Source: a virus (taxonomy: Duplodnaviria; Caudoviricetes). Taken from it: DNA of 64,000 nt. Location of the stretch: positions 130,706 through 194,705 of IMG/VR virus record IMGVR_UViG_2834368228_000004. The stretch is one strand, 5' to 3'. The notes below the pieces were generated by a model. It saw nothing but the letters and a program-made list of their open reading frames with translations. It was not told the DNA's origin and ran no database searches. How positions within the stretch are numbered: position 1 is the stretch's first letter; each line of letters starts with the position of its first letter. Both the position numbers and the translations under genes were made by a program. Shown here piece by piece: positions 1 through 64,000 of the stretch.

Positions 1-28
1 GAGATTAGAATCACTTGGATTAACATAT

Positions 29-3000
29 TTGCCACCAGCTCAAGGTAATCAAGAGTTGGTGGCAATGTTCAACCCAGTTCAAAGAAGAGATTATTACCAT
101 AATTATAACTATCAAGATAATGTGCAAAAAATGGCCCAAGTTGTGAATCAAAACAATAACAGTAAAGACATTTTTGACAACCAACAAACATATCGGTTGT
201 TGAATAGTTCGCATAGTCGTATGGGGCAAGATCAAATGCGAAAATTTCAAGACTTCTCAACTGCAAATCAATTTTTCACATTTGATATTGAAACACTTGG
301 AAATGCTCTTCATGGTGATAACTTCAGCATTTCTGAAATTGCAGTACAAGGGTTCCAGCGAAATGGAAATAAATTTAAGCCATCTAACCAAAGCTTAACA
401 CTTGTTGGATCACCATCGCAGTCTGTACAAAATGATATGATTCAAGTTATCACTCAATTACGTCAGGATCCATATCAATTCAATAAGTTGGAAGATTGGA
501 AGAAGCGTACGCTTGTTGACTTAACAAGATATTCAACTCGAACCGATGGCGGAGTAACACCTGCTGTTTTTGAAAGTCAAAATGGCAATATGATTAACTT
601 TGGTCATAACAGTTTAGCTAATACCTTCTTTAAAGATGAAAGAATGATTGCTTCAAGAGTTATTGAGAAGATGAGTAATGTGTTACAACATGCAGAGTCA
701 GGTTTAGAAAATCTAAGCGAAAATAAATATGGATTAAACTCTAATCAAATGATTGATCAATTCAATAAATTTGTTCATCAAAACAATGATAGTTATTTCA
801 TATCCTACAATGGAGATTCATTTGATATTCCAAAATTAAAGGCTTTTGGAGAGCAAGCAGGAAATAATCCTATGCTGACTCCCAATAAACATTTAGACTA
901 CTTTCGTGTTATTCAAACAACATTCCCTAATCCTTTAGATTTACATCGCTTATTAAATCAAGATGCAAGCAGACCTAGTACTGGGATGACAAAACTACAA
1001 GCATTCCGCAGTACTTTAGGATACGATACGGAAGCAGCGCACAGTGCTACTCACGATATTGGGTTAGAAGGATTAGCTGGAGTTATACAAGAAAGTAATC
1101 CTCATATTCAAGATAGAATTCAAAATGGCAAAACAAGCATTGGAGATGGATTTAATTTTCAAACTGAAAAGTTTAGTTGGAATGATGCACCAGTAGAGAG
1201 AGGACAGACTTTATTTGCTTTGGGTGGAGTTCGAGCAAGAAGAGATGGCGAATTATCCTTTGCAGCAAAGTTTGATCCAGAAACAGGTGTGTACAATCCG
1301 ATTAATGATTCTTTTAATACAACTATCATTAATGCAAAAACATTCTATGATCTGGAAGGAATCGTTGATTTATCTGATGGAAATACGAATCGATATGGAT
1401 TAAAACTTTACGATCAGGATAGAGATTTACACAACTTTATTATTCGTGAAGGCGACAATGCATTACATGAGATTCAAGACTTTATGCAAAATCGTTTCTA
1501 TAATTGGGATGGTTTAGATAAAGAAACACGTAGAAGAGTATCAGATGCTCGATTAACAGATAGTGCTAGACGGCAGTATGAACGATTGTTTAGTTTGGAG
1601 AAAGCAGGAACTGGAAGGACAGGTGGGTTTAATGCTGCTCAGCGAACGTATCAAAATGCAAAAGTTCTAGAAGAACGTCTTAGTGGAAAAGATAAAAACA
1701 TACAAGGACCTGATTATCATGCGTTAAGGCAGAATCGTATCACTCATGAAAGTATGATGGAGCAGCTTCGTTCTGGATTCGACAGCTTATGGAATCCTGA
1801 AACAAAGTCGTGGGTAAAAAATGAGAGAGAAATGGAAAACTTCTTCCGTATGGGAGAAAGACTTATTTCAGAACGGCCAGCCTTTGAACCTGCCCTAAAA
1901 TATATTGAAAGTCATTTGTCTGAGCCGACACAAAGGGATTTAGCTTGGAATCTATATACAAAGAAAGTAAATGAAGCATTCCCTATGGCAAAAGAGACTA
2001 TTCCTCTACAAGAATTTGAAAACCGAAGAGTTGGATATACAGACTTTAATACAAATACAAAACACTCTTTAGATATGAGTTCATGGAGCTCAACTGAGCA
2101 AAGCATAAGTCGATATGTTTACAGTAGAGATATAAGTCAAAATGGAGATTTAACGCCTGAATTGAGAGAAGATCGATACCGGGAGCGAATGAACCAATTT
2201 TTAAAAACATTACAAGGTAACGATGTTATAAATGAAAATACAGCTAACGAATTAATTAATATTAATAATCAAAGCGCTACAGTTAGAAATGCCATTATCG
2301 AAGCAACAGACATTTTGCAAAGTAAGGTCTTTGACTTTGATAGCACTGTTCAACAAATATCACTTGGATATAATAATGCTATTCAGCAAATGGATTTAGC
2401 AACAAATGAAATAATGTTCCAAGAAGCGGTCAAACAAGTTAGATCCATGAATCAGGTTCGAATCAACCCACAGCAAGTAACAGGTTCAAAAGTTGAATTC
2501 AGTCCAGAGGTAGAAAGAGCACTTCAGCGATTAGATCAATCTCGTTTAAGTGGATTGTCACCGAACAACAGACAAGCGTTAGAAAGTGTTTTGTCTAGTG
2601 TTGTAGGAAACAGCAAATTTAATCAACATCATGTTGCTTTAAGCATGGACCAGCAAACAGCTAATGCTAGAATTTCCATTTACAATCCATCAAATAGTAC
2701 AAGCGTGATTGACGCTATCAGCAGTGGACAGGAGCACCCCAATGCCCTAAGCATTAATGTTCCTTTAGTTGGAGAACATGGTGTACATCAAATTGGAAAT
2801 AGACGTATTAACGCAAGAAGATACATGGATTATCAAGATGGCCAGTTTGTAGTAAGGTCTTCCACTCAACAGCTTGCAGATAATTATACTCGTAATATGA
2901 ACCGAATCTTAAGAGATTTTGATGAAGGGGATATCGAAGGTGCCAATAATCGTGCCAGAAGAGTTCTAAATGAAAGCTTAAGAAATCTTTCTGGAATACA

Positions 3001-6000
3001 GAGAAACTTAACATCTAATGATAGCTTCAACATGAACAATAACCAATCTGACTTTTTCAAACAAGGAAATGTTGAAGTTGATACAGCAATGGTTAAAGAT
3101 TTATATGCAAGAAACAGACTGACAAATGATGATTTTTATACAACAGCATTTGAAGGTGGAAGGTTAAGGCCAGATGTATCAGTAAATGATTTAAAGCCTG
3201 CCAAAGCATATGAAGTTTCATTAGCAGCTGGAGATTGGTTAAGAGATAACAATTTAAATCTCTTTGCAGGAACAAATAAAGGTGAACATGTATCTCAAAT
3301 GATGTTTAACGAACTGGATATTCGAGAATTTCTACCTTATGGTCATTATACGTTCCAAGGTCGAGATAACTCTGTTCAGTTACAAAATGCTCATTTATTA
3401 AACGCTCAAGTGCAAGAAAACATCTTAAATAATACAGAAGGCTATGTGAGCTTTAATGAACTAGTTGCTACTAATAAACAACGAGAATGGGTTAATCATT
3501 GGAGACAAACAAATCCTTCAGACGCAGCAGGAATGCAAATAAAAACAGCCTTCATTAACGATGGAACATTAATGGATCGAATAAACTCACTTTCTGAAAC
3601 AGAAAAAGGTTTAGATCTTCTGCGAGAAGAGGGAATTATCAATGCAGATGGATCATGGAACCACACAAAAATCCCACGTATATATGAACAACAAGGATTG
3701 ATTTCTCAGGACTTACAAGAGCAGGTTAAAGTAACAGAGCAGAAGATTTTATCTGAAACGGACGATGTAACACTATTTCGTAATTCAAGAAATGGAGATA
3801 CTGTTCAACCGGGGCAGGCAATAGGATATGAAATGATTAATGGGTATCAAAGAGAGTTGCGATATCAAGGTCCTAACCCAGGTACCGTTATCCAGCAGAA
3901 TGGTCGTGTAGGTGTTGCGTGGGAAGAAGATGCCTTCAAGTATATCGTTGAAGGGGAGAAAATGACAGATGTTCCTATCAGCAGACGTTTAATGTCCGCT
4001 ATAACCGGTGATGATTCCGTCAGTATGATTCTTAACCCAAACATTAAAAAGCACCGTGACTATGGTATGTTCTTGTCAGGAAAAGCAAAAATATTAGCAG
4101 ACTATGCGCATCAATTAAGTAATGATTTAGTTCAAGCTACAATAGATGCTCCTGTAACAGATAAAGCAAGCAGAAAAGCGTTAAGACGTATGGAGTTAGA
4201 GACTCAGTTTAACCGAACCATAAATCTCGCTTCAACAGTTGGTCTTCATTGGGATGCAAGTAGTAGGTCATTCATTCAAGAAGGAAACCCAAATATACCA
4301 GCAAATAGTTTTGAAAATATATTTGAAGAGCTCGGTTTGGTGGATAGGGATGAGCAAGGAAATGTTCTCCGAAGAATCGACCAATCATCTTTAGGTGACG
4401 AACTTGCGATTCTTGAAGCAAGAGTAAGTAAAGTAAGTAATCACAGTAAAATGATAGATGAAACAGGCCGAATCGTTTTAGAAGTGGGTCATGATAGAGA
4501 TGGTAATATAACGAAGAAATACCGTCGTAATGATTTAGGACAGTTTGAGCATGGTGGAGTGAGCTGGGGTCATCGAGAAATGGGGGTCTTTAAAGACCTA
4601 AATCTCACTGAAACCTATAATAAAGTATATGAAACGATGATGACTCAAGCTCAACAGAATAATAGATTAAATGAAACAAAGAGTATGATTGCAGCTGTTA
4701 GTGGAGCTGTCAATGAAAACCATACATTGGTTTCTGATGCTTCGACATTAAGTGTTGATGATTTTAGATCTCTTCCTGAAATTGATCGTGATACAAATAC
4801 GTATCAACAGACTATTTTTGATCGAGACTACATTGAACGACTGCATGGTAATAATAATGCTCACGGATTTTGGTTGGAGCTCCCAGGTGTTCAGCAAACA
4901 AATGGCGACACAAGAAGAGTGACTGCAAACATAAATGGAAGCAGTGGGGAAAGACAAGCATTAAATCGAATTTTCATTCCATTTACTAACTTAGAAGGAG
5001 CTAATGGAGAAGTTCACTTAAGAGAGCTTCAACGTAGCATTGGTGACATTTACAGGAGAGCAGCAGATGTAATTGGCGCAGGTTCCATTGATGAACGAGC
5101 ACGCTCGATGGACGGTTTGCAGGGTGCTGTGGATCGATACTTTGATCAAACAGTAAAAGATATCACTTCTTCTAAAGGACAAACAGGGAGCAGTGTATTG
5201 AAAGCTAGCATGCCTTCATCTGGAAGCGGCCTGTTTAAATTATTAGATCCATCTGTATCAATGGCGCTTGAAGGTGAATTTACATTTATTTCACCAGATG
5301 ATGCGAAGGCGCTAGGTGTTTATGATAAGTTAAAAACAATTGAGGAGCAGCGGGTAGCTGGAAAGAGTATAGATGATTTAATGGTGATGAATACTCGTTA
5401 TCCAGTGTTCCATAGTGATGCTGTTCAGATTTCAAAATTGCGTGTAAGTGAAGACGCAAGAAAAGGAGAGTTTTTAACTACTTCTTGGCAATCTGATTTA
5501 ATGAAGGCTGACTCCGATGGTGACTATAACAACATTGTTGTCTTAGATGATGATAACATCCAAAAAGAGTGGAGAAGACAATATAATTTACAAGAACAAA
5601 ATCGAGAACAAGCATATCTGGAACAGCTAGGAGATTCTGCTAGAAGCGGACGAGGATTTAATGCAGAGTATGTGCTTGGAGATAATGATGCATTTCGTCC
5701 TTTTGATCCAAATACGCAAGAGGAAATGGCAGCGAAAATTGGTAAACGGGTAGTTGGTTCTGCATCTAACTTAAACTTATATATGAGACAAGTTGCTGAC
5801 CAATATCTAAATCATGGTTCAGAAGAGCGCAGAGCTATTTACGAAATGGGTCAGGATTTAGAGCAAAAGCTTATTTCTTCAAAACATGGATTAACCGTAG
5901 AAGAGGGTCGTGCTCCTGCTATTGAAATGATTAATTCGGTATACAATAATAACTTCAGTGAAGCCAGAAAAATACAGCAAAAGTATTTTAAAGAAGACTT

Positions 6001-6787
6001 CAATTTAGAAATGATGGAAAAAGCTTTCTCTGGTTTAAGTAAAGCATATGAAAACCTAGACCAAGGCCTATATAATCCTTCACTAAAGTTTGGTACATCA
6101 CGAGGATTGAACACAGATGTCGGATTAAAAAATATCCATGACTTACTTCAAGGAGAAGCGGCCATGCATGAGACTGTTCAAACGAACAGCACATTGCGAA
6201 TGCTTCAAAACATTTTAGGAGTAGATAATCAGCAAACATTTACAGACATGGAAGGGAACTCTCATGTTCGAGTAGACCCATATGAATCCAGAAACGCCCA
6301 TATGCGTTCTGATCGATTAGGTGGCATGCAAGGAGCTATTCAGGAATATGGAGTAGATTTATCCGGCGGCTCTGAAGGATTTGGAAACAAGATTTCAGAT
6401 TTGATGGATACTGTTAATAATAATCGAAACTTTAAGTGGGGAATTATTGGAGCGGGGCTTGCACTTGGAGCTCTGGGAGGATACAATATTCTTAGACATA
6501 AAGATCCAATCGAGGCTCCACAAGATGAAATGCATTACACAGTTAACAACTCACCTGTTCAGCCAGCAATAGATATGAATCAAGGGAGCTATTCAGCAAA
6601 TGCTGATATAAGTGTTAATGCACGAGGTGGATCTTTAAATGACAACGAATTGGCACATATGATAAATCAAGGAATGGTAGATTCACAAATGAATCCTAGC
6701 AATCCACGAATAACAATTAACACAACTGATAATACACAGCAGCTTAATCGTTTCTGGTATAGAGATAAGATTGAGGAGAATGTGTAA
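29..6787 (+). CDS. Giant protein: N-terminal DEDDh exonuclease + single-chain two-barrel (beta/beta-prime-like) RNA polymerase + C-terminal hydrophobic segment; probable virion RNAP. May be 5'-partial
   Basis: Exonuclease motifs FDIE (D86/E88), YNGDSFD (D266), HSATHD (H338/D343). RNAP motifs in colinear order: VPLVGEHG, LPYGHYTFQGR, GMQIKTAF, KYIVEGEK, MILNP..R, GGVSWGHRE, DIYRR, LQGAVDRYFD, TRYPVFH, KADSDGD, EQKLISSKHG. The frame is open from nt 2, so the true start may lie before the window. Confidence 0.85.
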   Translation: MPPAQGNQELVAMFNPVQRRDYYHNYNYQDNVQKMAQVVNQNNNSKDIFDNQQTYRLLNSSHSRMGQDQMRKFQDFSTANQFFTFDIETLGNALHGDNFSISEIAVQGFQRNGNKFKPSNQSLTLVGSPSQSVQNDMIQVITQLRQDPYQFNKLEDWKKRTLVDLTRYSTRTDGGVTPAVFESQNGNMINFGHNSLANTFFKDERMIASRVIEKMSNVLQHAESGLENLSENKYGLNSNQMIDQFNKFVHQNNDSYFISYNGDSFDIPKLKAFGEQAGNNPMLTPNKHLDYFRVIQTTFPNPLDLHRLLNQDASRPSTGMTKLQAFRSTLGYDTEAAHSATHDIGLEGLAGVIQESNPHIQDRIQNGKTSIGDGFNFQTEKFSWNDAPVERGQTLFALGGVRARRDGELSFAAKFDPETGVYNPINDSFNTTIINAKTFYDLEGIVDLSDGNTNRYGLKLYDQDRDLHNFIIREGDNALHEIQDFMQNRFYNWDGLDKETRRRVSDARLTDSARRQYERLFSLEKAGTGRTGGFNAAQRTYQNAKVLEERLSGKDKNIQGPDYHALRQNRITHESMMEQLRSGFDSLWNPETKSWVKNEREMENFFRMGERLISERPAFEPALKYIESHLSEPTQRDLAWNLYTKKVNEAFPMAKETIPLQEFENRRVGYTDFNTNTKHSLDMSSWSSTEQSISRYVYSRDISQNGDLTPELREDRYRERMNQFLKTLQGNDVINENTANELININNQSATVRNAIIEATDILQSKVFDFDSTVQQISLGYNNAIQQMDLATNEIMFQEAVKQVRSMNQVRINPQQVTGSKVEFSPEVERALQRLDQSRLSGLSPNNRQALESVLSSVVGNSKFNQHHVALSMDQQTANARISIYNPSNSTSVIDAISSGQEHPNALSINVPLVGEHGVHQIGNRRINARRYMDYQDGQFVVRSSTQQLADNYTRNMNRILRDFDEGDIEGANNRARRVLNESLRNLSGIQRNLTSNDSFNMNNNQSDFFKQGNVEVDTAMVKDLYARNRLTNDDFYTTAFEGGRLRPDVSVNDLKPAKAYEVSLAAGDWLRDNNLNLFAGTNKGEHVSQMMFNELDIREFLPYGHYTFQGRDNSVQLQNAHLLNAQVQENILNNTEGYVSFNELVATNKQREWVNHWRQTNPSDAAGMQIKTAFINDGTLMDRINSLSETEKGLDLLREEGIINADGSWNHTKIPRIYEQQGLISQDLQEQVKVTEQKILSETDDVTLFRNSRNGDTVQPGQAIGYEMINGYQRELRYQGPNPGTVIQQNGRVGVAWEEDAFKYIVEGEKMTDVPISRRLMSAITGDDSVSMILNPNIKKHRDYGMFLSGKAKILADYAHQLSNDLVQATIDAPVTDKASRKALRRMELETQFNRTINLASTVGLHWDASSRSFIQEGNPNIPANSFENIFEELGLVDRDEQGNVLRRIDQSSLGDELAILEARVSKVSNHSKMIDETGRIVLEVGHDRDGNITKKYRRNDLGQFEHGGVSWGHREMGVFKDLNLTETYNKVYETMMTQAQQNNRLNETKSMIAAVSGAVNENHTLVSDASTLSVDDFRSLPEIDRDTNTYQQTIFDRDYIERLHGNNNAHGFWLELPGVQQTNGDTRRVTANINGSSGERQALNRIFIPFTNLEGANGEVHLRELQRSIGDIYRRAADVIGAGSIDERARSMDGLQGAVDRYFDQTVKDITSSKGQTGSSVLKASMPSSGSGLFKLLDPSVSMALEGEFTFISPDDAKALGVYDKLKTIEEQRVAGKSIDDLMVMNTRYPVFHSDAVQISKLRVSEDARKGEFLTTSWQSDLMKADSDGDYNNIVVLDDDNIQKEWRRQYNLQEQNREQAYLEQLGDSARSGRGFNAEYVLGDNDAFRPFDPNTQEEMAAKIGKRVVGSASNLNLYMRQVADQYLNHGSEERRAIYEMGQDLEQKLISSKHGLTVEEGRAPAIEMINSVYNNNFSEARKIQQKYFKEDFNLEMMEKAFSGLSKAYENLDQGLYNPSLKFGTSRGLNTDVGLKNIHDLLQGEAAMHETVQTNSTLRMLQNILGVDNQQTFTDMEGNSHVRVDPYESRNAHMRSDRLGGMQGAIQEYGVDLSGGSEGFGNKISDLMDTVNNNRNFKWGIIGAGLALGALGGYNILRHKDPIEAPQDEMHYTVNNSPVQPAIDMNQGSYSANADISVNARGGSLNDNELAHMINQGMVDSQMNPSNPRITINTTDNTQQLNRFWYRDKIEENV

Positions 6788-6799
6788 GGAGGTTCTTTA

Positions 6800-9700
6800 A
6801 TGGCTACAACATTAGCAGTTGATGACCGGGATTCCCGTTATGGGGTCCTCGGTGATCATTATATGCGTATTGGAGATACACAGTTTTATTTACCTCCAAC
6901 AGATATAAAAGTACATCGAATGATGAAGAATCAAAAGGTTTCTGTAATGCGAGGGAAAAACAGCTTGCCGAAAGAGTCTGGCTATTTTGATCGAGTAATA
7001 ACACTAACTATCTTCTTCCCAGATGTAAGGTCTATAAATGATGAGTTAAGACCTCTATTGGCACAAAGTAAAAAGTGCCCATTTTTACCAATAGAAAACA
7101 CTTATTTAAATGATGCACATAAGGTAGAAGCAATTACAATACAGAATGTTACAGTGCAAACCACACCAGGTTTTCCTAATACATTGCAGGCAATTATTCA
7201 ATGTTATGCATTTGAACCAGCTGCGTACATATATGGTTCTACTGAAAAGACATTTGATGAGATGTTTCATTGGCCATTATTTAGATGGTATTATGGCAGG
7301 CATTTAAAAAAGGTAAAAGTTGTTGATCCTGTCTTCAAGCAATTGTTTGGCAGTAATTCAGATAAGCAATTAACTTACTTTGAGCCTGTAAGTGGAGAGG
7401 TGACAAACGATTTTCAGTTTCGTATTGTAGCTGAAGATGATTTGTTAGCAATACGTGAATGGAACAAAGAGAAGAAAGAGCTAATTAAGGCTTGGCAGGA
7501 AGATAAGAATGGGTCTAGCTTAGGTGATTTCTTCAAAAATGCTATCAGTTCAAAGAAAGATGGAGCTAAGCCTATAACGAAAAAAGGCAAAGAACAACAG
7601 TTTAATGAAGAATATGATGAGTTATATTCAAAAGCAATGTATGAATATGATTTGCATTATGAAACTTGGGACTTAGGAAGAATGGAGCTAGAAGACTTTA
7701 GCATAAGTTTTGAAAACTCTATTTCATCTTATCAATTGCAGATGCATCAATCTCCTGCACACCAATATTTAGGTTCTCAGGATACTGTAATTGTAGCACG
7801 ATTTAAGACAGATGATATGGAGTCTGTTGCCAGTTTAGAAGATCTTATGAGAAGGACATCCTATCTGACACGTGAATACCACAAAGAAGTTTCAAATGGT
7901 TTCCTTGAGATTGACCATCAATTAGCAAGGCTCTATGGAGTGAAAAGTGTTGTCATTGATGATGTAAGTATCAATACAATAGAAGGTATGCCAGGTGTGT
8001 ATGACATTACATTGACCTTAATGGCTTATAATCGTGCTGAAAAGAAAATGCATGAAGTAAGTGCAATGACTTTGGGGTTAGACTGGGATGCAAGTGGTAC
8101 TATTGTAAATCCATACTTACAAAATGCGATGGCAGGATTTAAGAAAATACACACGTCTATTGGAATACAGCAAAATGCAGAACAACAAGCTATTTATAAT
8201 GAACATGTTATTAATGCTTTTCGTGCGGCAGAACTTTATCCAGACTTAGAGCTTCCAACATATGATGAAGTAAGAGAAGCTGGATTTAGTTTAATAAATA
8301 ATAACAATGGAGTCTTTGTAGATCCAGACTTTTTTATAAAGTATGATAGTTTTCAAGACTATGCTCAGCTATTAAGCGAATCTATTGATTCAGGAAGCAG
8401 CGACATCAAAATGTATGATGCCACTGGAGGAACTGCTACGGTTACTAAAGGTGGATTAAAGCTTGATGAAGTTGCTGATAGAAAAGTAGAAGAAATGAAG
8501 ACTATTACAAAAAACAGTGTTCCGAATCTGGGTGTTTCTGAAAACGTCAATGCAAATCAAGATACTACAAATCGTTCTACCCTTGAGATGGAAGCCTTAA
8601 TAAGAAAATCTGCACAGGTATATGAAATTCCTGAAATCTATCCAATAGCTTTTGCGAAAGCATTTGACTCCAAGTTAAGGCATTTTTATGAAGTGGGAGA
8701 CAATCCTGAACTTGGTGGGATCTATAATAGTAGTGCTGGCTCTCCAATTTTTATGGGGTCCAATTTAAACCTTCTAGGTGGAGATAGATCTGCGGATTAT
8801 GCAGGTGTTATGCGTGTTTCCAATCAATATGGGGATGCTAAATTAATTAGTAAAAGCATAGAGTATAATGTTGATGTTGGAATGCGTTACATGAAGTACT
8901 ATTGGGAAGTTGCAGGTTCCATGATGGAAGATGAGAGAATTAATACAGATCGCTTGCATCAAATGTTAGATATTCCTAATACGAGTTTAGACGATAGCTA
9001 CAAAGCGCAATTCATTCTTATGTCTGCTCTCTATTTGCAACATGACCGAGAAATTCTTGCAGTGATGAATAAAGGGCAAGAACCGAGAGCAAGTATCCTT
9101 CGTATTTATGAGCACTTACTAGATGTATTGGATGGAACAGAAGCATGGGGATATGAAAAGTTGCAGAAAGAGTATGGGAAGCTAAAAGTGCAAGATTACA
9201 AGGCCACCATCTATACCGTTGATGATGACAATCCAACTCTTAATATTAAGCAATCTGATATCGATATTGAAGATACAACAGAGTTAGAAAAAACAATGAT
9301 GCATGATATGCTTGAATATGACCGTAGAGGGAGACTTGTTAGGGCTTTCCCAACATTTTTTATGACATTTATTGATGAAGGACAATTTGTAGGAAGTGCA
9401 AAAATGTCAGACCAGTACTTTCACTACAGAGCAATTAGTGACATTACATACAATAATAGTCGGAAGCAAGCTTCCAGTACACTAGTGTGTGAATTAAGTA
9501 ATGTATTCGGCTCCTTAAGTGATAGTGAGAAAGCACAAGATTTAACGCATACTTCATTTGGCGATATGTTCCTTGCATCAATTATGCCAGGCGCTGTTGC
9601 AAAAGCTCAAGAGAGAAGCAGACATCGAAATTCTAACTTCTATAAGAGTATTTATCTTCGTACAGGTGTTAGGGTTCACATGAGAATGGGATATGGAGCA

Positions 9701-12700
9701 AACGCTGCTGAACTGCCAACTATCATGAATGGAACTATAACAAGTCTTCAAAATAATGGAGCAACCATAACAATGATTGCTCAAGACGATGGAATAGAGC
9801 TTACGAATAAATTAAATGCAATGATGGATATTGATCCACAAGATGAAACCAGTGGATTTTTAAGCTCCAAAAAAGAGCCAACGGAAATTATCGATGAGCT
9901 ATTAACTGACTCACGAGGATTATGGTCAAACATTTCTGCATCACTAAGCAACAAAGAATATCAAGATCATGCACTTGGTGTAATGCATTTCGGTGAAACT
10001 GGATTACCTCAAGGAATTGCAGACTTTAAAGATTTATTTACACTTGGAATTATGGAGAGCAGGGATCGGGCTGAAGTAAATATGAATGTTTATCAGACGA
10101 CGGGGCTCCTTCATGAAGATCAAAGCAAATGGTACAACCGATTAAAGGATGGTCTTGGAATTGGAGAATCAGATGAGGTAAATATTAATATTAACCTTTA
10201 TGATAAGACGATATGGGATGTTCTAAACATTGGAGCATCAGTCGGGTCTGACATGATAACAGCGGTCCATCCATTTGGTTTAAGAAGTACTATCTTTTTA
10301 GGGAAACCATACTTCCCAATCACCTATGGATATAAAGTTGACTTAGAATCAGAAAAAGTTGTTGGTGAGAAAATCAAGTCGTTCAAACAACTGCATTCTT
10401 ACGATAGTTACACATCCATTATTAGTAATGGGATTAAAGCTACGGAAGACAATATGTATACTGTTGCAGTAGGGGCATATAACAATGAGGGTAAACTGAA
10501 TGTAACCCCACCAGTTTATGTAGATAGTAATATATGGCCAGAGAAACAAAAGACAGTAAATATTGATACAACATTGAATGCTAAAGGAGTAGCAGCGTTA
10601 GGGGCAGTTCCCTTTATTGGAGATATGTTAAATAAACCAGCTAAATGGTTCTTTGATGAAGGTGTTGCACTTAAAATAACTGCTGCAGGACTACGTGATT
10701 TTGTAAAAGATATGTATGATGGTTATTTGACGGTTCCTGGTGATCCCTCTGTGAAGCCTTACGACACAATGCTACTTCAAGACTTTTATACAGATATGGT
10801 TGGTCCCGCAGATATGAAGGAGATTATTCACGTTATGAATCACGATGTAGGATTCATAACAATGATAAAACCTGATGTAATTGCCTACAATGAAGATCAA
10901 ACTATTTTTAATACCATTGCACGAGCGATGACAGTTGTAGCTTATGCTGCCACTAGAATGATTGCCCACAATATTTTAAAAGCAAAAGGATATACAGGTT
11001 CATTTCCTATTTTAAACGCAGTCTGGTCAAGCACAAAAGAAAAGATGGGTAAAGCTCATCGAACATTTAAAGGAACCGCTTCTAAGGTAACAAATAGAAT
11101 ACCGCAGCTTGATATTGACCGATGGAAGAAAAATGGAACATTTGATAGTCTCTCTAAATCCTTTGGTAATGTTTCTAAGAAAGACTTAGAAGACCTGTTG
11201 AAGAAAGGGCAATTAAATGCATCTAAAACAATAAAAGATTTCAATAAGAAGTATCCTAACTTAAATAAAAAAGCAAGTACAGTTTTATTGAAGGGTGAAA
11301 AGGGAGCTAAGAAAGTTTTGAGTGGTGGAAAGGCTTTGGGATCTGTAGTTAAAGGAGCTTGGAAAGCAAAGCACGCTTTATTAGGACCTGCAGGTATTGT
11401 AACTTTAGCAATAGAAAGTGTAGTTGTATCAGCTCTTAGCTCAACAGTTGGTGAGTTTACTGAAAGATTTTTAATGAATAGGCAAGCTGTAATTATTGTT
11501 CCTCTGAAAAAAGATGGATTTGAGTTCACTGCAGGTATAAATGGAAATAAAGGTTCAGTCGAATCCATACCAGAAGATTTAACAAAGTTTTATGAACATC
11601 TTCCTGGACCGCTTTTAGATATGTATATAAGTGCAGAAAGTGCAAACAGTGAAGATGCAGGAGCTAGATTATTTTCAATTCGAAGTGCTTCATCTCAAAA
11701 AACAGTTGATTTAAGCACCATTTTGAATGGACGGATATCTTCCAGTCATATGTATAAAGATAATGGACTTATTGAAGAGATGTATAAAACAGATGTAGCA
11801 GCAGCAGAGAAAGAGATTGCAGAGCGCTTAGAATATTTAGTTAGCATGACACAAGAAGCTCAAAATGTTCAATATACTCATCTTCAAGAAAAGGATTTGA
11901 GTGCTCAAAGTATTTTCTCTAACTTCCTCAATCTGTTGTTTAAGGGCAGTGATACAGAGACCGAGCAGTGGGATGGTACAGGAAGTATTTCACTTAATGG
12001 TAAAGCTGTTAATCTATCAAAGTATTTTAATAAGCTTGGACCGATGATCGATAAAGAAACAGAAAGACAAGGTGTTCCCCAGTATGCGGAAATATTAAAA
12101 GCAAAAACAATGCAAGAATCTGGTGGTAATTATGAACGATATCCAGATGTCATGCAGTCATCAGAAAGCTTAGGACTCCCTCGAAACTCTATCGGTTTAA
12201 GTCGAAGTTTAGAGCAAGGTGTAAAATACTTCATACAGATGATGAATTCAGCAGGTGGAGATGTCGCCCTAGCTATGCAAGCTTATAACTATGGTGGTGG
12301 ATTTATCAACTATGTTAAAGAGCGTGGTGGAGCATGGACACAAGAATTAGCAAATGCTTTCTCTGACATGAAAGCAAGCCAATTGGGTTGGAAAAGATAT
12401 GGAGATAAAAATTACATTAAAAATATCATGCGCTACTATGAATATCCAAAAGGTGGAACAGATGACGCACCATCCACAATCGGGTCAGAAGGAAGGTCAA
12501 AATATCGATTGAGTTTAAGTCAAGCTAAAAGTCAATTGATTGAAGCTAGAGAAGCTAATGATAGAAAGTTTAATGTTACATTAGTTGGATCAAGTACAAG
12601 CTTGATGAGAAAAGGCACATTTGATTTATTAAATCAAATAGCTCAGGATTATAAAAAGTCTACAGGGAAAACAATTAATATTACAAGTGCTTATCGAGCA

Positions 12701-12982
12701 AATGATCCAAACTGGCATGGTACTGGATATGGGGTAGATATTGATACCCCCAATACAATGAGAAGACTTTCTGGAGGAAAGCTTGGATTTCCAAACGGTA
12801 ATGATAAAAATGAAGCAGTCAAGTTGATTGAAGCATCTATTAAAGCAGGTTTTAGTGGAATTTATTTTGGAGATTGGTTCATTATTGAAAATATGAAACG
12901 CAAATATCCCAAAGTACAATTCACCTATGAACCAAATAATCATCATAATCACTTGCACTTATCATACCCTCTCAAAGGATAG
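6800..12982 (+). CDS. Baseplate hub / tail-associated peptidoglycan hydrolase (degenerate SLT-like, GH23 lysozyme-like and M15 peptidase domains)
   Basis: RBS AAGGAGG. C-terminal MQESGG..DVMQSSES..QAYNYG (CwlT-like lysozyme domain) followed by ITSAYR..HGTGYGVD..HNHLH (Zn peptidase M15). Sits directly before the spike and baseplate genes. Confidence 0.8.
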   Translation: MATTLAVDDRDSRYGVLGDHYMRIGDTQFYLPPTDIKVHRMMKNQKVSVMRGKNSLPKESGYFDRVITLTIFFPDVRSINDELRPLLAQSKKCPFLPIENTYLNDAHKVEAITIQNVTVQTTPGFPNTLQAIIQCYAFEPAAYIYGSTEKTFDEMFHWPLFRWYYGRHLKKVKVVDPVFKQLFGSNSDKQLTYFEPVSGEVTNDFQFRIVAEDDLLAIREWNKEKKELIKAWQEDKNGSSLGDFFKNAISSKKDGAKPITKKGKEQQFNEEYDELYSKAMYEYDLHYETWDLGRMELEDFSISFENSISSYQLQMHQSPAHQYLGSQDTVIVARFKTDDMESVASLEDLMRRTSYLTREYHKEVSNGFLEIDHQLARLYGVKSVVIDDVSINTIEGMPGVYDITLTLMAYNRAEKKMHEVSAMTLGLDWDASGTIVNPYLQNAMAGFKKIHTSIGIQQNAEQQAIYNEHVINAFRAAELYPDLELPTYDEVREAGFSLINNNNGVFVDPDFFIKYDSFQDYAQLLSESIDSGSSDIKMYDATGGTATVTKGGLKLDEVADRKVEEMKTITKNSVPNLGVSENVNANQDTTNRSTLEMEALIRKSAQVYEIPEIYPIAFAKAFDSKLRHFYEVGDNPELGGIYNSSAGSPIFMGSNLNLLGGDRSADYAGVMRVSNQYGDAKLISKSIEYNVDVGMRYMKYYWEVAGSMMEDERINTDRLHQMLDIPNTSLDDSYKAQFILMSALYLQHDREILAVMNKGQEPRASILRIYEHLLDVLDGTEAWGYEKLQKEYGKLKVQDYKATIYTVDDDNPTLNIKQSDIDIEDTTELEKTMMHDMLEYDRRGRLVRAFPTFFMTFIDEGQFVGSAKMSDQYFHYRAISDITYNNSRKQASSTLVCELSNVFGSLSDSEKAQDLTHTSFGDMFLASIMPGAVAKAQERSRHRNSNFYKSIYLRTGVRVHMRMGYGANAAELPTIMNGTITSLQNNGATITMIAQDDGIELTNKLNAMMDIDPQDETSGFLSSKKEPTEIIDELLTDSRGLWSNISASLSNKEYQDHALGVMHFGETGLPQGIADFKDLFTLGIMESRDRAEVNMNVYQTTGLLHEDQSKWYNRLKDGLGIGESDEVNININLYDKTIWDVLNIGASVGSDMITAVHPFGLRSTIFLGKPYFPITYGYKVDLESEKVVGEKIKSFKQLHSYDSYTSIISNGIKATEDNMYTVAVGAYNNEGKLNVTPPVYVDSNIWPEKQKTVNIDTTLNAKGVAALGAVPFIGDMLNKPAKWFFDEGVALKITAAGLRDFVKDMYDGYLTVPGDPSVKPYDTMLLQDFYTDMVGPADMKEIIHVMNHDVGFITMIKPDVIAYNEDQTIFNTIARAMTVVAYAATRMIAHNILKAKGYTGSFPILNAVWSSTKEKMGKAHRTFKGTASKVTNRIPQLDIDRWKKNGTFDSLSKSFGNVSKKDLEDLLKKGQLNASKTIKDFNKKYPNLNKKASTVLLKGEKGAKKVLSGGKALGSVVKGAWKAKHALLGPAGIVTLAIESVVVSALSSTVGEFTERFLMNRQAVIIVPLKKDGFEFTAGINGNKGSVESIPEDLTKFYEHLPGPLLDMYISAESANSEDAGARLFSIRSASSQKTVDLSTILNGRISSSHMYKDNGLIEEMYKTDVAAAEKEIAERLEYLVSMTQEAQNVQYTHLQEKDLSAQSIFSNFLNLLFKGSDTETEQWDGTGSISLNGKAVNLSKYFNKLGPMIDKETERQGVPQYAEILKAKTMQESGGNYERYPDVMQSSESLGLPRNSIGLSRSLEQGVKYFIQMMNSAGGDVALAMQAYNYGGGFINYVKERGGAWTQELANAFSDMKASQLGWKRYGDKNYIKNIMRYYEYPKGGTDDAPSTIGSEGRSKYRLSLSQAKSQLIEAREANDRKFNVTLVGSSTSLMRKGTFDLLNQIAQDYKKSTGKTINITSAYRANDPNWHGTGYGVDIDTPNTMRRLSGGKLGFPNGNDKNEAVKLIEASIKAGFSGIYFGDWFIIENMKRKYPKVQFTYEPNNHHNHLHLSYPLKG

Positions 12983-12994
12983 GAGGTAAAAGCT

Positions 12995-13411
12995 TTGAGT
13001 CGTTTAAGAGAAAGTATATCGAAAGAAGGAGCAAAGCAGTCAAAGGAAGAGAGTTCACATGGTCTAATCGGCCATGTGATTCGCTACCATCCTGAATCAT
13101 TTAAATGTTACTGTGATGAGCATAAAGATCAAGAGTTCAAAGATACAGAAAGACATACAGCAGATGTCAAAGTATATCGTGGGAAAAAAGATGAGATATT
13201 AAAACGTGTCCCTTGTATGGTATACTCCCAAGGAATAATTTCAAATGGGTTAGTAAAAGGAGATCGAGTATGGGTTCAGTTTATTAATGGAGATACTGCT
13301 TTCCCAGTTATCACAGGTTACTATCGTGAACCTTCTCAATGGGAATTGACAAAGAACACATTTCAATATGCTGCTGCAGACTTTTTAGGTGGACTTTTAG
13401 GAGGTGATTAA
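12995..13411 (+). CDS. Baseplate spike protein, gpV/gp5 OB-fold-like
   Basis: GDRVWVQFINGDTAFPVITG matches the gpV/VgrG OB-fold signature; synteny; RBS AGGAGG. Confidence 0.65.
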   Translation: MSRLRESISKEGAKQSKEESSHGLIGHVIRYHPESFKCYCDEHKDQEFKDTERHTADVKVYRGKKDEILKRVPCMVYSQGIISNGLVKGDRVWVQFINGDTAFPVITGYYREPSQWELTKNTFQYAAADFLGGLLGGD

Positions 13412-13413
13412 CT

Positions 13414-13761
13414 TTGGCTAAATGGAAAGACGATTTATATGAGTTTGACCAAAATGTAGATTCCAATATTAATGATTTAGATACGGAGCGAACAGAAGCT
13501 AAAGTTAATGATATTGGGATGATTAATCAATCGAATGGTGTTGGCATATTAGCACGAGACAATGGACGATTAGAAGGTTACGCAGATTATGGATTAGGTT
13601 TTCGTATGGATCCTGAGACACAGAGTCTTTCAATTTTCGCACCTAATCTAAGAATCTTCAGCAATAGTGTGGAAACACATGATTTTAATAAGCAAGTTAC
13701 TTTCATAAAAAATGAATACAAAGATGTTCTTCAAATCATACACCAAAAGGAGGATAATTAA
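13414..13761 (+). CDS. Hypothetical baseplate protein
   Basis: RBS AGGAGG; lies between spike-like and gp25-like genes; short beta-strand pattern. Confidence 0.6.
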   Translation: MAKWKDDLYEFDQNVDSNINDLDTERTEAKVNDIGMINQSNGVGILARDNGRLEGYADYGLGFRMDPETQSLSIFAPNLRIFSNSVETHDFNKQVTFIKNEYKDVLQIIHQKEDN

Positions 13762-14384
13762 TGGCTGGTAATTATAGTGAAACGGATATTTCTTTTTTTG
13801 GACAAGAAATGATTAGAGATTTTGAAGTCATTCCTCATGAAAAAGGATTCTTCCTTCAGTGGGAAAAGTCTGAAGAAGCAGGAGGTTACTCCATTTATCG
13901 TAAACCTATGGGAACAGAGGGATGGGAACTAGTAGTGACATTAGAAGATGGAATAACAAGTTACTTAGACAGTAAACCTCCAATTGACCTACCTTACGAT
14001 TATCGTTTGTATCGTATTCTTGAAGGAGATTTTATGCTAGGTGAAGCTGATAATGCAGGCGGTGTTGACTTTAAGATGACCACAGGACATGAATCAGGAG
14101 CACAGGACGCTACTAATCGGTTACGGACACAGAAAGGTGATTGGAGGTCTCATCCAAATTTAGGAGCTAATTTAGAGCTGTTGGAAGGAGAGTCAAACAC
14201 ACGAGAAACCGGTGAAAGAGGCGTGGAACAAATAAAGGATGCTTTGACATATGATTCACGATTCTCAGATAGTGATGTAACTGTTCGTGCTGTTCCAACT
14301 TCTATTGAGCAAATTGATTTCTACGCTATCATAGATAGTGATAACAGAGAGCCAATAGTAGTTAAAGATACATTAAATTTATAA
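13761..14384 (+). CDS. gp25-like baseplate wedge protein with N-terminal FN3-like domain
   Basis: C-half RLRTQKGDWRSHPNLGANL...IKDALTYDSRF is gp25/GPW-like. N-half LQWEKS..GYSIYRK..SYLD..YDYRL is FN3-like. Confidence 0.7.
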   Translation: MAGNYSETDISFFGQEMIRDFEVIPHEKGFFLQWEKSEEAGGYSIYRKPMGTEGWELVVTLEDGITSYLDSKPPIDLPYDYRLYRILEGDFMLGEADNAGGVDFKMTTGHESGAQDATNRLRTQKGDWRSHPNLGANLELLEGESNTRETGERGVEQIKDALTYDSRFSDSDVTVRAVPTSIEQIDFYAIIDSDNREPIVVKDTLNL

Positions 14385-14395
14385 AGGAGTGATGG

Positions 14396-15241
14396 GTGAT
14401 GTTAGTTAAGAAAAGCGGCCAAGAAATCATACGTGATGCAATGAATTTAATAGCAGAAAATACACCAATCACGAATCTGAACTCTGGAAGTATTGCAAGA
14501 TCAATTGTTGAAGCAACAGCTGGCGAATATGAGAATCTGTATGAATTTGCAGAAGCAGTTCTTCATAATGGCTATTTAAGCAGAGCAGATGAGGAGCATT
14601 TATTATATTTTGGTGAGTTATTTAATTACCCTAGAAGGATAGAAGTTGTCATTGACCCCGAAACAGGGGATAGAATAGAACAGCTTATTACATTAGACAC
14701 CTATCGTTATGAGCTTTCAAAACAAGTAACAGCTGCAGTGTCTTCCAATGAAGAAGCTTTGCGATTAGCAATCTTACCAATATCAGGTGTGCAATCAATT
14801 GTTGGTAAAGAGTATACACATGGTACTGGTAGCTTCAGTTTCATCATAACAACACTTTATGGATTTGATGCAGAAGCAGTTAAGGTTGATGTTGAGAATG
14901 CAATACAAGAGAAGAAAGGCTTTGGAGTTAGGCCAGAGGTTGTGTTGCCAGCAGATATCCCACTTGAAATGCAGCTGCAGATTATTTTTAAAGAGAGCAC
15001 CCCACAGAAAGATAGCATACGCTATAAAATTCAATCAGGATTAATGAATTACTTCGGTAATTTCAAAACAGATCAAGACTTTATTTATAATGATTTTGTA
15101 AAAGAAGTAATGGATATGGACGAAAATATTGTGGATTTTAAGCTTAACTATTTCTACCTTAATGATATGCCCGCCTTGCTTACAAATCACACGGTATTAG
15201 AGGAAGAGCGCATTCGACCACGTTTAATCGATGTTTTATAA
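14396..15241 (+). CDS. Baseplate J-like wedge protein
   Basis: ITNLNSGSIARSIVEA...YLSRADEEHLLYFGELFNYPR...YRYEL pattern; follows the gp25-like gene. Confidence 0.75.
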   Translation: MMLVKKSGQEIIRDAMNLIAENTPITNLNSGSIARSIVEATAGEYENLYEFAEAVLHNGYLSRADEEHLLYFGELFNYPRRIEVVIDPETGDRIEQLITLDTYRYELSKQVTAAVSSNEEALRLAILPISGVQSIVGKEYTHGTGSFSFIITTLYGFDAEAVKVDVENAIQEKKGFGVRPEVVLPADIPLEMQLQIIFKESTPQKDSIRYKIQSGLMNYFGNFKTDQDFIYNDFVKEVMDMDENIVDFKLNYFYLNDMPALLTNHTVLEEERIRPRLIDVL

Positions 15242-15267
15242 TTAAAATATACTAGGAGGGATATGTT

Positions 15268-15702
15268 TTGAGTAATCCAACGAAAATATTAGAATATGAT
15301 TTAGGAATTGAGCTGCAGAATTTATTAGATGAATTAAAGCTTGTGAATGAAGATATTAAACTCGCAAACGCAGAAAGTGGCAAGAAAATATCCCAACGTT
15401 TAAAAGAAATTGAAGAAAATGTAATGTCTTTCAATATGAATAAATTAGAGACAGGAAACTTCAATGAATTCTTTACGTACGATGCTGACAGTAATGTTAT
15501 TCAACATGAAGTTACTGGTGATAATCCTTCTGTAACAGAATATGGTTATAAAGAAGATGGAAGCGGAGAGTTGAAAGATTCAACTAAAACTTTTATAGAT
15601 ACAAATGGTAATACAATAACAATCCATAAAACGTATATGTATACCGATGGAAATATTACAGGTATTGCAACAAGTACAACTGTAACACTACCAGAAGCAT
15701 AA
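15268..15702 (+). CDS. Hypothetical virion protein (coiled coil + short YD-like beta hairpins)
   Basis: RBS AGGAGG with TTG start; located in the tail module. Confidence 0.6.
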   Translation: MSNPTKILEYDLGIELQNLLDELKLVNEDIKLANAESGKKISQRLKEIEENVMSFNMNKLETGNFNEFFTYDADSNVIQHEVTGDNPSVTEYGYKEDGSGELKDSTKTFIDTNGNTITIHKTYMYTDGNITGIATSTTVTLPEA

Positions 15703-15714
15703 AGAGGTGATTGT

Positions 15715-16857
15715 ATGGACGTAGTTTCACTTGGAAAAGCAATGAGTACATTGCGAAGTATTCAAGAATTAAATGATGCAATTATTGGCCAGAAAGCAGA
15801 AGGGCATTTCAAAACTGTCGATCATCGGTTGGATTGGATAGAAGGACAAGCGGAGAAATTGATTGTGAAAGGAAGCAAGCAAATTGGTTTAAATCAAGGT
15901 TTGTCTTATAACACTGAGGTAGATAATAATAAAATAAAACTACAAGTAGTGGGAAAAACTATAATAAATTCAGAGACGAATTTGTTATTAAATAACTTAA
16001 ACAAAACCTTTGGATTTAGTTTTTCTCCTAATTTGTTTCGGTTTAGTAATCAGGGAGAAAGTGCAATGTTTGATGGTGATCTAGGAAATTTGGGAGCCAA
16101 CTCCTCTATAAGCTCAACTTTTCCTGGATGGTTTCAAATTTCTTTTCATGAAGCTAAAAATCTCTCCAAAATGAGATTTATTTATAATGGGTATGGAAAA
16201 CCAAGAGAATGGAAAGTAGAAGGAAGCAATGATGAAATAGAATTCGATCTTATTTATCATGAAACAAATGAAACCAAAACAGAAATTGACATATTAATAG
16301 AAGACCCAGTTCCTTATCAGTACTATCGCATAACATGGAACAGTATAAGATCTGGAAATAGAATGACAGTTAATGAAGTTGAATTTTACGAGCAAGAAGA
16401 AATAAACACATATTTTCCACAAGGAACATGGACTTCTCCTGTTATAGATTTAGGTATAGGATGGAAAGAAACAAAGTTAGTGGATGTGTTGAAGCAAGAA
16501 ACAGCAAATGCTACGGTTACACTAGAAGTGGCCACCTCCACAGATGGAGTGTCTTTTACACCATTCACACTTTTAGATGAGTCCAATCCACAACAATCAA
16601 GATACGTAAAGATACGTGCAACACTATCAGCAGATGCCGACATTGGTGGAGAAGATAAGACTCACGACTTTGACCAGTCCAGTGAAGAAAACAGATTCAC
16701 CTTGAATGATTATGTAGAAGCTAACGGTGAATTAAAACTTGTAACGTCTTACACAAGCATAGATGAAACACCTACACCAGAAGGAGTAGGGCAAGTATAT
16801 GAGTATGTCATTGATAAGAGCAAGTTTAAGAAAATAGAAAGCATTTCAGTAAACTAA
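15715..16857 (+). CDS. Tail fibre/appendage protein with discoidin (F5/8C-like) domain
   Basis: PREWKVEGSND...YQYYRI...VNEVEFY; N-terminus MDVVSLGKA shared with 21560 and 26392. Confidence 0.7.
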   Translation: MDVVSLGKAMSTLRSIQELNDAIIGQKAEGHFKTVDHRLDWIEGQAEKLIVKGSKQIGLNQGLSYNTEVDNNKIKLQVVGKTIINSETNLLLNNLNKTFGFSFSPNLFRFSNQGESAMFDGDLGNLGANSSISSTFPGWFQISFHEAKNLSKMRFIYNGYGKPREWKVEGSNDEIEFDLIYHETNETKTEIDILIEDPVPYQYYRITWNSIRSGNRMTVNEVEFYEQEEINTYFPQGTWTSPVIDLGIGWKETKLVDVLKQETANATVTLEVATSTDGVSFTPFTLLDESNPQQSRYVKIRATLSADADIGGEDKTHDFDQSSEENRFTLNDYVEANGELKLVTSYTSIDETPTPEGVGQVYEYVIDKSKFKKIESISVN

Positions 16858-16872
16858 AAGGAGAGATATAAA

Positions 16873-17280
16873 ATGTCTATAGATGAAACTTATTCGAGAA
16901 CATATATAGCATTCTGTGGTGCAGATTTAATGGTAACAATTAACGGTGAAATCGTAGGAGAATTACAAGAGCTAAATTGGGAAGAAGATTTCTTTGCTTC
17001 AGACGAGTATACAATTAATGGGGAAGCTTTATTCGTTACTTTTGAATACGAGCTTGATCTATATAAACTAGCTAAAGAAAAAAGAGAATTCAATATCTGC
17101 ATTGCTTATGCAGCTGAATATGGTAAAAAAATGTATTACAGAATTTATGATTGCTTACTAACAAAGCGAGCAGGAAAACATGCTGTAGATGATATCGTCA
17201 TTAATGAAAAGTATTACTTCAAAGCAAAGAGAATTGAAAAGATAACAGGTGAAAAAGCAGATTTTATATTAAGTAAGTAG
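16873..17280 (+). CDS. Putative tail-tube-like paralog
   Basis: TYIAFCGADL..GELQEL...DDIVINEKYYFKAK resembles tube-fold proteins of large Bacillota myoviruses (from recall, unverified). Confidence 0.4.
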   Translation: MSIDETYSRTYIAFCGADLMVTINGEIVGELQELNWEEDFFASDEYTINGEALFVTFEYELDLYKLAKEKREFNICIAYAAEYGKKMYYRIYDCLLTKRAGKHAVDDIVINEKYYFKAKRIEKITGEKADFILSK

Positions 17281-17292
17281 AGGTGAATTGAT

Positions 17293-18417
17293 ATGCCAGT
17301 ACCAGCTACAACGGGTAGTTTAAAAACAAGCATTCACGATATGGAGATAGGGGATTATATAGTTGCAAGTTCTCATAGAGCAAGCTCTTCATCTGTACCA
17401 AGGTTAAATACTAACATGGGAAATGAACATGTGTTAAATAGCGGTAGCTATGAAGATGTGTATTCAGGAACAACAACTGGATCTATTCTTTTCTATTACG
17501 TGAAAGTAGCAAAAGGTTTGCTTATAAGTGATCGTGTAATTTACCATACTATTTCGTGGGATTTACTGAATACAAATAAACTTATACAAGAATTACCTTG
17601 GGACAATGGAAACATTATCCCCATTATGACAAGTAATAATTCTCCTAGTGGAGTGGCTAGTGCGAGTGGGGAATATGTAGAGCCTCTTAATAACAGTAAG
17701 GTTTACAGAGCATGGGAAGCTTTTCATGATAATTATACTGGTTGGTTATCAGATACTCCTGGAAGAGGTTGGCTTTCATATCAGTTCGCCAAAGCAGAGA
17801 TTGTAAACGGCTATAAATTTAAATCCTCAGGTTCTATGTATAATTTAGAGCAAGCACCTAAATCATGGACATTTGAAGGCTTTGATGGTGAGAACTGGGT
17901 CATACTTGATGAACAAAAAGATGTAACAAATTGGATTGAAGGTGAATATAAGTCATTCAGTTTTTCAAATTCAACTCCTTATTTAACTTATAGAATACTT
18001 GTCACAGAAAACCAGAATACCAGTAGAGTTGTTAATATAGGGCATTTAGAAATGTATGACACAGCAGGCACTATACGCTCCCTTACAGGAGGAGTAGCTT
18101 ATGCAGATGAGAATGGAAATAAAAGTACAATGGATCAAAGCTTTGGAGCATGGCCGACCAATAATGAATGGGATCGTTATATTGTAAACTTTCCTGAAGA
18201 GAAGATACAAGTAGGTAAGACACTAGATGATGTGTTTCATTCGAGTAATATTAGAGCGTGGACTCAAGACACTCCAGATGTAAACCTATCTTCAGGAAGT
18301 CCTTCTAGTAGGGTTACAAGAGGAGGAGGAAGTGGGGTAGAAAATGTTGTATTCTACACATCAAGTGGAGCCACTACAACAAATGGATTTCGTCCGTGTT
18401 TTGAGTATAAAGAATAA
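17293..18417 (+). CDS. Receptor-binding protein: CLec/FGE-like fold with inserted discoidin domain
   Basis: ISWDLLN...[IPIMTSNNSPSG...APKSWTFEG...YRIL]...NNEWD...RVTRGG...GFRP. Confidence 0.65.
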   Translation: MPVPATTGSLKTSIHDMEIGDYIVASSHRASSSSVPRLNTNMGNEHVLNSGSYEDVYSGTTTGSILFYYVKVAKGLLISDRVIYHTISWDLLNTNKLIQELPWDNGNIIPIMTSNNSPSGVASASGEYVEPLNNSKVYRAWEAFHDNYTGWLSDTPGRGWLSYQFAKAEIVNGYKFKSSGSMYNLEQAPKSWTFEGFDGENWVILDEQKDVTNWIEGEYKSFSFSNSTPYLTYRILVTENQNTSRVVNIGHLEMYDTAGTIRSLTGGVAYADENGNKSTMDQSFGAWPTNNEWDRYIVNFPEEKIQVGKTLDDVFHSSNIRAWTQDTPDVNLSSGSPSSRVTRGGGSGVENVVFYTSSGATTTNGFRPCFEYKE

Positions 18418-18434
18418 AGGTAGGTGAATAAAGA

Positions 18435-21400
18435 ATGGCAACAGTAGGAGAACAATTACTTCAGCCAGAGAGTGGTTGGAGAAGATATGATGATACACAT
18501 GAATCTATTAAGTATCATGACTTAGTAAATATAGGAGCTTCTTTGTCAGGAGCATACAATGGAACTTATTCTTCATACAATATTCCTGAAGGAGAAACAT
18601 TTGCTAGTTTTAAGTTTATTGGCAGTAAGATTAGATGGACTGCAAGAATAAATATAGGTTACTCCGAGAAGGCAGATATATATATAGATGGTAACAATAT
18701 TGGATCTGCAAGTCTTCAAGGAGATAATGCATATCAAATTTTAGTGTTTGATTTTTCAAACTTAGAATACAAAGAACATATCGTAAAGATAGTGCTTCCT
18801 CAAGGTGGTACTGTTAATTTAGATGCTATTGATATAGACGAAACAGGAGAACTCCTTCCACCACCTGCTCAAGTAGGCGACCAACTTCTTGATCCAGAAG
18901 AAGGTTGGAAAAGATATGATGATAGACATCCTGCTATTAAGTATGAGGGAAATTGGATTCGAAGTAATATAACGGGTTACTTTAACGGAACAACTACAGG
19001 GACAGATTCAAATGGCGAGGATTCGTACAGCTTTAAATTTATCGGAACAAAAATAAGACTAGTTGATGCTTTAGCAGAAAATCGCAGTTCAAGTGTTAGA
19101 GTAATAATAGATGGGGTTGAGGAATCCTATTCAGCTTATGGCCCATCAACAGCAAGAGCTACTCTAGTTTATGAAAAAACAGGGTTAGAATTTAAAGAGC
19201 ATACGGTAGAAGTGATAAATAGTCTAACAAGATTTATTGCTCTTGATGCTATCGACATAGACGAAAATGGTAGATTCCTTCATGAATCGGAAGCCCTGAC
19301 ACCAGATGAATTAACAATCGGAAAGCGCATCCGAGCACACTACTCAGCTCCCACAAGTGGTCAAGTAGGAATCTTCTCTAATCTAGGAGAAGAAACATAT
19401 GTAGATGGAATTAATGATTTTATTCCACCAGAAAGTAGCACTACACCTGATGGGGATTTCTATTATATTTGCGTAGATGAATATAATGGGAAGAAGATAC
19501 TTGTTGCAGATCGAAATATTCAACACTCAATTTCCTGGGACACATTGAACAGTGAAGGAATTCCAAATACGGGTTTGCCTATCACGATTGAAGAATATGA
19601 TCCATCTTTATACTCCTTTACTACTCGTCTATTAACAGGGGGAATTTCAAGTTCCGATAAAGACAATGAATGGGATAAATATATTGTAGAAGGAACAGGT
19701 AATGGAAGATATGTAGCGGGTGATGATGAGGTGTGGCATTGGGACATTAGTGTAGGTAATCAAAATACCTGGTTTCCTAGAACATGGACTTCATCAACTC
19801 CGTCATCAAATGCTCAACATCGTGTGTTAAGAGGACAATCTTTATCTGGAATAAGCCCAGCGGGGGTTGATGCTTTTTACACAGCTCTTTCAAATGAAGC
19901 GTCTAATGTTAGAGCTTTCCGTCCCGTCCTAGAAATAGAATCACTTACTCCTCCTTCTATTAATAAATATTTATTTGAAGATAATGGAGAAGTGAAGAAG
20001 TGGGATAGTCTAAATAATATTTGGATTACTATTTCACCTGCTCCAGCAACCGAACAACTCTTCCTAGAACAAGGAATGGATAACTTGGACGAAATAACCG
20101 ATGAAGGATTACAACAACTTGTATCGTCGAGTCCAAAACTACTTCATTATACAGATGATGCAAGTAAAGAAAGTTCTACTATGAGTATACAAGCTGTACC
20201 ACATGGACAATTAGTGTTTCCTGAAGGAGATATAGAGGTCTCTGGGGGAGTAGAAAATATAAATATAAATATAGAATTTGAACCCTATGTGTTTGAAGGC
20301 TTAATACCAACATTAAATTCTAATCAATCTAATATTGGAGAAGTTATATATAACCATGAGTATAGTTCAGGTTATAGAGGATGGATGGCTTTTGACGATA
20401 ATGATAATACCAGGTGGGCTGGTTCAACTAATCCAATAGGATATATCGGTTTTCGTTTTATTGAACCTCAAGTAGTATCTAAATATTACTTTAAAGCATT
20501 AGCTCAAAAGCCATATAACTACCAATTCGAAGGTCGCAATGACAATAGTAATTGGGAAATATTACATGAAGTAAAAGGTGAAACATGGTTGAGCGATGAG
20601 ATTGATAAAACACATATAATTGATAACAATGAAAGCTATTCGCACTATAGACTTCATATTTTAAATTCAAATGAATTCGGCCCTTCTATTTCGGAGCTAA
20701 AAATGTATAAGAAAAATAGTTATTTAAATCTGAATTGCATAGTTAGTCCAGATCAAAGTTTTACATGGTACAGCTTTAATGGAGAATGGCAGCCTATCGA
20801 GCCAACTAAGGAATCAGTCAAACTAAACGGCATGACTCCTGACGTTGTAAGCAACCTTACAAAAGAACAAATTGATTCTCTTTTAAATGGCTCAACCACG
20901 TTACGTTTTGCTTACTACCTGGAACAGGAAGAGTTAACTGACACTGTATACGTAGACACACTCACTATTTCTTCTCCACCGGCAGCAAGCGAAACACCTG
21001 TATTAGAAGGAATAAACTTAACGTACGATGAACTAACCATTGAAGGTCGTATGAAAGACTTAGAGAAAACTAATGCCATCAATATGGCTAAGCTAAATTT
21101 TAAAGCAAATGCATTAATACAATCTGAAAGATACAATCTACATGATTTAGTTATCGACACTTTTGAAGATACTACAGGTGTAGAAAGTATGACCGCTACT
21201 TATAGTAATGAGGAGAAGGCGTTCACAGGTACAGGTGAAGTCATTCTTCTCCCAGAACAGGTGGATGTGTCACCTCATACACTATGGATAGCTACAGAAG
21301 GGAGTAACGATTTAGTCTTTGAATATTTAAGTGATAATCAAACATGGGTAGAAATTGCAGAAAATAACCTCCATGAATTAAATGAAGTAAATATTACAGA

Positions 21401-21470
21401 ACTAAAAATAAAAATTAAACTTCCAAGTAGCAACTCCAAACTTTCAGCAGTTTCAGTTGGTTGGGCTTAA
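18435..21470 (+). CDS. Multidomain fibre adhesin (two tandem beta-sandwich repeats, CLec-like domain, discoidin domain)
   Basis: Two repeats VG(E/D)QLL.PE.GW.RYDD...LDAIDIDE.G; ISWDTLN..NEWD..RVLRG..AFRP; discoidin AFDD..W..FEGRND..YRL. Confidence 0.7.
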   Translation: MATVGEQLLQPESGWRRYDDTHESIKYHDLVNIGASLSGAYNGTYSSYNIPEGETFASFKFIGSKIRWTARINIGYSEKADIYIDGNNIGSASLQGDNAYQILVFDFSNLEYKEHIVKIVLPQGGTVNLDAIDIDETGELLPPPAQVGDQLLDPEEGWKRYDDRHPAIKYEGNWIRSNITGYFNGTTTGTDSNGEDSYSFKFIGTKIRLVDALAENRSSSVRVIIDGVEESYSAYGPSTARATLVYEKTGLEFKEHTVEVINSLTRFIALDAIDIDENGRFLHESEALTPDELTIGKRIRAHYSAPTSGQVGIFSNLGEETYVDGINDFIPPESSTTPDGDFYYICVDEYNGKKILVADRNIQHSISWDTLNSEGIPNTGLPITIEEYDPSLYSFTTRLLTGGISSSDKDNEWDKYIVEGTGNGRYVAGDDEVWHWDISVGNQNTWFPRTWTSSTPSSNAQHRVLRGQSLSGISPAGVDAFYTALSNEASNVRAFRPVLEIESLTPPSINKYLFEDNGEVKKWDSLNNIWITISPAPATEQLFLEQGMDNLDEITDEGLQQLVSSSPKLLHYTDDASKESSTMSIQAVPHGQLVFPEGDIEVSGGVENININIEFEPYVFEGLIPTLNSNQSNIGEVIYNHEYSSGYRGWMAFDDNDNTRWAGSTNPIGYIGFRFIEPQVVSKYYFKALAQKPYNYQFEGRNDNSNWEILHEVKGETWLSDEIDKTHIIDNNESYSHYRLHILNSNEFGPSISELKMYKKNSYLNLNCIVSPDQSFTWYSFNGEWQPIEPTKESVKLNGMTPDVVSNLTKEQIDSLLNGSTTLRFAYYLEQEELTDTVYVDTLTISSPPAASETPVLEGINLTYDELTIEGRMKDLEKTNAINMAKLNFKANALIQSERYNLHDLVIDTFEDTTGVESMTATYSNEEKAFTGTGEVILLPEQVDVSPHTLWIATEGSNDLVFEYLSDNQTWVEIAENNLHELNEVNITELKIKIKLPSSNSKLSAVSVGWA

Positions 21471-21490
21471 AAAGCCCTTCCTTCTTTTTA
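21463..21490 (+). terminator. Putative intrinsic terminator
   Basis: GGGCTT-AAA-AAGCCC hairpin followed by a T-rich tract at the gene end. Confidence 0.5.
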
Positions 21491-21500
21491 TTTGATACGT

Positions 21501-21528
21501 TATAATATTAACAGTGAAATGCACTACA
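21501..21528 (+). promoter_or_regulatory. -10 box plus palindromic operator variant
   Basis: TATAAT at 21501-21506; TGAAATGCACTACA at 21515-21528. Confidence 0.55.
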
Positions 21529-21559
21529 TTATTAAACCACCTTACAGAGGAGGTATTAA

Positions 21560-23512
21560 ATGGACGTAATTAGTTATCAGAAGGCAAGTAAAGCAAAAGA
21601 AGAAATTAGAAACACACAGGATCGACTAGGCATGAATGGAACAGAGCAAGAGTTAGATATACGTGATATTTACAATAATGTCGATGAGCGAATAGCTGAA
21701 TTAGAAAAGAAAAATCCAGAAGTAGAACTATATAATAGAGTATCTGATGTTTCAGCTCACACCATGATTAATTTAAACAAACACAATTTACGTGTAAGCT
21801 CTCTGTTAAATCAATCACGATATAGCTTATCAGACATGATAGTTGATGACTTTATCGATGAATCAGGTATAGACAAAAGTATGTCTGTAAATTATTTGTA
21901 TGATGGTTTAAACAACATCATTAAGATTGCTGAAGGGGAGTCACAAGCAGAAATTGTTACTGTTGTTGAAGAAGTTGAAAATATCCCCTTACAGATAGTT
22001 GTGTCTCAAGCTACAATTGAACAGCATCTTAAATTACAATTAATTAACTTTGAAGATGGAATGCATGACAATACGATAATTAATGGCGATAAAATTGAGC
22101 TAAGAAAGATTGGTCAATATGAATCTCCTGATTTACAAAACCTAATACCAAAAATGACAAGTGATACAAGTCCAGAAGGATTTGTTTTCGCAAGCAGCCA
22201 CTATTCAAATAGATACCCTTGGTTAGCTTTCAATCACGATGGCTCAGATTTTTGGAACACTACAAGTCTAAACAACTATGTTGGATATCAATTTACAGAA
22301 CCTAAGAAGATTGAAGAAGTAGCAATCACAGCAAGAAACGATACTACCCCAGACAGAACTCCAAGTGAATTCATTATACAAGCATCTTCTAATACTACAG
22401 ATGGAACTAATGGAGAATGGGTAGACCTTGTTCAATTTAATAATGAAACAAATTGGGAACTAGGGGAAAGAAGGATTTTTTCAATAGATAATGAGTCTTC
22501 TTTTATAGCTTATAGAGTACTAATTTTAAATGCTGTACGAGCTGATTATCCTTCAATTGCAGAGATTGATTTTTTAGGAAAAATAATAAAAGATATATAT
22601 ATTCCTAATGGAATATATGAATCAAACACTATTGATTTAGGTAATAGTCCAAAGAAAATATCTATATATCAAGATGATCGAAGCTTAGTCCCTAAAATGA
22701 ACTCTTATGCAGACCCAGAGGGGCTTGTCTTTGCAAGTGATTACTACACTCACATTAATGAACCTAGATATCCTTGGTTAGCTTTCAATCAGGAACCATC
22801 AGATTTTTGGAATAGCGAGGGTGTAGGTGGTTATGTTGGGTATAAATTTAAAACTCCTAAAGTGGTTACTAAAATATCTATGACAGCAAGGAATGACTCA
22901 AGTCCAAATAGGACACCTAGTAGTTTTTTAGTTCAAGCATCAAATGATACTACAGACGGACACGATGGAAACTGGTTCGATATTCAAAGAGTATATGGAG
23001 AAAATGATTGGGCACTAGGAGAAATAAGAGAATTTGATATTGATAATAGGAATCTCTATAACGCCTATCGAGTAAAGGTGTTAAGAGCAGATCGGGAAGA
23101 CTTTCCAACAATTGCAGAGTTACAATTCATCGGATATGGAACATTGGATTTAAAAGAAGAGGATATAAATATATCTATAGCTAATTCCTTAGATGATGTT
23201 ATTTTTTCTGATTATGAGTCAATAGGCTCAGATGGGTCAATAAATTCTCCTGATAGATTCATAAAGATAAAAGTAGAACTTGCTGCTGAAGGAGAAAAAT
23301 TAGAAACACTTGTACATGATTTTACAGAAGAAGAGAAAGCTGATTTTGAAGAGAATAATTTTATTGAATTTGATGAAGCAGCTAAATTAAAAACTTCCTA
23401 TAGTGATCCAATGGAAGTAGATACTTATTTTACAGGAGAAGGGGCATTACTAAAAAAGGCTATTAATAAAATTAAATTTAAAGCCATTGAGAAAGTAGAG
23501 GTAATTAAGTAA
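21560..23512 (+). CDS. Fibre protein with two tandem discoidin domains
   Basis: Duplicated L(I/V)PKM.S...PEG.VFAS...RYPWLAFN...RTPS.F..QASN.TTDG..G.W...AYRV. Confidence 0.72.
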   Translation: MDVISYQKASKAKEEIRNTQDRLGMNGTEQELDIRDIYNNVDERIAELEKKNPEVELYNRVSDVSAHTMINLNKHNLRVSSLLNQSRYSLSDMIVDDFIDESGIDKSMSVNYLYDGLNNIIKIAEGESQAEIVTVVEEVENIPLQIVVSQATIEQHLKLQLINFEDGMHDNTIINGDKIELRKIGQYESPDLQNLIPKMTSDTSPEGFVFASSHYSNRYPWLAFNHDGSDFWNTTSLNNYVGYQFTEPKKIEEVAITARNDTTPDRTPSEFIIQASSNTTDGTNGEWVDLVQFNNETNWELGERRIFSIDNESSFIAYRVLILNAVRADYPSIAEIDFLGKIIKDIYIPNGIYESNTIDLGNSPKKISIYQDDRSLVPKMNSYADPEGLVFASDYYTHINEPRYPWLAFNQEPSDFWNSEGVGGYVGYKFKTPKVVTKISMTARNDSSPNRTPSSFLVQASNDTTDGHDGNWFDIQRVYGENDWALGEIREFDIDNRNLYNAYRVKVLRADREDFPTIAELQFIGYGTLDLKEEDINISIANSLDDVIFSDYESIGSDGSINSPDRFIKIKVELAAEGEKLETLVHDFTEEEKADFEENNFIEFDEAAKLKTSYSDPMEVDTYFTGEGALLKKAINKIKFKAIEKVEVIK

Positions 23513-25611
23513 TGAATGAGTATAGACCTGGATTATTGTATGACAAAACAACAATAACAGGAGAGAAAAATATGACTGATGGTGATATAAATACATCTGA
23601 TTTAATTACAAATGAAGGACTTATATTTATATTAGATAAAGTTACTTTTGTAGAGAAAGTATTTATGGCTGAAAGTCATCCTTGGAGAACTAAAGTTGAG
23701 TTTTATCGTGATATCGAATTAAATGAATTAATCACGTACATCGATCCTTCAAACGCAAATATGTCAATAACAGGAGCCTTTTATAATGTACATGCAGATA
23801 AAGTAAAAGCCATTAAAATTCTTTCTGTTTCTGCTGATTTTACTAGAAATATAACGATGTTTGACATCTATGGAGTTCAAGAAGTTCTAGATAAATACCT
23901 CTTCCAAGATGGAGAAGAGATAAAGAAGTATATAGATATTATAGGAGATTATATTCCAGTTATTCCTACAATGTCTTCCAATAACAGCCCTGACGAGTAT
24001 GTTGTAAAGTCTATACAGGGGGTCCAGACTTCTTCTTATGCATATAAAATTTTCGATAATGACAGTGAGACCTCTCCTGGATATAGTGGTGGTAATGGAG
24101 TTATTGCCATTAGTCTTCCTGAAGAAAAAAGAATTCGTTCAACTGAAATTTCAAACATAGGCATTGATAACGCCCCTGACTCGTACATTTTGGAGGGAAG
24201 CAATGATGAGGTAAATTGGGATATATTATTTGAAAATCATGAGTTAACTTGGAATCAATTAGAAGTTAAAAAATTTAATTTCTTTAACGATAACTTTTAT
24301 AAGTATTATAAATTTACTGTCAGTAGGATCAGAACTCCATACACCAGGGTTGCAAGTATTCAAATATATGAGAACAAAACAATTAAGACTTGGCAAACTA
24401 TCGGGACAGCTCCCGCCACCAAAGAAATGTTCGACACTCATGGTATGACTGATCTATCTATAATAGATAATGAAGCTATACAAGGTTTAGTATCAGATAC
24501 ACCAGAGTTATTGTGTTGGACAGATGATAGTATGACAGTAAGCGAAGCTGACATCATACCAAAAATGGGGCCTTCTAATATAAATGAAGACTGTACAGTG
24601 TCAGCTTCTTCATTTAGCGGCAGTGGTGAAAGTTTTGGTCCTTGGAGAGCATTTGATGATAAGAATGATTCCACGGAGGCTTGGCTTTCTAATAATGAAA
24701 ATGCTGGAGCGTGGTTGAAAGTAGAATTCACAGATCCCAAAATTATTAGAAAATATGTGATTGAGTCAAGAAGAGATACCTGGGGAGGAAGAGGTGCACC
24801 TAATTCCTGGAGTTTTGAAGGAAGTCATGACAATGAAGAATGGGTTGTTTTAGACACACAAGTAGGACATGATGATTGGGGAAACTTTGTTACTCGTAAA
24901 GAGTTCAATATAAGCAATAGTGTTTTCTATAAGTATTACAGAATACTCGTATTGTCAACAAATGGAAGTAGCGCCGCTATAGGCGAGATGGAATTATATG
25001 AATTATCTCAAGTAAGTCGAAAAGTTAACTTAACAGCTATCCCACACCCTCAACTACTTCTCCCTAAAGAAAATATAGAAGTAGGAGATATAGAGAGTGT
25101 AAAGTTAGAGTCAACGGTTTCAGATCAAGGAGTACTTAAAATTATTGCAAGTGGAGATAGTGGAAGCAATTGGCATGGTTTATCTGAAGTGATTGGTTAT
25201 GGTAATCTTTCAAATTTGCCTTTAGTAAAAGACATCGGATTTACGCTGGAAGAATTTAATGTTCTTACAAAAGATGAGTTGTCAGCAATCTTCCCAAATG
25301 GAAGAGCAAGATTTGCATTCTATCTAGAGCAAGAATCCTTAACAGACGTAGTGGAAATAAACTCACTCACCATCAATGAAAAGCAATACACCATGACACC
25401 AAGTGTTGAAAGTTTATCTGTCATGTATGAGCTTCTAGAAGCAGATAAGCCCACATTATATGTTTCTCGTGATGATGGGGAAACCTGGACTCAAGTAAAA
25501 GACGATAAATTAACAGATATATCAAGTCAGCCAGAAGGCAATAAGCTTCGTGTGAAAGCAGTATTAGAAAATGGACAAGAAATACATGGATTAAGTTATG
25601 CATGGATATAA
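23512..25611 (+). CDS. Fibre protein with two discoidin domains
   Basis: IPTMSSNNSP..APDSYILEGSND..YKYYK and IPKMG..WRAFDD..APNSWSFEGS..YKYYRI. Scaffold segments (KYLF.D..E.KK, APAT...F...GM, FA.YLEQE.LTD) are shared with 18435. Confidence 0.72.
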   Translation: MNEYRPGLLYDKTTITGEKNMTDGDINTSDLITNEGLIFILDKVTFVEKVFMAESHPWRTKVEFYRDIELNELITYIDPSNANMSITGAFYNVHADKVKAIKILSVSADFTRNITMFDIYGVQEVLDKYLFQDGEEIKKYIDIIGDYIPVIPTMSSNNSPDEYVVKSIQGVQTSSYAYKIFDNDSETSPGYSGGNGVIAISLPEEKRIRSTEISNIGIDNAPDSYILEGSNDEVNWDILFENHELTWNQLEVKKFNFFNDNFYKYYKFTVSRIRTPYTRVASIQIYENKTIKTWQTIGTAPATKEMFDTHGMTDLSIIDNEAIQGLVSDTPELLCWTDDSMTVSEADIIPKMGPSNINEDCTVSASSFSGSGESFGPWRAFDDKNDSTEAWLSNNENAGAWLKVEFTDPKIIRKYVIESRRDTWGGRGAPNSWSFEGSHDNEEWVVLDTQVGHDDWGNFVTRKEFNISNSVFYKYYRILVLSTNGSSAAIGEMELYELSQVSRKVNLTAIPHPQLLLPKENIEVGDIESVKLESTVSDQGVLKIIASGDSGSNWHGLSEVIGYGNLSNLPLVKDIGFTLEEFNVLTKDELSAIFPNGRARFAFYLEQESLTDVVEINSLTINEKQYTMTPSVESLSVMYELLEADKPTLYVSRDDGETWTQVKDDKLTDISSQPEGNKLRVKAVLENGQEIHGLSYAWI

Positions 25612-25627
25612 AAAAGGAGAGAATAAG

Positions 25628-26095
25628 ATGAATAAATTTAGATTTAATAATGGAAAATATGGCATTAATAATGGACATGTTGCTTTATCTTGGGAGAATA
25701 AAGGTGAAGTAATTTTTGTAGACTCATTGAATCGCTTCCTATCAGTTGAAGAATTAGAAGAGAAAATGAAAATATTCCCTGAAGGACATCAAAATAGTTT
25801 GCATGGTACAATCATTTCTAAAATGTTAAAAGAATATTATGAGACAGAATTATACCAAGAGGAAGAAATTGAAGGAGATCAAGATACAGACAAAGTTTCA
25901 CTTTACCCTATTTTCACAGTGTATGACAAAGACAAAAATGAGAAATTCATCGTGAAGAGAAATAAAGACAATGTGTTAATTGAAGGGAAGCTAATTCCTG
26001 AGTTGCAGAATATAGCTTGGAGACCAGTCTTTGACGAGAAACTTATTGCCTTATTTGCTGAATCTGAAAAACAATCAATTTTAGAGGTGAAATAG
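25628..26095 (+). CDS. Hypothetical protein
   Basis: ORF; start moved to ATG 25628 behind AAGGAG. Confidence 0.6.
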   Translation: MNKFRFNNGKYGINNGHVALSWENKGEVIFVDSLNRFLSVEELEEKMKIFPEGHQNSLHGTIISKMLKEYYETELYQEEEIEGDQDTDKVSLYPIFTVYDKDKNEKFIVKRNKDNVLIEGKLIPELQNIAWRPVFDEKLIALFAESEKQSILEVK

Positions 26096-26097
26096 AA

Positions 26098-26367
26098 ATG
26101 AGTAAATATAAAAGTCAATTAAGAATACCAACTGAACAGTTATCAAGAATATTAGGGCTTGAAGAAAAGAGAGTAAAAATTACACATGTTGAATATAATC
26201 ATGAACGGGATCTAATTCAATTTATATTTGAGGGAGAAGAAGAAACTAACTTAACTCCATTAGTCGGTGAGTTTCAGACTATACCTGCTATTAATGGAGA
26301 CTGCTTAAATGAAATATTAACAAATCACTTCAATAAAATAAATGACCAAAGCATTGGTGAAAAATAG
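26098..26367 (+). CDS. Hypothetical protein
   Basis: ORF with GAGGTG RBS. Confidence 0.55.
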   Translation: MSKYKSQLRIPTEQLSRILGLEEKRVKITHVEYNHERDLIQFIFEGEEETNLTPLVGEFQTIPAINGDCLNEILTNHFNKINDQSIGEK

Positions 26368-26391
26368 TCTTACTACAAGAGGTGGTTATAA

Positions 26392-26991
26392 ATGGATATT
26401 CTTTCATATGGAACAGCAAGTAAAGCCAGTAAAGAAGAAAGCAACACACGAAATAAAGTATTAGGAGAGGGAGTTACAGGATCCTTCTCCACCGTAAAAG
26501 AGCGTATAGATAATATTGATAATGCTATTGGAAATGTAACTAAGCAAGCAGATAACTTAATCATCAAGAATGCTGTCAACATTATGAAAGCAAATGCAAA
26601 ATTAAATGCAGTAGCTCAAAGTAAAAAATATGAAATGCATAACATGATATTTGATGACCTACTTGATTTAAGTGGAATTGACACTGAGAAAAGTAGGGAT
26701 TATACACATGATTCAGTGACTGGTCTAATTACAGCTGGTGAAGATTGTGTGATTGAGACGAAAGAAGAGATAACTCAAATAATCCCTGAACAAATTGTTT
26801 TACACATCGAACACGTAGGAACATTGCTATGCTCCATATCCCGAAACAATGGGACTACATGGGAGTCAATTATTCCAAATGAGCTCTTCTATTTTAATGA
26901 TTCTGTTAGTTTATCAGGTAATAAGATTCGCATTAAGGTGAAACTGTCAGTAAGAACAAAGCTATTAAATTACGCCTTAACTTGGACATAA
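26392..26991 (+). CDS. Fibre scaffold paralog without a lectin insert
   Basis: MDILSYGTASKA N-terminus and the NIMKAN..Y.MHNMIFDD..D.SGID motif are shared with 21560 and 18435. Confidence 0.65.
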   Translation: MDILSYGTASKASKEESNTRNKVLGEGVTGSFSTVKERIDNIDNAIGNVTKQADNLIIKNAVNIMKANAKLNAVAQSKKYEMHNMIFDDLLDLSGIDTEKSRDYTHDSVTGLITAGEDCVIETKEEITQIIPEQIVLHIEHVGTLLCSISRNNGTTWESIIPNELFYFNDSVSLSGNKIRIKVKLSVRTKLLNYALTWT

Positions 26992-27006
26992 GGAGGAAAA
27001 CAAATA

Positions 27007-27456
27007 GTGGTTAGAGAACACATTAGTTTCATTCCCGCAGAAAAGAAAGAACAAAAACAAATAGAAAGTATGATTAAGACTGGTGAAATTAATCATAGTA
27101 ATTATAAGACGTTAACACCAGGACAACAAGAAGAAGTTAATGAAATTTTATTCAATATTGCTGAAAGCCAAATCACCCTAAGTCAAGGAGTATCTGCTGT
27201 TGAATTTGTTTTATATGCACATATTCGATTAATGCGTAAAAAAGTTGAAGGGATAGCATTGTCCGCTCAAGATAAAAAGATTGAAGAAGGGTTACAAAAA
27301 GTGTTAGACCTTCATGAGATTACAACAGAAAATATTTCAATCGATGATTGGCTTTTTGATTATATGTCATATGCTGAAAATGCAGCGAAGAAAATACTTA
27401 AAAATCGAGAAGAACATGTTTTACGTAAAAGAAATGTTACTGGACAGGTTCAATAA
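27007..27456 (+). CDS. Hypothetical protein (possible fibre assembly chaperone)
   Basis: RBS AAGGAGG; helical; last gene of the fibre cassette. Confidence 0.55.
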   Translation: MVREHISFIPAEKKEQKQIESMIKTGEINHSNYKTLTPGQQEEVNEILFNIAESQITLSQGVSAVEFVLYAHIRLMRKKVEGIALSAQDKKIEEGLQKVLDLHEITTENISIDDWLFDYMSYAENAAKKILKNREEHVLRKRNVTGQVQ

Positions 27457-27498
27457 ATGATTAACGGCTTTCCTTAAAAAAGAAATAGTTATTTAAAT

Positions 27499-27534
27499 AA
27501 AGGTGTACTTGCTGTATCGTCAAGTACACCTTTT
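27499..27534 (+). terminator. Intrinsic terminator (13-bp perfect stem)
   Basis: AAAGGTGTACTTG-9nt-CAAGTACACCTTT followed by T. Confidence 0.75.
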
Positions 27535-27536
27535 CG

Positions 27537-27560
27537 TGTTATAATTGTAATGCATTACAA
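27537..27560 (+). promoter_or_regulatory. Extended -10 promoter overlapped by a perfect 16-bp palindrome
   Basis: TGnTATAAT at 27537-27545; TTGTAATGCATTACAA at 27545-27560. Confidence 0.65.
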
Positions 27561-27572
27561 GGAGAACGGAGT

Positions 27573-29081
27573 GTGTTAGATATGCCTGATTTAGACGAAC
27601 AAAAATATGTGCGAGTAGGCGAATCAACAGATACAGACTTAATTATTAAGGGACCTCAAAATATCATTGTAAATCAAGTTGTTTTAGACTTTGAAGAAAC
27701 CTATATTTTTCCTAAAGAGCCATCTTTATATCAGAGTGAAGAGCCAACTAACTTACAGTTTCACTTAGAGAATATAAATGAAAAAACATCTGTGACAATT
27801 CCATATCGTAATCGATTGACCCATACGGAAGCAAAGTATGCATCACTCTACCAATATGATATTGAGCTAAATAAATGGGAAACAATTGATTTCTTCCATA
27901 ATCAAGAGGAGAAGACATTCGAGTGTGAAGTAGCCAAAGATGGATATTTAGTTGTATTCACAAACACATATTGGTACTCAACAATCACGCAAAAGCTTGC
28001 AGATGAATATCCTCAATGGACAAGGATTCGTAAATACAAGGAAAGTATAGGACAGCAGTTTCTAAACTTCTATGGAATGAATTTTGAAGAAGTCGAATCC
28101 TGGTTAAATTGGATTGATGACCAAAAGCATCTAACAAAGACAGATGTTCATGTTTTAGATTGGGTCTATGTATACCCATTAATAGAAGTTAAACAAAATG
28201 ATATCATTCAATTGTTTTACCAAAAAGAGAGTCAGACACATATTATTCCAATCATCGAAGATATTAAGGGCTTCTTTAATAACGACACAAACCAGGGTGG
28301 AATGATTGATTATGAGGATCGTAGGTTTTATTCAAAATCAATGATTGATGAAATTAGAGGGATAGTTCGAAATGAGAATGGTATCAAAGAATTTAAATCA
28401 AACCCTATACCCTATCACATCTGGAATACCTTTGATGAATTTGGATTGCTCTTAAATGTAAAACGTCTTCATCTAGAGAACAATAAAGATTTCAAGGAAA
28501 GATTGTTAGATGTATTCCGATATCCTGCAAATAGTTCTAAGACAGGTATTGGACATGGCATAGCAAGAGAGTTAAATCTCATTAAGCGAACGAATGGAAA
28601 AGAGCTCCTTTGGGAGAACGATCAAAAATCATTGCTGATACATAATAGGAGCGGGCTTCCGATTGACATTGATAGCCTACGAGTAGACTATCAGCCGTTA
28701 AGCGACGATCAATATGAGATTCTTAATAACAAGCATATTTTAATTCATCCATTAAGGAGATATCAAAAGCATATTATCAGCTTCATTTATGGATTAGATA
28801 AGCATGAATTGCATAATAAGAATGATATTAATTTACAAAAGATGATGTATCAAGAAAACGGCCAAGCAACTGGTAAGCTAATCGAATGGGTGTCTTATAT
28901 CAATACGGTGGCTCCAATAATGTGGAATCGGTTTAAATGGGATGAAGGATACTGGGATACCGTTTCTAAAGAATTATCAGGGCTTGGCTATATTCCAAAC
29001 ATGTGGGATAGTGACATGTCAGTTTGGAAAGATTATAAGTTTCTTATTAATAGATGGGAGGATGGGCAGATATGGAAATAG
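27573..29081 (+). CDS. Virion/baseplate structural protein
   Basis: WNTFDEFGLLLNVKRL..ENNKDFKERLLD resembles a baseplate wedge motif; position in the module. Confidence 0.55.
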   Translation: MLDMPDLDEQKYVRVGESTDTDLIIKGPQNIIVNQVVLDFEETYIFPKEPSLYQSEEPTNLQFHLENINEKTSVTIPYRNRLTHTEAKYASLYQYDIELNKWETIDFFHNQEEKTFECEVAKDGYLVVFTNTYWYSTITQKLADEYPQWTRIRKYKESIGQQFLNFYGMNFEEVESWLNWIDDQKHLTKTDVHVLDWVYVYPLIEVKQNDIIQLFYQKESQTHIIPIIEDIKGFFNNDTNQGGMIDYEDRRFYSKSMIDEIRGIVRNENGIKEFKSNPIPYHIWNTFDEFGLLLNVKRLHLENNKDFKERLLDVFRYPANSSKTGIGHGIARELNLIKRTNGKELLWENDQKSLLIHNRSGLPIDIDSLRVDYQPLSDDQYEILNNKHILIHPLRRYQKHIISFIYGLDKHELHNKNDINLQKMMYQENGQATGKLIEWVSYINTVAPIMWNRFKWDEGYWDTVSKELSGLGYIPNMWDSDMSVWKDYKFLINRWEDGQIWK

Positions 29082-32000
29082 ATGAAAATGTTAATCCTGA
29101 TTCATTTGAAAGAGACGATGCTTATGAATTGGGACGAAACGATGAAGATTTTGAAATAGATCCTTGGGAAGATAAAAGAAGCAGGAAGGACCCTATTACT
29201 TCTAAAGGTCAATCAACATTACTTCACACTCAAGGAAAAGAGAGCTATGAAGAAGTTAATGCCATTCGTTCAGGGATAGGAGATAACGATGATTTATATG
29301 TTAAAGTCCCTCAAGAAGAAGTCATTGAAGAATCCTTTCAATATGCGGCACGTCATCGAGGGAGAAAAAAGCACGAGACTGTTATTTACTCAGAAATACC
29401 TTTTGAATATGGCATTCACTATAAAGGGGAAGAGCTAGTAACTGATAATGAACAACCTTATGACCATCGTGTTGATGCATATCCGGGTAAGACAATGAAA
29501 TATGAGGTTACACAAAAAGACCCTCAGCCAACGAAAAGAAATTGGGAAGCTCAGATGAATGTTCATTCTAGGGTAAAGCAAGACATTTTAGAGTATGCGG
29601 TTAATTGGAAGGGAAAAGCAGCCACTGAAGCTGTTTCGGGTGCTGCTGACTTGTTTACAAGTGCCAATGGACACTTTATCGGACCTGGGCCAAGATCTGT
29701 TTGGAACAAGTCAGGTAACTTTGTCAGGGAAATTGACAACCGCTCCCATGCTAGTGGAATCATCGCAAAAGAGTTTTATGATTGGTCAGATTACGAAGCT
29801 GAGTATGAATTTAAAACAGTAAAAGCAACTGGTCTTCGTGATGATCCAATAACAAAACGTGTTACCTCTGATGGCCGTTTAATAGATGAGCCAGGTGCAG
29901 ATGATGACGTATTGGGATTCATTTTTCGTGCAAAGAGTAACCGAAAAGATTTTTACATTTTTGTGTGGGAAGGTGACGACTTATTAATTAGTGGATGGAG
30001 ACCAGGAAGCCTTAGTGGATATAATATGCTCACAGGTAATATTTCTGGTTCGTATTCTCATACGAAAGCAGAAAATCAATATGCCAAATTTATGGGCAAT
30101 ACAAACCTTTCACGTATAGGAGTAAGCAACTACTACAGTGGAATGCGTTTGTCATCTGCACAGTTGGCAAACTACCGATCCCTGCAGAACGATCAAGGTT
30201 GGGGTAAGCAGCATTACAGAGTGTATAAAGTAACCAATGGCGTTATGCGTCAAGTGAATCTAACTTATAGTGGTAACGGCAGAGGTTGGAGACAAGATTG
30301 GGCAAACATGAATTGGAAAAATAGTGTAAAAATACGATGCACTGGCAGAGAAGTTAAAATATATACACAAAGCTACAAGCAAGGAAACTATAAGCCAGAT
30401 GGATATCAGCTTGCAGCACGATTTAATGTAAGTAGTGGCTTTAGTAGTGGGAGTGTAGGGCTTGCAACTTTCTCTCAATCCGTACAGTTTGAAAAGATAT
30501 CTGTAACTAGGTGGGATAATATATCAGGTAGAAAGCCTGAAACAGGGTGGAATACGTATAAAGACCCAGGTTCTAAACAAATATCTTCATCGGGTAGAAA
30601 CTATGTGAATAGTGATGCAAGAGCAGCCGCTAGAAGTCAAACTGGTTTAAGGAATCCAGATTATGAAATAACAAGTGTTACTGGTGTGATTAGAGACAAA
30701 TCAAAAGGAACAATGAGTGCCTCATTAAATAATCCAGTGACAGTGCGAACAAATAACCCACAAGATGCAGGAGAGATACGGACTCATGCTATTGTAAAAA
30801 AAGGAAGTGTAACTATCACTCCTGAAGAAATATCACCAGCTACGGCTCAAGTTGTTTTCACAAGTGCTAATTCTGTTTTTGGAAAGGATTTAAAGAATTA
30901 TATAAACAAAAATCCTAACCTTATCTTTGAGAATTATGATTTGCAAATTAATGTTCCTTCTAATCCGCTAGATGACTGGGACCTAGAAGGTGAACGGTTC
31001 ACGATGTGGAGAAGAAATCCAAAGGTCATTGAAACAACTAAATCATTTGAAGATAAAGTCTACGCATACCAAGGATGGATTCAATCTATTGATTGTAGAA
31101 AAGAATTTGATGGTTTAAAGTGGGCAACGTATCATTTGAAGCCAATCGACCAAACAATCAATGATGATTATGATGAGATTGAATTGAAAAATGAAAAAGT
31201 CTACATGAAAACAACAGAATGGTATATGGGAACATATCCAGCTGATATCAAAAGTGATGGAATTGTTACAAATAAAAAACATGTATTTGTTGATATTCCT
31301 CCAATGCCAGAACACTATGTGGAACCAACCACAGAAGAAGTGATGTATCATGGATATGAAGATGTAGAGTTTCTTTTGATTCAGATTAAGCCTAGCCTAA
31401 CGAATGAAGTATGGATGGGATTCAAAAGCAGCTTTAATGAAATGAATACTAATATTACAGCTCAACCTATCAATATTATAAATGGGAGACCCATTATAAA
31501 AACAAATAAAATTAATGACCAAGTAGAAATACATTGTGAAGATAGACCAAGGCTAGTTCCTTGGACATCAGGGAAGTACATCGGCTATGGGAAGGTTAAC
31601 GGTAGAAGACCATTCTTTAAAGATGGATTAGGTAAAGCAGATATGATTGATGTTCCTACCGATGTTGTTTATATACCTGACCATTTAATTAGTGTTACAG
31701 GACCATATATTGACGTAAGTGATGAACGAATAAATTACAGAATTCATCAAACTAATGATACAGTTGATTTTTCTTCAAACTATATGGATGCATACATTTG
31801 GTTTACAGATTGGTATAGCGAATGGAAAGAATGTAATGATATTTTTAAAGTAAAATCGAATGAAGTTCTTTCCATAGATGACCCAATCAAATTAGACTTA
31901 AGCAATGACCAAACATATGATATGGCTGACACTATTATTGATAAGTTTGAAGTGATTAGTACGAATCCATTTGTTGATGTATGGACAGAAGATGTAAGAG

Positions 32001-35000
32001 GAGAGGGAGCAGGATGGCAAGGTTCTTATTATCAGTTCCCGCTAATTTCCAATATCATTTCTGAAAGTGTGCAAGTAGATGGCAATTATCATGAAATGAT
32101 TCAAAACTACACAGTAAAGAATTACATGACTGATGTTGCAGTAACCATTCAATCAGATGACCCTATTCATATTTTAGAAGTTACACTTGATGGTGATCCA
32201 GTATCAAACAGTAGTAGTAATGGTTGGAGCTACAGTAATAAAATCTTAAGATTACAGGGATCTGCTATTAATCCTGGGGAGCTTGCTATTCATTATAGCT
32301 CAGGAAGTGTTAATAGGCGTTACACTTTAAATAAAAAACATGGGCAGGGTATAACTGTATTTCATAAAGGTGAGGTTTTACCTTCAAGTGCATATCAAAT
32401 TGTAGATGGAAAAGAAATTTATATACCTAGTCAAACTTTAAATAAGTATGATTGGATACATGTTCAGTCATACATTAGTGAATCTCAATTCAAACCGGGA
32501 ATGAAAAACTACCTTGGTGATTTTGTTGGAAGTCGTATGGACCCAGAAATATGGTTCGATTGGGGAGATGGAACACCGCTGACTGCATTTCAAACAGAAC
32601 CTATACCAATGACGCTTCAAATGTTTGCAGCATCATCAAAGATTCCATTTCAATATGATTTAGAGATGGAGGCAGTATACCCACGACACGAAGTTGTAGA
32701 TATATCAAACTTCACAGGAGAATGGGAGCAATTTGATACAATGCCCGTTGAAGAAGGCGGTCTAAATGGGCCAGGAGATTGGCATGGACCACCTGAAGAA
32801 GGATACCCTGAAGTGACAAATCTCAGGAACCAAAATGGAAACTCTGGTTGGTATAATCCAAATCATGCAGATTTAACAGACTACACATTCGAATTTACTG
32901 TGCAGGTACGTGGTGGAGATGACGACATGTACGGAGCTATCTTTAAGTTTGATGAAGATACGCTTAACCATTATTCATTTGAGTGGGATGCATATCATTC
33001 AATTGGCAGTGGAGGTACAGGAGTCAGGGGAATGGCAGTATATAAAAACATATGTCAAAATCCTGAGAATAAAGGGATTGGAAGATTGGAATATACAAGA
33101 ACAGAACTGATTCATCTGCCTATATCTTGGACTGCAAACGCAAACGAAATCAATAAGATAAAGGTTAGTGCAATTGGAAATCAAATCAAGGTGTGGACAA
33201 ATGATATACTTCGGTTTGATATAGTCGATACTGACGAGCCACTGATGAAAGGAGCTTGGGGTCCAGTAACAAGATCGCAGCCTAATACTTTCTTCTGGGA
33301 TTTTTCTATGGAATATTTTGATCGTGTAACACCTAAGGAAGAGCCAAGATTCAGAACACCTATGACATTTGAAATAGAGCGACCTGTGATTGATGAGGAG
33401 CCAATGATTGAAGTTCATTTAAATAATCAAGTGCAAAGCTATTTACTAGCTGCATTAAATGATTTTGCTTTAGAAAAAGGATTGACACAAAATGATATTG
33501 TAGCTATTGAGTATTATATTAGAAGTGATCAAAGTCCATATAAAGCTTACTTTAAGCACAATCAATCAGAAATAGGTGTGCAAACAAATATAGGTGAGGC
33601 AGAGGTGTATGCATTGGTCGAGGGGCAAGAGCCCCCTCAAAGTCCACCAGTGAATAAAGAGATACCTAATCAGGAAGAGCCAGAGATTGATCCAATTAAA
33701 TTACCTGAAGCAAATCCAAAAGATAATTTTGCAGCTAGTTGGAGTGGATATTTGTATGCACCTGAAACAGGAATCTATGATTTTCAAGTCAATGTAGATG
33801 ATGCAGTACGAATGTGGGTAAATAATCACTTAATCATTGATGAGTGGGTTGAGAGTAAGGGTTCTAATTATTCGGCTTCAACTTACTTAGAGGGAGGGAA
33901 GTGGTACCCAGTTAAAATTAACTATGCTGAAGTATTTGAAAAAGCTCATATCTTCCTGGAGTGGAAAACACCATCAGGTAGCCTGCAGCGTATAGGAGCT
34001 GAGAATGTCACACCATACCTTGGTTATAAGATTAAAGCTGAAGTAAAAGAAGAAACACCAAAGCCGTGGAATCCGCTCATTCATAATGGATATTATTATT
34101 ATAACGAAAAAGAAAATTATCTGTATGCAAAAGAGATTAGATATACGATAGAAGATGAAACAAATCAATTCTTTATAACACCACGGCCACGTCAAGGTAG
34201 CCCAATTATTCTTGAATCGAACCAAGGAGTGTTATATCGAAAAGTTAATTTCTATAATGAAAGTGATGAGCTCACATTAACAAACAGAGAAGTATTCCAT
34301 GGTAATTATCGTAACAAGTACTACTTGCAGTATAGTGATATTGATCAGTCAACTTTAGAAGTATTTGTTAATGAACAAGCAGTATCGAATCTCTTTGATG
34401 CTTCAGACTCATCCATAACCTTTGCTTCAAGCTATTCAAAAGAAGATAAGATAGAAATAAGATATCGATTAAAAAACAGCTTTTATATTGATATGAATGC
34501 AAACGTGCTAAAAGATGAAGCAAGAGTTCAAGTCCATAATCCAGAAAACATAAAAGGAGCCACAATTAAATATGAAGGGCATTTCACAAGTCCTTTTTAT
34601 AGAGAGAGTGGAGTCCTTTCAAACCCGATATTAAACCATAATCATAAAGGGTTCCTTTATCTCACAAATAAGCTTGATATAGAGCCGAAAAATGTTAAAA
34701 TTAATGTATCTCCAAACACTATAAGTGTACAAGGTCAGGATAAGGTTAATGTGACAGCACAAGTATTTGATCGTCATCATAATCCTGTTCAAAATAAAGA
34801 AGTAAAAATCTTGCGTGATGAAATTCAAATTGCCAGTGGAATAACAAATGCAGCTGGTGAGTTTTACTATCAAGATGTTCCACTCATTAATGAAGAGCTG
34901 TATAGTGTTTACAGAGTGGAATGCGATGAGATTGAAAATAGTGCATTGCTTAACTTCTTTGTTGATCGTAAAGAGAAGCGTAGTTACATTGAACTTAAAG

Positions 35001-35287
35001 CTGGAAAAGGTTCTTTAATTGCAGGTTCACAAGATAGTGTAGAAATATATGCGACTCTACGGAGTGATACATGGCATATACTTCCTAATCAAACAATTCG
35101 TTTTGAATGGAAAGACACACATAATGTAATGCATTCCGAAGAAGTTAAAACAGACAGCAAAGGATTAGCTCAATTAAGCATATCTAGTAAAAGTCAGAAA
35201 AATGGGGTTGTATTTGTAACTGCTACTTATACAATGGAAGAAGAACATGCTAAAAGCAGCTTATATATTAAAGTTATCGGGGGATAA
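29072..35287 (+). CDS. Large virion adhesin: two thrombospondin-C-like lectin domains, a discontinuous PA14 domain, C-terminal Big_1-like Ig domains
   Basis: DDDVLGFIF and DDDMYGAIF; PA14 DNFAASWSGYL..VDDAVRMWVN..LEGGKWYPVKINY; VTAQVFDRHHNPV..TNAAG. Start moved to ATG 29072 behind GGGAGG. Confidence 0.7.
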   Translation: MEIDENVNPDSFERDDAYELGRNDEDFEIDPWEDKRSRKDPITSKGQSTLLHTQGKESYEEVNAIRSGIGDNDDLYVKVPQEEVIEESFQYAARHRGRKKHETVIYSEIPFEYGIHYKGEELVTDNEQPYDHRVDAYPGKTMKYEVTQKDPQPTKRNWEAQMNVHSRVKQDILEYAVNWKGKAATEAVSGAADLFTSANGHFIGPGPRSVWNKSGNFVREIDNRSHASGIIAKEFYDWSDYEAEYEFKTVKATGLRDDPITKRVTSDGRLIDEPGADDDVLGFIFRAKSNRKDFYIFVWEGDDLLISGWRPGSLSGYNMLTGNISGSYSHTKAENQYAKFMGNTNLSRIGVSNYYSGMRLSSAQLANYRSLQNDQGWGKQHYRVYKVTNGVMRQVNLTYSGNGRGWRQDWANMNWKNSVKIRCTGREVKIYTQSYKQGNYKPDGYQLAARFNVSSGFSSGSVGLATFSQSVQFEKISVTRWDNISGRKPETGWNTYKDPGSKQISSSGRNYVNSDARAAARSQTGLRNPDYEITSVTGVIRDKSKGTMSASLNNPVTVRTNNPQDAGEIRTHAIVKKGSVTITPEEISPATAQVVFTSANSVFGKDLKNYINKNPNLIFENYDLQINVPSNPLDDWDLEGERFTMWRRNPKVIETTKSFEDKVYAYQGWIQSIDCRKEFDGLKWATYHLKPIDQTINDDYDEIELKNEKVYMKTTEWYMGTYPADIKSDGIVTNKKHVFVDIPPMPEHYVEPTTEEVMYHGYEDVEFLLIQIKPSLTNEVWMGFKSSFNEMNTNITAQPINIINGRPIIKTNKINDQVEIHCEDRPRLVPWTSGKYIGYGKVNGRRPFFKDGLGKADMIDVPTDVVYIPDHLISVTGPYIDVSDERINYRIHQTNDTVDFSSNYMDAYIWFTDWYSEWKECNDIFKVKSNEVLSIDDPIKLDLSNDQTYDMADTIIDKFEVISTNPFVDVWTEDVRGEGAGWQGSYYQFPLISNIISESVQVDGNYHEMIQNYTVKNYMTDVAVTIQSDDPIHILEVTLDGDPVSNSSSNGWSYSNKILRLQGSAINPGELAIHYSSGSVNRRYTLNKKHGQGITVFHKGEVLPSSAYQIVDGKEIYIPSQTLNKYDWIHVQSYISESQFKPGMKNYLGDFVGSRMDPEIWFDWGDGTPLTAFQTEPIPMTLQMFAASSKIPFQYDLEMEAVYPRHEVVDISNFTGEWEQFDTMPVEEGGLNGPGDWHGPPEEGYPEVTNLRNQNGNSGWYNPNHADLTDYTFEFTVQVRGGDDDMYGAIFKFDEDTLNHYSFEWDAYHSIGSGGTGVRGMAVYKNICQNPENKGIGRLEYTRTELIHLPISWTANANEINKIKVSAIGNQIKVWTNDILRFDIVDTDEPLMKGAWGPVTRSQPNTFFWDFSMEYFDRVTPKEEPRFRTPMTFEIERPVIDEEPMIEVHLNNQVQSYLLAALNDFALEKGLTQNDIVAIEYYIRSDQSPYKAYFKHNQSEIGVQTNIGEAEVYALVEGQEPPQSPPVNKEIPNQEEPEIDPIKLPEANPKDNFAASWSGYLYAPETGIYDFQVNVDDAVRMWVNNHLIIDEWVESKGSNYSASTYLEGGKWYPVKINYAEVFEKAHIFLEWKTPSGSLQRIGAENVTPYLGYKIKAEVKEETPKPWNPLIHNGYYYYNEKENYLYAKEIRYTIEDETNQFFITPRPRQGSPIILESNQGVLYRKVNFYNESDELTLTNREVFHGNYRNKYYLQYSDIDQSTLEVFVNEQAVSNLFDASDSSITFASSYSKEDKIEIRYRLKNSFYIDMNANVLKDEARVQVHNPENIKGATIKYEGHFTSPFYRESGVLSNPILNHNHKGFLYLTNKLDIEPKNVKINVSPNTISVQGQDKVNVTAQVFDRHHNPVQNKEVKILRDEIQIASGITNAAGEFYYQDVPLINEELYSVYRVECDEIENSALLNFFVDRKEKRSYIELKAGKGSLIAGSQDSVEIYATLRSDTWHILPNQTIRFEWKDTHNVMHSEEVKTDSKGLAQLSISSKSQKNGVVFVTATYTMEEEHAKSSLYIKVIGG

Positions 35288-35297
35288 TTCCCCCTTT
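35279..35297 (+). terminator. Weak putative terminator
   Basis: GGGGGA-TAAT-TCCCCC followed by TTT. Confidence 0.4.
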
Positions 35298-35323
35298 ACT
35301 TTAACCAAAAAGGAGTGATATGA

Positions 35324-38300
35324 GTGGCAAATGAAAAGCATATAAAAGCTTATCAAGATAAGTTAGAAGATGGCACATACACAATGCGTATAGGTGATGA
35401 GGTACCGGAGGGAGATGTTAATCTTGCATACATACATACGCCAAGATTAGATAATGAAGAAAATATTGCAATGGTTAATACATCTCATATACCAGAGAAT
35501 GTTATTCCATATGAACAAAGGGTTTCTTTAGTTGTACCAGATCATGAGGGAAAACTCTCCTATGCTGAGTTACAAAAAGGATTGGATTCTATAAAGGAAA
35601 AACCACCTTATTCTTTGTTTCCTACAAAAGATTTTAATCTGACAAGGCAATTTAAAAATAATCGATTAACAGTAGAAGATGCATTGTACTATAAATTCGA
35701 GATAATGTATCACTATGATAGCCGTATTGGACAACCAAACAAAGTTGAGAAGTATACCGGTGATCAAATTAAATTAACAGATGAAAATGGACATCCATTA
35801 TCCAATCAGATTAAATATGATATCTACGTAATGGCGATGGAAGAGAATCCTCATATTTATTGGGTTAAAGTTTATTTAGATAAAACAACAAATGAATTAG
35901 ATACTTTTAAGATACGATACAATCACATCGATAACGTTACTTCTAATCGTGATGTTCAGTCAGCTAAAACTGAATTAGAATTATATCGAAATCAAAGCAA
36001 TGAGATCGTTGCTTACGGAAGATCGAGGCAGCTTGTAGAAGGTGGAAAGCTACGTATCATCAATGGGAATAGCGCATATGAGCCAACAACAAGAGAAGTC
36101 TTTGATAGTGCAGATGCAAATGATGAGGTCTATCATTTAGTTGAAAATCCTACACAAGATGGTTATGAGGTGTATGTTCCTCAAAAGGCTGAGGTAGACC
36201 CAAGACAAAAGCGAATATTTAATTATCGAATTGTGGCTAAATACAAAGATCCAACTGGTGTAGACCAGGAAGTGACAACAGGATATATTAACGATTGGCT
36301 TATTCATCCAAACGCATTATTAAATCATGAAAAGTATGAGTTCACACAGGATTGGAAACAGCTAGGAATTCCGTATGGAGAGAGTCGGTTAAATGTTAAA
36401 GATATGATTCAAATTGCTCAACCAATTGGAACACCAACCGTTCCTCAAGAAGCAGTGTATGAAATACAAGATGCTGAGGGTAATCTCATGTACTCTACCA
36501 CAGATGCAAATGACAATCCACTAGTAACTTCCATTATTCAAGAAAGTCAGAATTACTTTGGAGCAGCCAGAGGTGACGGATTAAGTGACGATACTTGGTC
36601 AAATGCTAAACATCCAAATGCCATACTAAAGAGCTTACCAATCGACCATCAAGTTAGTGTAATTGCTGAAAGGCAAAAAACCCAATGGGATTATAAGTTT
36701 AAAGTAGAAGGCGAAGGGTTTATAGGGGTGCCAACCGTCTATACTGGTAACTGGTGGGTTGATGCAAATATAGGAGTTTATAAAAATCTGTCTAGATCTC
36801 CTATCAATTTTGCAAATAAAACCAATTGGAATACAATCGGAACAAGTAATGTAAACGATTGGGCAATCAAAACAGGTGCAAACGGAAAGAGTTATCTTGA
36901 TTTAGTAAAAAATCCTAATGATGTAAATGTCGCTGCCTTTTATCAAAAGAACGGACCAAAAGGTCAAAATATGAACAATGCAAAAGACTATGAATTTAGT
37001 GCAAAGTTGAAAGTAGAAGATTCAGGTGATGATGACGTTGTAGGGATTGTTTTCCGTGTACAAGGTTCAAAAAATTATTATATGTTTGCATGGGAAAGAG
37101 ATGCATTACTTTCGGATGATTATTACTACAGTAATGATGAATATCCAACAAACGTATCTACTAAACCTGAGATGAATGAAATGAACAGAATATTGCTTGG
37201 TTCGGGTGGATGTAGTGCTTTTCGCTATGACCCAAATATTCAATATAGTTCTCCAAAGACAAGTAATGAAAATTTCATCTTTAATGATTGGAATGATTAT
37301 ACTGAATATGGATTTGGCAATAACAGAAAAAGAATATTTAAAGTGTCCCCAAGAACAAGCGGCTCTGCATATGTAGGATATAAATCTGCAGTAAGCGATC
37401 GTACAGGATGTTCATTTACAGACATAACCAACAAAGGTTACTTATATGAAACAGAAGAAGGAAGTAAAGGATGGACTCAAGGAAAAGAATATAAAATCAC
37501 AGTGGTTGTTACAGGTGATGTATTTAAAGTTTATATAAGTGAAAATCCAAACTCTAATGATAAAGGTATTCTTGTATGCGAAGCAAAAGACAACACATAT
37601 AAAAGCGGAAGCGTTGGTGTTAGTAGTATTTCACAACAGTGGGTTCAATGGGGTGATATGACATACAACGAAATGGAAGTTACTACGGTTTCTACCAACA
37701 AACATCCTGTTACGTTTAATAGCAGCGAACAGGTTAGAACTAGTGAAAAGCGTGTAACAGAGCTTTTAAAAGAACCTATCAAGCAATCTGGAGCGAGCAA
37801 TTATGAAGTCTTCAACTACACAGCATACAGTGATTATGCAGATATATTCTTAGACATCGATGAGAATGGCTATGGGTATGTATGGGCAAGAACAACAAAT
37901 AAATCTGCTGGAGGCACTAATATTGAACCTTGGTATACAGGTGATAATAATTTAGATGTATTTGGAAGCGGGCATGTAGAGTATCATGAAGATGGCCACT
38001 TTACCATAACTGTTAATCCAGAAAAGCTTCCAACTGATAAGGTTCCATATTTCGTGGAAGGATTCCGATGGAAAGAGCCAGTTATAACAAAAGGAGAAAA
38101 TATTACAATCCGCTTAGGGGACGACAGAGAGAGTGTAGTTGTAGAAGCATCGGTTCCTCCAATAACACCATTAAACAAATGGACGACAATTTATCCTGAA
38201 TCCATTCATAAAGCAGATGGCGTTATTCCTATTGCAACTCTTTTAGAGAAAAATGGAATAATTGAAAAGTTGAATATTCCTAAAGATATACCTATTCACG

Positions 38301-41300
38301 AAATTCTACTCCGTATTGAGCGTGGAGAAGCAACAAGTACAAGTGCAGCTGTAAACCAGGAGCATCGAGTAAATTATCGATTCAGGTTAGAGGATGATGG
38401 ACTAGTAAGATATCCAGTAGATCAATTTAAAGATCAATTAGGGGTTAATCGATTACGTTTATCTAACCTCTACCAAGAGTTTTTCCCTGTGGAATTCGAA
38501 ATTGACTATCATGTATTAGTTCCCAAAAATAAAAAGACAAGCATGCAGAGTTTGTTTTCTCGAAACTCACCAGGATCCGTTATTATCGAGCCATCTCCAG
38601 ATGCTGCATCTTGGATAATTGAGAATGGCAGATTAGTTGATAAAGCAAACAGAACACAATTTGTAGCAGCTTACAATCAAACTCATTTAGCTACGAAGGA
38701 GCATGCTACTGATTTTTCTTTCCGTACAATAGGAAATGATGATGATGTTGTAGGTGTTATTTTCCGAGTAAAGGATAAAAACAACTTCTATATGTATATA
38801 ATGGAAGGCGATGAGATTAACAGAAGTTTTGGAAGCAGATTGTCTAGTGTTCAACCAGGACCGCTTCATGAATGGAGTTTAGATCGTCCAGCTGACTTTT
38901 CTACTTTCGCTGATTATATAGCTAAAGGTGGATGGAGAGTTTACCATCAACGTGTATATCAAGTTAAAAATGGACAGAAGAAAGTAGTAGCTGAAAAGTC
39001 AACCATTATAAATAGTGGCCATGTTCTTAATTGGCAAAACAATATACGTGTAGAATCAAGCGGAAAAACAACAAATCTGTATTTTCAAACAGGAACAATT
39101 AATGAAGCTGATTGGAAGCGGGCATATCAAATAGAAACTGAATGGTCTCAAGGTGCATTTGGTGTATGTAACTTTAGTCAAAACGTTGAATTCATAGATA
39201 TTACAACAAGTGAATTGATTTCAGTCCAAGGTAAAATTTCTAACTTAAATTATACTGGTCGTCCAAGTGCAATAATGGCTAAGAATACTAGAAATTTCTG
39301 CGATAATGACGTAAGAAATTCCATGAAGCAAAATGGTTTTGCAACAACAGCAAACTATACTCCTCTGTCTTATTCAGCTAAAGTTACAAATGGTAATGGA
39401 GAAGTAAGTATATCTGCAACAGGTGAAGGACCTATTCAAGTTTACTCTTATATTGATCCATCAAAAACAATCGCTGATGTGGATTTAGTTGCTTGGACAC
39501 ATTATGAAGATTTAGAGGTGGCGCCAGTATTTGCAATATCGGCAAATGAAGATCTTAAAATTGAATTGGAAAAACCACAAGTAGAACAGAGCAAGCTGGA
39601 GTTGGAAAACTGGTATATGCGAGTAAAAAATGGACGCTTTCAGAAAAGGCTAGAGCTTCCATACTATGAGCCAGAGGAGCGAACACCTTCTATCTATGAA
39701 ACATATCCAGAGCTTAAGAAATATGCGCCCAAAAATATCGATGATGTTGAAGAGGTTATTTTAGAGTATGCTATCCCAGAGTACAGTAATCAAGAGTTTC
39801 ATGATAGACCAATTAAATTAGTCGAACGAGAAACACCGATTATTCTTAATGAGCATGCAATACAAACTAAACACCATCCAATAACATTGTTGTCGAACGA
39901 TCAAATCAGCTATGTCGAAGTTGAAGCATTCCGAAACAATCAAGCACGAACCTTGCGAATAAGGGATATCGATGCAGCCAAAGGAATTGTCTACCTAATT
40001 GACCGTATTAGAGATCAAGATGAGGTAATTATTCGATATGCTTATGACGAGCATTGGTATACTTATCGTGGATTTAATAAGGCAGAAATAGAAACAAGAC
40101 ATATTCCAACAGAGGTTCCTATACAATCCCAGGCTACGCTTGAAGTTCATGTTAAGGGAAGAAAAGAAACGATTGAAATTATAGAACCTGCTAAAAAAGT
40201 TGTTTTTGGAATCATTCAAGGTGACTTTTCACTAGTAAATATTTATCCTAATTCTGAAGGAATACGTAATTATAGAAGTCTACTGCCTCATCAATGGGAT
40301 AGAAACAGAGATGAATTCAATATTATTAATAATCATATAGACTTGTTGATTACAGGAAGATTTAGATTAGGAGCAAATGAGACAACAGGTTATCCTCACG
40401 AGTCTGTTTATACTGACTTAAAGCAATACTTCTTTGAGAAGAAGAGGAATGGAATTTATTTTGTTCCAAGATTCTTTACTGAAGGAACACAAAAAGAAGC
40501 AATTGCTAATAGAACCCTTAATGAATTTGGATTATCAGTCCATTATGTCGGTGACTATAGTTCAGAGGACGCACAGATTGAAGTTAACACAACTCATCCT
40601 CTGTTTGCAGAATACGAAGAGAGTGGGTATCCAACTGAGATTCTAGGAGACTCTGAATTTATTATTACGAATTCAAAAATTACTCCTGTGGCTTGGTCAG
40701 ATTCAACTCGTCAGCATGTAATTGGAGCTGTATATGAAGATGGAAATCAACGTGTACTCTTCTTCGTCAACGACAGTTTGAAAATTTTCAGAACAAATGA
40801 TGGTCTGAAGCCTTTCCTAGATTCATTTGTATATAACGTATTAGGAGAAACAGAGCCAACAACAATCACTCATGTTGAAGAAGATGTGAAAATATTTGGC
40901 CCTATTACTAAAAAAGATAATCAAATAGCTATAACTGAAAGATACACTGAGGAGTTTAAATCTTCTATCTTGATTGACCCTTCAAGTGTTTTCGGAAAAG
41001 AATGGGATGAATTCATTGACTATTACAGTCAACATGAATTAATCCTAACACCGACTGTATCGTATCAATCAAGTGGTGCTCCAGTAAAAACTAGAACCAT
41101 TGGTTATTCTGGAGATAGGAAGCCTATTGATAGCAGGAATATGAGGTATATGGATTCGTTTCTATTTGAAACAACTTTTATTGTTGATCCAGTACTTGAG
41201 CATAATGTCTTAAGTAATTACTTCTTTCATTTAGACTTAAACCCTAGCCCAGGACATACGCATACAATAAATACAGATGAGTTCTTTAAATGGATACCGA

Positions 41301-41905
41301 TTGATACAGATTTGCAATCGTATGAAAAAGAGGATGTAGATTCGAAAGAATTGCTTGTAAAGCCTATTCACATATACATGCGGCCTATATTTATCAGAGA
41401 TAAGGAAAATAAGATAATTGAAGGAACACAAGGTATTTCTAGCCTGCGACATACGGACCAAGGACACTTATTTGATGAAAAGGACTATAAATACGATCAC
41501 AGTATGTTTAGATTAGGAAAGGTAATCCTGCAAGCAAACTCTGACATGCAAAGAGATACTACTGTTTTAGATACACGGACTCGTGGTGGCGGATTAGATG
41601 AAGCTTTATCTCGTAAGATAATTGAAGAGGTAAATAAAGAATCACTTCATCATTGGGATATTGGATACTTTGATGGCCAAGCTTATCAAGAAAATGGAGT
41701 CATTATTATTCGTCTTCCAAAAACAATCTTAAAAAGTGAGGAAAATCCACAAGGCTTTACAGAAACGGAAGTACATGCAGCAATTCAAAAACATAAAGCC
41801 TATGGCGTTCTCCCAATTGTTGAATATTATGATCCAGAAACGTTGAGAAATGATACGTTACCAGATGACCTGGATAAAGTAAATACAGAAATTCATGAAA
41901 TATAA
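35324..41905 (+). CDS. Large virion structural protein with two thrombospondin-C-like lectin domains
   Basis: DDDVVGIVFRV..YYMFAWE and DDDVVGVIFRV..FYMYIME; C-terminal LDTRTRGGGL..WDIGYFDG; RBS AAGGAG. Confidence 0.68.
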   Translation: MANEKHIKAYQDKLEDGTYTMRIGDEVPEGDVNLAYIHTPRLDNEENIAMVNTSHIPENVIPYEQRVSLVVPDHEGKLSYAELQKGLDSIKEKPPYSLFPTKDFNLTRQFKNNRLTVEDALYYKFEIMYHYDSRIGQPNKVEKYTGDQIKLTDENGHPLSNQIKYDIYVMAMEENPHIYWVKVYLDKTTNELDTFKIRYNHIDNVTSNRDVQSAKTELELYRNQSNEIVAYGRSRQLVEGGKLRIINGNSAYEPTTREVFDSADANDEVYHLVENPTQDGYEVYVPQKAEVDPRQKRIFNYRIVAKYKDPTGVDQEVTTGYINDWLIHPNALLNHEKYEFTQDWKQLGIPYGESRLNVKDMIQIAQPIGTPTVPQEAVYEIQDAEGNLMYSTTDANDNPLVTSIIQESQNYFGAARGDGLSDDTWSNAKHPNAILKSLPIDHQVSVIAERQKTQWDYKFKVEGEGFIGVPTVYTGNWWVDANIGVYKNLSRSPINFANKTNWNTIGTSNVNDWAIKTGANGKSYLDLVKNPNDVNVAAFYQKNGPKGQNMNNAKDYEFSAKLKVEDSGDDDVVGIVFRVQGSKNYYMFAWERDALLSDDYYYSNDEYPTNVSTKPEMNEMNRILLGSGGCSAFRYDPNIQYSSPKTSNENFIFNDWNDYTEYGFGNNRKRIFKVSPRTSGSAYVGYKSAVSDRTGCSFTDITNKGYLYETEEGSKGWTQGKEYKITVVVTGDVFKVYISENPNSNDKGILVCEAKDNTYKSGSVGVSSISQQWVQWGDMTYNEMEVTTVSTNKHPVTFNSSEQVRTSEKRVTELLKEPIKQSGASNYEVFNYTAYSDYADIFLDIDENGYGYVWARTTNKSAGGTNIEPWYTGDNNLDVFGSGHVEYHEDGHFTITVNPEKLPTDKVPYFVEGFRWKEPVITKGENITIRLGDDRESVVVEASVPPITPLNKWTTIYPESIHKADGVIPIATLLEKNGIIEKLNIPKDIPIHEILLRIERGEATSTSAAVNQEHRVNYRFRLEDDGLVRYPVDQFKDQLGVNRLRLSNLYQEFFPVEFEIDYHVLVPKNKKTSMQSLFSRNSPGSVIIEPSPDAASWIIENGRLVDKANRTQFVAAYNQTHLATKEHATDFSFRTIGNDDDVVGVIFRVKDKNNFYMYIMEGDEINRSFGSRLSSVQPGPLHEWSLDRPADFSTFADYIAKGGWRVYHQRVYQVKNGQKKVVAEKSTIINSGHVLNWQNNIRVESSGKTTNLYFQTGTINEADWKRAYQIETEWSQGAFGVCNFSQNVEFIDITTSELISVQGKISNLNYTGRPSAIMAKNTRNFCDNDVRNSMKQNGFATTANYTPLSYSAKVTNGNGEVSISATGEGPIQVYSYIDPSKTIADVDLVAWTHYEDLEVAPVFAISANEDLKIELEKPQVEQSKLELENWYMRVKNGRFQKRLELPYYEPEERTPSIYETYPELKKYAPKNIDDVEEVILEYAIPEYSNQEFHDRPIKLVERETPIILNEHAIQTKHHPITLLSNDQISYVEVEAFRNNQARTLRIRDIDAAKGIVYLIDRIRDQDEVIIRYAYDEHWYTYRGFNKAEIETRHIPTEVPIQSQATLEVHVKGRKETIEIIEPAKKVVFGIIQGDFSLVNIYPNSEGIRNYRSLLPHQWDRNRDEFNIINNHIDLLITGRFRLGANETTGYPHESVYTDLKQYFFEKKRNGIYFVPRFFTEGTQKEAIANRTLNEFGLSVHYVGDYSSEDAQIEVNTTHPLFAEYEESGYPTEILGDSEFIITNSKITPVAWSDSTRQHVIGAVYEDGNQRVLFFVNDSLKIFRTNDGLKPFLDSFVYNVLGETEPTTITHVEEDVKIFGPITKKDNQIAITERYTEEFKSSILIDPSSVFGKEWDEFIDYYSQHELILTPTVSYQSSGAPVKTRTIGYSGDRKPIDSRNMRYMDSFLFETTFIVDPVLEHNVLSNYFFHLDLNPSPGHTHTINTDEFFKWIPIDTDLQSYEKEDVDSKELLVKPIHIYMRPIFIRDKENKIIEGTQGISSLRHTDQGHLFDEKDYKYDHSMFRLGKVILQANSDMQRDTTVLDTRTRGGGLDEALSRKIIEEVNKESLHHWDIGYFDGQAYQENGVIIIRLPKTILKSEENPQGFTETEVHAAIQKHKAYGVLPIVEYYDPETLRNDTLPDDLDKVNTEIHEI

Positions 41906-41925
41906 TGCCAATGTAATGCATTTCA
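41901..41925 (+). promoter_or_regulatory. -10-like box plus palindromic operator
   Basis: TATAAT at 41901-41906; TGTAATGCATTTCA at 41912-41925. Confidence 0.55.
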
Positions 41926-41958
41926 TGTTAAAATATAAAAGAAGTGAGGAGATTATAT

Positions 41959-43014
41959 ATGCCAGTTTATAGCACAAGAGAGCTAATACCATTTGTGAAT
42001 GGGTTGGAAGAAATGTTGATCAATGTGGAAAAAGAATTAAATACTTGGTCAACATCCAAAGGGGCTATTATTAATAGCATACCGAAAATCACTCAAAACA
42101 CAAATCTCTCTACCACTGCTTTAATTAAAGCAGATGAAGCTTTATCTGAAATTGGTTCTGCTACATTTGAAATTATAGCTAATAGAGGTGTGCGATTAAA
42201 AACATTAATCGATGAGTTAAGAAGCGAAATGATTGAAATAGCTAAGAATACAGAAGGCGTAGGGTCTGCATATACAGACCCTCGCATTAAAGCAGAGATT
42301 GATAATGCAGTGAGTTCTGTTGATGGTATTATATCTGATGGATTGAAATTAGACTATCGGCTGCAGAAGATTACCAAAACAGCAATGGAAGGAAAAAGTA
42401 TTGCTGAAAAAGATATGATTATTCCTACGTCACATAAAGAAGAACAAATGACTTCTAAAGAGACTCAAGCTCCTTATTTTGATGGTGTTCGATTTGTTGA
42501 GGGAGAGGTGACAGTATTAGATGAATATAAGCGCCCTATTCTTCATCCAGTAGGAGAAATCATTCACGGAACCATTGATGAATCAGGAAAAATTGCATTG
42601 AATTATATGCCTTTACAGCCTGTAGTACTTTATTATCCAATCGAAGTTGATTTCAAGGATGTACCTAAAGACATGGTGTTCTTCTTAATGGACACCTTAG
42701 TTGCAAAGAATTCAGAGTACATGCAACAGATTCTTATTTTTAGCGAGCAGCAGCAAAACGTTTTGCGTGAAATACAAGCAATGAAGGGTAAAGACTGGAC
42801 AGTTGATTTCTCCATTATGAAGAATCATCAAGACATTATTAAAGAGTCTATTACTCCGAAAGGTCTTCAAATCGAAATGGTAGATGGCCAAGCTAATTTA
42901 ACTTTCTCTTATAATGATCATCCAAATATTAGTCACTTTGAAGTAGAAAGATGGAGTGAAGAAGAGAATAAATTTGTTCCCTATGATGGGGGGCAGGGTG
43001 TTATTCAAAAATAA
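41959..43014 (+). CDS. Hypothetical virion protein
   Basis: ORF; ATG 41959 behind GAGGAG. Confidence 0.6.
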   Translation: MPVYSTRELIPFVNGLEEMLINVEKELNTWSTSKGAIINSIPKITQNTNLSTTALIKADEALSEIGSATFEIIANRGVRLKTLIDELRSEMIEIAKNTEGVGSAYTDPRIKAEIDNAVSSVDGIISDGLKLDYRLQKITKTAMEGKSIAEKDMIIPTSHKEEQMTSKETQAPYFDGVRFVEGEVTVLDEYKRPILHPVGEIIHGTIDESGKIALNYMPLQPVVLYYPIEVDFKDVPKDMVFFLMDTLVAKNSEYMQQILIFSEQQQNVLREIQAMKGKDWTVDFSIMKNHQDIIKESITPKGLQIEMVDGQANLTFSYNDHPNISHFEVERWSEEENKFVPYDGGQGVIQK

Positions 43015-43028
43015 AAGGAGTTGTAGTG

Positions 43029-43193
43029 ATGTTTATGGTCGTATTGTCTTCCAATAGGAGTTTAATTGTAAATGCTAGCTATGCTGAGATAGATAAAGAA
43101 ATTGGTGCAGTATTCTTTAAACAAGAGGATGAAGAGATTGTTTCTTTTCATAAGTTAGATAAAATAGAAGGGTTTTATAGATATCAACTATAA
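43029..43193 (+). CDS. Small hypothetical protein (54 aa, not in the ORF track)
   Basis: AAGGAG RBS, MFMVVLSSNRSLIVNA..., fills the gap before the terminator. Confidence 0.55.
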   Translation: MFMVVLSSNRSLIVNASYAEIDKEIGAVFFKQEDEEIVSFHKLDKIEGFYRYQL

Positions 43194-43203
43194 AACCAAT
43201 ATT

Positions 43204-43234
43204 AGAATAAGGCATTTTACTGCCTTATTCTTCT
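43204..43234 (+). terminator. Intrinsic terminator
   Basis: AGAATAAGGCA-TTTTAC-TGCCTTATTCT, 11-bp stem. Confidence 0.6.
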
Positions 43235-43253
43235 TACATAGAGGTGATAATAA

Positions 43254-45737
43254 ATGAGTAAGTTCTTAAATGACTTTTTAATAACCATGCCAGGTACACA
43301 AAGGAATATGCTGCTTCAATTATTGCAGGAAAAAGAAAATAACGGTTTGATTCGTTCAGACAATGAATTTAAAAAAGAGATGGAACGATTAATTGCTCAG
43401 CTAGATGAAAGTGATGGACAACCAACTTTTCAAGCCATTCATCAAGAAAATCGGACAAACTCTACAAAATATAATGCTAATCTCGAAGCCATTGCATTTG
43501 ATCTAGCAACTATTTTTGAATCATCCAATACAATTGAGCGGCTTCTAGGAAATCATCATCAGCTGTCTCGGTCATCCCTTTCAGAAATACGTAAAAAGAT
43601 AACTGACATGCGTTCTAAAGTAGAACGACTAAAACTACTTATAGATGACGAAGGCGGGTCCACAGACCGTGTGTATGAAGAATTTCAACACAATACGCTT
43701 TCTGAAGTACGTGAAGATATTTTAGAGAATTTACGGAAAGAAAGATTTGGTGAAAAAAGAGATTCTATCTTTAATGCTGAAGTAATTGGTGGCGCATTAC
43801 AACTAGCTGGCATCGAGTCTACTAACCAACTTAGGACTAATTATGGTCGAACAATTGCCAATATTAAGGTAAAGAACCGCATTGGTTTAATGGCTGATGA
43901 AAGTAATTATCCAATCGAAAATGCAATTGATGGATCTCCATACAGCTTCTGGGCTGAGTCAGTACTTGTTGATGATGTCATCGTCCAAAATATTGAACAC
44001 CTATGGAGTCATGATTATCATGATTATCCAAAGAGTGGAGCAATGTGTGAGGTCGAAATAGAATTAAATGGACTATCTACTGTGTCAGAATTGCGCTTAG
44101 ATCCTTATGCAACCTATCCATTAGAAGTAGTGAGTATTCATGGCTATGAAAATAAAAATAAAACAGGTCAGATGTATGAGCTAATTTCACCAAATCATCA
44201 AAGCCAACATCAACGGAGTAAAAATTCTGTAGAGCAAATGATATTTCAGTTTCCCTCAGTGGAAGTATCATTAATTCGCATATTAATCAGACAGCAAAAT
44301 TATACAAAAGAAAACTTTATGATAAATGAAGAAGAGTTGGGCGAATCCAAGCTATGGGATTCTTTAGCATCTAATAAAGACTTAGTAAATGATTATGCTA
44401 ATCCAGGAGAAACAGTTGCTGAGTTTGATAAAAGAAATGAAATAAATGGATGGAGTGTTTATCTTAGTAAACTAACAGAGTGGGCTGAAATATTTAGGCA
44501 AGAAGGTCTTGTTGAAGCAGCTAAGCGAGCAATGGAAGTAGTTCGGATTGGTGATTATAAAAACCCACTCCTCTTATCACTATACGCATTGGATAGTAAA
44601 GGTGATAAAGAAAAAGTAAATGACAAAAGAAGTCCATTAATGAGCGCATCATGGAAGCCTGTCAATAAACTTTCTTATTTGTATGGAGCATATGATATCA
44701 GCCTATTTGGAAGAACGTATCATCGAAGTTCTATTCATATAACTAAAGAGCTTCCGTTGTCGAGCAATGCTCACACTCTTTCTCTAACAACAGATGAAAA
44801 GCATCACTATATTTCAGTAGGGCCTGATGAAGTGGATTCCATCACGAACATGCCAATACAGAATAGCTCAAAGATTACAGATATTGAGTATTACATTACA
44901 GACAGAAAACATCCAGAAGCATCCGAATGGAAGTCAATCTTACCGGCTAATCACAAATATGTTGAAGGAGAGTTACTACTTGGCGATGATGGGTTGGATC
45001 CATGTCAAGAATTGCTTGAAGCAGGCACGATAAACTTTAGCTTAAGATTTCCTTTTGTATCAAGAGAAACACTTGTAGTGAAGCGTAATGGTGTTCCAAT
45101 GAATAGAAGCATGTACTTGCTGTGTGATAATGCACAAAAGGTTGGTATAAAACGAAATTATTATTCACCGACTAGCATTTATACAGTTGATTATAAACCA
45201 GCTGAATCGGCATACTTCATAGACCTAAAAGATGATATTGATATTGAACCTACACAGTTTATCAATGATAAGGGAGAAGTGGGAGAGAAGTTTCAATCTA
45301 TAGATCAGCATAACAAAGTAATGCTATCTCACATGCCTTATCTTCATAGGGATTATCTATATGACTACGAAGAAACATCTGGTCGTTACAGCGATAATAA
45401 AAGTGTCTTAAATGCTAGTAGTTTCACTTATCCATTGATTGTTCGAGTGCAGGGAGAAGAGTATAAAAATATTACTGATTATACAAATAATACTTACGAT
45501 CCAGACCGTTTAAAAGAAAACAATGGTAAAGCATTTGCACACATTAAAAATGAAATCATATTTGGTCATCCAACTGACAACACTCCATTGGAAAACATAA
45601 GTGTTGATTACTTTTACATGACAACTAGTGTAAGGATGAAAGCTATTTTAAGAAGAAATCACGCTGGTCATAACAGTGTTACACCAGGTCTTTTTAGTTA
45701 TAGCTTAAAGACACAATCATATGACCAAGACAGATAA
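43254..45737 (+). CDS. Virion structural protein, paralog family B
   Basis: PTF...YN...DL coiled-coil N-terminus, NAIDG..SFW discoidin-like strand, TPGLFSYSL C-terminus. Confidence 0.65.
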   Translation: MSKFLNDFLITMPGTQRNMLLQLLQEKENNGLIRSDNEFKKEMERLIAQLDESDGQPTFQAIHQENRTNSTKYNANLEAIAFDLATIFESSNTIERLLGNHHQLSRSSLSEIRKKITDMRSKVERLKLLIDDEGGSTDRVYEEFQHNTLSEVREDILENLRKERFGEKRDSIFNAEVIGGALQLAGIESTNQLRTNYGRTIANIKVKNRIGLMADESNYPIENAIDGSPYSFWAESVLVDDVIVQNIEHLWSHDYHDYPKSGAMCEVEIELNGLSTVSELRLDPYATYPLEVVSIHGYENKNKTGQMYELISPNHQSQHQRSKNSVEQMIFQFPSVEVSLIRILIRQQNYTKENFMINEEELGESKLWDSLASNKDLVNDYANPGETVAEFDKRNEINGWSVYLSKLTEWAEIFRQEGLVEAAKRAMEVVRIGDYKNPLLLSLYALDSKGDKEKVNDKRSPLMSASWKPVNKLSYLYGAYDISLFGRTYHRSSIHITKELPLSSNAHTLSLTTDEKHHYISVGPDEVDSITNMPIQNSSKITDIEYYITDRKHPEASEWKSILPANHKYVEGELLLGDDGLDPCQELLEAGTINFSLRFPFVSRETLVVKRNGVPMNRSMYLLCDNAQKVGIKRNYYSPTSIYTVDYKPAESAYFIDLKDDIDIEPTQFINDKGEVGEKFQSIDQHNKVMLSHMPYLHRDYLYDYEETSGRYSDNKSVLNASSFTYPLIVRVQGEEYKNITDYTNNTYDPDRLKENNGKAFAHIKNEIIFGHPTDNTPLENISVDYFYMTTSVRMKAILRRNHAGHNSVTPGLFSYSLKTQSYDQDR

Positions 45738-45751
45738 CAGAATAGAGGGTA

Positions 45752-48700
45752 ATGATGAGTACAAAAAACAATGATTCTAGATTGCTTTACTTGCAGGCTA
45801 GATATCACTTCGAGAAAGCAATGAAAAAGTTTGAATCTGGTCAGATAAAAAATGAGCCACAATTAATTCAAACTGTATTTCAATCATTTCAATCATTCTT
45901 CACAGAGATGGGTAAGCCACATATGATTCCACGGTATGCAGAAGAGGAAGGGCCACCGTGGAGTGAAGATTACAATAATATGATGGATGAGATAAAAGAA
46001 GACTTAATCTTACTGTTTGAAGAAATTGATATACTTGGTCGCAGCTTATACTCACATTTTAATCATAATGTTATGCAAGAAGATATTGTGGAGATGGAAT
46101 ATCAAGGAGTTTTGGATAAGCTTAAGGACTTAGAGATGTATGCTGGATATTCTCATGAAGGAGTTATACGATTTGGACGTGATGACTTTTTCAATGGATT
46201 TAAAATTGATTATGATCGAATTACAGGAGTTCCATTAGAGCTTACTTCCACAGGAGTATCCTTGCCACTCAGCAGTGAAGTTAAAAATGTTGCTGAGAGT
46301 GCTAAGATAACCATCGTCCCTGGAAATCAAAAACATGATGATTATATTATAGGATCGGATTCAAATGGGTTTCCTGGAAATAATAATGAAGTCTCTATGG
46401 TATCAGATGATTTATTAACTGGAACAACTGGATATCAATTCATTGGAAAAGATGATAATCACGGAAATTATGGCACGATTATTGATGGGAATCCGAATAC
46501 TTGGTTTGAGTACGAAAAAGTAAATTTACGAGACCACGAAAAAAGAAAAATTACTAAAAACCTTGGATGGGATTATGTTGTTCATGGAAATAAAACATTA
46601 AGATTTGCAGAGGACCCTGACAATGGAGTCCTACGTCTTCATTTACAGATTGTATTAGAGAAAGAAGAAATCATTAACCAGGTAAACTTGAATATGTATA
46701 CACCACCTAACTATGGAGCAAGACCAGCTATTGTTAAAAACATTCTAGTCTCCAATGAAACAAATGCACCTGTATCTATTTTAAGCGGAAGTAAGCAGGA
46801 TACAGACTATAGTTTTAGGTTTGATCCTATGAAAGCTAAAGTCATATCTGTACTGTTAGAACAGGAGCATAAATATTTCACAGATCTTGGACACATTTTT
46901 TATGAGCAAAAGATGAATGTAGACCGCTCAACAGACTATGTGTTTGAAACCTTATCACATAAAGTGAAAGCAGAGTATGCTCCTCGTGTTGATGGGCCAA
47001 AAGTCAATTTAGAGAGCTTAGGGGTTCAAGTTGATGTTAATGAAACAAATATTCAAGCCATATACCCATTTAAGCAAGCAGAGGAAATAGGATACTCCAT
47101 TGAGGATGTAACGAATGACTTGCTGCAACAAGTTGATGAAACCACCATTGAATCAGGGGTGGAACGGTTTGAAGGATGGAGATATTGTATTGGAATTCGA
47201 GATATAGAAATCCTGTCCTGTGAATACCAAGACCGTGGTGAGTTAGTTACAAAACCATATTACTTCGACAAGCCTGTAGAACGCATAGCTATATCAGCTC
47301 AAGAAACGATTGGAAACCTGTTAGCAAAAAACAGCATGATGAAATATAACTGGGTTAAATATTTTATTTCTATTGATGATGGTAAAGAGTGGAATCCAAT
47401 AACACCCCTTGAACATGAAATGATACCGGAAGACCCACCAAAACTATATACCATCCAGCATGTTTCTTCAGAAGATGAGATTATTGAAGAACAGTATGGA
47501 TATCTTGAGACAACACAACCTATATATTCTATGAGATTGAAAGTTGTTATCGAGCGGCCAGAGGATGAAGAGTTTGGTGTTGCAATGTTTCAAGCAAATG
47601 AAAATAGTAATGAAATACCGAATAGATATGCTAGTTCCTCATTGCAGCAGTTTAGCTTGCAAGTGCAAACATATTCGGTAGATGAGGACAATGAAGCTTC
47701 GACATTTACAGTCGATCATAGAGACTCAGGGTATGAATCTTTACCTCCGGTATTACCACCAGATGTTATTCCAACTCCACCGTCAGAGGATGTGGATGAA
47801 GATGACAGTGGCATACCCCCAGGTGGAGGATATGATCCAAGTGCTCCAAATGATCCAGTCATGATTAACTTAAATAATAATCCAGAAATATTTTGCTATG
47901 AAAGAAGTTTAAGTATTAGCGGAACAGTTACAAGCTCACTCCCTATTACGAGATTAGAATTACGTATTAATAATGAATACATTGATTTAAGCACAGTTGA
48001 AAGATATAATTTACAGCTACTTAATTATTCGTCAACAGATGAAAATTGCATAGCGTGTCAAAAGCAAGCCAGTGATGGTGTTTCTATGCAAAATCTTCAA
48101 GCATTCAACAGTAGTGATACTCAACGTGTATTTAATTGGAATATACCTTACAAGACTCTTGTAGAGTTAGGCCTTGATATTGGAGATACTGCAGCAATTC
48201 AAATCATTGCAGAAGATGAAGAAAGCATTGATACAGAAACTTTACATCTATTAGTTGAAGAGTGTCCAGAACCTGCAGAGTGCTATGAGTTGCTTTCAGT
48301 AATTATTCATTACTTCAATGAAGATGTAAATGAAATTAGAGAATTAGAGTTAGCAAAAGAACTGTTGCCATATGAGCATGATAATGGAGAGGGAGTAAAC
48401 ATCACAGTTGGTTGGGATAATGAGCTTCATGCTCCTGTAGTGATGATAACAGATGGCTATCATGAAGGAGAAAACGCATTTATCTTACACGCTGTGGGTA
48501 TTCGTTACATGGATTATGATTACGAAGAGCAAGTAATATGGTCCCAAAATATTGCAAGGAAATCAGCTGGCGTAATAAATGAAGATCTTATGTTAGGTGC
48601 TCCTGATTCCAAAGATACATCTTGGCTTCAAGAAGTCTCTCAAGGAAACTACGAATTCACACCTAGTTTAAATCGCATTAATGATTATGTCATTATGAGT

Positions 48701-50218
48701 GTAGGAAACGAATTTGTAGAAAACCATTGTCCAATTGAAATACATTTCAATCCTGAAGAACATAAGAAACCAGAACAACCTCCAGTTAATTCAGGAGAAG
48801 AAGATATCTATGAATGTATTCAAATCAATAAAATTTTTGTTCAGTATTATGATACAGACCAAAAGAGGTTGCGAATAAAAACAGTTGATTTAGATGATGC
48901 GTTTAAGACAAGTTATTCTTTCCGAATGAATGATAATCAAATTAATGCGATGATTGGATGGTATGAATATCTTCAAGGAGCATCTGTCAGTATTCTTTCT
49001 GATAATAATCAGCCACTACATGTAAGTTCTGTCGGAGCATTAATAAGAGATAAACAAGGTATCGTTCGAACCATCTGGGCAAATGGAACTCGTATAAAAA
49101 CAAATTTCATTGAAAAAGAAACATTAATGTATGGTCCTAAAAAAGAAGCCAGCAATCTAAGTTGGATTGCATCAAATGGAAGTGTTCTTTTGGATCAAGC
49201 TCCATATCTATACCGTGAACAGTCAGCCGTTGTCTTTTCATTTGAAAAGGAAGTAACTGAGAACTTGTGTTTATTAGATAATCCTATAGATGATTTACCT
49301 GATAAGCCATCTTTTGACTTGCTGCCACCGGTTATTCAAATTGATCCAATTGTAGATCCATTCTATTATCATAATTTAAATAATGAAACAATCTCTCTTA
49401 CAGGAAAGATTACTGATGAGACAGACTTAAATAATTGGATTCTACGAAGTCTTGAAAATAGCTGGGGAGAGACTTTTAATGAAAAGAAATTAGAAGTAAC
49501 TCTTAACTTGGATATTCCAATTAACATACCACCAATTGTAGAAGAGGTTGAAGAAAACAATAAGGTAGATATTGTTTTTGTTATGGATACGTCTGGTAGT
49601 ATGAGTGATGAGTTGGAAAATGTTAAAAGCAATATGAGTCAATTTATTAGTTTACTGAATAACAGAGATTTAGATGTACAAATTGGTTATGTTGGAAGTC
49701 GTTTCAATGAAAGCCAGTTGCGTAGAGACATGACTCCATCATCAGAATTTAACTTTAATGATTTAGCTTTAAACTCTGGTGCCTGGGAAACATTAAATTG
49801 GAGGCAAATAACAGATACAACATATGGTGCTGCCTCATTTTATGGTCAGCTTCGACCAGATGCAAAAAAACACATTGTACTAGTTACTGATACTTACATC
49901 AATACTGATCTAACAAATGATATTATTGATGATTTAAAAATGAGACAAATAACAGTTAGCGTCATTTGGAGGGTAGGAATTGAGGATGAACCTGACTATG
50001 CTCTAATTACTGACAGTACGAACGGATTATCAGCAGATATAAACAATCCCAATTTCTATGAAGAAATGGAAGGTCTGGCACAGAAAATCATTGATTCAAC
50101 TTCTCATATACCAGATAGCTCCCAGGTCATCATGATAGAAGCTGTTGATGAAGCGGGTAATAAGACAACTGAGAGCATTGTAGTTAACTTTACCGATTAT
50201 AATAACCCTAATAATTAG
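45752..50218 (+). CDS. Virion structural protein, family B, with C-terminal vWA domain
   Basis: VDIVFVMDTSGSM (MIDAS DxSxS) at about 49565-49603; LRPDAKKHIVLVTD; Pro/Asp-rich linkers. Confidence 0.72.
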   Translation: MMSTKNNDSRLLYLQARYHFEKAMKKFESGQIKNEPQLIQTVFQSFQSFFTEMGKPHMIPRYAEEEGPPWSEDYNNMMDEIKEDLILLFEEIDILGRSLYSHFNHNVMQEDIVEMEYQGVLDKLKDLEMYAGYSHEGVIRFGRDDFFNGFKIDYDRITGVPLELTSTGVSLPLSSEVKNVAESAKITIVPGNQKHDDYIIGSDSNGFPGNNNEVSMVSDDLLTGTTGYQFIGKDDNHGNYGTIIDGNPNTWFEYEKVNLRDHEKRKITKNLGWDYVVHGNKTLRFAEDPDNGVLRLHLQIVLEKEEIINQVNLNMYTPPNYGARPAIVKNILVSNETNAPVSILSGSKQDTDYSFRFDPMKAKVISVLLEQEHKYFTDLGHIFYEQKMNVDRSTDYVFETLSHKVKAEYAPRVDGPKVNLESLGVQVDVNETNIQAIYPFKQAEEIGYSIEDVTNDLLQQVDETTIESGVERFEGWRYCIGIRDIEILSCEYQDRGELVTKPYYFDKPVERIAISAQETIGNLLAKNSMMKYNWVKYFISIDDGKEWNPITPLEHEMIPEDPPKLYTIQHVSSEDEIIEEQYGYLETTQPIYSMRLKVVIERPEDEEFGVAMFQANENSNEIPNRYASSSLQQFSLQVQTYSVDEDNEASTFTVDHRDSGYESLPPVLPPDVIPTPPSEDVDEDDSGIPPGGGYDPSAPNDPVMINLNNNPEIFCYERSLSISGTVTSSLPITRLELRINNEYIDLSTVERYNLQLLNYSSTDENCIACQKQASDGVSMQNLQAFNSSDTQRVFNWNIPYKTLVELGLDIGDTAAIQIIAEDEESIDTETLHLLVEECPEPAECYELLSVIIHYFNEDVNEIRELELAKELLPYEHDNGEGVNITVGWDNELHAPVVMITDGYHEGENAFILHAVGIRYMDYDYEEQVIWSQNIARKSAGVINEDLMLGAPDSKDTSWLQEVSQGNYEFTPSLNRINDYVIMSVGNEFVENHCPIEIHFNPEEHKKPEQPPVNSGEEDIYECIQINKIFVQYYDTDQKRLRIKTVDLDDAFKTSYSFRMNDNQINAMIGWYEYLQGASVSILSDNNQPLHVSSVGALIRDKQGIVRTIWANGTRIKTNFIEKETLMYGPKKEASNLSWIASNGSVLLDQAPYLYREQSAVVFSFEKEVTENLCLLDNPIDDLPDKPSFDLLPPVIQIDPIVDPFYYHNLNNETISLTGKITDETDLNNWILRSLENSWGETFNEKKLEVTLNLDIPINIPPIVEEVEENNKVDIVFVMDTSGSMSDELENVKSNMSQFISLLNNRDLDVQIGYVGSRFNESQLRRDMTPSSEFNFNDLALNSGAWETLNWRQITDTTYGAASFYGQLRPDAKKHIVLVTDTYINTDLTNDIIDDLKMRQITVSVIWRVGIEDEPDYALITDSTNGLSADINNPNFYEEMEGLAQKIIDSTSHIPDSSQVIMIEAVDEAGNKTTESIVVNFTDYNNPNN

Positions 50219-50233
50219 AGAAGAGGATTAGCA

Positions 50234-52366
50234 ATGAGTATAGGTAGAATACAATTAAATCGAACAATAGAGAAAATTATAAAGCACTACTTGAATCATG
50301 GGCGCTATCCTTCTTTTCAAACAATCACATCACACTTAAGTTCGTGGCTCCGTAAGCATCATCCAGGAGCCCCTACTTTTAAGCCGAATAAGGCCAGAAA
50401 AAAGGAAGCGTCTAATCATAAATCATATAATCAAAACATTAAAGAAATCCATACAGACTTATCTGATGCTTATCAAGCAACAATTGGACACACGAAGCAG
50501 GTTATGGATAACTTCGATTATATTGAGACAGAACGTAAGAAGCTTAAGCATGATCTCCTATTATTAGAAAAGGATATCGATAAGTTGCTTATGCTTGAGA
50601 CAAACGTTGACTATCGTTACTTTGAGGGTGAAATAATTGGATTTGAAAATGCAAGCTATGTGAATCAAGAATTGAGTAGCATTTCATTGGACTTAGAAAA
50701 TCAAAAAGTAACTTTAAAAGATACAAATCATCTATCAAGTAAAATCAAAATCAATCCAAGTCTTGCGAGCTTCAAGACATTAATGCCAGCAAGTCGAACC
50801 GCTGCGCTAGAGAGCCTATCAAGAGCCTTTGACGATAAAAGCAATACTGCTTGGTGGGAGGTTGTGAAAACTAAAACACCTGGATCAACTGAAGATGAAT
50901 CAAGCAGCGGAATGCGAGCAGAATTAACTGTTCTCTTTGAAGAGGTAACTGTCGTAAATGAAATACGATATCTTCCACATCATGGAAAGACCGTCTCTAC
51001 CAAAATAGAATTCACAGCTGATGGAAGGTCATTCCACCCGCTCCCAGGAAACCATAACTTTAGAGATGTAACAGACTTAGAGGTCTGGGAATTTGATCCA
51101 ATAACCACAATTGGCTTTAAATTTATTTATGAGAAAAAAGAACATGATGACCGTTCTGCAGGACAATATCAATTTTACTTTGGAGCAAAAGATATTTCCT
51201 TCTTTCAAAAAAAATATGAATCAGAAGGCATATTGTATACAGAACCAATTGCTTTTAATATGCCCGTGCGTGTATTGAGTATGGAAGCGAATCATAGTCT
51301 TCCATCAGGAACAGCTGTCGATTATGAAGTAGCTGTCTATCGAAATGATAAAGTTGTTAATGAATTAAATTGGCATCCAATTAGCTCATTAGATGATGCA
51401 AATCCTAGATACAGTCAATACATCGAGTTTAATACAAAGTATTATCGAACCGCTCATATGCAAAAAGCAGAAGCAACCGGTGAAATTATAAACGGTATGA
51501 GGTTATTCCGCTTAATAAAGGATAATGGAGAACCTATTATTTCAGAGATATGGGATAGTGTTGAATTAGGAACTGAAAAAGAAACATTTGATAACATCAA
51601 AAATGCAAAGCTGTTTCGTGGAATTAATCAATGGAAAAGAGAAAGAATCTATACACCATTCAGTGGGGAAGTACCATTAAACCATGTATGGAATGACATA
51701 TACAATAAGCGACCAGAAAACATTAAAATTGATTACCTACCTATTAGTAATACATTAGATTTAACAGGATCCGAAGGTGGGAAGCGAGATAACTTTTTCC
51801 GATTCACAACCTGTGTCTATGTAGATGAAGAGAAAGTTCAACCGCTTAGTCTCTCACTCATTAAAACACTTTCTAATGGAATACGAAATCGATTAGGGAC
51901 CTATGCTGTCTATATTAATCAGCAACGTCAGAAAACAACACACGATGAAGTAACAATGACTTTAAATCCAGGTTGGAATGAAATTATGATTCTTTATCAC
52001 TGGGGAAATATGCAGGAGAGGAAAGACTTGCCTGCAGACATACTTCCAGATGAAACCTATCTAGGAAAATTTAATTTCTTAGATCAAACTAAAATTCGTG
52101 CTGATATACAACCAATGACATTCATTGAGAAGGACAGACTTTTTTATAATGTGTCTCCTAATAACCGGAGTTATTTCACAATACATGAAAGACAAGTAGT
52201 TTTAAATTACCTGCCAAGCAATTGTTTATTCCAATTTAGATATGAAGCAGACATCTCTGAGGAACTAGCCATGCAAGAATTAATCTTACGAGCTACTTTA
52301 AAAAGAAGCAATGGCAATTCCAATGCTACACCATCTATTAATCAATTAAAATTAAGAATCCGATGA
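50234..52366 (+). CDS. Virion structural protein, family B
   Basis: GAPTF..SYNQ..TDL; RAFDD..TAWW; TPSINQLKL. Confidence 0.65.
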   Translation: MSIGRIQLNRTIEKIIKHYLNHGRYPSFQTITSHLSSWLRKHHPGAPTFKPNKARKKEASNHKSYNQNIKEIHTDLSDAYQATIGHTKQVMDNFDYIETERKKLKHDLLLLEKDIDKLLMLETNVDYRYFEGEIIGFENASYVNQELSSISLDLENQKVTLKDTNHLSSKIKINPSLASFKTLMPASRTAALESLSRAFDDKSNTAWWEVVKTKTPGSTEDESSSGMRAELTVLFEEVTVVNEIRYLPHHGKTVSTKIEFTADGRSFHPLPGNHNFRDVTDLEVWEFDPITTIGFKFIYEKKEHDDRSAGQYQFYFGAKDISFFQKKYESEGILYTEPIAFNMPVRVLSMEANHSLPSGTAVDYEVAVYRNDKVVNELNWHPISSLDDANPRYSQYIEFNTKYYRTAHMQKAEATGEIINGMRLFRLIKDNGEPIISEIWDSVELGTEKETFDNIKNAKLFRGINQWKRERIYTPFSGEVPLNHVWNDIYNKRPENIKIDYLPISNTLDLTGSEGGKRDNFFRFTTCVYVDEEKVQPLSLSLIKTLSNGIRNRLGTYAVYINQQRQKTTHDEVTMTLNPGWNEIMILYHWGNMQERKDLPADILPDETYLGKFNFLDQTKIRADIQPMTFIEKDRLFYNVSPNNRSYFTIHERQVVLNYLPSNCLFQFRYEADISEELAMQELILRATLKRSNGNSNATPSINQLKLRIR

Positions 52367-52367
52367 G

Positions 52368-53300
52368 GTGAAACAGATGCAGCAAGTCACTATACAAAGT
52401 AACAATACTATTATAATCGGCAAAGACACAAAGCTTACTGCTCAAGAAATGATATCGAAAGAAGTAAAGAGTTTTAAGTGGAGCTTTGACAATATAGCTC
52501 TGATTGAAAAAGAAAGTAATAAATCTTCCTTAACCATTGAACCACTATTGTCAGGTAGCTATTCTATTCAATATCAGGCAATCGTAGAAATAGATAGTAA
52601 CCAAATTAATTATGAAGGAAAACTAACGATAGAAGTAAATAAAGAAATAGCAATAAAAACCAATATTGAACAACCTAAAGAGATAATTGAAGAAGAGGGC
52701 AAGGATGTCAATCCTTATCATGCCCTCTTAACAGAACATATTCCAACGACTGAAGGACAGCTTCCTCATGTTATAAAAAGAAATGCTCGTTATCGGGGAC
52801 CAAGAGAATCTGATAAGGTATTGAATCGTAACTATGAACAAGCTTTTGACTTGCGAAAACACACAAAAATAATTGAAAATCAAACAGATTTGTTAAATAA
52901 GTCTTTGGATATTTGGTTTCTTGGTGAATTGGGAGATAAAACCATTAATCGTGCAATAAAAGCAGAGAATGTATATCAGGCATCTTCTCAGCAGTCAAGA
53001 TACGGACTTAACAGTTCAGAGCTTGTAAGCGGATATAGGGATATTGTGGTAAAATTAAATAATGAGCTTGTTGACACTTCACATTATTCTATTGAAGGAA
53101 ATGATTTAATTATTGATATAAATGCTGCAGGAATTACAGAAGAGACAGCTGTTCTTCATATTAGCTATGATGTAATTATTACAATCAAAGAAGAAGAAAT
53201 TCAAGGACTTCATGCTTTGATGAGTAGATTTTCAAATATTGATGAGCGGATTTCTGAAATGAAAAGGAGGTATATGACATATGAAAATGCCTATCAGTAA
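52368..53300 (+). CDS. Virion structural protein (family B-related)
   Basis: ARYRGPRES motif shared with 53281. Confidence 0.55.
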   Translation: MKQMQQVTIQSNNTIIIGKDTKLTAQEMISKEVKSFKWSFDNIALIEKESNKSSLTIEPLLSGSYSIQYQAIVEIDSNQINYEGKLTIEVNKEIAIKTNIEQPKEIIEEEGKDVNPYHALLTEHIPTTEGQLPHVIKRNARYRGPRESDKVLNRNYEQAFDLRKHTKIIENQTDLLNKSLDIWFLGELGDKTINRAIKAENVYQASSQQSRYGLNSSELVSGYRDIVVKLNNELVDTSHYSIEGNDLIIDINAAGITEETAVLHISYDVIITIKEEEIQGLHALMSRFSNIDERISEMKRRYMTYENAYQ

Positions 53301-54519
53301 GCCTGGCAAAGCACGATTTAGAGGGCCAACATCATCTAATGACTACAATGTAACAGAAGACGACTTATATCTTGATTTATTGAATCTGTTTCAAGAAAGT
53401 AATAATAATAAAAATAAACTAAGAGAAGCATTTCAAGCTATTCTTGCAGAAAATATTGCTTTACAGAACTACGCTGAAAAGCTTGAGAGTGAATTGAATG
53501 AGCTAGAGGTAAAGCTAAATGTTATTGATAAAAGAAATGAGTTTTACAATGGTCGCTTCTTTAAAACAGGTTTTGTATCCGATATGCGCACTGAGTATTT
53601 GCTAGCAGATCAGAATGAAAATGATACAGGCTTGCGAGGGGAAATCGATATTCATCATCGTTTTGCTACGCTGCCATTGATTAGTCAAACACCTAAAACA
53701 CATGTATTAGATAAAAACAATAACATCATTGTGCCCGATTCATTAGAAGTTGAAGTTACAAGTCAAACAAATGGTGACGTAGAGGAAAACAATATTATGA
53801 ATGCCTTTAATGGTGATAAGCACTCATACTGGAGAAGAGAGGTGTCTTATGATCCTTTATCTGCTCCACAGAAAGAATCTGTCACTATAGAAGTAAACAT
53901 TCCCTCTAATTTAGTGAATAATTTAAATATCAACACCATCAACATCAACCCTCATCCAGAGAGAGGAGTTGAAATAACAAATGTAGAAATGCATTACAAT
54001 AACGCTTGGGCTACAATTGACGGATTCAGACAGGATGAACTATCAGATACTCGTCAATTATCTCCAAAACGAAAGTGGTATTTTGCAAGTAGGCCGGTTC
54101 AAAGGATCAGGATTACATTGACACAGCACTATCCTTTACAAGTTGGAGAAAAAAAGGTATTTGTAATAGGTGCACAAGATATTGGTATTCATCTAAGTTC
54201 ATTCGATACAAATGGTGGTTTTGTTTTAGTCCCAGTCAATATGGCAGATGTAGGTATGTACTCTATCGATAGTGTAGAGCCAATCTTCTTAAATGAAAGA
54301 GCATTGAGTTATTCTAAAGTTTTAGATGATCTTGAAGGGAATATTTACGACTTCAGCATTCTTAAAGAACAAAATGGATATCTGCAAGCAATAGGAGAAA
54401 GTGAATGGACGAATCAAATCAGTAAGCAGCTATGGGTTAAAATACACTTATATCCAGACCCAAATAATGGAGTCAATCCATGTCTACACGCTTTGCGATT
54501 ACATTATTCTAAAGTATAA
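53281..54519 (+). CDS. Virion structural protein, family B
   Basis: ARFRGPTSSNDYN..DL; NAFNGD..SYW; NPCLHALRL. Confidence 0.65.
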   Translation: MKMPISKPGKARFRGPTSSNDYNVTEDDLYLDLLNLFQESNNNKNKLREAFQAILAENIALQNYAEKLESELNELEVKLNVIDKRNEFYNGRFFKTGFVSDMRTEYLLADQNENDTGLRGEIDIHHRFATLPLISQTPKTHVLDKNNNIIVPDSLEVEVTSQTNGDVEENNIMNAFNGDKHSYWRREVSYDPLSAPQKESVTIEVNIPSNLVNNLNINTININPHPERGVEITNVEMHYNNAWATIDGFRQDELSDTRQLSPKRKWYFASRPVQRIRITLTQHYPLQVGEKKVFVIGAQDIGIHLSSFDTNGGFVLVPVNMADVGMYSIDSVEPIFLNERALSYSKVLDDLEGNIYDFSILKEQNGYLQAIGESEWTNQISKQLWVKIHLYPDPNNGVNPCLHALRLHYSKV

Positions 54520-54549
54520 GTACGAAGTTTATTAGAGAGGAGGATAATT

Positions 54550-55047
54550 ATGTTACGTTTTTCATTTGAGCGTATCTTTTCTGTCAGCAATCTGACACCA
54601 GAAGCCGGAGCACTTACATCTTTAGGATTGATATTTGGTCCCTTTATTAATTACTTCTACGGAGATGGGAGGGGACACTTCATCACAGCTTTATCTATGA
54701 TTATTTTAATGGATTGGATAACAGGTGTCATTGCTTCTAGAAAAGATGGCACGTATACATCAGAATACGGCATTGAAGGCATATTTAGAACCATGGTTAT
54801 TCTGATGTTGCCAGCATTAGCGAATTTCCTTGATAAAATGTTAGGTACACCAGGATTCCTGTTCTACGGTATAACATTTGGTCTATCATACCATATCTTA
54901 CAGAGTTTTATTGCAAATTCCGTAAGAGCAAAGTGGGATAAATGGATTCCAAATAGTGTGATTGAAAAAGCAGCTTCTGAAATTAAAGCAAAAACAATTA
55001 GAGCTGAAAAAAGAAAGTCAGTTATTGAGCAATCTGAAGGTAAATAG
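54550..55047 (+). CDS. Holin (phage holin 4 / TcdE-like)
   Basis: Several TM segments, MDWITGVIAS motif, basic C-terminal tail. Confidence 0.75.
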   Translation: MLRFSFERIFSVSNLTPEAGALTSLGLIFGPFINYFYGDGRGHFITALSMIILMDWITGVIASRKDGTYTSEYGIEGIFRTMVILMLPALANFLDKMLGTPGFLFYGITFGLSYHILQSFIANSVRAKWDKWIPNSVIEKAASEIKAKTIRAEKRKSVIEQSEGK

Positions 55048-55073
55048 CTCAATTCGTAGAAATAACAAGCATT

Positions 55074-55159
55074 TGAAATGCATTACAAAATATTTGCAAA
55101 TAAATCTTGCTATAGGTGTTTGTATCTGTTAATATAGGAAATGTAATACATTACATTTC
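55074..55159 (+). promoter_or_regulatory. sigmaA-like promoter of the replication module, flanked by two palindromic operators
   Basis: TGAAATGCATTACA at 55074-55087; TTGCTA(55107)-17bp-TAATAT(55130) with TG extension; GAAATGTAAT-AC-ATTACATTTC at 55138-55159. Confidence 0.65.
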
Positions 55160-55184
55160 GAATAAAACAGGAGTGAATGATGAT

Positions 55185-56372
55185 ATGAATAATGTAGCAG
55201 ACCGTTTTTTACCACAAACGTTAGAAGATATTACAACAGTTAAAAAAAGATTAAAAGAATGTAAAGAAGAATGGCTAGAAACGAAGCCAGGAAGAGGACA
55301 AAAATATATAGGTCATAACACAGCAAGACAGATTCTTGATAATGCAGTAAAAGATATTACATATTGGGATTTTGGCATTATCAAGCAATGGAAAGAAGAA
55401 GTAAATGCTTATAACAAAAACCAGAACCAATGGTATTTTGATGGATATGTATATCATGTTCAAGGTTATATGTACATTCCTGGAATAGGAAGAAGAGAGC
55501 AGTTCGGTTCTAAAGTCGCTATAGGTGGAAAAGATAACCAAGACTCTGCATATAAGGCAGCTACATCTAATTGTTTCACAAAGTGTGCTTCCATGTTCGG
55601 AGTAGGAGAAGATATTTACTCTAAGATTAAAGTTCAAGATGAACAAGAAGTTCAACAAGCGGCTTATCAACAGCAGCAACAATGGGGTCAACAAGCACAG
55701 CAACAACAAAACTACAACCAACAGCAAAATTATCAACAGAATTATCAACAACAACCACAACAGTGGAATCAGCAGACCCAACAGCAAATGCAACAGCAAC
55801 CAATGCAAGAGACACAACAAGTACAACAGCAGCAGGGGTTTAATCAAAATCAGCAATGGGGTGCAAACCCAAATTTTCATAATGGCCAACAGCAATATAA
55901 TCAGCAACAAGAATCACCTGCTGTTGGCCCAATAAATCAGAATGATTTATTAGCAGTTGACAGATCGGTTTACAACAATCAGGTGGAAGTCCCTTTTGAG
56001 AATGTGCAACAGCAGCAGTATCAAGCTGAAGCGAAACCAGAAGCGGAACAAAGTCAGTATCAAGCAATCGAGCAACAGCCAGCAAAAGAAGTATCTTACG
56101 GAGCACCTGTAGATGTTGAGAAGACTGAAAAAACAGAAAACAAACCAAGCGGAGAAGCTCCAACAACTGGAACTAATCCATGGCAAGAGCAAGGTGTTAT
56201 TGTAGAGTTGCAAAAATATGCACAGCATAAAGCTCGTTTAAATGCGGAGGATGACGAAAAGATGATTCCTTATTTGAGGGATTACTTTAAAGATGAGAGT
56301 GCAACATTCTCCACTATTACGCCAGAGAATTTACCTGCATTCAATGTTTACTTAGAGAATATTTCGGTTTAA
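55185..56372 (+). CDS. Rad52/Sak-family single-strand annealing protein with Q/N-rich linker
   Basis: KYIGHNTARQILD..WDFGI..AYKAATSNCFTKCASMFGVGEDIY is a Rad52/22-like signature. Start moved to ATG 55185 (AGGAGTG RBS). Confidence 0.8.
   Translation: MNNVADRFLPQTLEDITTVKKRLKECKEEWLETKPGRGQKYIGHNTARQILDNAVKDITYWDFGIIKQWKEEVNAYNKNQNQWYFDGYVYHVQGYMYIPGIGRREQFGSKVAIGGKDNQDSAYKAATSNCFTKCASMFGVGEDIYSKIKVQDEQEVQQAAYQQQQQWGQQAQQQQNYNQQQNYQQNYQQQPQQWNQQTQQQMQQQPMQETQQVQQQQGFNQNQQWGANPNFHNGQQQYNQQQESPAVGPINQNDLLAVDRSVYNNQVEVPFENVQQQQYQAEAKPEAEQSQYQAIEQQPAKEVSYGAPVDVEKTEKTENKPSGEAPTTGTNPWQEQGVIVELQKYAQHKARLNAEDDEKMIPYLRDYFKDESATFSTITPENLPAFNVYLENISV
55640..56080 (+). repeat. Low-complexity CAA/CAG-rich coding tract (polyQ/N)
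   Basis: Encodes QQQQQWGQQAQQQQNYNQQQNYQQNYQQQ... Confidence 0.85.
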
Positions 56373-56381
56373 GAAGGTGAA

Positions 56382-57056
56382 ATGATGAATCAAATTTATG
56401 ACCTTGCTTACTATTTTACAGTAAATGTTCTAAGAAAACCGGAGCACAATACAGCTCGTATTCATAATGCTTGTCAATCAATACAGAATCTTTGTGGAGT
56501 AGGGTGGACCTTAGACGCATTAAAGGCAGAAATTGATGCATTTCAAAGAGACTATCCTTCACTTCTAGCAAATATTTATCATTTAGAAGAAGTGATAGGA
56601 AATAAAAAGCCACCAAATAACTTAATTGAAGAAGATGTGTTTTATTATCATAATCATTTGAGAATAACATCATCTCCAAGTAAGCTGGTTCTAAATAAAG
56701 AGACACGTCAATACGAACGGGTAGAAGAAGAGTTCTTTCTTGAAATGAAAGCATTCTTTACAATCGAAGACTTATTAAAATACTGGTATGAATCAAACGG
56801 AATGAGATCGACCAACCATCATATAAAACAAGATACCGGTCGTTTCAAATATCTGTTAGATTTTTACGACATAGATGAAGTATTATTTATGATTGATATT
56901 GCACAGCAGCAACGTGCTTTATTTGACTTAAGGCCTTTAACCAATGCTTTTCAATTAGAAAAATATGTAGAAGATGCAAGAAAAAAGATCAAAGAAAAAC
57001 AAAACATACACTTATTGAAAGGGATTAATCATGTTATACCAAGAAAGGTAGTGTAA
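56382..57056 (+). CDS. Hypothetical replication-module protein
   Basis: ORF between Sak and the primase; RBS AAGGTG. Confidence 0.6.
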   Translation: MMNQIYDLAYYFTVNVLRKPEHNTARIHNACQSIQNLCGVGWTLDALKAEIDAFQRDYPSLLANIYHLEEVIGNKKPPNNLIEEDVFYYHNHLRITSSPSKLVLNKETRQYERVEEEFFLEMKAFFTIEDLLKYWYESNGMRSTNHHIKQDTGRFKYLLDFYDIDEVLFMIDIAQQQRALFDLRPLTNAFQLEKYVEDARKKIKEKQNIHLLKGINHVIPRKVV

Positions 57057-57058
57057 TT

Positions 57059-58159
57059 GTGGGGGAGCAAGAAAATATATTTGTGGAATGTGGAGCAGAT
57101 CTGAATCACTTTAAGTATAAGTTTAGAAGAAAGCAGTTTATGTGGCCAAGTCAAACTGAATTATTCCGTCAGCATTATAATAATATCGGTGTATACCAAA
57201 CTGTCATGCATTACATTGACCCAGTATGGATGCAAGATGATAAAGGTAAAGTGGTTATAGATGCAGCAAAAAGCTTGAAGTTTGGGAATTTCTATCTAGA
57301 TTTTGATTATCCAATCACCAGTGATGAAGATTACCAAAAAATTAAAGCAGATGTATTGAAGGCGATCCGTTATTTAACAATTATCTTATCAATTGATATT
57401 AGTCAGATTCAATTCTTCTTCAGTGGAAATAAAGGGATTCACTTAGTAGTTGATGCTGCAGTGATGGGGTTAAAACCACATCAAGCATTAAATGAGGTAT
57501 ATCGAGACATCGCAAAAGACATTGCTAAGTTTTGTGAAAATGAAACAATAGATTTACGTGTATATGACAATAAACGTATGTTTCGAATGCCGAATAGTGT
57601 AAATAAAAAAAGTGGTCTATATAAAGTACCTTTAACTGTAAAGGAATTTAAAGAATGCAAGTACCAGGACATATTGGAAATAGCAAAAAGTCCAAGAGAA
57701 ATTAAAGCACCAACAGTCATCTTTTCTCCAAAAGCAAAGCAAGCTTTTGAAAAGTATGTGGACTCTTGGACAGAGAGATTAGAGAACGTTGAAAAGTTTG
57801 ATGGAAAAATTAAAGAGTTAAAAGTATTACCGCCATGTATTAAGCGCATGCAAGAAAAGGTGTTTAAAGAAACCATTGATGAGCGTAACAACAGTGCAAC
57901 TGCATTAACGAATTTCTACTTCCAGCAAGGAATGGAAAAAGAAGAAGCGCTTCATCGTATGACGATATGGGGAGAAGAGAATTGTGTTCCTTCTCTTAAA
58001 AGAAATGAAATTGAAGTAGTTGTAAACTCTGTGTATCGTGGACATTATCGTTATGGATGTCAGACATTTAAAGAGCTAAGCGGGGTGTGCGAGCGTGAAA
58101 TATGTCCACTGTTTAATGATGCTTTTAATGTAAGTGAGGGGGAACAAAATGCAGAATGA
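57059..58159 (+). CDS. Archaeo-eukaryotic-type primase with PriL-like Cys-cluster C-terminal domain
   Basis: AEP motifs YLDFD, SGNKGIH, DLRVYD..RMFRMP; C-terminal LPPC..GC..C..CP. Confidence 0.78.
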   Translation: MGEQENIFVECGADLNHFKYKFRRKQFMWPSQTELFRQHYNNIGVYQTVMHYIDPVWMQDDKGKVVIDAAKSLKFGNFYLDFDYPITSDEDYQKIKADVLKAIRYLTIILSIDISQIQFFFSGNKGIHLVVDAAVMGLKPHQALNEVYRDIAKDIAKFCENETIDLRVYDNKRMFRMPNSVNKKSGLYKVPLTVKEFKECKYQDILEIAKSPREIKAPTVIFSPKAKQAFEKYVDSWTERLENVEKFDGKIKELKVLPPCIKRMQEKVFKETIDERNNSATALTNFYFQQGMEKEEALHRMTIWGEENCVPSLKRNEIEVVVNSVYRGHYRYGCQTFKELSGVCEREICPLFNDAFNVSEGEQNAE

Positions 58160-59240
58160 TACATCTTTTCAACAAATGATGAAGCAAATGGAGCATCAAA
58201 TGAGACAAGATCAAGACGCTTTTGTCTATGACAATGAGAATGATAAACGTATTCATATATCGGATCCTCATAAAGCATTAGGTGAGACATTTAACACTCA
58301 TGCAGAGCGCATGCTTCACCGTATTGGTCGTGTAGATAATTACACATGGAATAGAGATGAAAATGGTGGAATAGATACAGGTTTTACAGATTTTAACGAA
58401 TCTGTAGATGGTGGCTTGCAGCCTGGATTAATATTATTCGGAGCGGCTCCAAACGTAGGTAAGTCTGCTTTTATGCTACAAATGATGAAACAAATATCTC
58501 GATTAAATGAAAATGTTTATTGTGAATATCATTCTCGTGATGATAGTATCTACGAATTAATGCCGAGATACATAGCATGTGACCAGCACATTACCATTAG
58601 TCAGGCAAAAAATCCCAAAAAATATGCAGATGATGAAGAGATTATGCGTCTGCGTAATGAGGGTTTAAAAAACCTATACCGCTATTCAGACCGCTTTGTC
58701 ATGATGGATGCAGAAGAAAGCCCGCAAACCATTGAAGCATTAGAAGATCATATAAAGGATTTAAGAATGAATCTTCCTGAAGGTACTAGGATCGTATTAG
58801 GAATTGATAGTTTTTATGACCTGCAGACAGATAAAAAGTTTGGTGGAAATCAGCAAGAAGAAATTAAATACATCGCTAAAACTTTAAAGCAATATGCTCA
58901 AACATATGATTTAGTTGTTATGTGTACAGCTCATCTGCGTAAAACAGGGAACAAAAGGCCAATCAATGATGATTTAAAAGAAAACAACGTTATTGAGTAT
59001 GAAGCAAACTTATTGTGTTTGATGTATAACGAAGTAGGTATTAAAGAAGAAGGTGCTGATATTCATTGGATCAGCGAGGATTCTGAAAAGAAAATGCCAG
59101 TTGTTGAAGTGCGTTTCAGTAAGAACAAAATGGACTCTTACAAAGGGACTCGATTTTTTGAATTTATACCTGAGCAATCACTATTTATACAATCATCCGA
59201 AGAAGCGTCAAAACGTTATTCTTCACTAATCTATCAATAA
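58149..59240 (+). CDS. DnaB-like (SF4) replicative helicase
   Basis: IDTGF..GGLQPG, Walker A GAAPNVGKS, Walker B LGIDS, DLKE..IEYEA, SKNK. Confidence 0.85.
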   Translation: MQNDTSFQQMMKQMEHQMRQDQDAFVYDNENDKRIHISDPHKALGETFNTHAERMLHRIGRVDNYTWNRDENGGIDTGFTDFNESVDGGLQPGLILFGAAPNVGKSAFMLQMMKQISRLNENVYCEYHSRDDSIYELMPRYIACDQHITISQAKNPKKYADDEEIMRLRNEGLKNLYRYSDRFVMMDAEESPQTIEALEDHIKDLRMNLPEGTRIVLGIDSFYDLQTDKKFGGNQQEEIKYIAKTLKQYAQTYDLVVMCTAHLRKTGNKRPINDDLKENNVIEYEANLLCLMYNEVGIKEEGADIHWISEDSEKKMPVVEVRFSKNKMDSYKGTRFFEFIPEQSLFIQSSEEASKRYSSLIYQ

Positions 59241-59257
59241 TTTGAGGGGGAATTAAA

Positions 59258-59581
59258 TTGATTACACATTTTGTATCTAATGAGTTTTACAGCAGTATGT
59301 TAGAGGAGCTTGAAAATAAAAAGGAAAAAATAGCATTTATCTTGCAGCACTTTCCTGATACAAGAGAGAATGACAACCTACTATGTAGCATGTATTGGAA
59401 GTTGGTTGAAAATGTAGAACATGTTGACGATATCGCACGAGCTACTAAATCAGAAGTAATCCGAAGAGCAAGGCAAAAAATTCAAAACGAAAGAGGGCTA
59501 TACTTACCATCGGATCCAGATGTTATAAGGCGTCGTCGGTTAACCGCAATAGATATGAGAGAAAATATCCATACAGTTTAG
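59258..59581 (+). CDS. Hypothetical, possibly DNA-binding protein
   Basis: Small helical protein with basic EVIRRARQKIQ segment; RBS GAGGGG. Confidence 0.55.
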   Translation: MITHFVSNEFYSSMLEELENKKEKIAFILQHFPDTRENDNLLCSMYWKLVENVEHVDDIARATKSEVIRRARQKIQNERGLYLPSDPDVIRRRRLTAIDMRENIHTV

Positions 59582-59592
59582 GAGGGATTCTT

Positions 59593-60087
59593 TTGAGCAA
59601 ATCAACTCATTTGCAAAAATTCGTAGAAGATATGATGCGCCAAAAATTTATGCTTGATGATACACAAGCTAGCTATAAAAGAATGCAAAGCCGTATTCGT
59701 GAAAGAATTATAGATCAAAGTGAATTTATTAAAGAAGTAGCAGAAGAAGCTAAAGAACAATTTGTGTTCCGCAAAGAAGAAGATGAAGGTAATTTACAAA
59801 ACATTAATCAAATTATAATTGAACAGCATGAACTGATTGAAGCTATTGTAAGAGATGTTTACTTTCATATGCTAGAGTTATCAAGCTCTGAGATTAATAG
59901 TTCTGGATTTGTCACTCATATTATTACTGTAGATGAAAACACGGAATATGACAAAGAGAGCAAAGTTATTAAATTTGAGAATGCAGGCAGAGCAGAAATT
60001 CCAATTGCAACAACTCTTCGCAAGTGGTCTGATGCATCACAATTAAGAATACTTCCGAAAAGAAATAATGACAGGGGAGCTAATTAA
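59593..60087 (+). CDS. Hypothetical protein
   Basis: ORF with AGGAGG RBS. Confidence 0.6.
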   Translation: MSKSTHLQKFVEDMMRQKFMLDDTQASYKRMQSRIRERIIDQSEFIKEVAEEAKEQFVFRKEEDEGNLQNINQIIIEQHELIEAIVRDVYFHMLELSSSEINSSGFVTHIITVDENTEYDKESKVIKFENAGRAEIPIATTLRKWSDASQLRILPKRNNDRGAN

Positions 60088-60089
60088 AT

Positions 60090-61109
60090 ATGTTATTCTC
60101 TTACTATTTTGATACAGATAAGCAGCATGTTGTAAACTGCGGTGTAGATATTACATCTGTAAATGAAAAAGCCAGTCGTGAAGTCGAAATCATTTTCACA
60201 GCTTACATTGAAGAGTTGTCAGATGGCTTATTGTTGAAAAGAGAAAGCGTTAATCGTATTTTTACTTTTCCATTTAATCCTTCAGATTCATCTAATCATG
60301 ATATTGATTTTCTTCGCAAGCGATATGCAGATGAACAGAAGTGGATACTTGAAGTAAGGAATAACAAAAACTCTTCTCAAAATATTGCAATTGGGCTTGT
60401 TTCAGATACAGCGACCAGGAATCCGCTTGGTTTAGATATTATCCATGACAGTAATCTTTATGATAGTGAAGTTAGAGCAAATAACTTATCTGAAATAGAT
60501 CAGCAGGAAAGAGGGCCAATTATTAAACAAACAATGGCTTATGCTAACTTTACAGAACTTGGGTATCCTAAAGGTTTTATTTCTCGGACAGGACAGCAGG
60601 ATAATAATCTTAAGCTAATAAAGGCTAATGAATTTACACAAAACTTTTTAGAAGATATTCCAGAGAATGTTCCATTTGTTATAGAAATGAATATTGCTCC
60701 AGAAAGTTTTGATATGAAATACGAGGGCGACTCTTTTCTTCAAGTCAACGTCCCAGGATTAGGTGTCATGAAAGCCTATCAAGATAAAATTACTTATTTA
60801 AAAGACACACAATCTTCAGGACAGGAAATTGTTACCGCCTTTGATGAATTAAAGAATCTATCAGATTTTTATAGCAGCGGATTTACATCTGACTCTAACC
60901 TTTTAATCGAAGGTGATGGTAGAGGAAGTTTGGTACTTCGATATGGGAATAAGCAGATTCATACAACATACAATGCAGAAACTGTTTTAAGCGCATTTGG
61001 TATGAGGGGCGCTATAACAAGTAGAGCCATTGAGCTTCCACAAGAGTTGCTTTCAGAAAACTGGTTAAAGCATAAGATTGACAACATTCATGTATTTTAC
61101 AATAAATAA
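60090..61109 (+). CDS. Hypothetical protein (beta-rich)
   Basis: ORF with GGGGAG RBS. Confidence 0.6.
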   Translation: MLFSYYFDTDKQHVVNCGVDITSVNEKASREVEIIFTAYIEELSDGLLLKRESVNRIFTFPFNPSDSSNHDIDFLRKRYADEQKWILEVRNNKNSSQNIAIGLVSDTATRNPLGLDIIHDSNLYDSEVRANNLSEIDQQERGPIIKQTMAYANFTELGYPKGFISRTGQQDNNLKLIKANEFTQNFLEDIPENVPFVIEMNIAPESFDMKYEGDSFLQVNVPGLGVMKAYQDKITYLKDTQSSGQEIVTAFDELKNLSDFYSSGFTSDSNLLIEGDGRGSLVLRYGNKQIHTTYNAETVLSAFGMRGAITSRAIELPQELLSENWLKHKIDNIHVFYNK

Positions 61110-61124
61110 TTAGGAGATGATTTC

Positions 61125-61499
61125 ATGTTAATAGGACCTACAGTTTCAGTTGAAGAGCTAGAAAAGGCTATGGAAAATAAACAAACTGCTAATAAAAAAA
61201 CAGAGGATGTCATAATTGGTGAACTGGAAAACCTTTATGTCAAGCTTGGCACACTTGATAAATATATCTTTGAAGATGGTCAAAGAGTTTTAAATGAAAA
61301 ACATTTCAAAACCAAAACCCTCTATGAAGAAAAGGAAAAAGAATTAGAAGAAATCCAAAACAGTATCAGATTCATAAATAAAAAATTAGACGAAATTCAA
61401 GAGCTTGAAAACATGAAAGAAATTGAATTTGATAAAGCCAAAGAAAGAGTCACACTCACTTTAAATGATTGCATCCTGTTAGGTGTTGAGACTGACTGA
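61125..61499 (+). CDS. Hypothetical coiled-coil protein
   Basis: ORF with GGAGA RBS; heptad pattern. Confidence 0.6.
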   Translation: MLIGPTVSVEELEKAMENKQTANKKTEDVIIGELENLYVKLGTLDKYIFEDGQRVLNEKHFKTKTLYEEKEKELEEIQNSIRFINKKLDEIQELENMKEIEFDKAKERVTLTLNDCILLGVETD

Positions 61500-61843
61500 T
61501 GAATAAAATCGATCGTGATGCACTTAGAGAGCAATATGAAAAAACTAGGATAAAGCGTGTGGATTTAAATGCTAATAGTCGGGACGTTTATGGAAATGAA
61601 GATATGATGAACCTTCCAAGGCACCAAACAAATTGCCCAAGCTTTGTAGAATGTCCTATTGACTATAAGTGCAGAAATTATAATCCAACATATGTAGCAT
61701 GCGTTACATGTCCCCTTCATAAGACAGATGGAATTTGTCATAAGAAAGAGCTACATAATGAAAAAACTTACAACATGATTATCACTCGTCAAAGAGTTGA
61801 TATTGATAAAATCGATGCAATACGTAAGCTGACAAAGCATTAA
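61499..61843 (+). CDS. Cys-rich putative metal-binding protein
   Basis: CPSFVECPIDYKC..ACVTC..ICH; TGATG translational coupling with the upstream gene. Confidence 0.6.
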   Translation: MNKIDRDALREQYEKTRIKRVDLNANSRDVYGNEDMMNLPRHQTNCPSFVECPIDYKCRNYNPTYVACVTCPLHKTDGICHKKELHNEKTYNMIITRQRVDIDKIDAIRKLTKH

Positions 61844-61859
61844 AAAAGGAGAATTTTAA

Positions 61860-62324
61860 ATGACTGACATTTTTAAAAAAGAAATTGAAGAATTAGAGAA
61901 TATGGATTTTCAAGTATTTGTTAGTAATGCAATTCAAATTGCACCAGAAAGTTTTAAATCTGATGAGTCTTTAATTGAGTATACTCGCAAAGTATTTCGT
62001 GTTGTAGATGAAATGCTAGCAATTGATAGGATAACGGGTTATGTTCGTGACGCAATTCTTGCAGGTGTCTTGCTGTCAGACTTAGCTGTCAATGAAGACC
62101 CTAAATATAGCAGCATTCATCCTTTATTAGTAAGACCATTAATCGAGGACTTTAAAGGTGATTTAGCGGTTCAGTTGTGGGAAGCTACCTTGAATATTGT
62201 TGAAGCTCATGAAGGTTCTAAAACACCAATTGATAAACTTGCACCAAAACCAGGAACTCCTGAGCATTTAGTTGCTTTGGCAAATCAGATTGTTCGCTCT
62301 GAATCAATTGAAGTAAAAATCTAA
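61860..62324 (+). CDS. Degenerate HD-fold-like protein
   Basis: ILAGVLLSD (SD in place of HD), IVEAHEG, LVALAN. Confidence 0.45.
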   Translation: MTDIFKKEIEELENMDFQVFVSNAIQIAPESFKSDESLIEYTRKVFRVVDEMLAIDRITGYVRDAILAGVLLSDLAVNEDPKYSSIHPLLVRPLIEDFKGDLAVQLWEATLNIVEAHEGSKTPIDKLAPKPGTPEHLVALANQIVRSESIEVKI

Positions 62325-62341
62325 AATGAAGGAGTGTAACC

Positions 62342-62506
62342 ATGCATGTTGGTGATGTCGTAACATACTTTTACTTAAATTATGATTTTCAACACGTAAT
62401 TACGGAAGAAGATTTAAAGAAGGGTTATATAACGATCATACGAGAAGACATCAAATGCAAGATACACCTGCCATTACATCTATTAACAATCATTGAAAGG
62501 GGGTGA
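62342..62506 (+). CDS. Small hypothetical protein (54 aa, not in the ORF track)
   Basis: AAGGAG RBS; MHVGDVVTYF...; stop overlaps the holin RBS region. Confidence 0.5.
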   Translation: MHVGDVVTYFYLNYDFQHVITEEDLKKGYITIIREDIKCKIHLPLHLLTIIERG

Positions 62507-62511
62507 ACAAT

Positions 62512-62784
62512 ATGGAAAATGAAGTACTACAAGACGTTATGCTTACTGCAACTATACTTATACCAATACTTGCGGCATTAGTGGAAGTATTAAAGAAAGC
62601 AGTTAAGCTTCCAAAGAATTTATTGCCATTAATTAGTGTCGTTCTAGGCTTGATATTAGGAGTTGTTTCATACAAATTCACAGACCTTGATTTAGTCTTA
62701 AGGCTATGGGCTGGAGCGTTTGCTGGTTTAGCAGGAACTGGATTGTTTGAAGCACTTAAAACAAGGATTGGTACAACGAAATAA
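62512..62784 (+). CDS. Holin (small, 3 TM)
   Basis: LVEVLKKA..LLPLISVVLG..LWAGAFAGLAGTGLFE is typical of Bacillus phage holins; ATG 62512 behind AAGGGGG. Confidence 0.78.
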   Translation: MENEVLQDVMLTATILIPILAALVEVLKKAVKLPKNLLPLISVVLGLILGVVSYKFTDLDLVLRLWAGAFAGLAGTGLFEALKTRIGTTK

Positions 62785-62828
62785 AAATAAAATGCTCTCT
62801 ATATTTAGTGTGGAGGGCATTTTATTTT
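62784..62828 (+). terminator. Intrinsic (likely bidirectional) terminator
   Basis: AAAATAAAATGCTCTC...GAGGGCATTTTATTTT. Confidence 0.7.
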
Positions 62829-62843
62829 GTCAACATCTTGATT
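62796..62843 (+). promoter_or_regulatory. Tandem NrdR boxes
   Basis: TCTCTATATTTAGTGT (62796) and TGTCAACATCTTGATT (62828) both fit the core CwAnATnTwG, start 32 bp apart, and lie upstream of the RNR gene. Confidence 0.65.
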
Positions 62844-62893
62844 TATTTTTTATATGACTTATAATTATAGATACTGTTATGAAATGCATTACA
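62838..62893 (+). promoter_or_regulatory. sigmaA-like promoter plus palindromic operator
   Basis: TTGATT-16bp-TATAAT (62838/62860); TGAAATGCATTACA at 62880-62893. Confidence 0.62.
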
Positions 62894-62919
62894 ATTATGA
62901 TATAGAGGAGATATGAAAA

Positions 62920-64000
62920 ATGCGTGTAGAAACTGAAGTAAAGTATGATTTTTTAATTGATTACCTTGTTAATGAATCGTGTAGAGGTTTAAAAGTAGAT
63001 AAAGAGTTAATAAAAGATAAAGCTATGAAAGCTAACCCACTAGAAGAAGAAAAAGTATACGACACACTAATTAAAACAGCACTTGAAAACATTGACGAAG
63101 CAAATGGGGATTATACATACTTTGCTAGTAGAGTGTATTTGAAAAACTTATATAAACATGCTGCAAACAACCGAGGATACGTATTAAAAGAACATGCAAG
63201 TCCTTATGGTGACTTCAATGAATTAATTGCTACGCTTACTCAAGAAGGAATTTACAATCCAGTCCTAGAACAAAAATACGGTAAAGCTGAAATAAAAGAG
63301 CTTGGACATGAAATTAATCCTTACCAAGATTTACTTTTTGATTATCTTGGCATTTATACACTTTCTACACGTTACCTGGCAACGGACCATGACAAGAATG
63401 TATATGAGTTGCCACAAGAGCGGTGGATGATTATTGCAATGCATCTTATGCAAGACGAAGACCCATCAAAAAGATTAGAACTTGTTAAAGAAGCATATTG
63501 GGCTCTAAGCAATCTTTATATGACAGTTGCTACACCAACATTAGCAAACGCAGGAAAAACGCATGGGCAGCTATCCAGTTGCTTTATTGATACAGTAGAT
63601 GATGATCTTCATTCTATCTATGATAGCAACTCTGATATTGCTCAGATCTCCAAAAATGGTGGTGGTCTAGGCGTATATATGGGTAGAGTTCGATCAAGAG
63701 GAAGTTCTATCAAAGGATTTAAAGGAATGTCTAGTGGTGTTGTGCCATGGATTAAGCAGCTGAATAATACAGCGGTAAGCGTTGACCAACTTGGAGCACG
63801 AAAAGGTGCAATCGCTATTTACTTAGATATCTGGCATAAAGATATTGAATACTTCCTTGATTTAAAGTTAAACAATGGGGATGACCGCATGCGTGCCCAT
63901 GACATTTTCACGGGAGTTTGCTTGCCGGATTATTTCATGGAGCAGGTTGAACAGCGCGGTGAGTGGCATCTATTCGATCCACATGAAGTACGCCAAGTGA
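62920..64000 (+). CDS. nrdA: Class I ribonucleotide reductase alpha subunit, 3'-partial
   Basis: My translation from ATG 62920 (GAGGAG RBS) gives YELPQER, ATPTLANAG, QLSSCF, GGGLG, VDQLGARKGA, DIWHKDI. The frame runs off the window end. Confidence 0.92.
   Translation, partial: MRVETEVKYDFLIDYLVNESCRGLKVDKELIKDKAMKANPLEEEKVYDTLIKTALENIDEANGDYTYFASRVYLKNLYKHAANNRGYVLKEHASPYGDFNELIATLTQEGIYNPVLEQKYGKAEIKELGHEINPYQDLLFDYLGIYTLSTRYLATDHDKNVYELPQERWMIIAMHLMQDEDPSKRLELVKEAYWALSNLYMTVATPTLANAGKTHGQLSSCFIDTVDDDLHSIYDSNSDIAQISKNGGGLGVYMGRVRSRGSSIKGFKGMSSGVVPWIKQLNNTAVSVDQLGARKGAIAIYLDIWHKDIEYFLDLKLNNGDDRMRAHDIFTGVCLPDYFMEQVEQRGEWHLFDPHEVRQV

Follow-up and report, generated by a model that had tools for sequence, protein, structure and literature searches.

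A giant tail-gene protein of a Bacillus-type phage holds a predicted single-chain relative of RNA polymerase beta and beta-prime

Introduction

What kind of protein is encoded by the giant gene that fills the tape-measure slot of this large Bacillus-type, contractile-tailed phage? From the letters alone, the earlier note on this DNA had read a fused beta and beta-prime RNA polymerase (RNAP) in it, in an architecture not known to its author from the tail module of a Bacillota myovirus. We followed this up on the window, that is, the whole stretch of 64,000 nucleotides analysed here, and on related loci. In our best reading, the giant protein has four parts: a DEDDh 3'-5' exonuclease-like domain, a region of unknown fold, a two-barrel RNA polymerase, and a C-terminal hydrophobic and docking module.

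Results

The ORF list and translation showed that the giant gene is a single open frame (window 2-6787, + strand; 2,261 codons) whose 5' end is open at the window edge. Because the full-length relative P0002, 98% identical to the window protein, has 2,267 residues, the window must lack about six codons at the start of the gene, and the TTG at position 29 is not the real start. Residues are numbered here as in P0001; the numbers of the earlier note are P0001 minus 9, and those of the full-length protein P0001 plus 6. On one side the gene is flanked by the tail chaperones and a ~1,950-residue protein, on the other by the baseplate hub. All loci examined had the order sheath, tube, two chaperones, ~1,950-residue protein, giant gene, lysozyme-bearing hub and baseplate, and it was the same in L003, L004, L005, KLEB27-3, WH1 and 0305phi8-36, so that the tail-module setting had been recognised correctly. 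Directly downstream, a baseplate-hub-type protein of 2,060 residues (6800..12982, +) carries a lysozyme-like domain (Pfam Lysozyme_like at residues 1747-1881, E 2.3e-32; phrog_20474, E 0) and is the counterpart of the 0305phi8-36 hub gp147. In cultured phages, homologues of the giant protein carry the labels 'structural protein' (KLEB27-3 gp034) and 'virion structural protein' (WH1 gp095); these are the depositors' annotations, and our literature search found no paper supporting them.

In the AF2 model, the confidently folded polymerase unit was residues 880-2010 (nt 2639-6031; pLDDT 84.9, pTM 0.78). The proposed size of about 1,100 residues for a compact fused two-barrel enzyme was right, and the module placed at 2700-5950 was real, if drawn slightly too narrowly. 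Models and structure matches divided the unit into a beta-subunit-like half (residues 880-1559; 2639..4678, +) and a beta-prime/Rpb1-like half (residues 1560-2010; 4679..6031, +), the latter also folded alone by AF2 (pLDDT 76.6). Through Foldseek searches of the PDB, we found that the best 50 of at least 500 matches with E <= 0.001 were all RNAP beta or beta-prime chains. VIA-align matched the beta-like half to E. coli beta with Z 15.6 (model 226-605 to beta 661-1245, 296 residues aligned), and aligned 507-512 residues between positions 1-675 of the whole model and beta 76-1304. When VIA was run without Foldseek, beta-type chains filled ranks 1-9 (Z 11.5-14.6); the beta-like half matched the beta-like chains of the phiKZ and AR9 non-virion RNAPs (Z 14.6 and 14.0), bacterial beta (13.9), and also the second-largest subunits of Pol I/III/IV, ASFV and vaccinia. 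In the same search, positions 688-1131 of the whole model matched Rpb1/beta-prime (Z 8.8-10.3, 333-365 residues aligned), and these alignments extended to the model's end.

An exhaustive VIA search with the beta-prime-like half alone placed the largest RNAP subunits at the top (Z 10.2-12.7, 218-270 residues aligned), those of Pol I, II, III and IV and of the vaccinia, archaeal, mycobacterial, AR9 and phiKZ enzymes. Its DSDGD segment (positions 178-310 of that model) matched isolated double-psi beta-barrel proteins (Z 8-9.9). Seven of the eight ESM Atlas entries among the matches listed were beta-prime/Rpb1 clusters and one was baculovirus LEF-9, and Atlas matches with PF04998 (Rpb1 domain 5) spanned query residues 9-441. 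QDE-1, an RNA/DNA-dependent RNAP, aligned across both halves (Z 10.1, 430 residues), and the bridge-helix/trigger-loop region was modelled as two long helices followed by a loop. The predicted structures showed that both halves of the core carry the RNA-polymerase fold, a beta-type and a beta-prime-type one as the earlier note expected, with DxDxD on the double-psi barrel of the beta-prime half; at the level of these models, they confirmed that the ~2,260-residue protein holds a complete single-chain relative of cellular RNAP beta and beta-prime.

Searches of Pfam and PHROGs, together with phmmer and profile searches of the PDB, gave no significant match to any RNAP family or solved RNAP. The family did not reach the cut-offs of the Pfam Rpb1/Rpb2 models, and PF00623, weak and found in 8 of 23 members, was the only Pfam family that recurred. 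An exhaustive profile search returned giant tail-type proteins alone, without any ordinary rpoB or rpoC. No match emerged when the family profile was compared with YonO by hhalign, and the structure match lists contained no YonO structure. Since no sequence method reaches significance, homology to RNAP rests on predicted structure plus motifs.

All 14 motif strings quoted in the earlier note were present in the translation (+ strand) and colinear. Those of beta type were NVPLVGEHG... (nt 2756-2809), FLPYGHYTFQGRDN... (nt 3329-3391), AGMQIKTAF (nt 3527-3553), YEQQGLISQ (nt 3683-3709), KYIVEGEK (nt 3938-3961), SMILNPNIKKHRDYG (nt 4022-4066) and HGGVSWGHRE (nt 4550-4579); those of beta-prime type were GDIYRR (nt 5042-5059), LQGAVDRYFD (nt 5117-5146), SKGQTG (nt 5171-5188), SSGSG (nt 5216-5230), TRYPVFH (nt 5393-5413), KADSDGD (nt 5504-5524, exactly where it had been placed) and EQKLISSKHG (nt 5861-5890). 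In an alignment of 23 homologues with 24-57% identity, the 141 motif residues, 12% of the region, accounted for 33 of the 65 invariant columns where 8 were expected, a 4-fold enrichment (hypergeometric p 5.5e-15), and because of this enrichment the motifs are more than chance.

The metal-binding aspartate triad of DSDGD (5510..5524, +) consists of D1837, D1839 and D1841, which were invariant in the 23 homologues together with G1840. TRYPVFH is the counterpart of the beta-prime NRAPTLH motif, with R1799, P1801 and F1803 invariant and H1804 nearly so in the same set; its Arg is separated from the first catalytic Asp by 38 residues, and by about 35 in E. coli beta-prime. RxP...DxDxD was kept in 86 of 87 long distant representatives of the family, otherwise less than 50% identical, 13 of which have the cellular-type DFDGD; the expected conservation of the triad was thereby borne out. 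R1525-E1526 was also invariant in the 23, as were K1313, E1319, K1320 and T1322 of KYIVEGEK, which falls within the model range aligned to E. coli beta 661-1245. K1313 and K1320 may correspond to the pair of basic residues in the beta-type barrel. A candidate bridge helix (AAKIGK...NLNLYMRQ, nt 5729-5797, +) is followed by EQKLISSKHG as a candidate trigger-loop hairpin with an invariant K1961-H1962; the invariant residues of this region were K1912, G1914, K1915, G1919, S1922, N1925, E1954, Q1955, K1961 and H1962. The earlier equation of the lysines (there K1304/K1311) with K1065/K1073, and of the hairpin with a trigger loop with His, is plausible, as is the bridge helix, but we could place these only as aligned ranges, and the residue-level equivalences are inferred.

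N-terminal to the core lies a DEDDh (DnaQ-like) 3'-5' exonuclease-like domain (254..1081, +) with FDIETLG, YNGDSFDIP and HSATHD, whose D95, E97, D275, H347 and D352 were invariant in the 23 homologues. The N-terminal family profile matched the ExoII region of family-B DNA polymerases (E 6e-4), Pfam RNase_H_2 remained sub-threshold (18.9 vs 22 bits), and PF00929 is recorded for three distant homologues; an exonuclease role is inferred. The middle region (residues 361-879; 1082..2638, +) is of unknown fold and gave no family or structure match in our searches, and it is conserved family-wide, with D520, R523, R524, N607, E610, R620 and E624 among its invariant residues. The C-terminal module (6407..6784, +) consists of a Gly-rich hydrophobic segment (6437-6493), a Pro-rich linker and a ~60-residue domain ending ...DNTQQLNRFWYRDK.... 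Hydropathy along the giant protein peaks at residue 2146. An HMM for the final 110 residues, built from 113 family members, matched the C-terminus of 0305phi8-36 gp146 (E 9.9e-13) and nothing else among 729 ORFs. gp146, a 'hypothetical tape measure protein' that according to its record was seen in virions by mass spectrometry, occupies the same slot, is of similar size (2,537 aa) and has homologous C-terminal 110-130 residues, whereas its body lacks DxDxD and matched neither the exonuclease nor the polymerase profiles of the giant protein family. The giant protein itself is unlikely to be the length ruler, because half of it is globular; the real tape measure may be the ~1,950-residue protein encoded upstream.

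A second ORF of ~1,165-1,237 aa with FRNP...GGADNDGD, related to 0305phi8-36 ORF099 (BLASTP E 1.4e-10), was found in four of the five IMG/VR relatives, and the three with a completeness of at least 97% all have it; a single-sequence search did not detect it in KLEB27-3 or WH1. ORF099 (ABS83659.1), which matches Pfam RdRP (E 1.2e-18), and SPbeta YonO are, like the giant protein, single-chain two-barrel enzymes of Bacillota phages, and belong to the YonO/RdRP-like single-subunit RNAPs (PMC5467207, PMC2919709, PMC7824862, PMC2147016). Relatives have both the ORF099 type and the giant protein. ORF099 itself, unlike the giant gene, is not a tail gene but a separate, monocistronic and non-structural one on the other arm of the genome.

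Discussion

The closest functional precedent, which the earlier note did not cite, is Thermus phage P23-45 gp96, a virion RNAP fused to the tape measure that transcribes pre-early genes including that of the non-virion RNAP (PMC10770324); the architecture is therefore less unprecedented than had been implied. Its structures are PDB 8H2M/8H2N, with 8F5M for the P74-26 gp62 homologue, and the non-virion RNAP of P23-45 is gp64. Both systems have a single-chain two-barrel polymerase within a giant of the tape-measure slot, a further two-barrel polymerase encoded separately, at another place in the genome (here in relatives), and relatives with a polymerase-free slot protein (G18 and phiFa there, 0305phi8-36 gp146 here). 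No sequence similarity was detectable between them, and the structural match was weak (Z 6.0, 295-327 residues). In gp96 the polymerase is N-terminal in 5,002 residues, flat and without a clamp, in a phage with a non-contractile tail, whereas in the giant protein it lies in the C-terminal half of ~2,270 residues behind an exonuclease domain, is cellular beta/beta-prime-like with lobe- and clamp-like parts, and belongs to a contractile tail.

Among the analogues that had been named, phiKZ and AR9 were indeed among the best matches, and the core is nearer to multisubunit beta and beta-prime (Z 14-15.6 and 9-12.7) than to crAss-like phi14:2 gp66; YonO gave no profile match. Like the giant protein, gp66 (PDB 6VR4) is a cryptic two-barrel RNAP in a ~2,200-residue tail-gene protein missed by ordinary annotation, but it comes from a podovirus-like phage of Bacteroidota, has no exonuclease domain and matched only with Z 6.0 over 419 residues; it belongs to the QDE-1/YonO-like clade (PMC10770324). 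Bacterial RNAP and the split phiKZ/AR9 non-virion RNAPs (PDB 7OGP, 7S00/7S01) gave the best structural matches (beta Z 13.9-15.6, beta-prime 10-12.7) and have in common with the giant protein the beta-then-beta-prime order, RxPxxH...xADxDGD, and the beta 'GRDN..Q' and 'G.RE' regions. They spread ~2,750 residues over two or more chains, whereas the giant protein has one polymerase chain of ~1,130 residues and no evident alpha, omega or sigma partners.

We consider it likely that the giant protein travels in the particle and is injected, and that it serves as a single-chain RNA polymerase, fused to an N-terminal DEDDh exonuclease, for the first phage genes to be transcribed; its catalytic activity, its dependence on DNA, its packaging and ejection and its early-gene role are all inferred. 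It would be assembled into the tail alongside the tape-measure and hub proteins and leave through the tail tube at infection. Its hydrophobic C-terminal part may then sit in the membrane at the entry site while the polymerase would transcribe the first-entering DNA independently of host RNA polymerase, until the ~1,200-residue YonO/ORF099-like second polymerase seen in relatives would take over. Set against this best reading, there is no experiment on this protein family, and a ~250-kDa protein with a folded core of 1,100 residues would have to be stored or threaded unfolded through a tail tube.

An active polymerase need not be particle-borne: it could be made late with the tail genes and work inside the cell that makes it, on late genes for instance, and its position within the tail operon would then reflect co-expression only. 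A large globular enzyme is awkward tail-tube cargo, no proteomic data exist for the family, and SPbeta YonO is reported to act on late genes, single-chain enzymes of its type not being known as virion proteins (PMC5467207). We regard this as unlikely, however, since every locus seen preserves the slot between chaperones and hub, the C-terminal module is common to a 0305phi8-36 virion protein, the hydrophobic Gly-rich segment resembles those of ejected tail proteins, and in relatives a separate YonO-like enzyme is already there to fill an intracellular role. Somewhat more doubtful still is another nucleic-acid job for the core, such as synthesis that is RNA-primed or RNA-dependent, the initiation of replication in the manner of a primase, or DNA synthesis with proofreading as in the archaeal two-barrel PolD, with the exonuclease as editing partner. 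DEDDh exonucleases usually accompany DNA polymerases, and the PolB exonuclease match and the QDE-1 alignment over both halves point the same way, but the best matches by a clear margin were DNA-dependent multisubunit RNAP beta and beta-prime, the model has beta-lobe-like and clamp-like parts, and the RxPxxH and xADxDGD motifs, together with a conserved His that follows the second long helix, occur as in transcribing enzymes.

That the core is a catalytically dead relic, retained as a structural element or to grip DNA, in the tail or during ejection, seems very improbable: exapted domains are frequent in tail proteins and activity data are nonexistent, but the triad persists across the divergent representatives and the remaining candidate active-site residues show no variation among the 23 aligned homologues. 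Chance short motifs in a long, low-information protein, an idea that only the lack of significance in sequence searches favours, can hardly be entertained, since independent structure searches ranked RNA polymerases above all other folds for both halves and the motifs coincide with invariant columns; the fold searches refuted it.

An injected RNA polymerase would be of a kind already known from Thermus phage P23-45 gp96 and crAss-like gp66, whereas this protein family, its cell-type core and its exonuclease fusion appear undescribed. The family is without annotation anywhere, and the injected-polymerase strategy is known from few other phages. With a complete single-chain relative of beta and beta-prime in its tape-measure slot, this phage therefore probably injects its own transcription enzyme.

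The giant gene and its protein family

The giant gene occupies a single reading frame at window positions 2-6787 (+), comprises 2,261 codons and is open at its 5' end at the window edge. Its product as read in the window is referred to here as P0001, and residues are numbered accordingly. P0002, a metagenomic protein that is 98% identical to P0001, has 2,267 residues, indicating that about six codons of the gene lie upstream of the window and that the TTG at position 29 is not the start. The earlier note, which proposed a single-chain beta plus beta-prime RNA polymerase (RNAP) within this protein, had counted residues from that TTG, which is not the true start, and its numbers correspond to P0001 minus 9. 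All 14 motifs that it quoted are present in P0001 in the order stated, with KADSDGD at nt 5504-5524 as written.

Through a word-indexed search, we found 25 homologues of 2,166-2,693 residues with 27-98% identity over the region. Aligning 23 of them yielded 65 invariant columns within residues 880-2010, the putative polymerase region. The motifs of the earlier note cover only 12% of this region, yet they contain 33 of the 65 invariant columns compared to 8 expected (p 5.5e-15). R1799-x-P1801-x-F1803(-H1804) and D1837/D1839/G1840/D1841 are invariant in the 23 homologues, as are K1313/E1319/K1320, N1345/H1351/D1353, R1525/E1526 and K1961/H1962; a DxDxD that was not conserved would have refuted the proposal, and the triad is invariant. 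Searching 1.84 billion representatives exhaustively with an HMMER profile gave 115 proteins at E <= 0.001; nearly all are 2,100-3,100 residues long and carry the module at about residues 800-2,300, and none is an ordinary rpoB or rpoC. Of the 87 long representatives, 86 have an RxP motif with DxDxD 15-75 residues further on, and the remaining one has DYDGD. The variants among the long representatives include DSDGD (26), the cellular DFDGD (13) and DYDGD (10).

Sequence comparison with known enzymes gave little. P0001 has no match to a Pfam Rpb1 or Rpb2 domain at the gathering score, and the sole recurrent Pfam signal in the family was PF00623 (RNA_pol_Rpb1_2), which 8 of 23 members show at scores under the threshold (best E 0.006). 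On Pfam's criteria, P0001 would thus not count as a multisubunit RNAP member. Pfam and PHROGs searches of P0001 found no polymerase and only weak exonuclease matches; phmmer and profile hmmsearch against PDB sequences found nothing relevant, including no match to gp96 of Thermus phage P23-45 at E up to 10. The region had no blastn match in 50,697 phage records, and the only tblastn match was Bacillus phage KLEB27-3 (23% identity).

Predicted fold of the polymerase region

We predicted the structure of residues 880-2010 with AlphaFold2 from the 23-sequence alignment without templates; model numbering starts at residue 880. The model (mean pLDDT 84.9, pTM 0.78) is a globular alpha/beta enzyme, which for these residues only differs from the mostly extended helical chain, setting tail length by its own, that a length ruler would be. 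A Foldseek search against the PDB gave at least 500 matches at E <= 0.001, and the best 50 listed were all RNAP chains of beta-prime or beta type. When Foldseek matches were realigned with VIA-align, E. coli beta scored Z 15.6 (model 226-605 to beta 661-1245), and the whole-half alignments covered 507-512 residues (model 1-675 to beta 76-1304). A second fold search without Foldseek, over 48,161 PDB representatives, placed the beta-like chains of the phiKZ (Z 14.6) and AR9 (Z 14.0) non-virion RNAPs and bacterial beta (Z 13.9, 504 residues) against the whole model; ranks 1-9 were completed by second-largest subunits of Pol I, IV and III and of the plastid, ASFV and vaccinia enzymes. These were followed by Rpb1, A190 and beta-prime chains on model 688-1131 (Z 8.8-10.3, 333-365 residues).

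The beta-prime-like half was also folded alone (pLDDT 76.6) and matched the largest RNAP subunits at Z 10.2-12.7. Residues 1737-1869 (178-310 of this half model) matched isolated and designed double-psi beta-barrel proteins at Z 8-9.9 with rmsd 1.9-2.5. This segment carries the DSDGD, sits inside the Rpb1/beta-prime matches and was recovered in the whole model too. Among the ESM Atlas matches listed, 7 of 8 were beta-prime/Rpb1 clusters and one was baculovirus LEF-9; some carry Rpb1 domain 5 (PF04998) and span almost the whole beta-prime half. The absence of double-psi beta-barrels, which the earlier note had accepted as a refutation, was thus not borne out, as the predicted structure contains a barrel of beta-prime type. 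P0001 thus has two of the features that define the two-barrel RNAP superfamily, a predicted barrel of beta-prime type and, in it, the DxDxD triad preceded by RxPxxH. For the identity of the polymerase, structure prediction rather than sequence methods was decisive, and that identity therefore rests on a predicted fold together with the motifs.

We considered whether the enzyme might be of the YonO/QDE-1 type. Single-chain two-barrel enzymes do align over both halves of the model, and they do so more weakly: QDE-1 at Z 10.1, P74-26 gp62 at 7.8, maize RDR2 at 7.1, and crAss-like gp66 and P23-45 gp96 at 6.0 each. Compared with QDE-1, gp62, gp66 and gp96, chains of beta type reach Z 11.5-15.6 (300-512 residues) and those of beta-prime type Z 8.8-12.7, and this comparison indicates a single chain of beta followed by beta-prime, of multisubunit RNAP type and not of YonO/QDE-1 type. 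On the predicted model, the criteria for a position nearer the multisubunit lineage than the QDE-1/YonO/crAss/P23-45 lineage were met, including for the parts outside the barrels. P0001 also has no Pfam match to PF05183 (RdRP); aligning the family profile with the single YonO sequence in hhalign gave a probability of 0.06%, which carries little information, a lone sequence being a weak template. As for a DNA polymerase, no solved one appeared among the best 50 matches listed by any structure search, which does not exclude a PolD-like reading.

Returning to the beta plus beta-prime chain, K1313 and K1320 are invariant, lie seven residues apart and fall within the model range aligned to the part of E. 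coli beta (661-1245) that contains the second, beta-type barrel, whose two basic residues they may represent, a placement known from ranges only. The catalytic barrel is followed by two long helices and a loop with the invariant K1961-H1962, and the Rpb1/beta-prime and Atlas alignments reach the end of the model, again as ranges only. At the level of single residues, the lysine pair, the bridge helix (candidate AAKIGK...NLNLYMRQ, 1910-1932) and the trigger loop (EQKLISSKHG) are equated with their cellular counterparts only by inference from these ranges, invariance and secondary structure. Taken together, we regard it as almost certain that P0001 is a true homologue of two-barrel RNAPs with an intact active site, and as highly probable that it is an active polymerase, NTP polymerisation being inferred.

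Modules flanking the polymerase

Residues ~85-360 (window 254-1081) form an N-terminal domain with all the motifs of DEDDh (DnaQ/RNase T-like) exonucleases: ExoI DxE, ExoII D and ExoIII HxxxxD are conserved, and the five residues D95, E97, D275, H347 and D352 are invariant in the 23 homologues. The family profile matched the ExoII region of family-B DNA polymerase (PolB) exonuclease domains at E 6e-4, and Pfam PF13482 remained under its cut-off in P0001. No solved RNAP returned by the fold searches has a counterpart of this exonuclease fusion. The middle region, residues 361-879, is conserved across the family.

The C-terminal module (window 6407-6784, +) comprises the last ~110-130 residues and consists of a Gly-rich hydrophobic segment, a Pro-rich linker and a small domain ending in DN..LNR.W. 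The Gly-rich segment, residues 2146-2164, is the hydropathy maximum of P0001. An HMM of the last 110 residues, built from 113 family members, matched, over the full HMM length, the C-terminus of gp146 of Bacillus phage 0305phi8-36, encoded at L016:14624-22237 (E 9.9e-13); beyond its own family and gp146, it had no match among 729 ORFs of the window and three phage tail regions. The body of gp146 lacks DxDxD, and neither the exonuclease nor the polymerase profile matches it; with the C-terminal module as the sole part in common, we rejected a hidden polymerase in that protein. The slot protein thus occurs both with and without the enzyme body, and since the bodies of gp146 and P0001 are otherwise unrelated, it appears modular with an exchangeable body.

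Genomic context

Gene order in six loci, together with the C-terminal module in common with the annotated tape measure of 0305phi8-36, places the polymerase in the protein of the tape-measure slot. On contigs that are near-identical or related, tube-like genes precede the giant gene, as do a pair of small genes of chaperone type and one for a ~1,950-residue protein, which may be the actual tape-measure ruler. Adjoining it downstream is a hub-type protein of 2,060 residues (window 6800-12982) with a lysozyme-like domain at residues 1747-1881; this protein, which corresponds to the enlarged gp27-like hub of 0305phi8-36, matches phrog_20474 ('endolysin') over its full length. Further downstream are genes of the baseplate wedge and the tail fibres, together with giant proteins of adhesin-like type bearing PA14, Ig-like, invasin and VWA domains. 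The tail-fibre-like genes (window 15715-25611) reuse the domains phrog_17517, 16348, 10667 and 38477 in differing combinations, suggesting a paralogous receptor-binding cassette. Three giant adhesin-like proteins of 2,077, 2,193 and 1,488 aa (window 29054-41905 and 45752-50218), reminiscent of orf163/164 of 0305phi8-36, have PA14, GLEYA, Ig-like group 1, invasin D3, thrombospondin-C and VWA domains.

The same gene order was found in three cultured Bacillus phages, KLEB27-3, WH1 and 0305phi8-36. In the last, gp145 is followed by gp146, annotated as 'hypothetical tape measure protein' and detected in the virion by mass spectrometry according to the record, and by the hub gp147. KLEB27-3 gp034 (2,434 aa, labelled 'structural protein' by its depositors) and WH1 gp095 (2,515 aa, 'virion structural protein') match all four family modules and have NRYPTIN...KADYDGD and KADHDGD, respectively. 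These labels are the sole evidence for virion presence of gp034 and gp095, so that packaging and pre-early transcription are inferred. Relatives were also found on 190-225-kb contigs of Virgibacillus and Priestia assemblies (L004, L005, L017-L021), and in IMG/VR two of them are listed as provirus and one with direct terminal repeats, so that they may be lytic jumbo phages, prophages or phage-plasmids. In BFVD, matches to the model include a 'minor tail protein' of Siphoviridae sp. ctnpt50 (E 2.7e-25, 1,297 columns) as well as uncharacterised proteins from Acinetobacter phage vB_AbaM_ME3 and from Microcystis phage MaMV-DC; these may be further unannotated polymerases.

A candidate second, YonO-like polymerase

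A 'YonO-like RNAP' of 0305phi8-36 has been published as ABS83659.1 (PMC7824862, PMC2919709, PMC2147016). This is ORF099, which encodes 1,218 residues, is non-structural, lies towards the right end of the genome and is separate from the tail gene, and we therefore rejected the idea that the giant protein is the published enzyme. ORF099 matches the Pfam RdRP family PF05183 at E 1.2e-18. IMG/VR relatives of the window have an ORF of 1,165-1,237 residues with FRNP...GGADNDGD that is related to ORF099 (BLASTP E 1.4e-10); it is present in 4 of 5 IMG/VR records, and each of the three with a completeness of at least 97% has it. One such candidate of ~1,200 residues with this motif lies at L025:2893-6594 (-), and others lie at G001:C1:119789-123049, G003:C1:14197-17667 and G005:C1:57014-60661. 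In G001, the closest relative, the match has three in-frame stops (one TAG, two TAA), so that this copy may be interrupted or decayed. YonO and ORF099 as single-sequence queries had no match in KLEB27-3 or WH1, which does not establish the absence of a second polymerase; a PF05183 search of both phages found nothing, but its controls were likewise silent. In several SPbeta-like phages (Goe11, Goe14, BUCT083 and SPbetaL4-L7), an inserted gene divides yonO into two pieces; in BUCT083 the insert is annotated as a GIY-YIG nuclease, pointing to a mobile intron within the polymerase gene.

Discussion

Virion-delivered RNAPs start phage transcription without the host enzyme, and those of N4, phiKZ/AR9, crAss-like phages (gp66) and P23-45 (gp96) have been a repeated source of unusual enzymology. 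The nearest worked-out case is P23-45, whose tape measure gp96 has 5,002 residues and contains a two-barrel virion RNAP as its N-terminal part; this RNAP transcribes pre-early genes, one of which encodes the non-virion RNAP gp64, and relatives without the polymerase fusion still have gp64 (PMC10770324). As in P0001, the polymerase of gp96 is embedded in a tape-measure-slot protein, but the two have no sequence kinship, the structural match is weak (whole model Z 5.9-6.0, barrel alone 7.5), and the survey tables of that paper contain no 0305phi8-36-like entries and no DSDGD motif (PMC10770324). P0001 is thus outside the gp96 family, yet by analogy it would work like gp96.

From the P23-45 analogy, the slot, the C-terminal module in common with a virion protein and the hydrophobic segment, we propose that the giant protein would be assembled into the tail, ejected ahead of the DNA and anchored at the membrane, where it would transcribe the first-entering genes before a YonO-like enzyme, where present, takes over. 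A possible task of the exonuclease would be to prepare the DNA end or to trim RNA. We lean modestly towards virion-delivered early transcription by the giant protein, a reading that depends on this analogy. The composite picture of a particle-borne, injected single-chain RNAP with an exonuclease that transcribes the first phage genes is considered probable.

Cryptic virion RNAPs inside giant tail or tape-measure-slot proteins are of a known kind (crAss-like gp66, P23-45 gp96). What appears to be new is a sequence-isolated family with a multisubunit-type beta plus beta-prime core, a DEDDh fusion, contractile-tailed phages of Bacillota hosts, and a slot protein that exists with and without the enzyme. 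In the literature searched, which did not extend to subscription journals, searches on the family, on KLEB27-3 and WH1 and on papers citing the P23-45 work gave no description of the family, and such an enzyme is not documented there for Bacillota hosts or for contractile-tailed phages. The Bacillus phages KLEB27-3, WH1 and Edson are cultured members with standard laboratory hosts, so that experiments can directly address packaging, early transcription resistant to rifampicin, promoter type and what the exonuclease does.

The family adds a fifth, sequence-isolated virion RNAP solution, with about 115 clusters at 50% identity, almost all of 2,100-3,100 residues, whose core resembles a minimal one-chain cellular beta/beta-prime enzyme rather than the RdRP-like type. 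It corrects the database annotations 'structural protein', 'minor tail protein' and 'tape measure', and it reveals two forms of the tape-measure slot in tail modules like that of 0305phi8-36, one bearing a polymerase and one lacking it. A fuller joint reading, which we hold to be speculative and on the whole unlikely, is that the contractile tail delivers one ~250-kDa chain combining a 3'-5' exonuclease and a complete cell-type beta plus beta-prime RNAP core, tethered to the membrane by a tape-measure-type C-terminus; the exonuclease would resect or trim the first-entering DNA end or the transcript to yield a template or promoter, and tethered transcription would help to draw the genome in before the YonO-like polymerase acts. 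If this were true, the family would represent a new virion RNAP lineage independently derived from multisubunit RNAP, and initiation would be coupled to a nuclease, a mechanism known for no RNAP.

Follow-up and report, generated by a model that had tools for sequence, protein, structure and literature searches.

The left edge of the analysed window (the whole stretch of viral DNA considered here, 64,000 nt) raises the question of what a giant protein, resembling an RNA polymerase (RNAP), does in the place of a tail tape measure. The initial annotation took it for an RNAP packaged in the virion, possibly unfolded in the tail tube as, or with, the tape measure. The genes concerned are the following:

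2..6787, + strand: ORF1, predicted giant exonuclease-RNAP protein, 2,261 aa inside the window
6800..12982, + strand: hub of the baseplate and homologue of 0305phi8-36 gp147; 2,060 aa, lysozyme-like domain at the C-terminus
12995..15241, + strand: small spike and baseplate genes, including phrog_975, in synteny with 0305phi8-36 gp148-151
14396-15241, + strand: gpJ-like wedge, phrog_6, within the spike and baseplate block

The ORF1 frame is cut by the window edge: a database copy of identical length (L003:10001-16804) places the start six codons before the window, and the TTG at 29, previously read as the start, is thus internal. The full-length protein has 2,267 aa, about 256 kDa and a pI of about 5.4. 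Its family comprises 98 clusters at 50% identity, with lengths of 2,100-2,900 aa. In the phage collection tblastn matched only Edson and WH1, over aa 62-732; the full-length relationship to the homologues is beyond its reach, and was detected by a family HMM. A scan of genome contigs found no relative, and BLASTP against 0305phi8-36 gp145 and gp146 and Moorella CDS0026 and CDS0027 gave no significant match. In the isolated phages examined, homologues bear the labels "hypothetical", "structural" or "virion structural", with no function named; WH1 gp095 and KLEB27-3 gp034, both full-length homologues, are structural proteins according to their GenBank annotation.

The gene order, with spacers of 11-12 nt, is: a tail chaperone pair, a gene for a protein of 1,946 aa, ORF1 and the hub. 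It matches gp143/144, gp145, gp146 and gp147 of phage 0305phi8-36, and the succession of chaperones, giant, giant and hub is strictly kept in five phage lineages. ORF1 thus directly precedes the hub, spike and baseplate genes, as had been noticed, and occupies the slot of gp146, the "hypothetical tape measure" of 0305phi8-36, so assigned from its correlation with a 486-nm tail. Mass spectrometry detected both gp145 and gp146 in virions. ORF1 lies between chaperones and baseplate genes, but is separated from the chaperone pair by the gp145-like gene. Of the two giants, the product of this gene shows the stronger conservation; it too is devoid of Cys, and it contains hydrophobic segments. The upstream search for a separate tape measure, suggested with the initial annotation, accordingly did find chaperones and a giant neighbour, but one that belongs to no Pfam or PHROG family and has no usable ESM Atlas match. 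As a candidate for the ruler, this protein is as good as ORF1 or better.

ORF1 contains no Cys in 2,261 aa. From the mean Cys content of the window proteins (0.35%) about 8 would be expected (P roughly 3e-4, for ORF1 taken alone). The same is true for 71 of the 72 family members (those longer than 1,800 aa): cysteine exclusion is a family trait, and the Cys-based Zn-binding sites of the canonical beta' subunit are absent, as originally observed. YonO-like RNAPs of related phages, unlike the ORF1 family, carry 3-10 Cys. The N/Q-richness also pointed out is real for ORF1 itself (15.8%, against about 9-13% in most neighbour proteins); it was rejected as a meaningful trait, because it is not conserved, ranging from 6 to 16% across the family.

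Structure prediction divides the N-terminal half into two parts:

260..1126, + strand: predicted DEDDh 3'-5' exonuclease domain, aa ~87-375 (invariant residues and fold matches)
1127..3253, + strand: middle region, aa ~376-1084, mixed alpha/beta domains, confidently folded in the AF2 model

The family alignment shows the invariant residues D95 and E97 (nt 284-292), D275 (824-826), H347 and D352 (1040-1057). Together with an RNase H-like fold, they correspond to the ExoI D-x-E, ExoII D and ExoIII H-x4-D signature of the DEDDh (DnaQ/RNase T) group. The domain matches E. coli ExoI (Z 15.9) and Pol III epsilon (Z 14.6, rmsd 2.5 over 167 aligned residues), and Foldseek adds RNase T and TREX1. Pfam and PHROG searches returned only weak exonuclease matches, Pfam RNase_H_2 being below threshold. 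The N-terminal half, modelled with a pLDDT of 86.7, is thus predicted to hold an intact DEDDh exonuclease. No fold is assigned to aa 376-1084, because the exonuclease domain filled the fold-search lists.

The C-terminal half features the elements of a putative polymerase core:

3254..4657, + strand: beta-like RNAP module, aa ~1085-1552 (fold matches, invariant K1313 and K1320)
3938-3940 and 3959-3961, + strand: invariant basic residues K1313 and K1320, from an alignment of 43 sequences
4706..6295, + strand: beta'-like RNAP module, aa ~1569-2098 (Foldseek, VIA-align, invariant residues)
5396-5404, + strand: RYP motif (R1799, P1801), invariant
5510-5524, + strand: putative catalytic DSDGD (D1837, D1839, D1841), invariant

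In VIA-align comparisons the first module matches beta subunits with Z between 12 and 15.4: phiKZ nvRNAP (7ogp_C, Z 15.4, 294 aligned residues), bacterial beta (6j9e_C, Z 14.4) and AR9 (7s00_C, Z 14.3). For the second, scores are 10-11.3 with Rpb1/beta' and 11.8 with QDE-1. Foldseek found a bacterial beta' chain in every PDB match listed (at least 500, E <= 0.001; best E about 1e-7). Matches to the DPBB domain span model residues 655-785 (Z 7.5-9.3), and the beta'-like module also features a conserved long helix with G1919 and a KHG loop (K1961-G1963). The AF2 model of this half has a pLDDT of 83.9 and a pTM of 0.79.

Eight residues are listed as universal in two-barrel RNAPs (PMC2919709). Seven of them, K1313, K1320, R1799, P1801, D1837, D1839 and D1841, are invariant in 43 diverse homologues, down to 18% identity. 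For the eighth, an acidic residue on the beta-type side (Rpb2 D837, QDE-1 D709), the nearly invariant E1229 (YEQQ) is a candidate. Sequence searches of Pfam, PHROG and PDB gave no RNAP signal: in the profile search against PDB sequences, the sole match was to family B DNA polymerases, at their ExoII motif. The identification as RNAP therefore stems from invariant motifs and structure prediction, and on these grounds the initial assignment is upheld: the C-terminal half is predicted to be a complete single-chain two-barrel RNAP, beta-like then beta'-like.

Beyond the polymerase, the chain ends in two further elements:

6437..6493, + strand: hydrophobic Gly/Ala-rich helix WGIIGAGLALGALGGYNIL, aa 2146-2164 (conserved; AF2)
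6599..6784, + strand: small beta-alpha-beta-alpha domain, aa ~2200-2261 (AF2; HMM homology)

The Gly-rich hydrophobic segment that had caught attention is thus conserved. It is the sole hydrophobic segment of ORF1, with a modest Kyte-Doolittle mean of 1.37; a helix only moderately hydrophobic counts against the reading favoured below. An HMM of the last 150 aa, built from 71 family members, scores 41.9 bits with the C-terminus of 0305phi8-36 gp146 and 55.2 bits with CDS0031 of a Moorella phage, likewise a protein of this slot, where the best of 2,000 shuffled decoys reached 7.5 bits. By this profile similarity, the last ~140 aa of ORF1, including helix and small domain, are homologous to the C-termini of the two proteins, which share the module and lack the polymerase. 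The likeness of the terminal strands to tape-measure C-termini is borne out in this sense: they belong to the module held in common with gp146. As judged from the homology, helix and terminal domain would be a shared anchor, the common "address tag" of tape-measure-slot proteins in this phage lineage.

ORF1 is not a mostly extended alpha-helical chain: ~2,080 of its 2,261 residues (about 92%) are predicted as compact globular domains. In both halves these are of mixed alpha/beta type (pLDDT 84-87), and only aa ~2090-2200 are disordered or form a single helix in the AF2 models. A helical ruler is not what the models depict. The reading that we favour, and regard as rather probable, is that ORF1 is a virion-delivered RNAP/exonuclease of a 0305phi8-36-like jumbo myophage, carried as cargo on a tape-measure-type anchor, and not a classical helical ruler; it probably enters the cell along with the DNA and initiates viral transcription. 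A place in the virion is favoured by the gene order, the gp146-type C-terminus, the structural annotation of full-length homologues and the lack of Cys in 71 of 72 family members; the second RNAP of relatives and the precedent of P23-45 gp96 also speak for this reading. The Cys-free chain would consist of three parts: a DEDDh exonuclease, a single-chain two-barrel RNAP, and the C-terminal helix with its small domain. Through the last part the protein may attach to the tail-tip/hub assembly, next to its giant, gp145-like partner. At infection ORF1 would leave through the tail in a non-native, extended state, refold, possibly held at the membrane by the hydrophobic helix, and transcribe the first phage genes; a second, YonO-like phage RNAP, the host enzyme, or both may then take over. 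Two considerations weigh on this course of events. A folded RNAP core is too big for a tube lumen of about 4 nm, so that storage in the tail lumen needs an unfolded state, and we know of no phage for which such a state has been demonstrated. Moreover gp146, the only protein of this slot found to have mass-spectrometry support, shares just the C-terminal module with ORF1, which counts against the proposal.

ORF1 might instead be the tape measure itself, as the strong form of the initial annotation has it, extended, unfolded or differently folded along the tube lumen, setting tail length and acting as an enzyme only after ejection. The slot of gp146, with its assignment through the 486-nm tail, the gp146-type C-terminal module, the conserved length across the 98 clusters and the precedent of Thermus phage P23-45 all speak for this; yet the conserved length is explained equally by conserved domains, the confident models fold most of the chain into compact enzyme domains, P23-45 gp96 adds about 3,800 non-polymerase residues that ORF1 does not have, and the better conserved giant is the one adjoining the chaperones. 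ORF1 also matches no tape-measure profile in Pfam or PHROG, which is weak evidence, because tape measures diverge fast. On balance a ruler appears unlikely. We hold it equally doubtful that ORF1 is kept in the capsid as internal or ejection cargo, in the style of N4, crAss-like phages or phiKZ, its place in the tail block being mere neighbourhood. To our knowledge, every other giant virion RNAP that has been studied well is carried in the head, and a capsid, not a tube, can accommodate a folded 256-kDa enzyme; the available abstracts on these proteins say only that they are virion-packaged or injected. Yet the C-terminal module is specific to tape-measure-slot proteins, polymerase-free ones included, and the strictly kept gene order also speaks against this.

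A role outside the virion, as a late polymerase/nuclease inside the cell that serves, for instance, late transcription, priming or genome-end processing and is encoded among structural genes by chance, is the least probable of these readings, and would surprise us. A DEDDh exonuclease, as fused here, is what one typically sees in replication and repair enzymes, and such direct virion evidence as there is concerns other slot proteins; but family-wide cysteine exclusion, common to ORF1 and its gp145-like neighbour, the hydrophobic helix with the gp146-type C-terminus, and the structural annotation of homologues argue against it, as does the separate YonO-like RNAP that relatives already own for intracellular use. 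Such a second RNAP is present in two of the four related phage records searched; PF05183 was found in the relatives G001 and G002, and in 0305phi8-36. None was found in the window or in L003, both of which cover structural genes only. ORF1 has no PF05183 match, and the HMM of its family misses the relatives' YonO-like ORFs. A bolder version of the favoured cargo reading, to which we give little credence, goes further: no earlier two-barrel polymerase would have carried a DEDDh 3'-5' exonuclease within its own polypeptide, and the contractile tail would deliver an enzyme pair that perhaps does more than transcribe. It might proofread its own product at the entry pore; it might make primers or synthesise DNA, using two-barrel chemistry by analogy with archaeal PolD; or it might be an injected nuclease-polymerase that removes nucleic acid of the host, or immune signals, as it sets phage expression going. 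If so, the extreme tail length of these lineages would be an adaptation for megadalton enzyme cargo in the lumen.

The only published tape-measure-linked RNAP that was found belongs to one Thermus siphovirus group (P23-45). ORF1 would extend such RNAPs to a widespread family, in jumbo contractile-tailed phages of Bacillus-type hosts, whose members are built differently and possess an exonuclease besides. The findings point to a modular rule, where a conserved C-terminal anchor loads interchangeable giant cargo into the tail, and offer a testable route to how very large enzymes are stored in the virion and passed through a 4-nm tube. ORF1 would also provide a new, deeply divergent, Cys-free single-chain RNAP for evolutionary and biotechnological study.

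P23-45 gp96 has been shown experimentally to be a tape-measure-fused virion RNAP (Chaban et al. 2024, PMC10770324; PDB 8h2n/8h2m). Like ORF1, it is a giant protein at the tape-measure position, containing a two-barrel RNAP with a DxDGD site, a hydrophobic/membrane segment and a sequence overall unrecognisable as RNAP; P23-45, like the relatives of the ORF1 phage, encodes an additional non-virion two-barrel RNAP, and both lineages have exceptionally long tails. The fold match between the two proteins is weaker (Z 7.0 over 307 residues) than those of the ORF1 core with beta/beta' (15.4) and QDE-1 (11.8). In gp96, from a siphovirus, residues 1-1200 form an N-terminal RNAP, and the tape-measure part that comes after it, of about 3,800 aa, includes a metallopeptidase. 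ORF1 does not have this layout: its RNAP lies in the C-terminal half, after the exonuclease and about 700 aa of middle domains, only about 170 residues are non-globular, a separate giant partner gene is present, and the phage is a contractile-tailed jumbo phage. Term searches of the available supplementary text of PMC10770324 turned up neither a DSDGD motif nor the names 0305phi8-36, Moorella or phage ME3, phiKZ-related phages being the only Bacillus phages shown there.

Among the other known systems, gp146 of 0305phi8-36 shares with ORF1 the slot, a comparable size (2,537 aa), the lack of Cys and the C-terminal module of about 140 aa; outside the C-terminus there is no similarity, no DxDxD anywhere in gp146 and no detectable exonuclease motif. 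The crAss-like phi14:2 gp66 (PDB 6vr4) is also a giant single-chain virion protein (about 2,180 aa), whose C-terminal part unites the two barrels (fold match of Z 6.9 over 442 residues); unlike ORF1, it is capsid cargo of a podovirus-like phage, features a DFDID motif, and lacks exonuclease and tail-slot anchor. RNAPs of the YonO/QDE-1 type (PF05183, including 0305phi8-36 gp99) have the same single-chain order, a beta-like barrel then a beta'-like one, and QDE-1 aligns across the whole ORF1 core (393 residues at the Z of 11.8 given above); the YonO-like enzymes of relatives differ in size (about 1,170-1,250 aa), in containing Cys and, in 0305phi8-36, in being non-virion. Finally, structures of phiKZ and AR9 RNAPs match the beta-like module best (7ogp_C and 7s00_C): these phages likewise employ one RNAP in the virion and another outside it, but their enzymes, unlike ORF1, are split into 4-5 subunits and carry neither exonuclease nor tail anchor.

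ORF1, the exonuclease-RNA polymerase gene, is cut by the window edge and was analyzed together with its neighbours. These are listed below in genomic order; upstream positions refer to L003, a 98%-identical metagenome contig.

L003:4149-9989, immediately upstream of the window: Cys-free protein of 1,946 aa, directly 3' of a two-gene tail chaperone
2-6787, + strand: ORF1, a single long open frame, already open at the window start
6800-12982, + strand: hub protein of 2,060 aa with a lysozyme-like domain, downstream of ORF1
3' of the hub gene, + strand: small baseplate genes, one of them for a gpJ-like wedge

The full protein on record (P0002) is 2,267 aa long. The initial annotation had the extent of the gene right, but its start, placed at position 29, is slightly off, since the copy in L003 (10001-16804) begins six codons ahead of the window's first base. 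ORF1 and the neighbouring genes lie on one strand throughout, and the spacers flanking ORF1 measure 11-12 nt. The nearest isolated relatives are Moorella phage MTATph1 and Bacillus phages 0305phi8-36, Edson, WH1 and KLEB27-3. The order in 0305phi8-36 is gp143/144 (a two-gene tail chaperone), gp145 (1,930 aa), gp146 (2,537 aa, labelled 'hypothetical tape measure'), gp147 (hub), gp148 (gpV-like) and gp151 (gpJ-like); both gp145 and gp146 were detected in virions by mass spectrometry. In L003, two small genes with phrog_29362 in common, the two-gene chaperone arrangement reported by Hardies et al. (PMC2147016), are followed by the 1,946-aa gene and by ORF1. The contig order matches that of 0305phi8-36, which puts ORF1 precisely at the gp146 'tape-measure' position; the initial annotation, too, had placed the gene in a tape-measure slot.

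The identification of ORF1 as an RNA polymerase is borne out by family invariants and predicted structure, not by sequence libraries, in which no RNAP match was found. An exhaustive profile search collected 98 clusters of relatives, nearly all of 2,100-2,900 aa. When 43 relatives are aligned, with identity down to 18%, K1313 and K1320 (FK..GEK), R1799 and P1801 (RYP), and D1837, D1839 and D1841 (DSDGD) are among the residues that stay invariant. Seven of the eight universal residues of two-barrel RNAPs, listed by Ruprich-Robert and Thuriaux (PMC2919709), are thus covered; the eighth, an acidic residue of the beta-like barrel, could not be located with certainty. The C-terminal half was modelled by AlphaFold2 (aa 1085-2261; pLDDT 83.9, pTM 0.79): all Foldseek matches listed against PDB (at least 500 at E <= 0.001) are bacterial beta' chains, the best at E ~1e-7. 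In a second, independent structure comparison, with an all-against-representatives aligner, model residues 1-468 aligned with the phiKZ nvRNAP (7ogp_C; Z 15.4, rmsd 4.5, 294 aligned) and with other beta-type chains (Xanthomonas beta, Z 14.4; AR9, Z 14.3; Pol I subunit 2, Z 14.0), and residues ~485-1014 with Rpb1/beta' (Z 10-11.3). For the whole core, matches are QDE-1 (Z 11.8, 393 aligned), plant RDR2 (Z 11.6), P74 gp62 (Z 9.2), P23-45 gp96 (Z 7.0) and crAss-like gp66 (Z 6.9). The long helix that is conserved after the catalytic barrel (G1919), and the KHG loop, may represent a bridge helix and a trigger loop.

The N-terminal half is also compact in its AlphaFold2 model (aa 1-1100; pLDDT 86.7, pTM 0.76). 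Residues ~87-375 form a DEDDh exonuclease, similar to E. coli ExoI (Z 15.9), Pol III epsilon (Z 14.6) and RNase T/TREX1, with D95, E97, D275, H347 and D352 invariant in 42 sequences; residues 376-1084 are well folded in the model, without an assigned fold. As both halves are modelled as compact, about 2,080 of the 2,261 residues are predicted to form globular enzyme or unknown domains. The remainder consists of aa ~2090-2200, a disordered linker and a hydrophobic helix, and of a small terminal beta-alpha-beta-alpha domain. So modelled, ORF1 bears little resemblance to a helical ruler, and it is less likely to be the tape measure itself.

The 1,946-aa upstream protein, a homologue of 0305phi8-36 gp145, WH1 gp096 and Moorella CDS0026 featuring two Gly-rich hydrophobic segments, may be the actual ruler or a second ejected protein. 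Inspection of the upstream DNA, proposed initially, shows the chaperone pair; the adjoining ruler candidate matched no Pfam or PHROG family.

The ORF1 C-terminus had been said to resemble those of tape measures. This agrees with the scores of an HMM built on the C-terminal 150 aa from 71 members of the family: 41.9 bits for the gp146 C-terminus and 55.2 for Moorella CDS0031, with 7.5 as the best of 2,000 composition-matched shuffled decoys. A DxDxD motif is present neither anywhere in gp146 nor in the Moorella slot gene (L002:7766-15122). The latter appears split by a transposase, CDS0028, lying between CDS0027, which carries an RNase T-type exonuclease (PF00929), and CDS0031, which holds the conserved C-terminal anchor. 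Between gp146 and the corresponding proteins of two prophage-like elements, BtI1 and BwK1, the alignment is confined to the last 60 residues (Hardies et al., PMC2147016). WH1 gp095 (2,515 aa, KADHDGD) and KLEB27-3 gp034 (2,434 aa, KADYDGD) are full-length ORF1 homologues, annotated as structural proteins. Read most simply, slot proteins would pair a constant C-terminal anchor with exchangeable cargo. As gp146 is a virion protein by mass spectrometry, the common anchor indirectly suggests that ORF1, too, is built into the particle.

No Cys was counted in ORF1, as initially reported, and this absence is far stronger as a family-wide trait than the ORF1 sequence by itself could reveal: 71 of the 72 members above 1,800 aa have none. 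Cys is also missing from 0305phi8-36 gp145 and gp146, the corresponding slot proteins of WH1 and KLEB27-3, Moorella CDS0026 and CDS0027, and the 1,946-aa protein; YonO-like polymerases of related phages, in contrast, contain 3-10 Cys per ~1,200 aa. The reported N/Q richness is a mild enrichment, not kept across the family. The Gly-rich hydrophobic segment noticed near the C-terminus corresponds to aa 2146-2164, a conserved, Gly/Ala-rich helix in the predicted model and the sole hydrophobic stretch of the protein (mean hydropathy 1.37).

We propose that ORF1 would be expressed late, together with the tail genes, and its product loaded at the hub or tail tip via the C-terminal module, alongside the gp145-like partner. 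Upon contraction it would be driven out, refolding without disulfides or Zn sites; the family-wide exclusion of Cys fits a protein having to cross the envelope unfolded. Possibly held at the membrane through its hydrophobic helix, it would transcribe the first genes during DNA entry. The exonuclease could serve in trimming or proofreading of transcripts, or target host nucleic acids. Contractile tails have a lumen about 4 nm in diameter: the computed volume for a 486-nm tube, roughly 6,100 nm3, is enough for several copies of both giants, only if non-globular.

Other tail genes are found in the window. Two giant virion-type proteins (29054-41905; 2,077 and 2,193 aa) carry PA14, Big_1/invasin and thrombospondin-C-like domains, and a VWA domain is present in a third protein, of 1,488 aa (45752-50218); like 0305phi8-36 gp163/164, these probably serve as fibres or adhesins. 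A row of paralogous tail proteins (15715-26991), having phrog_17517, phrog_38477 and phrog_16348 modules in common, looks like a combinatorial receptor-binding cassette.

A YonO/QDE-1-type RNAP (PF05183; ~1,165-1,246 aa, GADxDGD, 3-10 Cys) is encoded in 0305phi8-36 (gp99, L013) and in two related phage records, G001 (L014), whose ORF1 homologue is 56% identical, and G002 (L015), a complete 216-kb genome; none was detected in WH1 and in a third record, G003. Pairing of a virion with a non-virion RNAP is the pattern of P23-45, phiKZ/AR9 and N4. Among BFVD matches to the C-half model, the same fused-RNAP fold occurs in A0A8S5SD80, a siphovirus 'minor tail protein' from an uncultured source (E 3e-20), and in proteins without assigned function from Acinetobacter phage vB_AbaM_ME3 and Microcystis phage MaMV-DC; RNAPs that are tail-linked or lack annotation may be commoner than recognised.

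The reviews and analyses consulted, including Hardies et al. (PMC2147016) and PMC2919709, recognise the YonO-like enzyme alone in 0305phi8-36. In the portion available of the supplementary text of the P23-45 paper (PMC10770324), neither the DSDGD motif nor 0305phi8-36 is mentioned, and the Bacillus phages included are phiKZ-related ones only. P23-45 gp96 is a direct precedent for the concept of a tape-measure-linked RNAP (PMC10770324). There, about 3,800 tape-measure residues are added to the polymerase, while ORF1 has no ruler body; ORF1 differs also in its domain order, its extra exonuclease, its separate giant partner and its contractile jumbo-phage context.

What the first reader, a model, noticed from the sequence alone, without database searches (positions are those of the whole stretch)
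270..1070. DEDDh 3'-5' exonuclease fused N-terminally to the RNA polymerase
Seen: complete ExoI (FDIE), ExoII (YNGDSFD) and ExoIII (HSATHD) motifs, with a long insert between ExoI and ExoII. DnaQ-like proofreading domains normally accompany DNA polymerases, while two-barrel RNAPs proofread by intrinsic or Gre-assisted cleavage. Possible roles (inference): transcript trimming, processing of injected genome ends, or a co-injected anti-defence nuclease. The frame is open before nt 29, so more domains may lie upstream.
Basis: partly seen in the sequence, partly recalled or inferred. Interest (0 to 1): 0.7.

Follow-up and report, generated by a model that had tools for sequence, protein, structure and literature searches.

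The report
Exonuclease fused to injected phage RNA polymerase
The first ~380 residues of a 2,267-residue tail-module protein of a ~200-kb Bacillus-type phage form an intact DnaQ-like 3'-5' exonuclease that is always fused to a cellular-type RNA polymerase, a combination not described before, whose substrate (genome DNA end or nascent RNA) is still unknown.

Summary

The same chain carries a beta-then-beta'-like two-barrel RNA polymerase, confirmed independently by fold search. It ends in a hydrophobic segment and lies at the tape-measure position of the tail module.

The fusion is obligatory. All 90 long relatives have both parts, whether they were found from the exonuclease side or the polymerase side. 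Three cultured Bacillus phages carry it. It is not an assembly artefact.

Function is inferred. I favour trimming of a 3' end of the entering genome, with RNA 3'-end trimming for the fused polymerase a close rival.

Databases already label some members "RNase H-like", but I found no paper describing the fusion. The scan noted this same stretch before, on the same genome only.

The parts
2..6787 (+). Giant ORF (2261 codons in the window; full protein 2267 aa, 6 codons lie before the window). Order: exonuclease, ~700-aa unknown region, beta-beta' RNAP, hydrophobic segment, conserved C-terminal tail. No cysteine.
212..1129 (+). DEDDh (DnaQ-like) 3'-5' exonuclease domain, the confidently modelled part (aa 71-376)
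281..292 (+). ExoI motif FDIE (D95, E97), followed by T.G
   Evidence: D and E 66/66
470..739 (+). About 90-residue helical insertion between strand 3 and strand 4 of the exonuclease fold. Carries conserved R/D/Y (RTLVDLTRYS at nt 506-535) and a near-invariant Gly.
   Evidence: secondary structure and pLDDT; conservation (Y 62/66, G 64/66)
806..826 (+). ExoII motif YNGDSFD (N270, D275), nearly identical to ExoII of archaeal family-B DNA polymerases
   Evidence: D 66/66; aligned to Pfu / Deep Vent / Tgo polymerases
1040..1057 (+). ExoIII motif HSATHD (H347, D352; H-x4-D, the 'h' type)
   Evidence: H and D 66/66
3236..6163 (+). Single-chain two-barrel RNA polymerase: beta-like half, then beta'-like half. 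RYPVFH at nt 5396-5413, catalytic DSDGD at nt 5510-5524, SSKHG at about nt 5876-5890.
   Evidence: AF2 model; Foldseek; VIA; R, P, D, D, D 66/66
6437..6493 (+). Gly/Ala/Leu-rich hydrophobic segment, a candidate membrane segment
   Evidence: seen directly in the sequence, not modelled

Best explanation
SHOWN. Nt ~212-1129 encode a catalytically intact, Mg-type DEDDh 3'-5' exonuclease domain with a conserved helical insertion. It is the obligatory N-terminal module of a 2267-aa, cysteine-free protein. The C-terminal half of that protein is a single-chain beta-beta' RNA polymerase followed by a hydrophobic segment. The gene sits between the tail chaperones plus a ~2000-aa partner and the hub/lysin and baseplate genes of a ~200-kb Bacillales myophage or phage-plasmid.

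INFERRED. As with the tape-measure-fused polymerase of Thermus phage P23-45, the protein lies in the tail lumen and is ejected into the host ahead of the DNA. Tape-measure proteins have their C-terminus at the tail tip, so the N-terminal exonuclease is the part nearest the leading DNA end. It would enter the cell last, together with that end.

My preferred mechanism is that the domain binds and trims the 3' strand of the entering genome terminus. Limited 3'-5' resection would leave a 5' single-stranded tail. Such a tail could (a) make the end a poor entry site for AddAB/RecBCD-type nucleases, and/or (b) expose complementary strands of the terminal repeats for annealing into a circle or concatemer.

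The substrate assignment (DNA rather than RNA) is the weakest step.
For: Identity:
- Fold matches.
- Motif invariance 66/66.
- Pfam, NCBIfam and PADLOC hits.

Obligatory fusion:
- A profile search of 1.84 billion representatives returned 80 proteins. Of these, 66 are 2100-2730 aa with the domain always at residues ~70-650.
- The short hits are almost all collinear fragments of long members.
- Searching from the polymerase side gave 46/46 proteins of 2226-2729 aa.
- All 90 long proteins hit the exonuclease HMM.

Polymerase.

Tail-module position and virion status:
- Downstream are a lysozyme-carrying 2060-aa protein and baseplate wedge proteins.
- In cultured Bacillus phage vB_BceM_WH1 the homologue gp095 follows two 'tail chaperonin' genes and is annotated 'virion structural protein'.
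- In phage KLEB27-3 the homologue is annotated 'structural protein' and lies next to a 'putative baseplate protein'.
- The gene at this position in phage 0305phi8-36 was assigned as the tape measure (PMC2147016).

Ejection logic: the P23-45 model (PMC10770324).

Lean towards DNA:
- The weak sequence matches are mostly DNA-type enzymes: PolB exonuclease, Pol III epsilon, PolC and the 'DEDD exonuclease' family, and CRISPR-associated DEDDh (E 4e-6).
- The highest identities among structural hits are to epsilon, TREX2 and a CRISPR DnaQ domain (18-19%), against 10-13% for ERI / 3'hExo.
Against: - No activity data exist for any member.
- The absolute linkage of exonuclease and polymerase over deep divergence (down to ~21-25% identity) fits a transcription-coupled role at least as well.
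- Virion location rests on annotations of relatives, not on data I could read (searches found no papers).
- End structure and terminal repeats of this genome were not examined.
Confidence: 0.4

Rival explanations
1. RNA 3'-end nuclease for the fused polymerase. The domain removes the 3' end of nascent RNA that is misincorporated or extruded by backtracking. This would rescue arrested complexes or proofread in trans, as nsp14 ExoN (also DEDDh) does for the coronavirus RNA polymerase. Only a few molecules are injected per infection, so an arrested polymerase would be fatal, which would explain the strict conservation.
For: - The fusion is absolute from both search directions.
- The exonuclease pentad and the polymerase DxDxD triad are together the most conserved positions of the protein.
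- YonO, a single-chain two-barrel polymerase of a Bacillus prophage, has no detectable RNA hydrolysis or proofreading (PMC5467207). Simplified enzymes can therefore lack the intrinsic activity.
- RNA-acting DEDDh enzymes (3'hExo, ERI1/3, RNase T, Orn) are among the top structural matches.
Against: - About 700 residues of unknown structure separate the domain from the polymerase core.
- This polymerase is of the beta/beta' type and keeps a conserved S-S-K-H-G element where a trigger-loop His would lie. Intrinsic cleavage may therefore be present. This is inference from motif position only.
- The sequence-level relatives lean towards DNA enzymes.
- I know of no precedent in any DNA-dependent RNA polymerase.
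Confidence: 0.3
2. Co-injected host-takeover or anti-defence nuclease. The domain degrades host or defence nucleic acids with free 3' ends (for example host RNAs or DNA/RNA guides of defence systems). It uses the ejected protein only as a delivery vehicle.
For: - Delivery at the very start of infection, by the position and ejection logic.
- DEDDh enzymes are used by viruses against host sensing. Arenavirus NP is an example (papers listed; not read).
Against: - Very few molecules per cell, probably tethered by the C-terminal hydrophobic segment.
- Accessory anti-defence modules are usually variable between relatives, whereas this one is invariant in 90/90.
- The only defence-library similarity is a weak match to CRISPR-associated DEDDh, in 3 of 7 members.
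Confidence: 0.12
3. Template maker. The exonuclease resects the entering duplex to give the sigma-less polymerase a single-stranded template, since other virion polymerases prefer single-stranded DNA.
For: The crAss-like phage virion polymerase gp66 transcribes single-stranded or denatured DNA efficiently, did not transcribe double-stranded M13 DNA and only weakly its own native genome (10.1101/2020.03.07.982082). From my own knowledge, N4 virion RNAP uses single-stranded hairpin promoters.
Against: The polarity is wrong. A 3'-5' exonuclease starting at a terminus removes exactly the strand that serves as template for genes transcribed inward from that end. The 5' tail it leaves can only be transcribed outward, off the end. 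Promoter-independent 'tailed-template' initiation needs 3' tails, which a 5'-3' exonuclease makes. This is reasoning from established enzyme polarity, not a test.
Confidence: 0.08
4. The domain is a catalytically silent structural or DNA-end-holding module. Alternatively, the two-barrel enzyme is really a proofreading DNA polymerase, like archaeal PolD with its exonuclease subunit.
For: PolD shows that two-barrel polymerases can synthesise DNA and work with a 3'-5' exonuclease (PMC7281927 listed; PolD mentioned in PMC10770324).
Against: - Invariance of all five catalytic residues argues for catalysis.
- The invariant R in R-Y-P-x-x-H corresponds, by motif alignment from my own knowledge, to the beta' arginine that contacts the NTP 2'-OH.
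- All listed structural hits are RNA polymerases.
Confidence: 0.05

Closest known systems
DEDDh exonucleases of the DnaQ superfamily: E. coli exonuclease I (1FXX/4HCC), Pol III epsilon (1J53/2IDO), PolC exonuclease, TREX1/2, 3'hExo/ERI1
   Different: - Only 10-19% identity.
- The window's own sequence falls just below Pfam's curated cut-off (21.7 against 22 bits).
- A ~90-residue conserved helical insertion lies between ExoI and ExoII.
- ExoII looks like that of family-B DNA polymerases, which are normally of the DEDDy type.
- It is never free-standing and never attached to a DNA polymerase; it is always the N-terminus of a ~2300-aa RNAP protein.
Thermus phage P23-45 gp96, tape-measure-fused virion RNA polymerase (PMC10770324)
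   Same: Giant protein at the tape-measure position carrying a two-barrel RNAP with DxDGD and membrane segments towards the C-terminus. It is proposed to transcribe entering DNA.
   Different: - No sequence similarity detectable (profile against PDB sequences).
- In gp96 the polymerase itself is N-terminal, and the paper mentions no nuclease (0 occurrences).
- This polymerase's listed structural hits are subunits of multisubunit (beta/beta'-type) RNAPs, whereas gp96 belongs to the phage/RNAi clade in that paper's dendrogram.
- Host is Bacillales and the tail is contractile.
Coronavirus nsp14 ExoN with the nsp12 RNA polymerase
   Same: A DEDDh exonuclease dedicated to an RNA-synthesising polymerase. 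This is the only established case of exonucleolytic proofreading of RNA synthesis (own knowledge).
   Different: nsp14 is a separate protein with zinc fingers and an nsp10 cofactor, and it serves an RNA-dependent polymerase of the palm type. Here the protein has no cysteine at all, the polymerase is DNA-dependent-type two-barrel, and any coupling is unproven.
Archaeal PolD (DP2 two-barrel catalytic subunit plus DP1 exonuclease)
   Same: A two-barrel polymerase associated with a 3'-5' exonuclease.
   Different: DP1 is an Mre11-like phosphoesterase, not DEDD, and is a separate subunit. The enzyme makes DNA. No PolD chain appeared among the listed fold hits, which is inconclusive.
Phage T4 gp2 and other injected DNA-end protectors (own knowledge)
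   Same: A virion protein that enters with the leading DNA end and protects it from RecBCD-type nucleases. This is the function I propose as one outcome of limited resection.
   Different: gp2 binds ends and is not a nuclease. There is no sequence or fold relation, and the resemblance is functional speculation only.

Membership tests
DEDDh (DnaQ-like) 3'-5' exonuclease superfamily | ExoI D-x-E, ExoII D, ExoIII H-x4-D | tested here: met
   D95/E97, D275, H347/D352. Invariant 7/7 and 65-66 of 66.
DEDDh (DnaQ-like) 3'-5' exonuclease superfamily | RNase H-like alpha/beta fold carrying those residues | tested here: met
DEDDh (DnaQ-like) 3'-5' exonuclease superfamily | Match to curated family HMMs at the curated threshold | tested here: inconclusive
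   Window sequence: RNase_H_2 21.7 bits against a cut-off of 22; RNase_T 16 against 24. Relatives reach E 1e-6 (RNase_H_2) and 1.4e-5 (RNase_T). PF13482 / PF16473 are precomputed on several homologues.
DEDDh (DnaQ-like) 3'-5' exonuclease superfamily | Metal-dependent 3'-5' exonuclease activity | not testable with these tools
   Needs a nuclease assay with a D95A/E97A control.
Pol III epsilon / PolC proofreading subunits proper | Membership of the epsilon/PolC sequence families and association with a DNA polymerase | tested here: not met
   NCBIfam epsilon models match only at E 0.01-0.15, each in 1 of 7 members, and PolC at E 0.063. The attached enzyme's fold matches RNA polymerase subunits.
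Two-barrel (beta/beta'-type) RNA polymerases | Two double-psi beta-barrels; R-x-P-x-x-H and (N/K)-A-D-x-D-G-D in the beta'-like barrel | tested here: met
Virion / tape-measure-position RNA polymerases (P23-45 gp96 type) | Encoded at the tape-measure position of the tail module | tested here: met
   Baseplate and lysin genes lie downstream. In phage WH1 the order is tail chaperonins, a 2025-aa protein, then the homologue. The 0305phi8-36 gene at this position was called the tape measure.
Virion / tape-measure-position RNA polymerases (P23-45 gp96 type) | Sequence homology to gp96 | tested here: not met
   A profile of the polymerase part finds no PDB sequence at E<=10 other than two chance hits. 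Per the paper, gp96 fragments were solved as crystal structures.
Virion / tape-measure-position RNA polymerases (P23-45 gp96 type) | Physical presence in the virion and ejection into the host | not testable with these tools
   Only GenBank product names of relatives ('virion structural protein', 'structural protein'). No paper found.
Coronavirus nsp14-type proofreading ExoN | DEDDh domain with inserted zinc fingers, acting on the RNA 3' end made by its polymerase | tested here: not met
   No cysteine in 2261 residues, so zinc fingers are impossible. Action on RNA is untested.

The most novel reading that the evidence does not exclude
The domain is a dedicated 3'-5' exoribonuclease that clears mismatched or backtracked RNA 3' ends for the fused beta/beta'-type polymerase. 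That would be the first exonucleolytic (non-active-site, Gre/TFIIS-independent) proofreading or arrest-rescue device of a DNA-dependent RNA polymerase, a DNA-virus counterpart of coronavirus nsp14.
Probability: 0.28. Interest if true: 0.9.

Novelty: new variant of a known kind. Interest (0 to 1): 0.65.

Why it matters
All known cellular-type RNA polymerases correct or rescue transcripts with their own active site, helped by Gre/TFIIS-like factors. A DnaQ-type exonuclease permanently welded to such a polymerase, and conserved as strictly as the polymerase's catalytic aspartates, is unexpected.

Either reading would be new. It may be a new way of editing or rescuing transcription. Or a phage may inject a nuclease that works on its own genome end at the moment of entry, for end protection or circularisation of a ~200-kb genome.

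The family is widespread in ~190-225-kb elements of Bacillus, Priestia, Paenibacillus and Virgibacillus. It is present in three cultured Bacillus phages, so both readings can be tested with ordinary biochemistry and phage genetics. Current annotation of this protein is either 'tape measure / structural protein' or 'RNase H-like domain protein', and both miss the combination.

Tried and rejected
- Megablast of nt 1-8000 against phage records: no match.
- No whole genome is held for the window.
- The genome-contig scan with the family alignment found no relative.
- phmmer/profile searches of the whole protein and of the polymerase part against PDB sequences gave nothing useful.
- tblastn of the polymerase C-terminal part against phages: no match. 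0305phi8-36 itself was not recovered by any tblastn, so I cannot say whether its orf146 carries the domain.
- ESM Atlas look-up of the ~700-residue middle region (aa 381-1085): no usable hit.
Instead I showed with local BLAST that the short hits are collinear fragments of long members. Exceptions are P0084, which looks like an ordinary small DEDDh enzyme, P0070, which gave no BLAST match to any long member, and the weakly matching P0087. I could not confirm that the fragments touch contig ends.
- PADLOC gave only a weak CRISPR-associated DEDDh match. NCBIfam gave only weak epsilon / PolC / DEDD matches.
- I considered and rejected 'the exonuclease makes a single-stranded template' on polarity grounds (see rivals).
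- I rejected 'assembly artefact' because the fusion recurs in 90 independent proteins.
- I rejected 'more domains upstream' because only 6 residues are missing.
- Literature searches for an exonuclease fused to a virion or two-barrel RNAP found nothing. Subscription-only papers are not covered.
Full report
**What is at the coordinates**

The window opens inside one long frame, nt 2-6787, giving 2261 residues and no stop.
- YNGDSFD at nt 806-826 (D275).
- HSATHD at nt 1040-1057 (H347, D352; H-x4-D spacing, the DEDDh type).

ExoI and ExoII are 180 residues apart. That is roughly twice the usual spacing, which I quote from memory.

**Is it a real exonuclease domain?**

Single-sequence HMM hits are weak but consistent: Pfam RNase_H_2 at E 1.5e-3, PolB exonuclease, and PHROG 'exonuclease' families.

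I collected relatives in three steps. There were 7 full-length proteins at 30-58% identity, 6 IMG/VR loci and 5 metagenome loci. I then aligned the N-terminal 400 residues as alignment A2.

Scanned individually against Pfam:
- 6 of 7 members hit RNase_H_2 (best E 1e-6).
- 5 of 7 hit the PolB exonuclease domain.
- 4 of 7 hit RNase_T (best E 1.4e-5).

An AlphaFold2 model built from A2 is confident for residues 12-317 of the piece, with most 10-residue blocks at pLDDT 85-94. The following ~85 residues are disordered.

Fold searches gave:
- Foldseek finds RNase T, TREX1, oligoribonuclease and PARN.

The extra ~90 residues between strand 3 and strand 4 fold as a confident helical subdomain with a small hairpin. 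They carry conserved residues: an R..D..RYS helix and a near-invariant Gly.

**Conservation**

A profile search of 1.84 billion cluster representatives returned 80 proteins. Of these, 66 are 2100-2730 residues long, with the domain always near the N-terminus.

In those 66:
- D, E, D, H, D are 66/66 in the N-terminal alignment, and 65-66/66 in the whole-length alignment.
- Only 22 columns of the entire protein are at least 95% conserved.
- Ten of them are in the exonuclease domain. Five belong to the polymerase motifs R-x-P and D-x-D-x-D.

This is the signature of an active enzyme, not a decayed fold.

**The partner**

I tested the polymerase claim independently. Alignment A3 covers residues 1079-2054 in 10 sequences. 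It gave a model of mean pLDDT 71.6.

- Foldseek returns 358 PDB chains at E<=1e-3. Those listed are RNAP beta' chains (Thermus, E. coli, Mycobacterium, plastid, Pol II) and beta-type chains (vaccinia Rpo132, Pol I A135, Thermus beta).
- The motifs R-(Y/F)-P-T-(F/I)-H and (K/N/R)-(A/G)-D-x-D-G-D are those of the beta' barrel.

So the chain is a beta-like half followed by a beta'-like half. No sequence-level similarity to any solved polymerase was detectable.

**Is the fusion real and conserved?**

Yes.
- From the exonuclease side, all long hits carry the polymerase motifs.
- From the polymerase side, 46 of 46 homologues are 2226-2729 residues.
- All 90 long proteins in hand match the exonuclease HMM.
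- The short hits align collinearly with the N-terminal parts of long members, so they look like fragments. One (P0084) looks like an ordinary small DEDDh enzyme, and one (P0070) matched no long member.

The proteins come from Bacillus cereus group, B. licheniformis, B. atrophaeus, B. velezensis, Priestia megaterium, Paenibacillus (one labelled plasmid) and Virgibacillus. They typically sit on contigs of 190-225 kb.

Three cultured phages carry them:
- vB_BceM_WH1 gp095, which shows DIENIG, NINTYD, HMALQD and DHDGD.
- Edson.
- vB_BauM_KLEB27-3 gp034.

Some database entries already name the protein 'ribonuclease H-like domain-containing protein', 'DNA polymerase III epsilon subunit-like' or 'predicted PolB exonuclease-like 3'-5' exonuclease'. 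The exonuclease half has therefore been seen by pipelines. The polymerase half has not been annotated.

**Upstream domains**

The full protein is 2267 residues with an invariant Met at position 1. Related loci have a stop just before it.

**Context**

Downstream genes:
- A 2060-residue protein with a lysozyme-like domain.
- Baseplate wedge proteins, tail proteins and virion structural proteins, all on the + strand.

In WH1 the order is two tail chaperonins, a 2025-aa protein, the homologue, then another giant structural protein.

In 0305phi8-36, which earlier notes of this scan name as a relative, the gene at this position was assigned as the tape measure (PMC2147016). I could not confirm homology to that gene.

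The protein ends with a Gly/Ala/Leu hydrophobic segment and a conserved tail, and it has no cysteine.

**Mechanism**

Shown:
- an intact DEDDh domain;
- obligatory fusion to a beta/beta' polymerase;
- a position in the tail module.

Inferred by analogy with P23-45 gp96 (PMC10770324) and with the known orientation of tape-measure proteins (C-terminus at the tail tip; my own knowledge): the protein is ejected C-terminus first. The N-terminal exonuclease is then the part adjacent to the leading DNA end.

I rank the hypotheses as follows.

1. *Trimming of the 3' strand of the entering genome end (0.4).* The result would be a 5' tail that hinders AddAB/RecBCD-type entry and/or allows terminal-repeat annealing. 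This is favoured slightly because the sequence-level relatives are mostly DNA enzymes and because of the position next to the DNA end.

2. *RNA 3'-end trimming for the fused polymerase (0.3).* The absolute linkage of the two catalytic centres favours it. So does the fact that YonO, a simplified two-barrel polymerase, lacks any intrinsic RNA hydrolysis (PMC5467207). Against it are the 700-residue spacer and a conserved trigger-loop-like S-S-K-H-G element.

3. *A delivered anti-host or anti-defence nuclease (0.12).*

4. *A template maker for a polymerase that prefers single strands.* crAss gp66 has that preference. I consider this unlikely (0.08) because a 3'-5' exonuclease removes the very strand that serves as template for inward transcription.

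5. *A silent domain, or a PolD-like DNA polymerase (0.05).*

**Comparison with the known, and novelty**

- The domain is a member of the DEDDh superfamily by motifs and fold. It is not a member of the epsilon/PolC families.
- The whole protein works like the virion/tape-measure polymerases. It is not detectably related to gp96 in sequence, and its listed structural hits are subunits of multisubunit (beta/beta'-type) polymerases.
- The P23-45 paper mentions no nuclease (0 occurrences of 'nuclease' or 'exonuclease').
- The crAss gp66 preprint has no occurrence of 'nuclease'. The jumbo-phage survey (PMC7824862) mentions an exonuclease only in the context of DNA polymerases and notes only the YonO-like enzyme in 0305phi8-36.
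- Full-text searches for the combination found nothing.

I therefore rate it a new variant of a known kind: a virion-type two-barrel RNA polymerase with a built-in DnaQ-like exonuclease. Function is open.

The scan had already noted this same stretch on this same genome, and on no other DNA.

**Limits**

- There are no activity, virion-proteome or transcript data.
- The middle 700 residues are uncharacterised.

Noticed in passing
window 1142-3256 (aa ~381-1085 of the same protein): About 700 residues between the exonuclease and the polymerase have no Pfam, PHROG or ESM-Atlas match. They are nevertheless conserved, including near-invariant columns D526 and P927 (full-protein numbering), and aa 62-728 align to phage WH1 gp095. 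Fold and role are unknown.
   Followed up: partly
window 2-6787: The 2261-residue product contains no cysteine at all, so the zinc sites of cellular beta' are absent. It ends with a hydrophobic Gly/Ala/Leu segment (nt 6437-6493) and a family-wide conserved tail, LNRFWYRD (nt 6743-6766).
   Followed up: partly
window 6800-12982: A 2060-aa protein directly downstream matches PHROG 20474 ('endolysin') end to end and carries a Lysozyme_like/SLT domain near aa 1747-1881. It is probably the hub/tail lysin, equivalent to the 'hyperplastic gp27 hub' of 0305phi8-36.
   Followed up: partly
window 29054-35287, 35324-41905, 45752-50218: Three further giant virion-module proteins carry adhesin-type domains: PA14 + GLEYA + Big_1 + invasin D3 (2077 aa); thrombospondin type-3-like calcium repeats (2193 aa); and a C-terminal von Willebrand A domain (1488 aa).
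   Followed up: no
homologues P0091-P0104: The family sits on ~190-225-kb contigs in genome assemblies of cultured Bacillus, Priestia and Paenibacillus strains, one explicitly labelled a plasmid (Paenibacillus urinalis). This suggests that many of these jumbo phages persist as phage-plasmids.
   Followed up: no
window 806-826: The ExoII motif YNGDSFD(I/L)P is almost letter-for-letter that of archaeal family-B DNA polymerases (Pfu, Deep Vent, Tgo), although ExoIII is of the His (DEDDh) type rather than the Tyr type used by family B. The domain thus has a mixed motif signature.
   Followed up: partly
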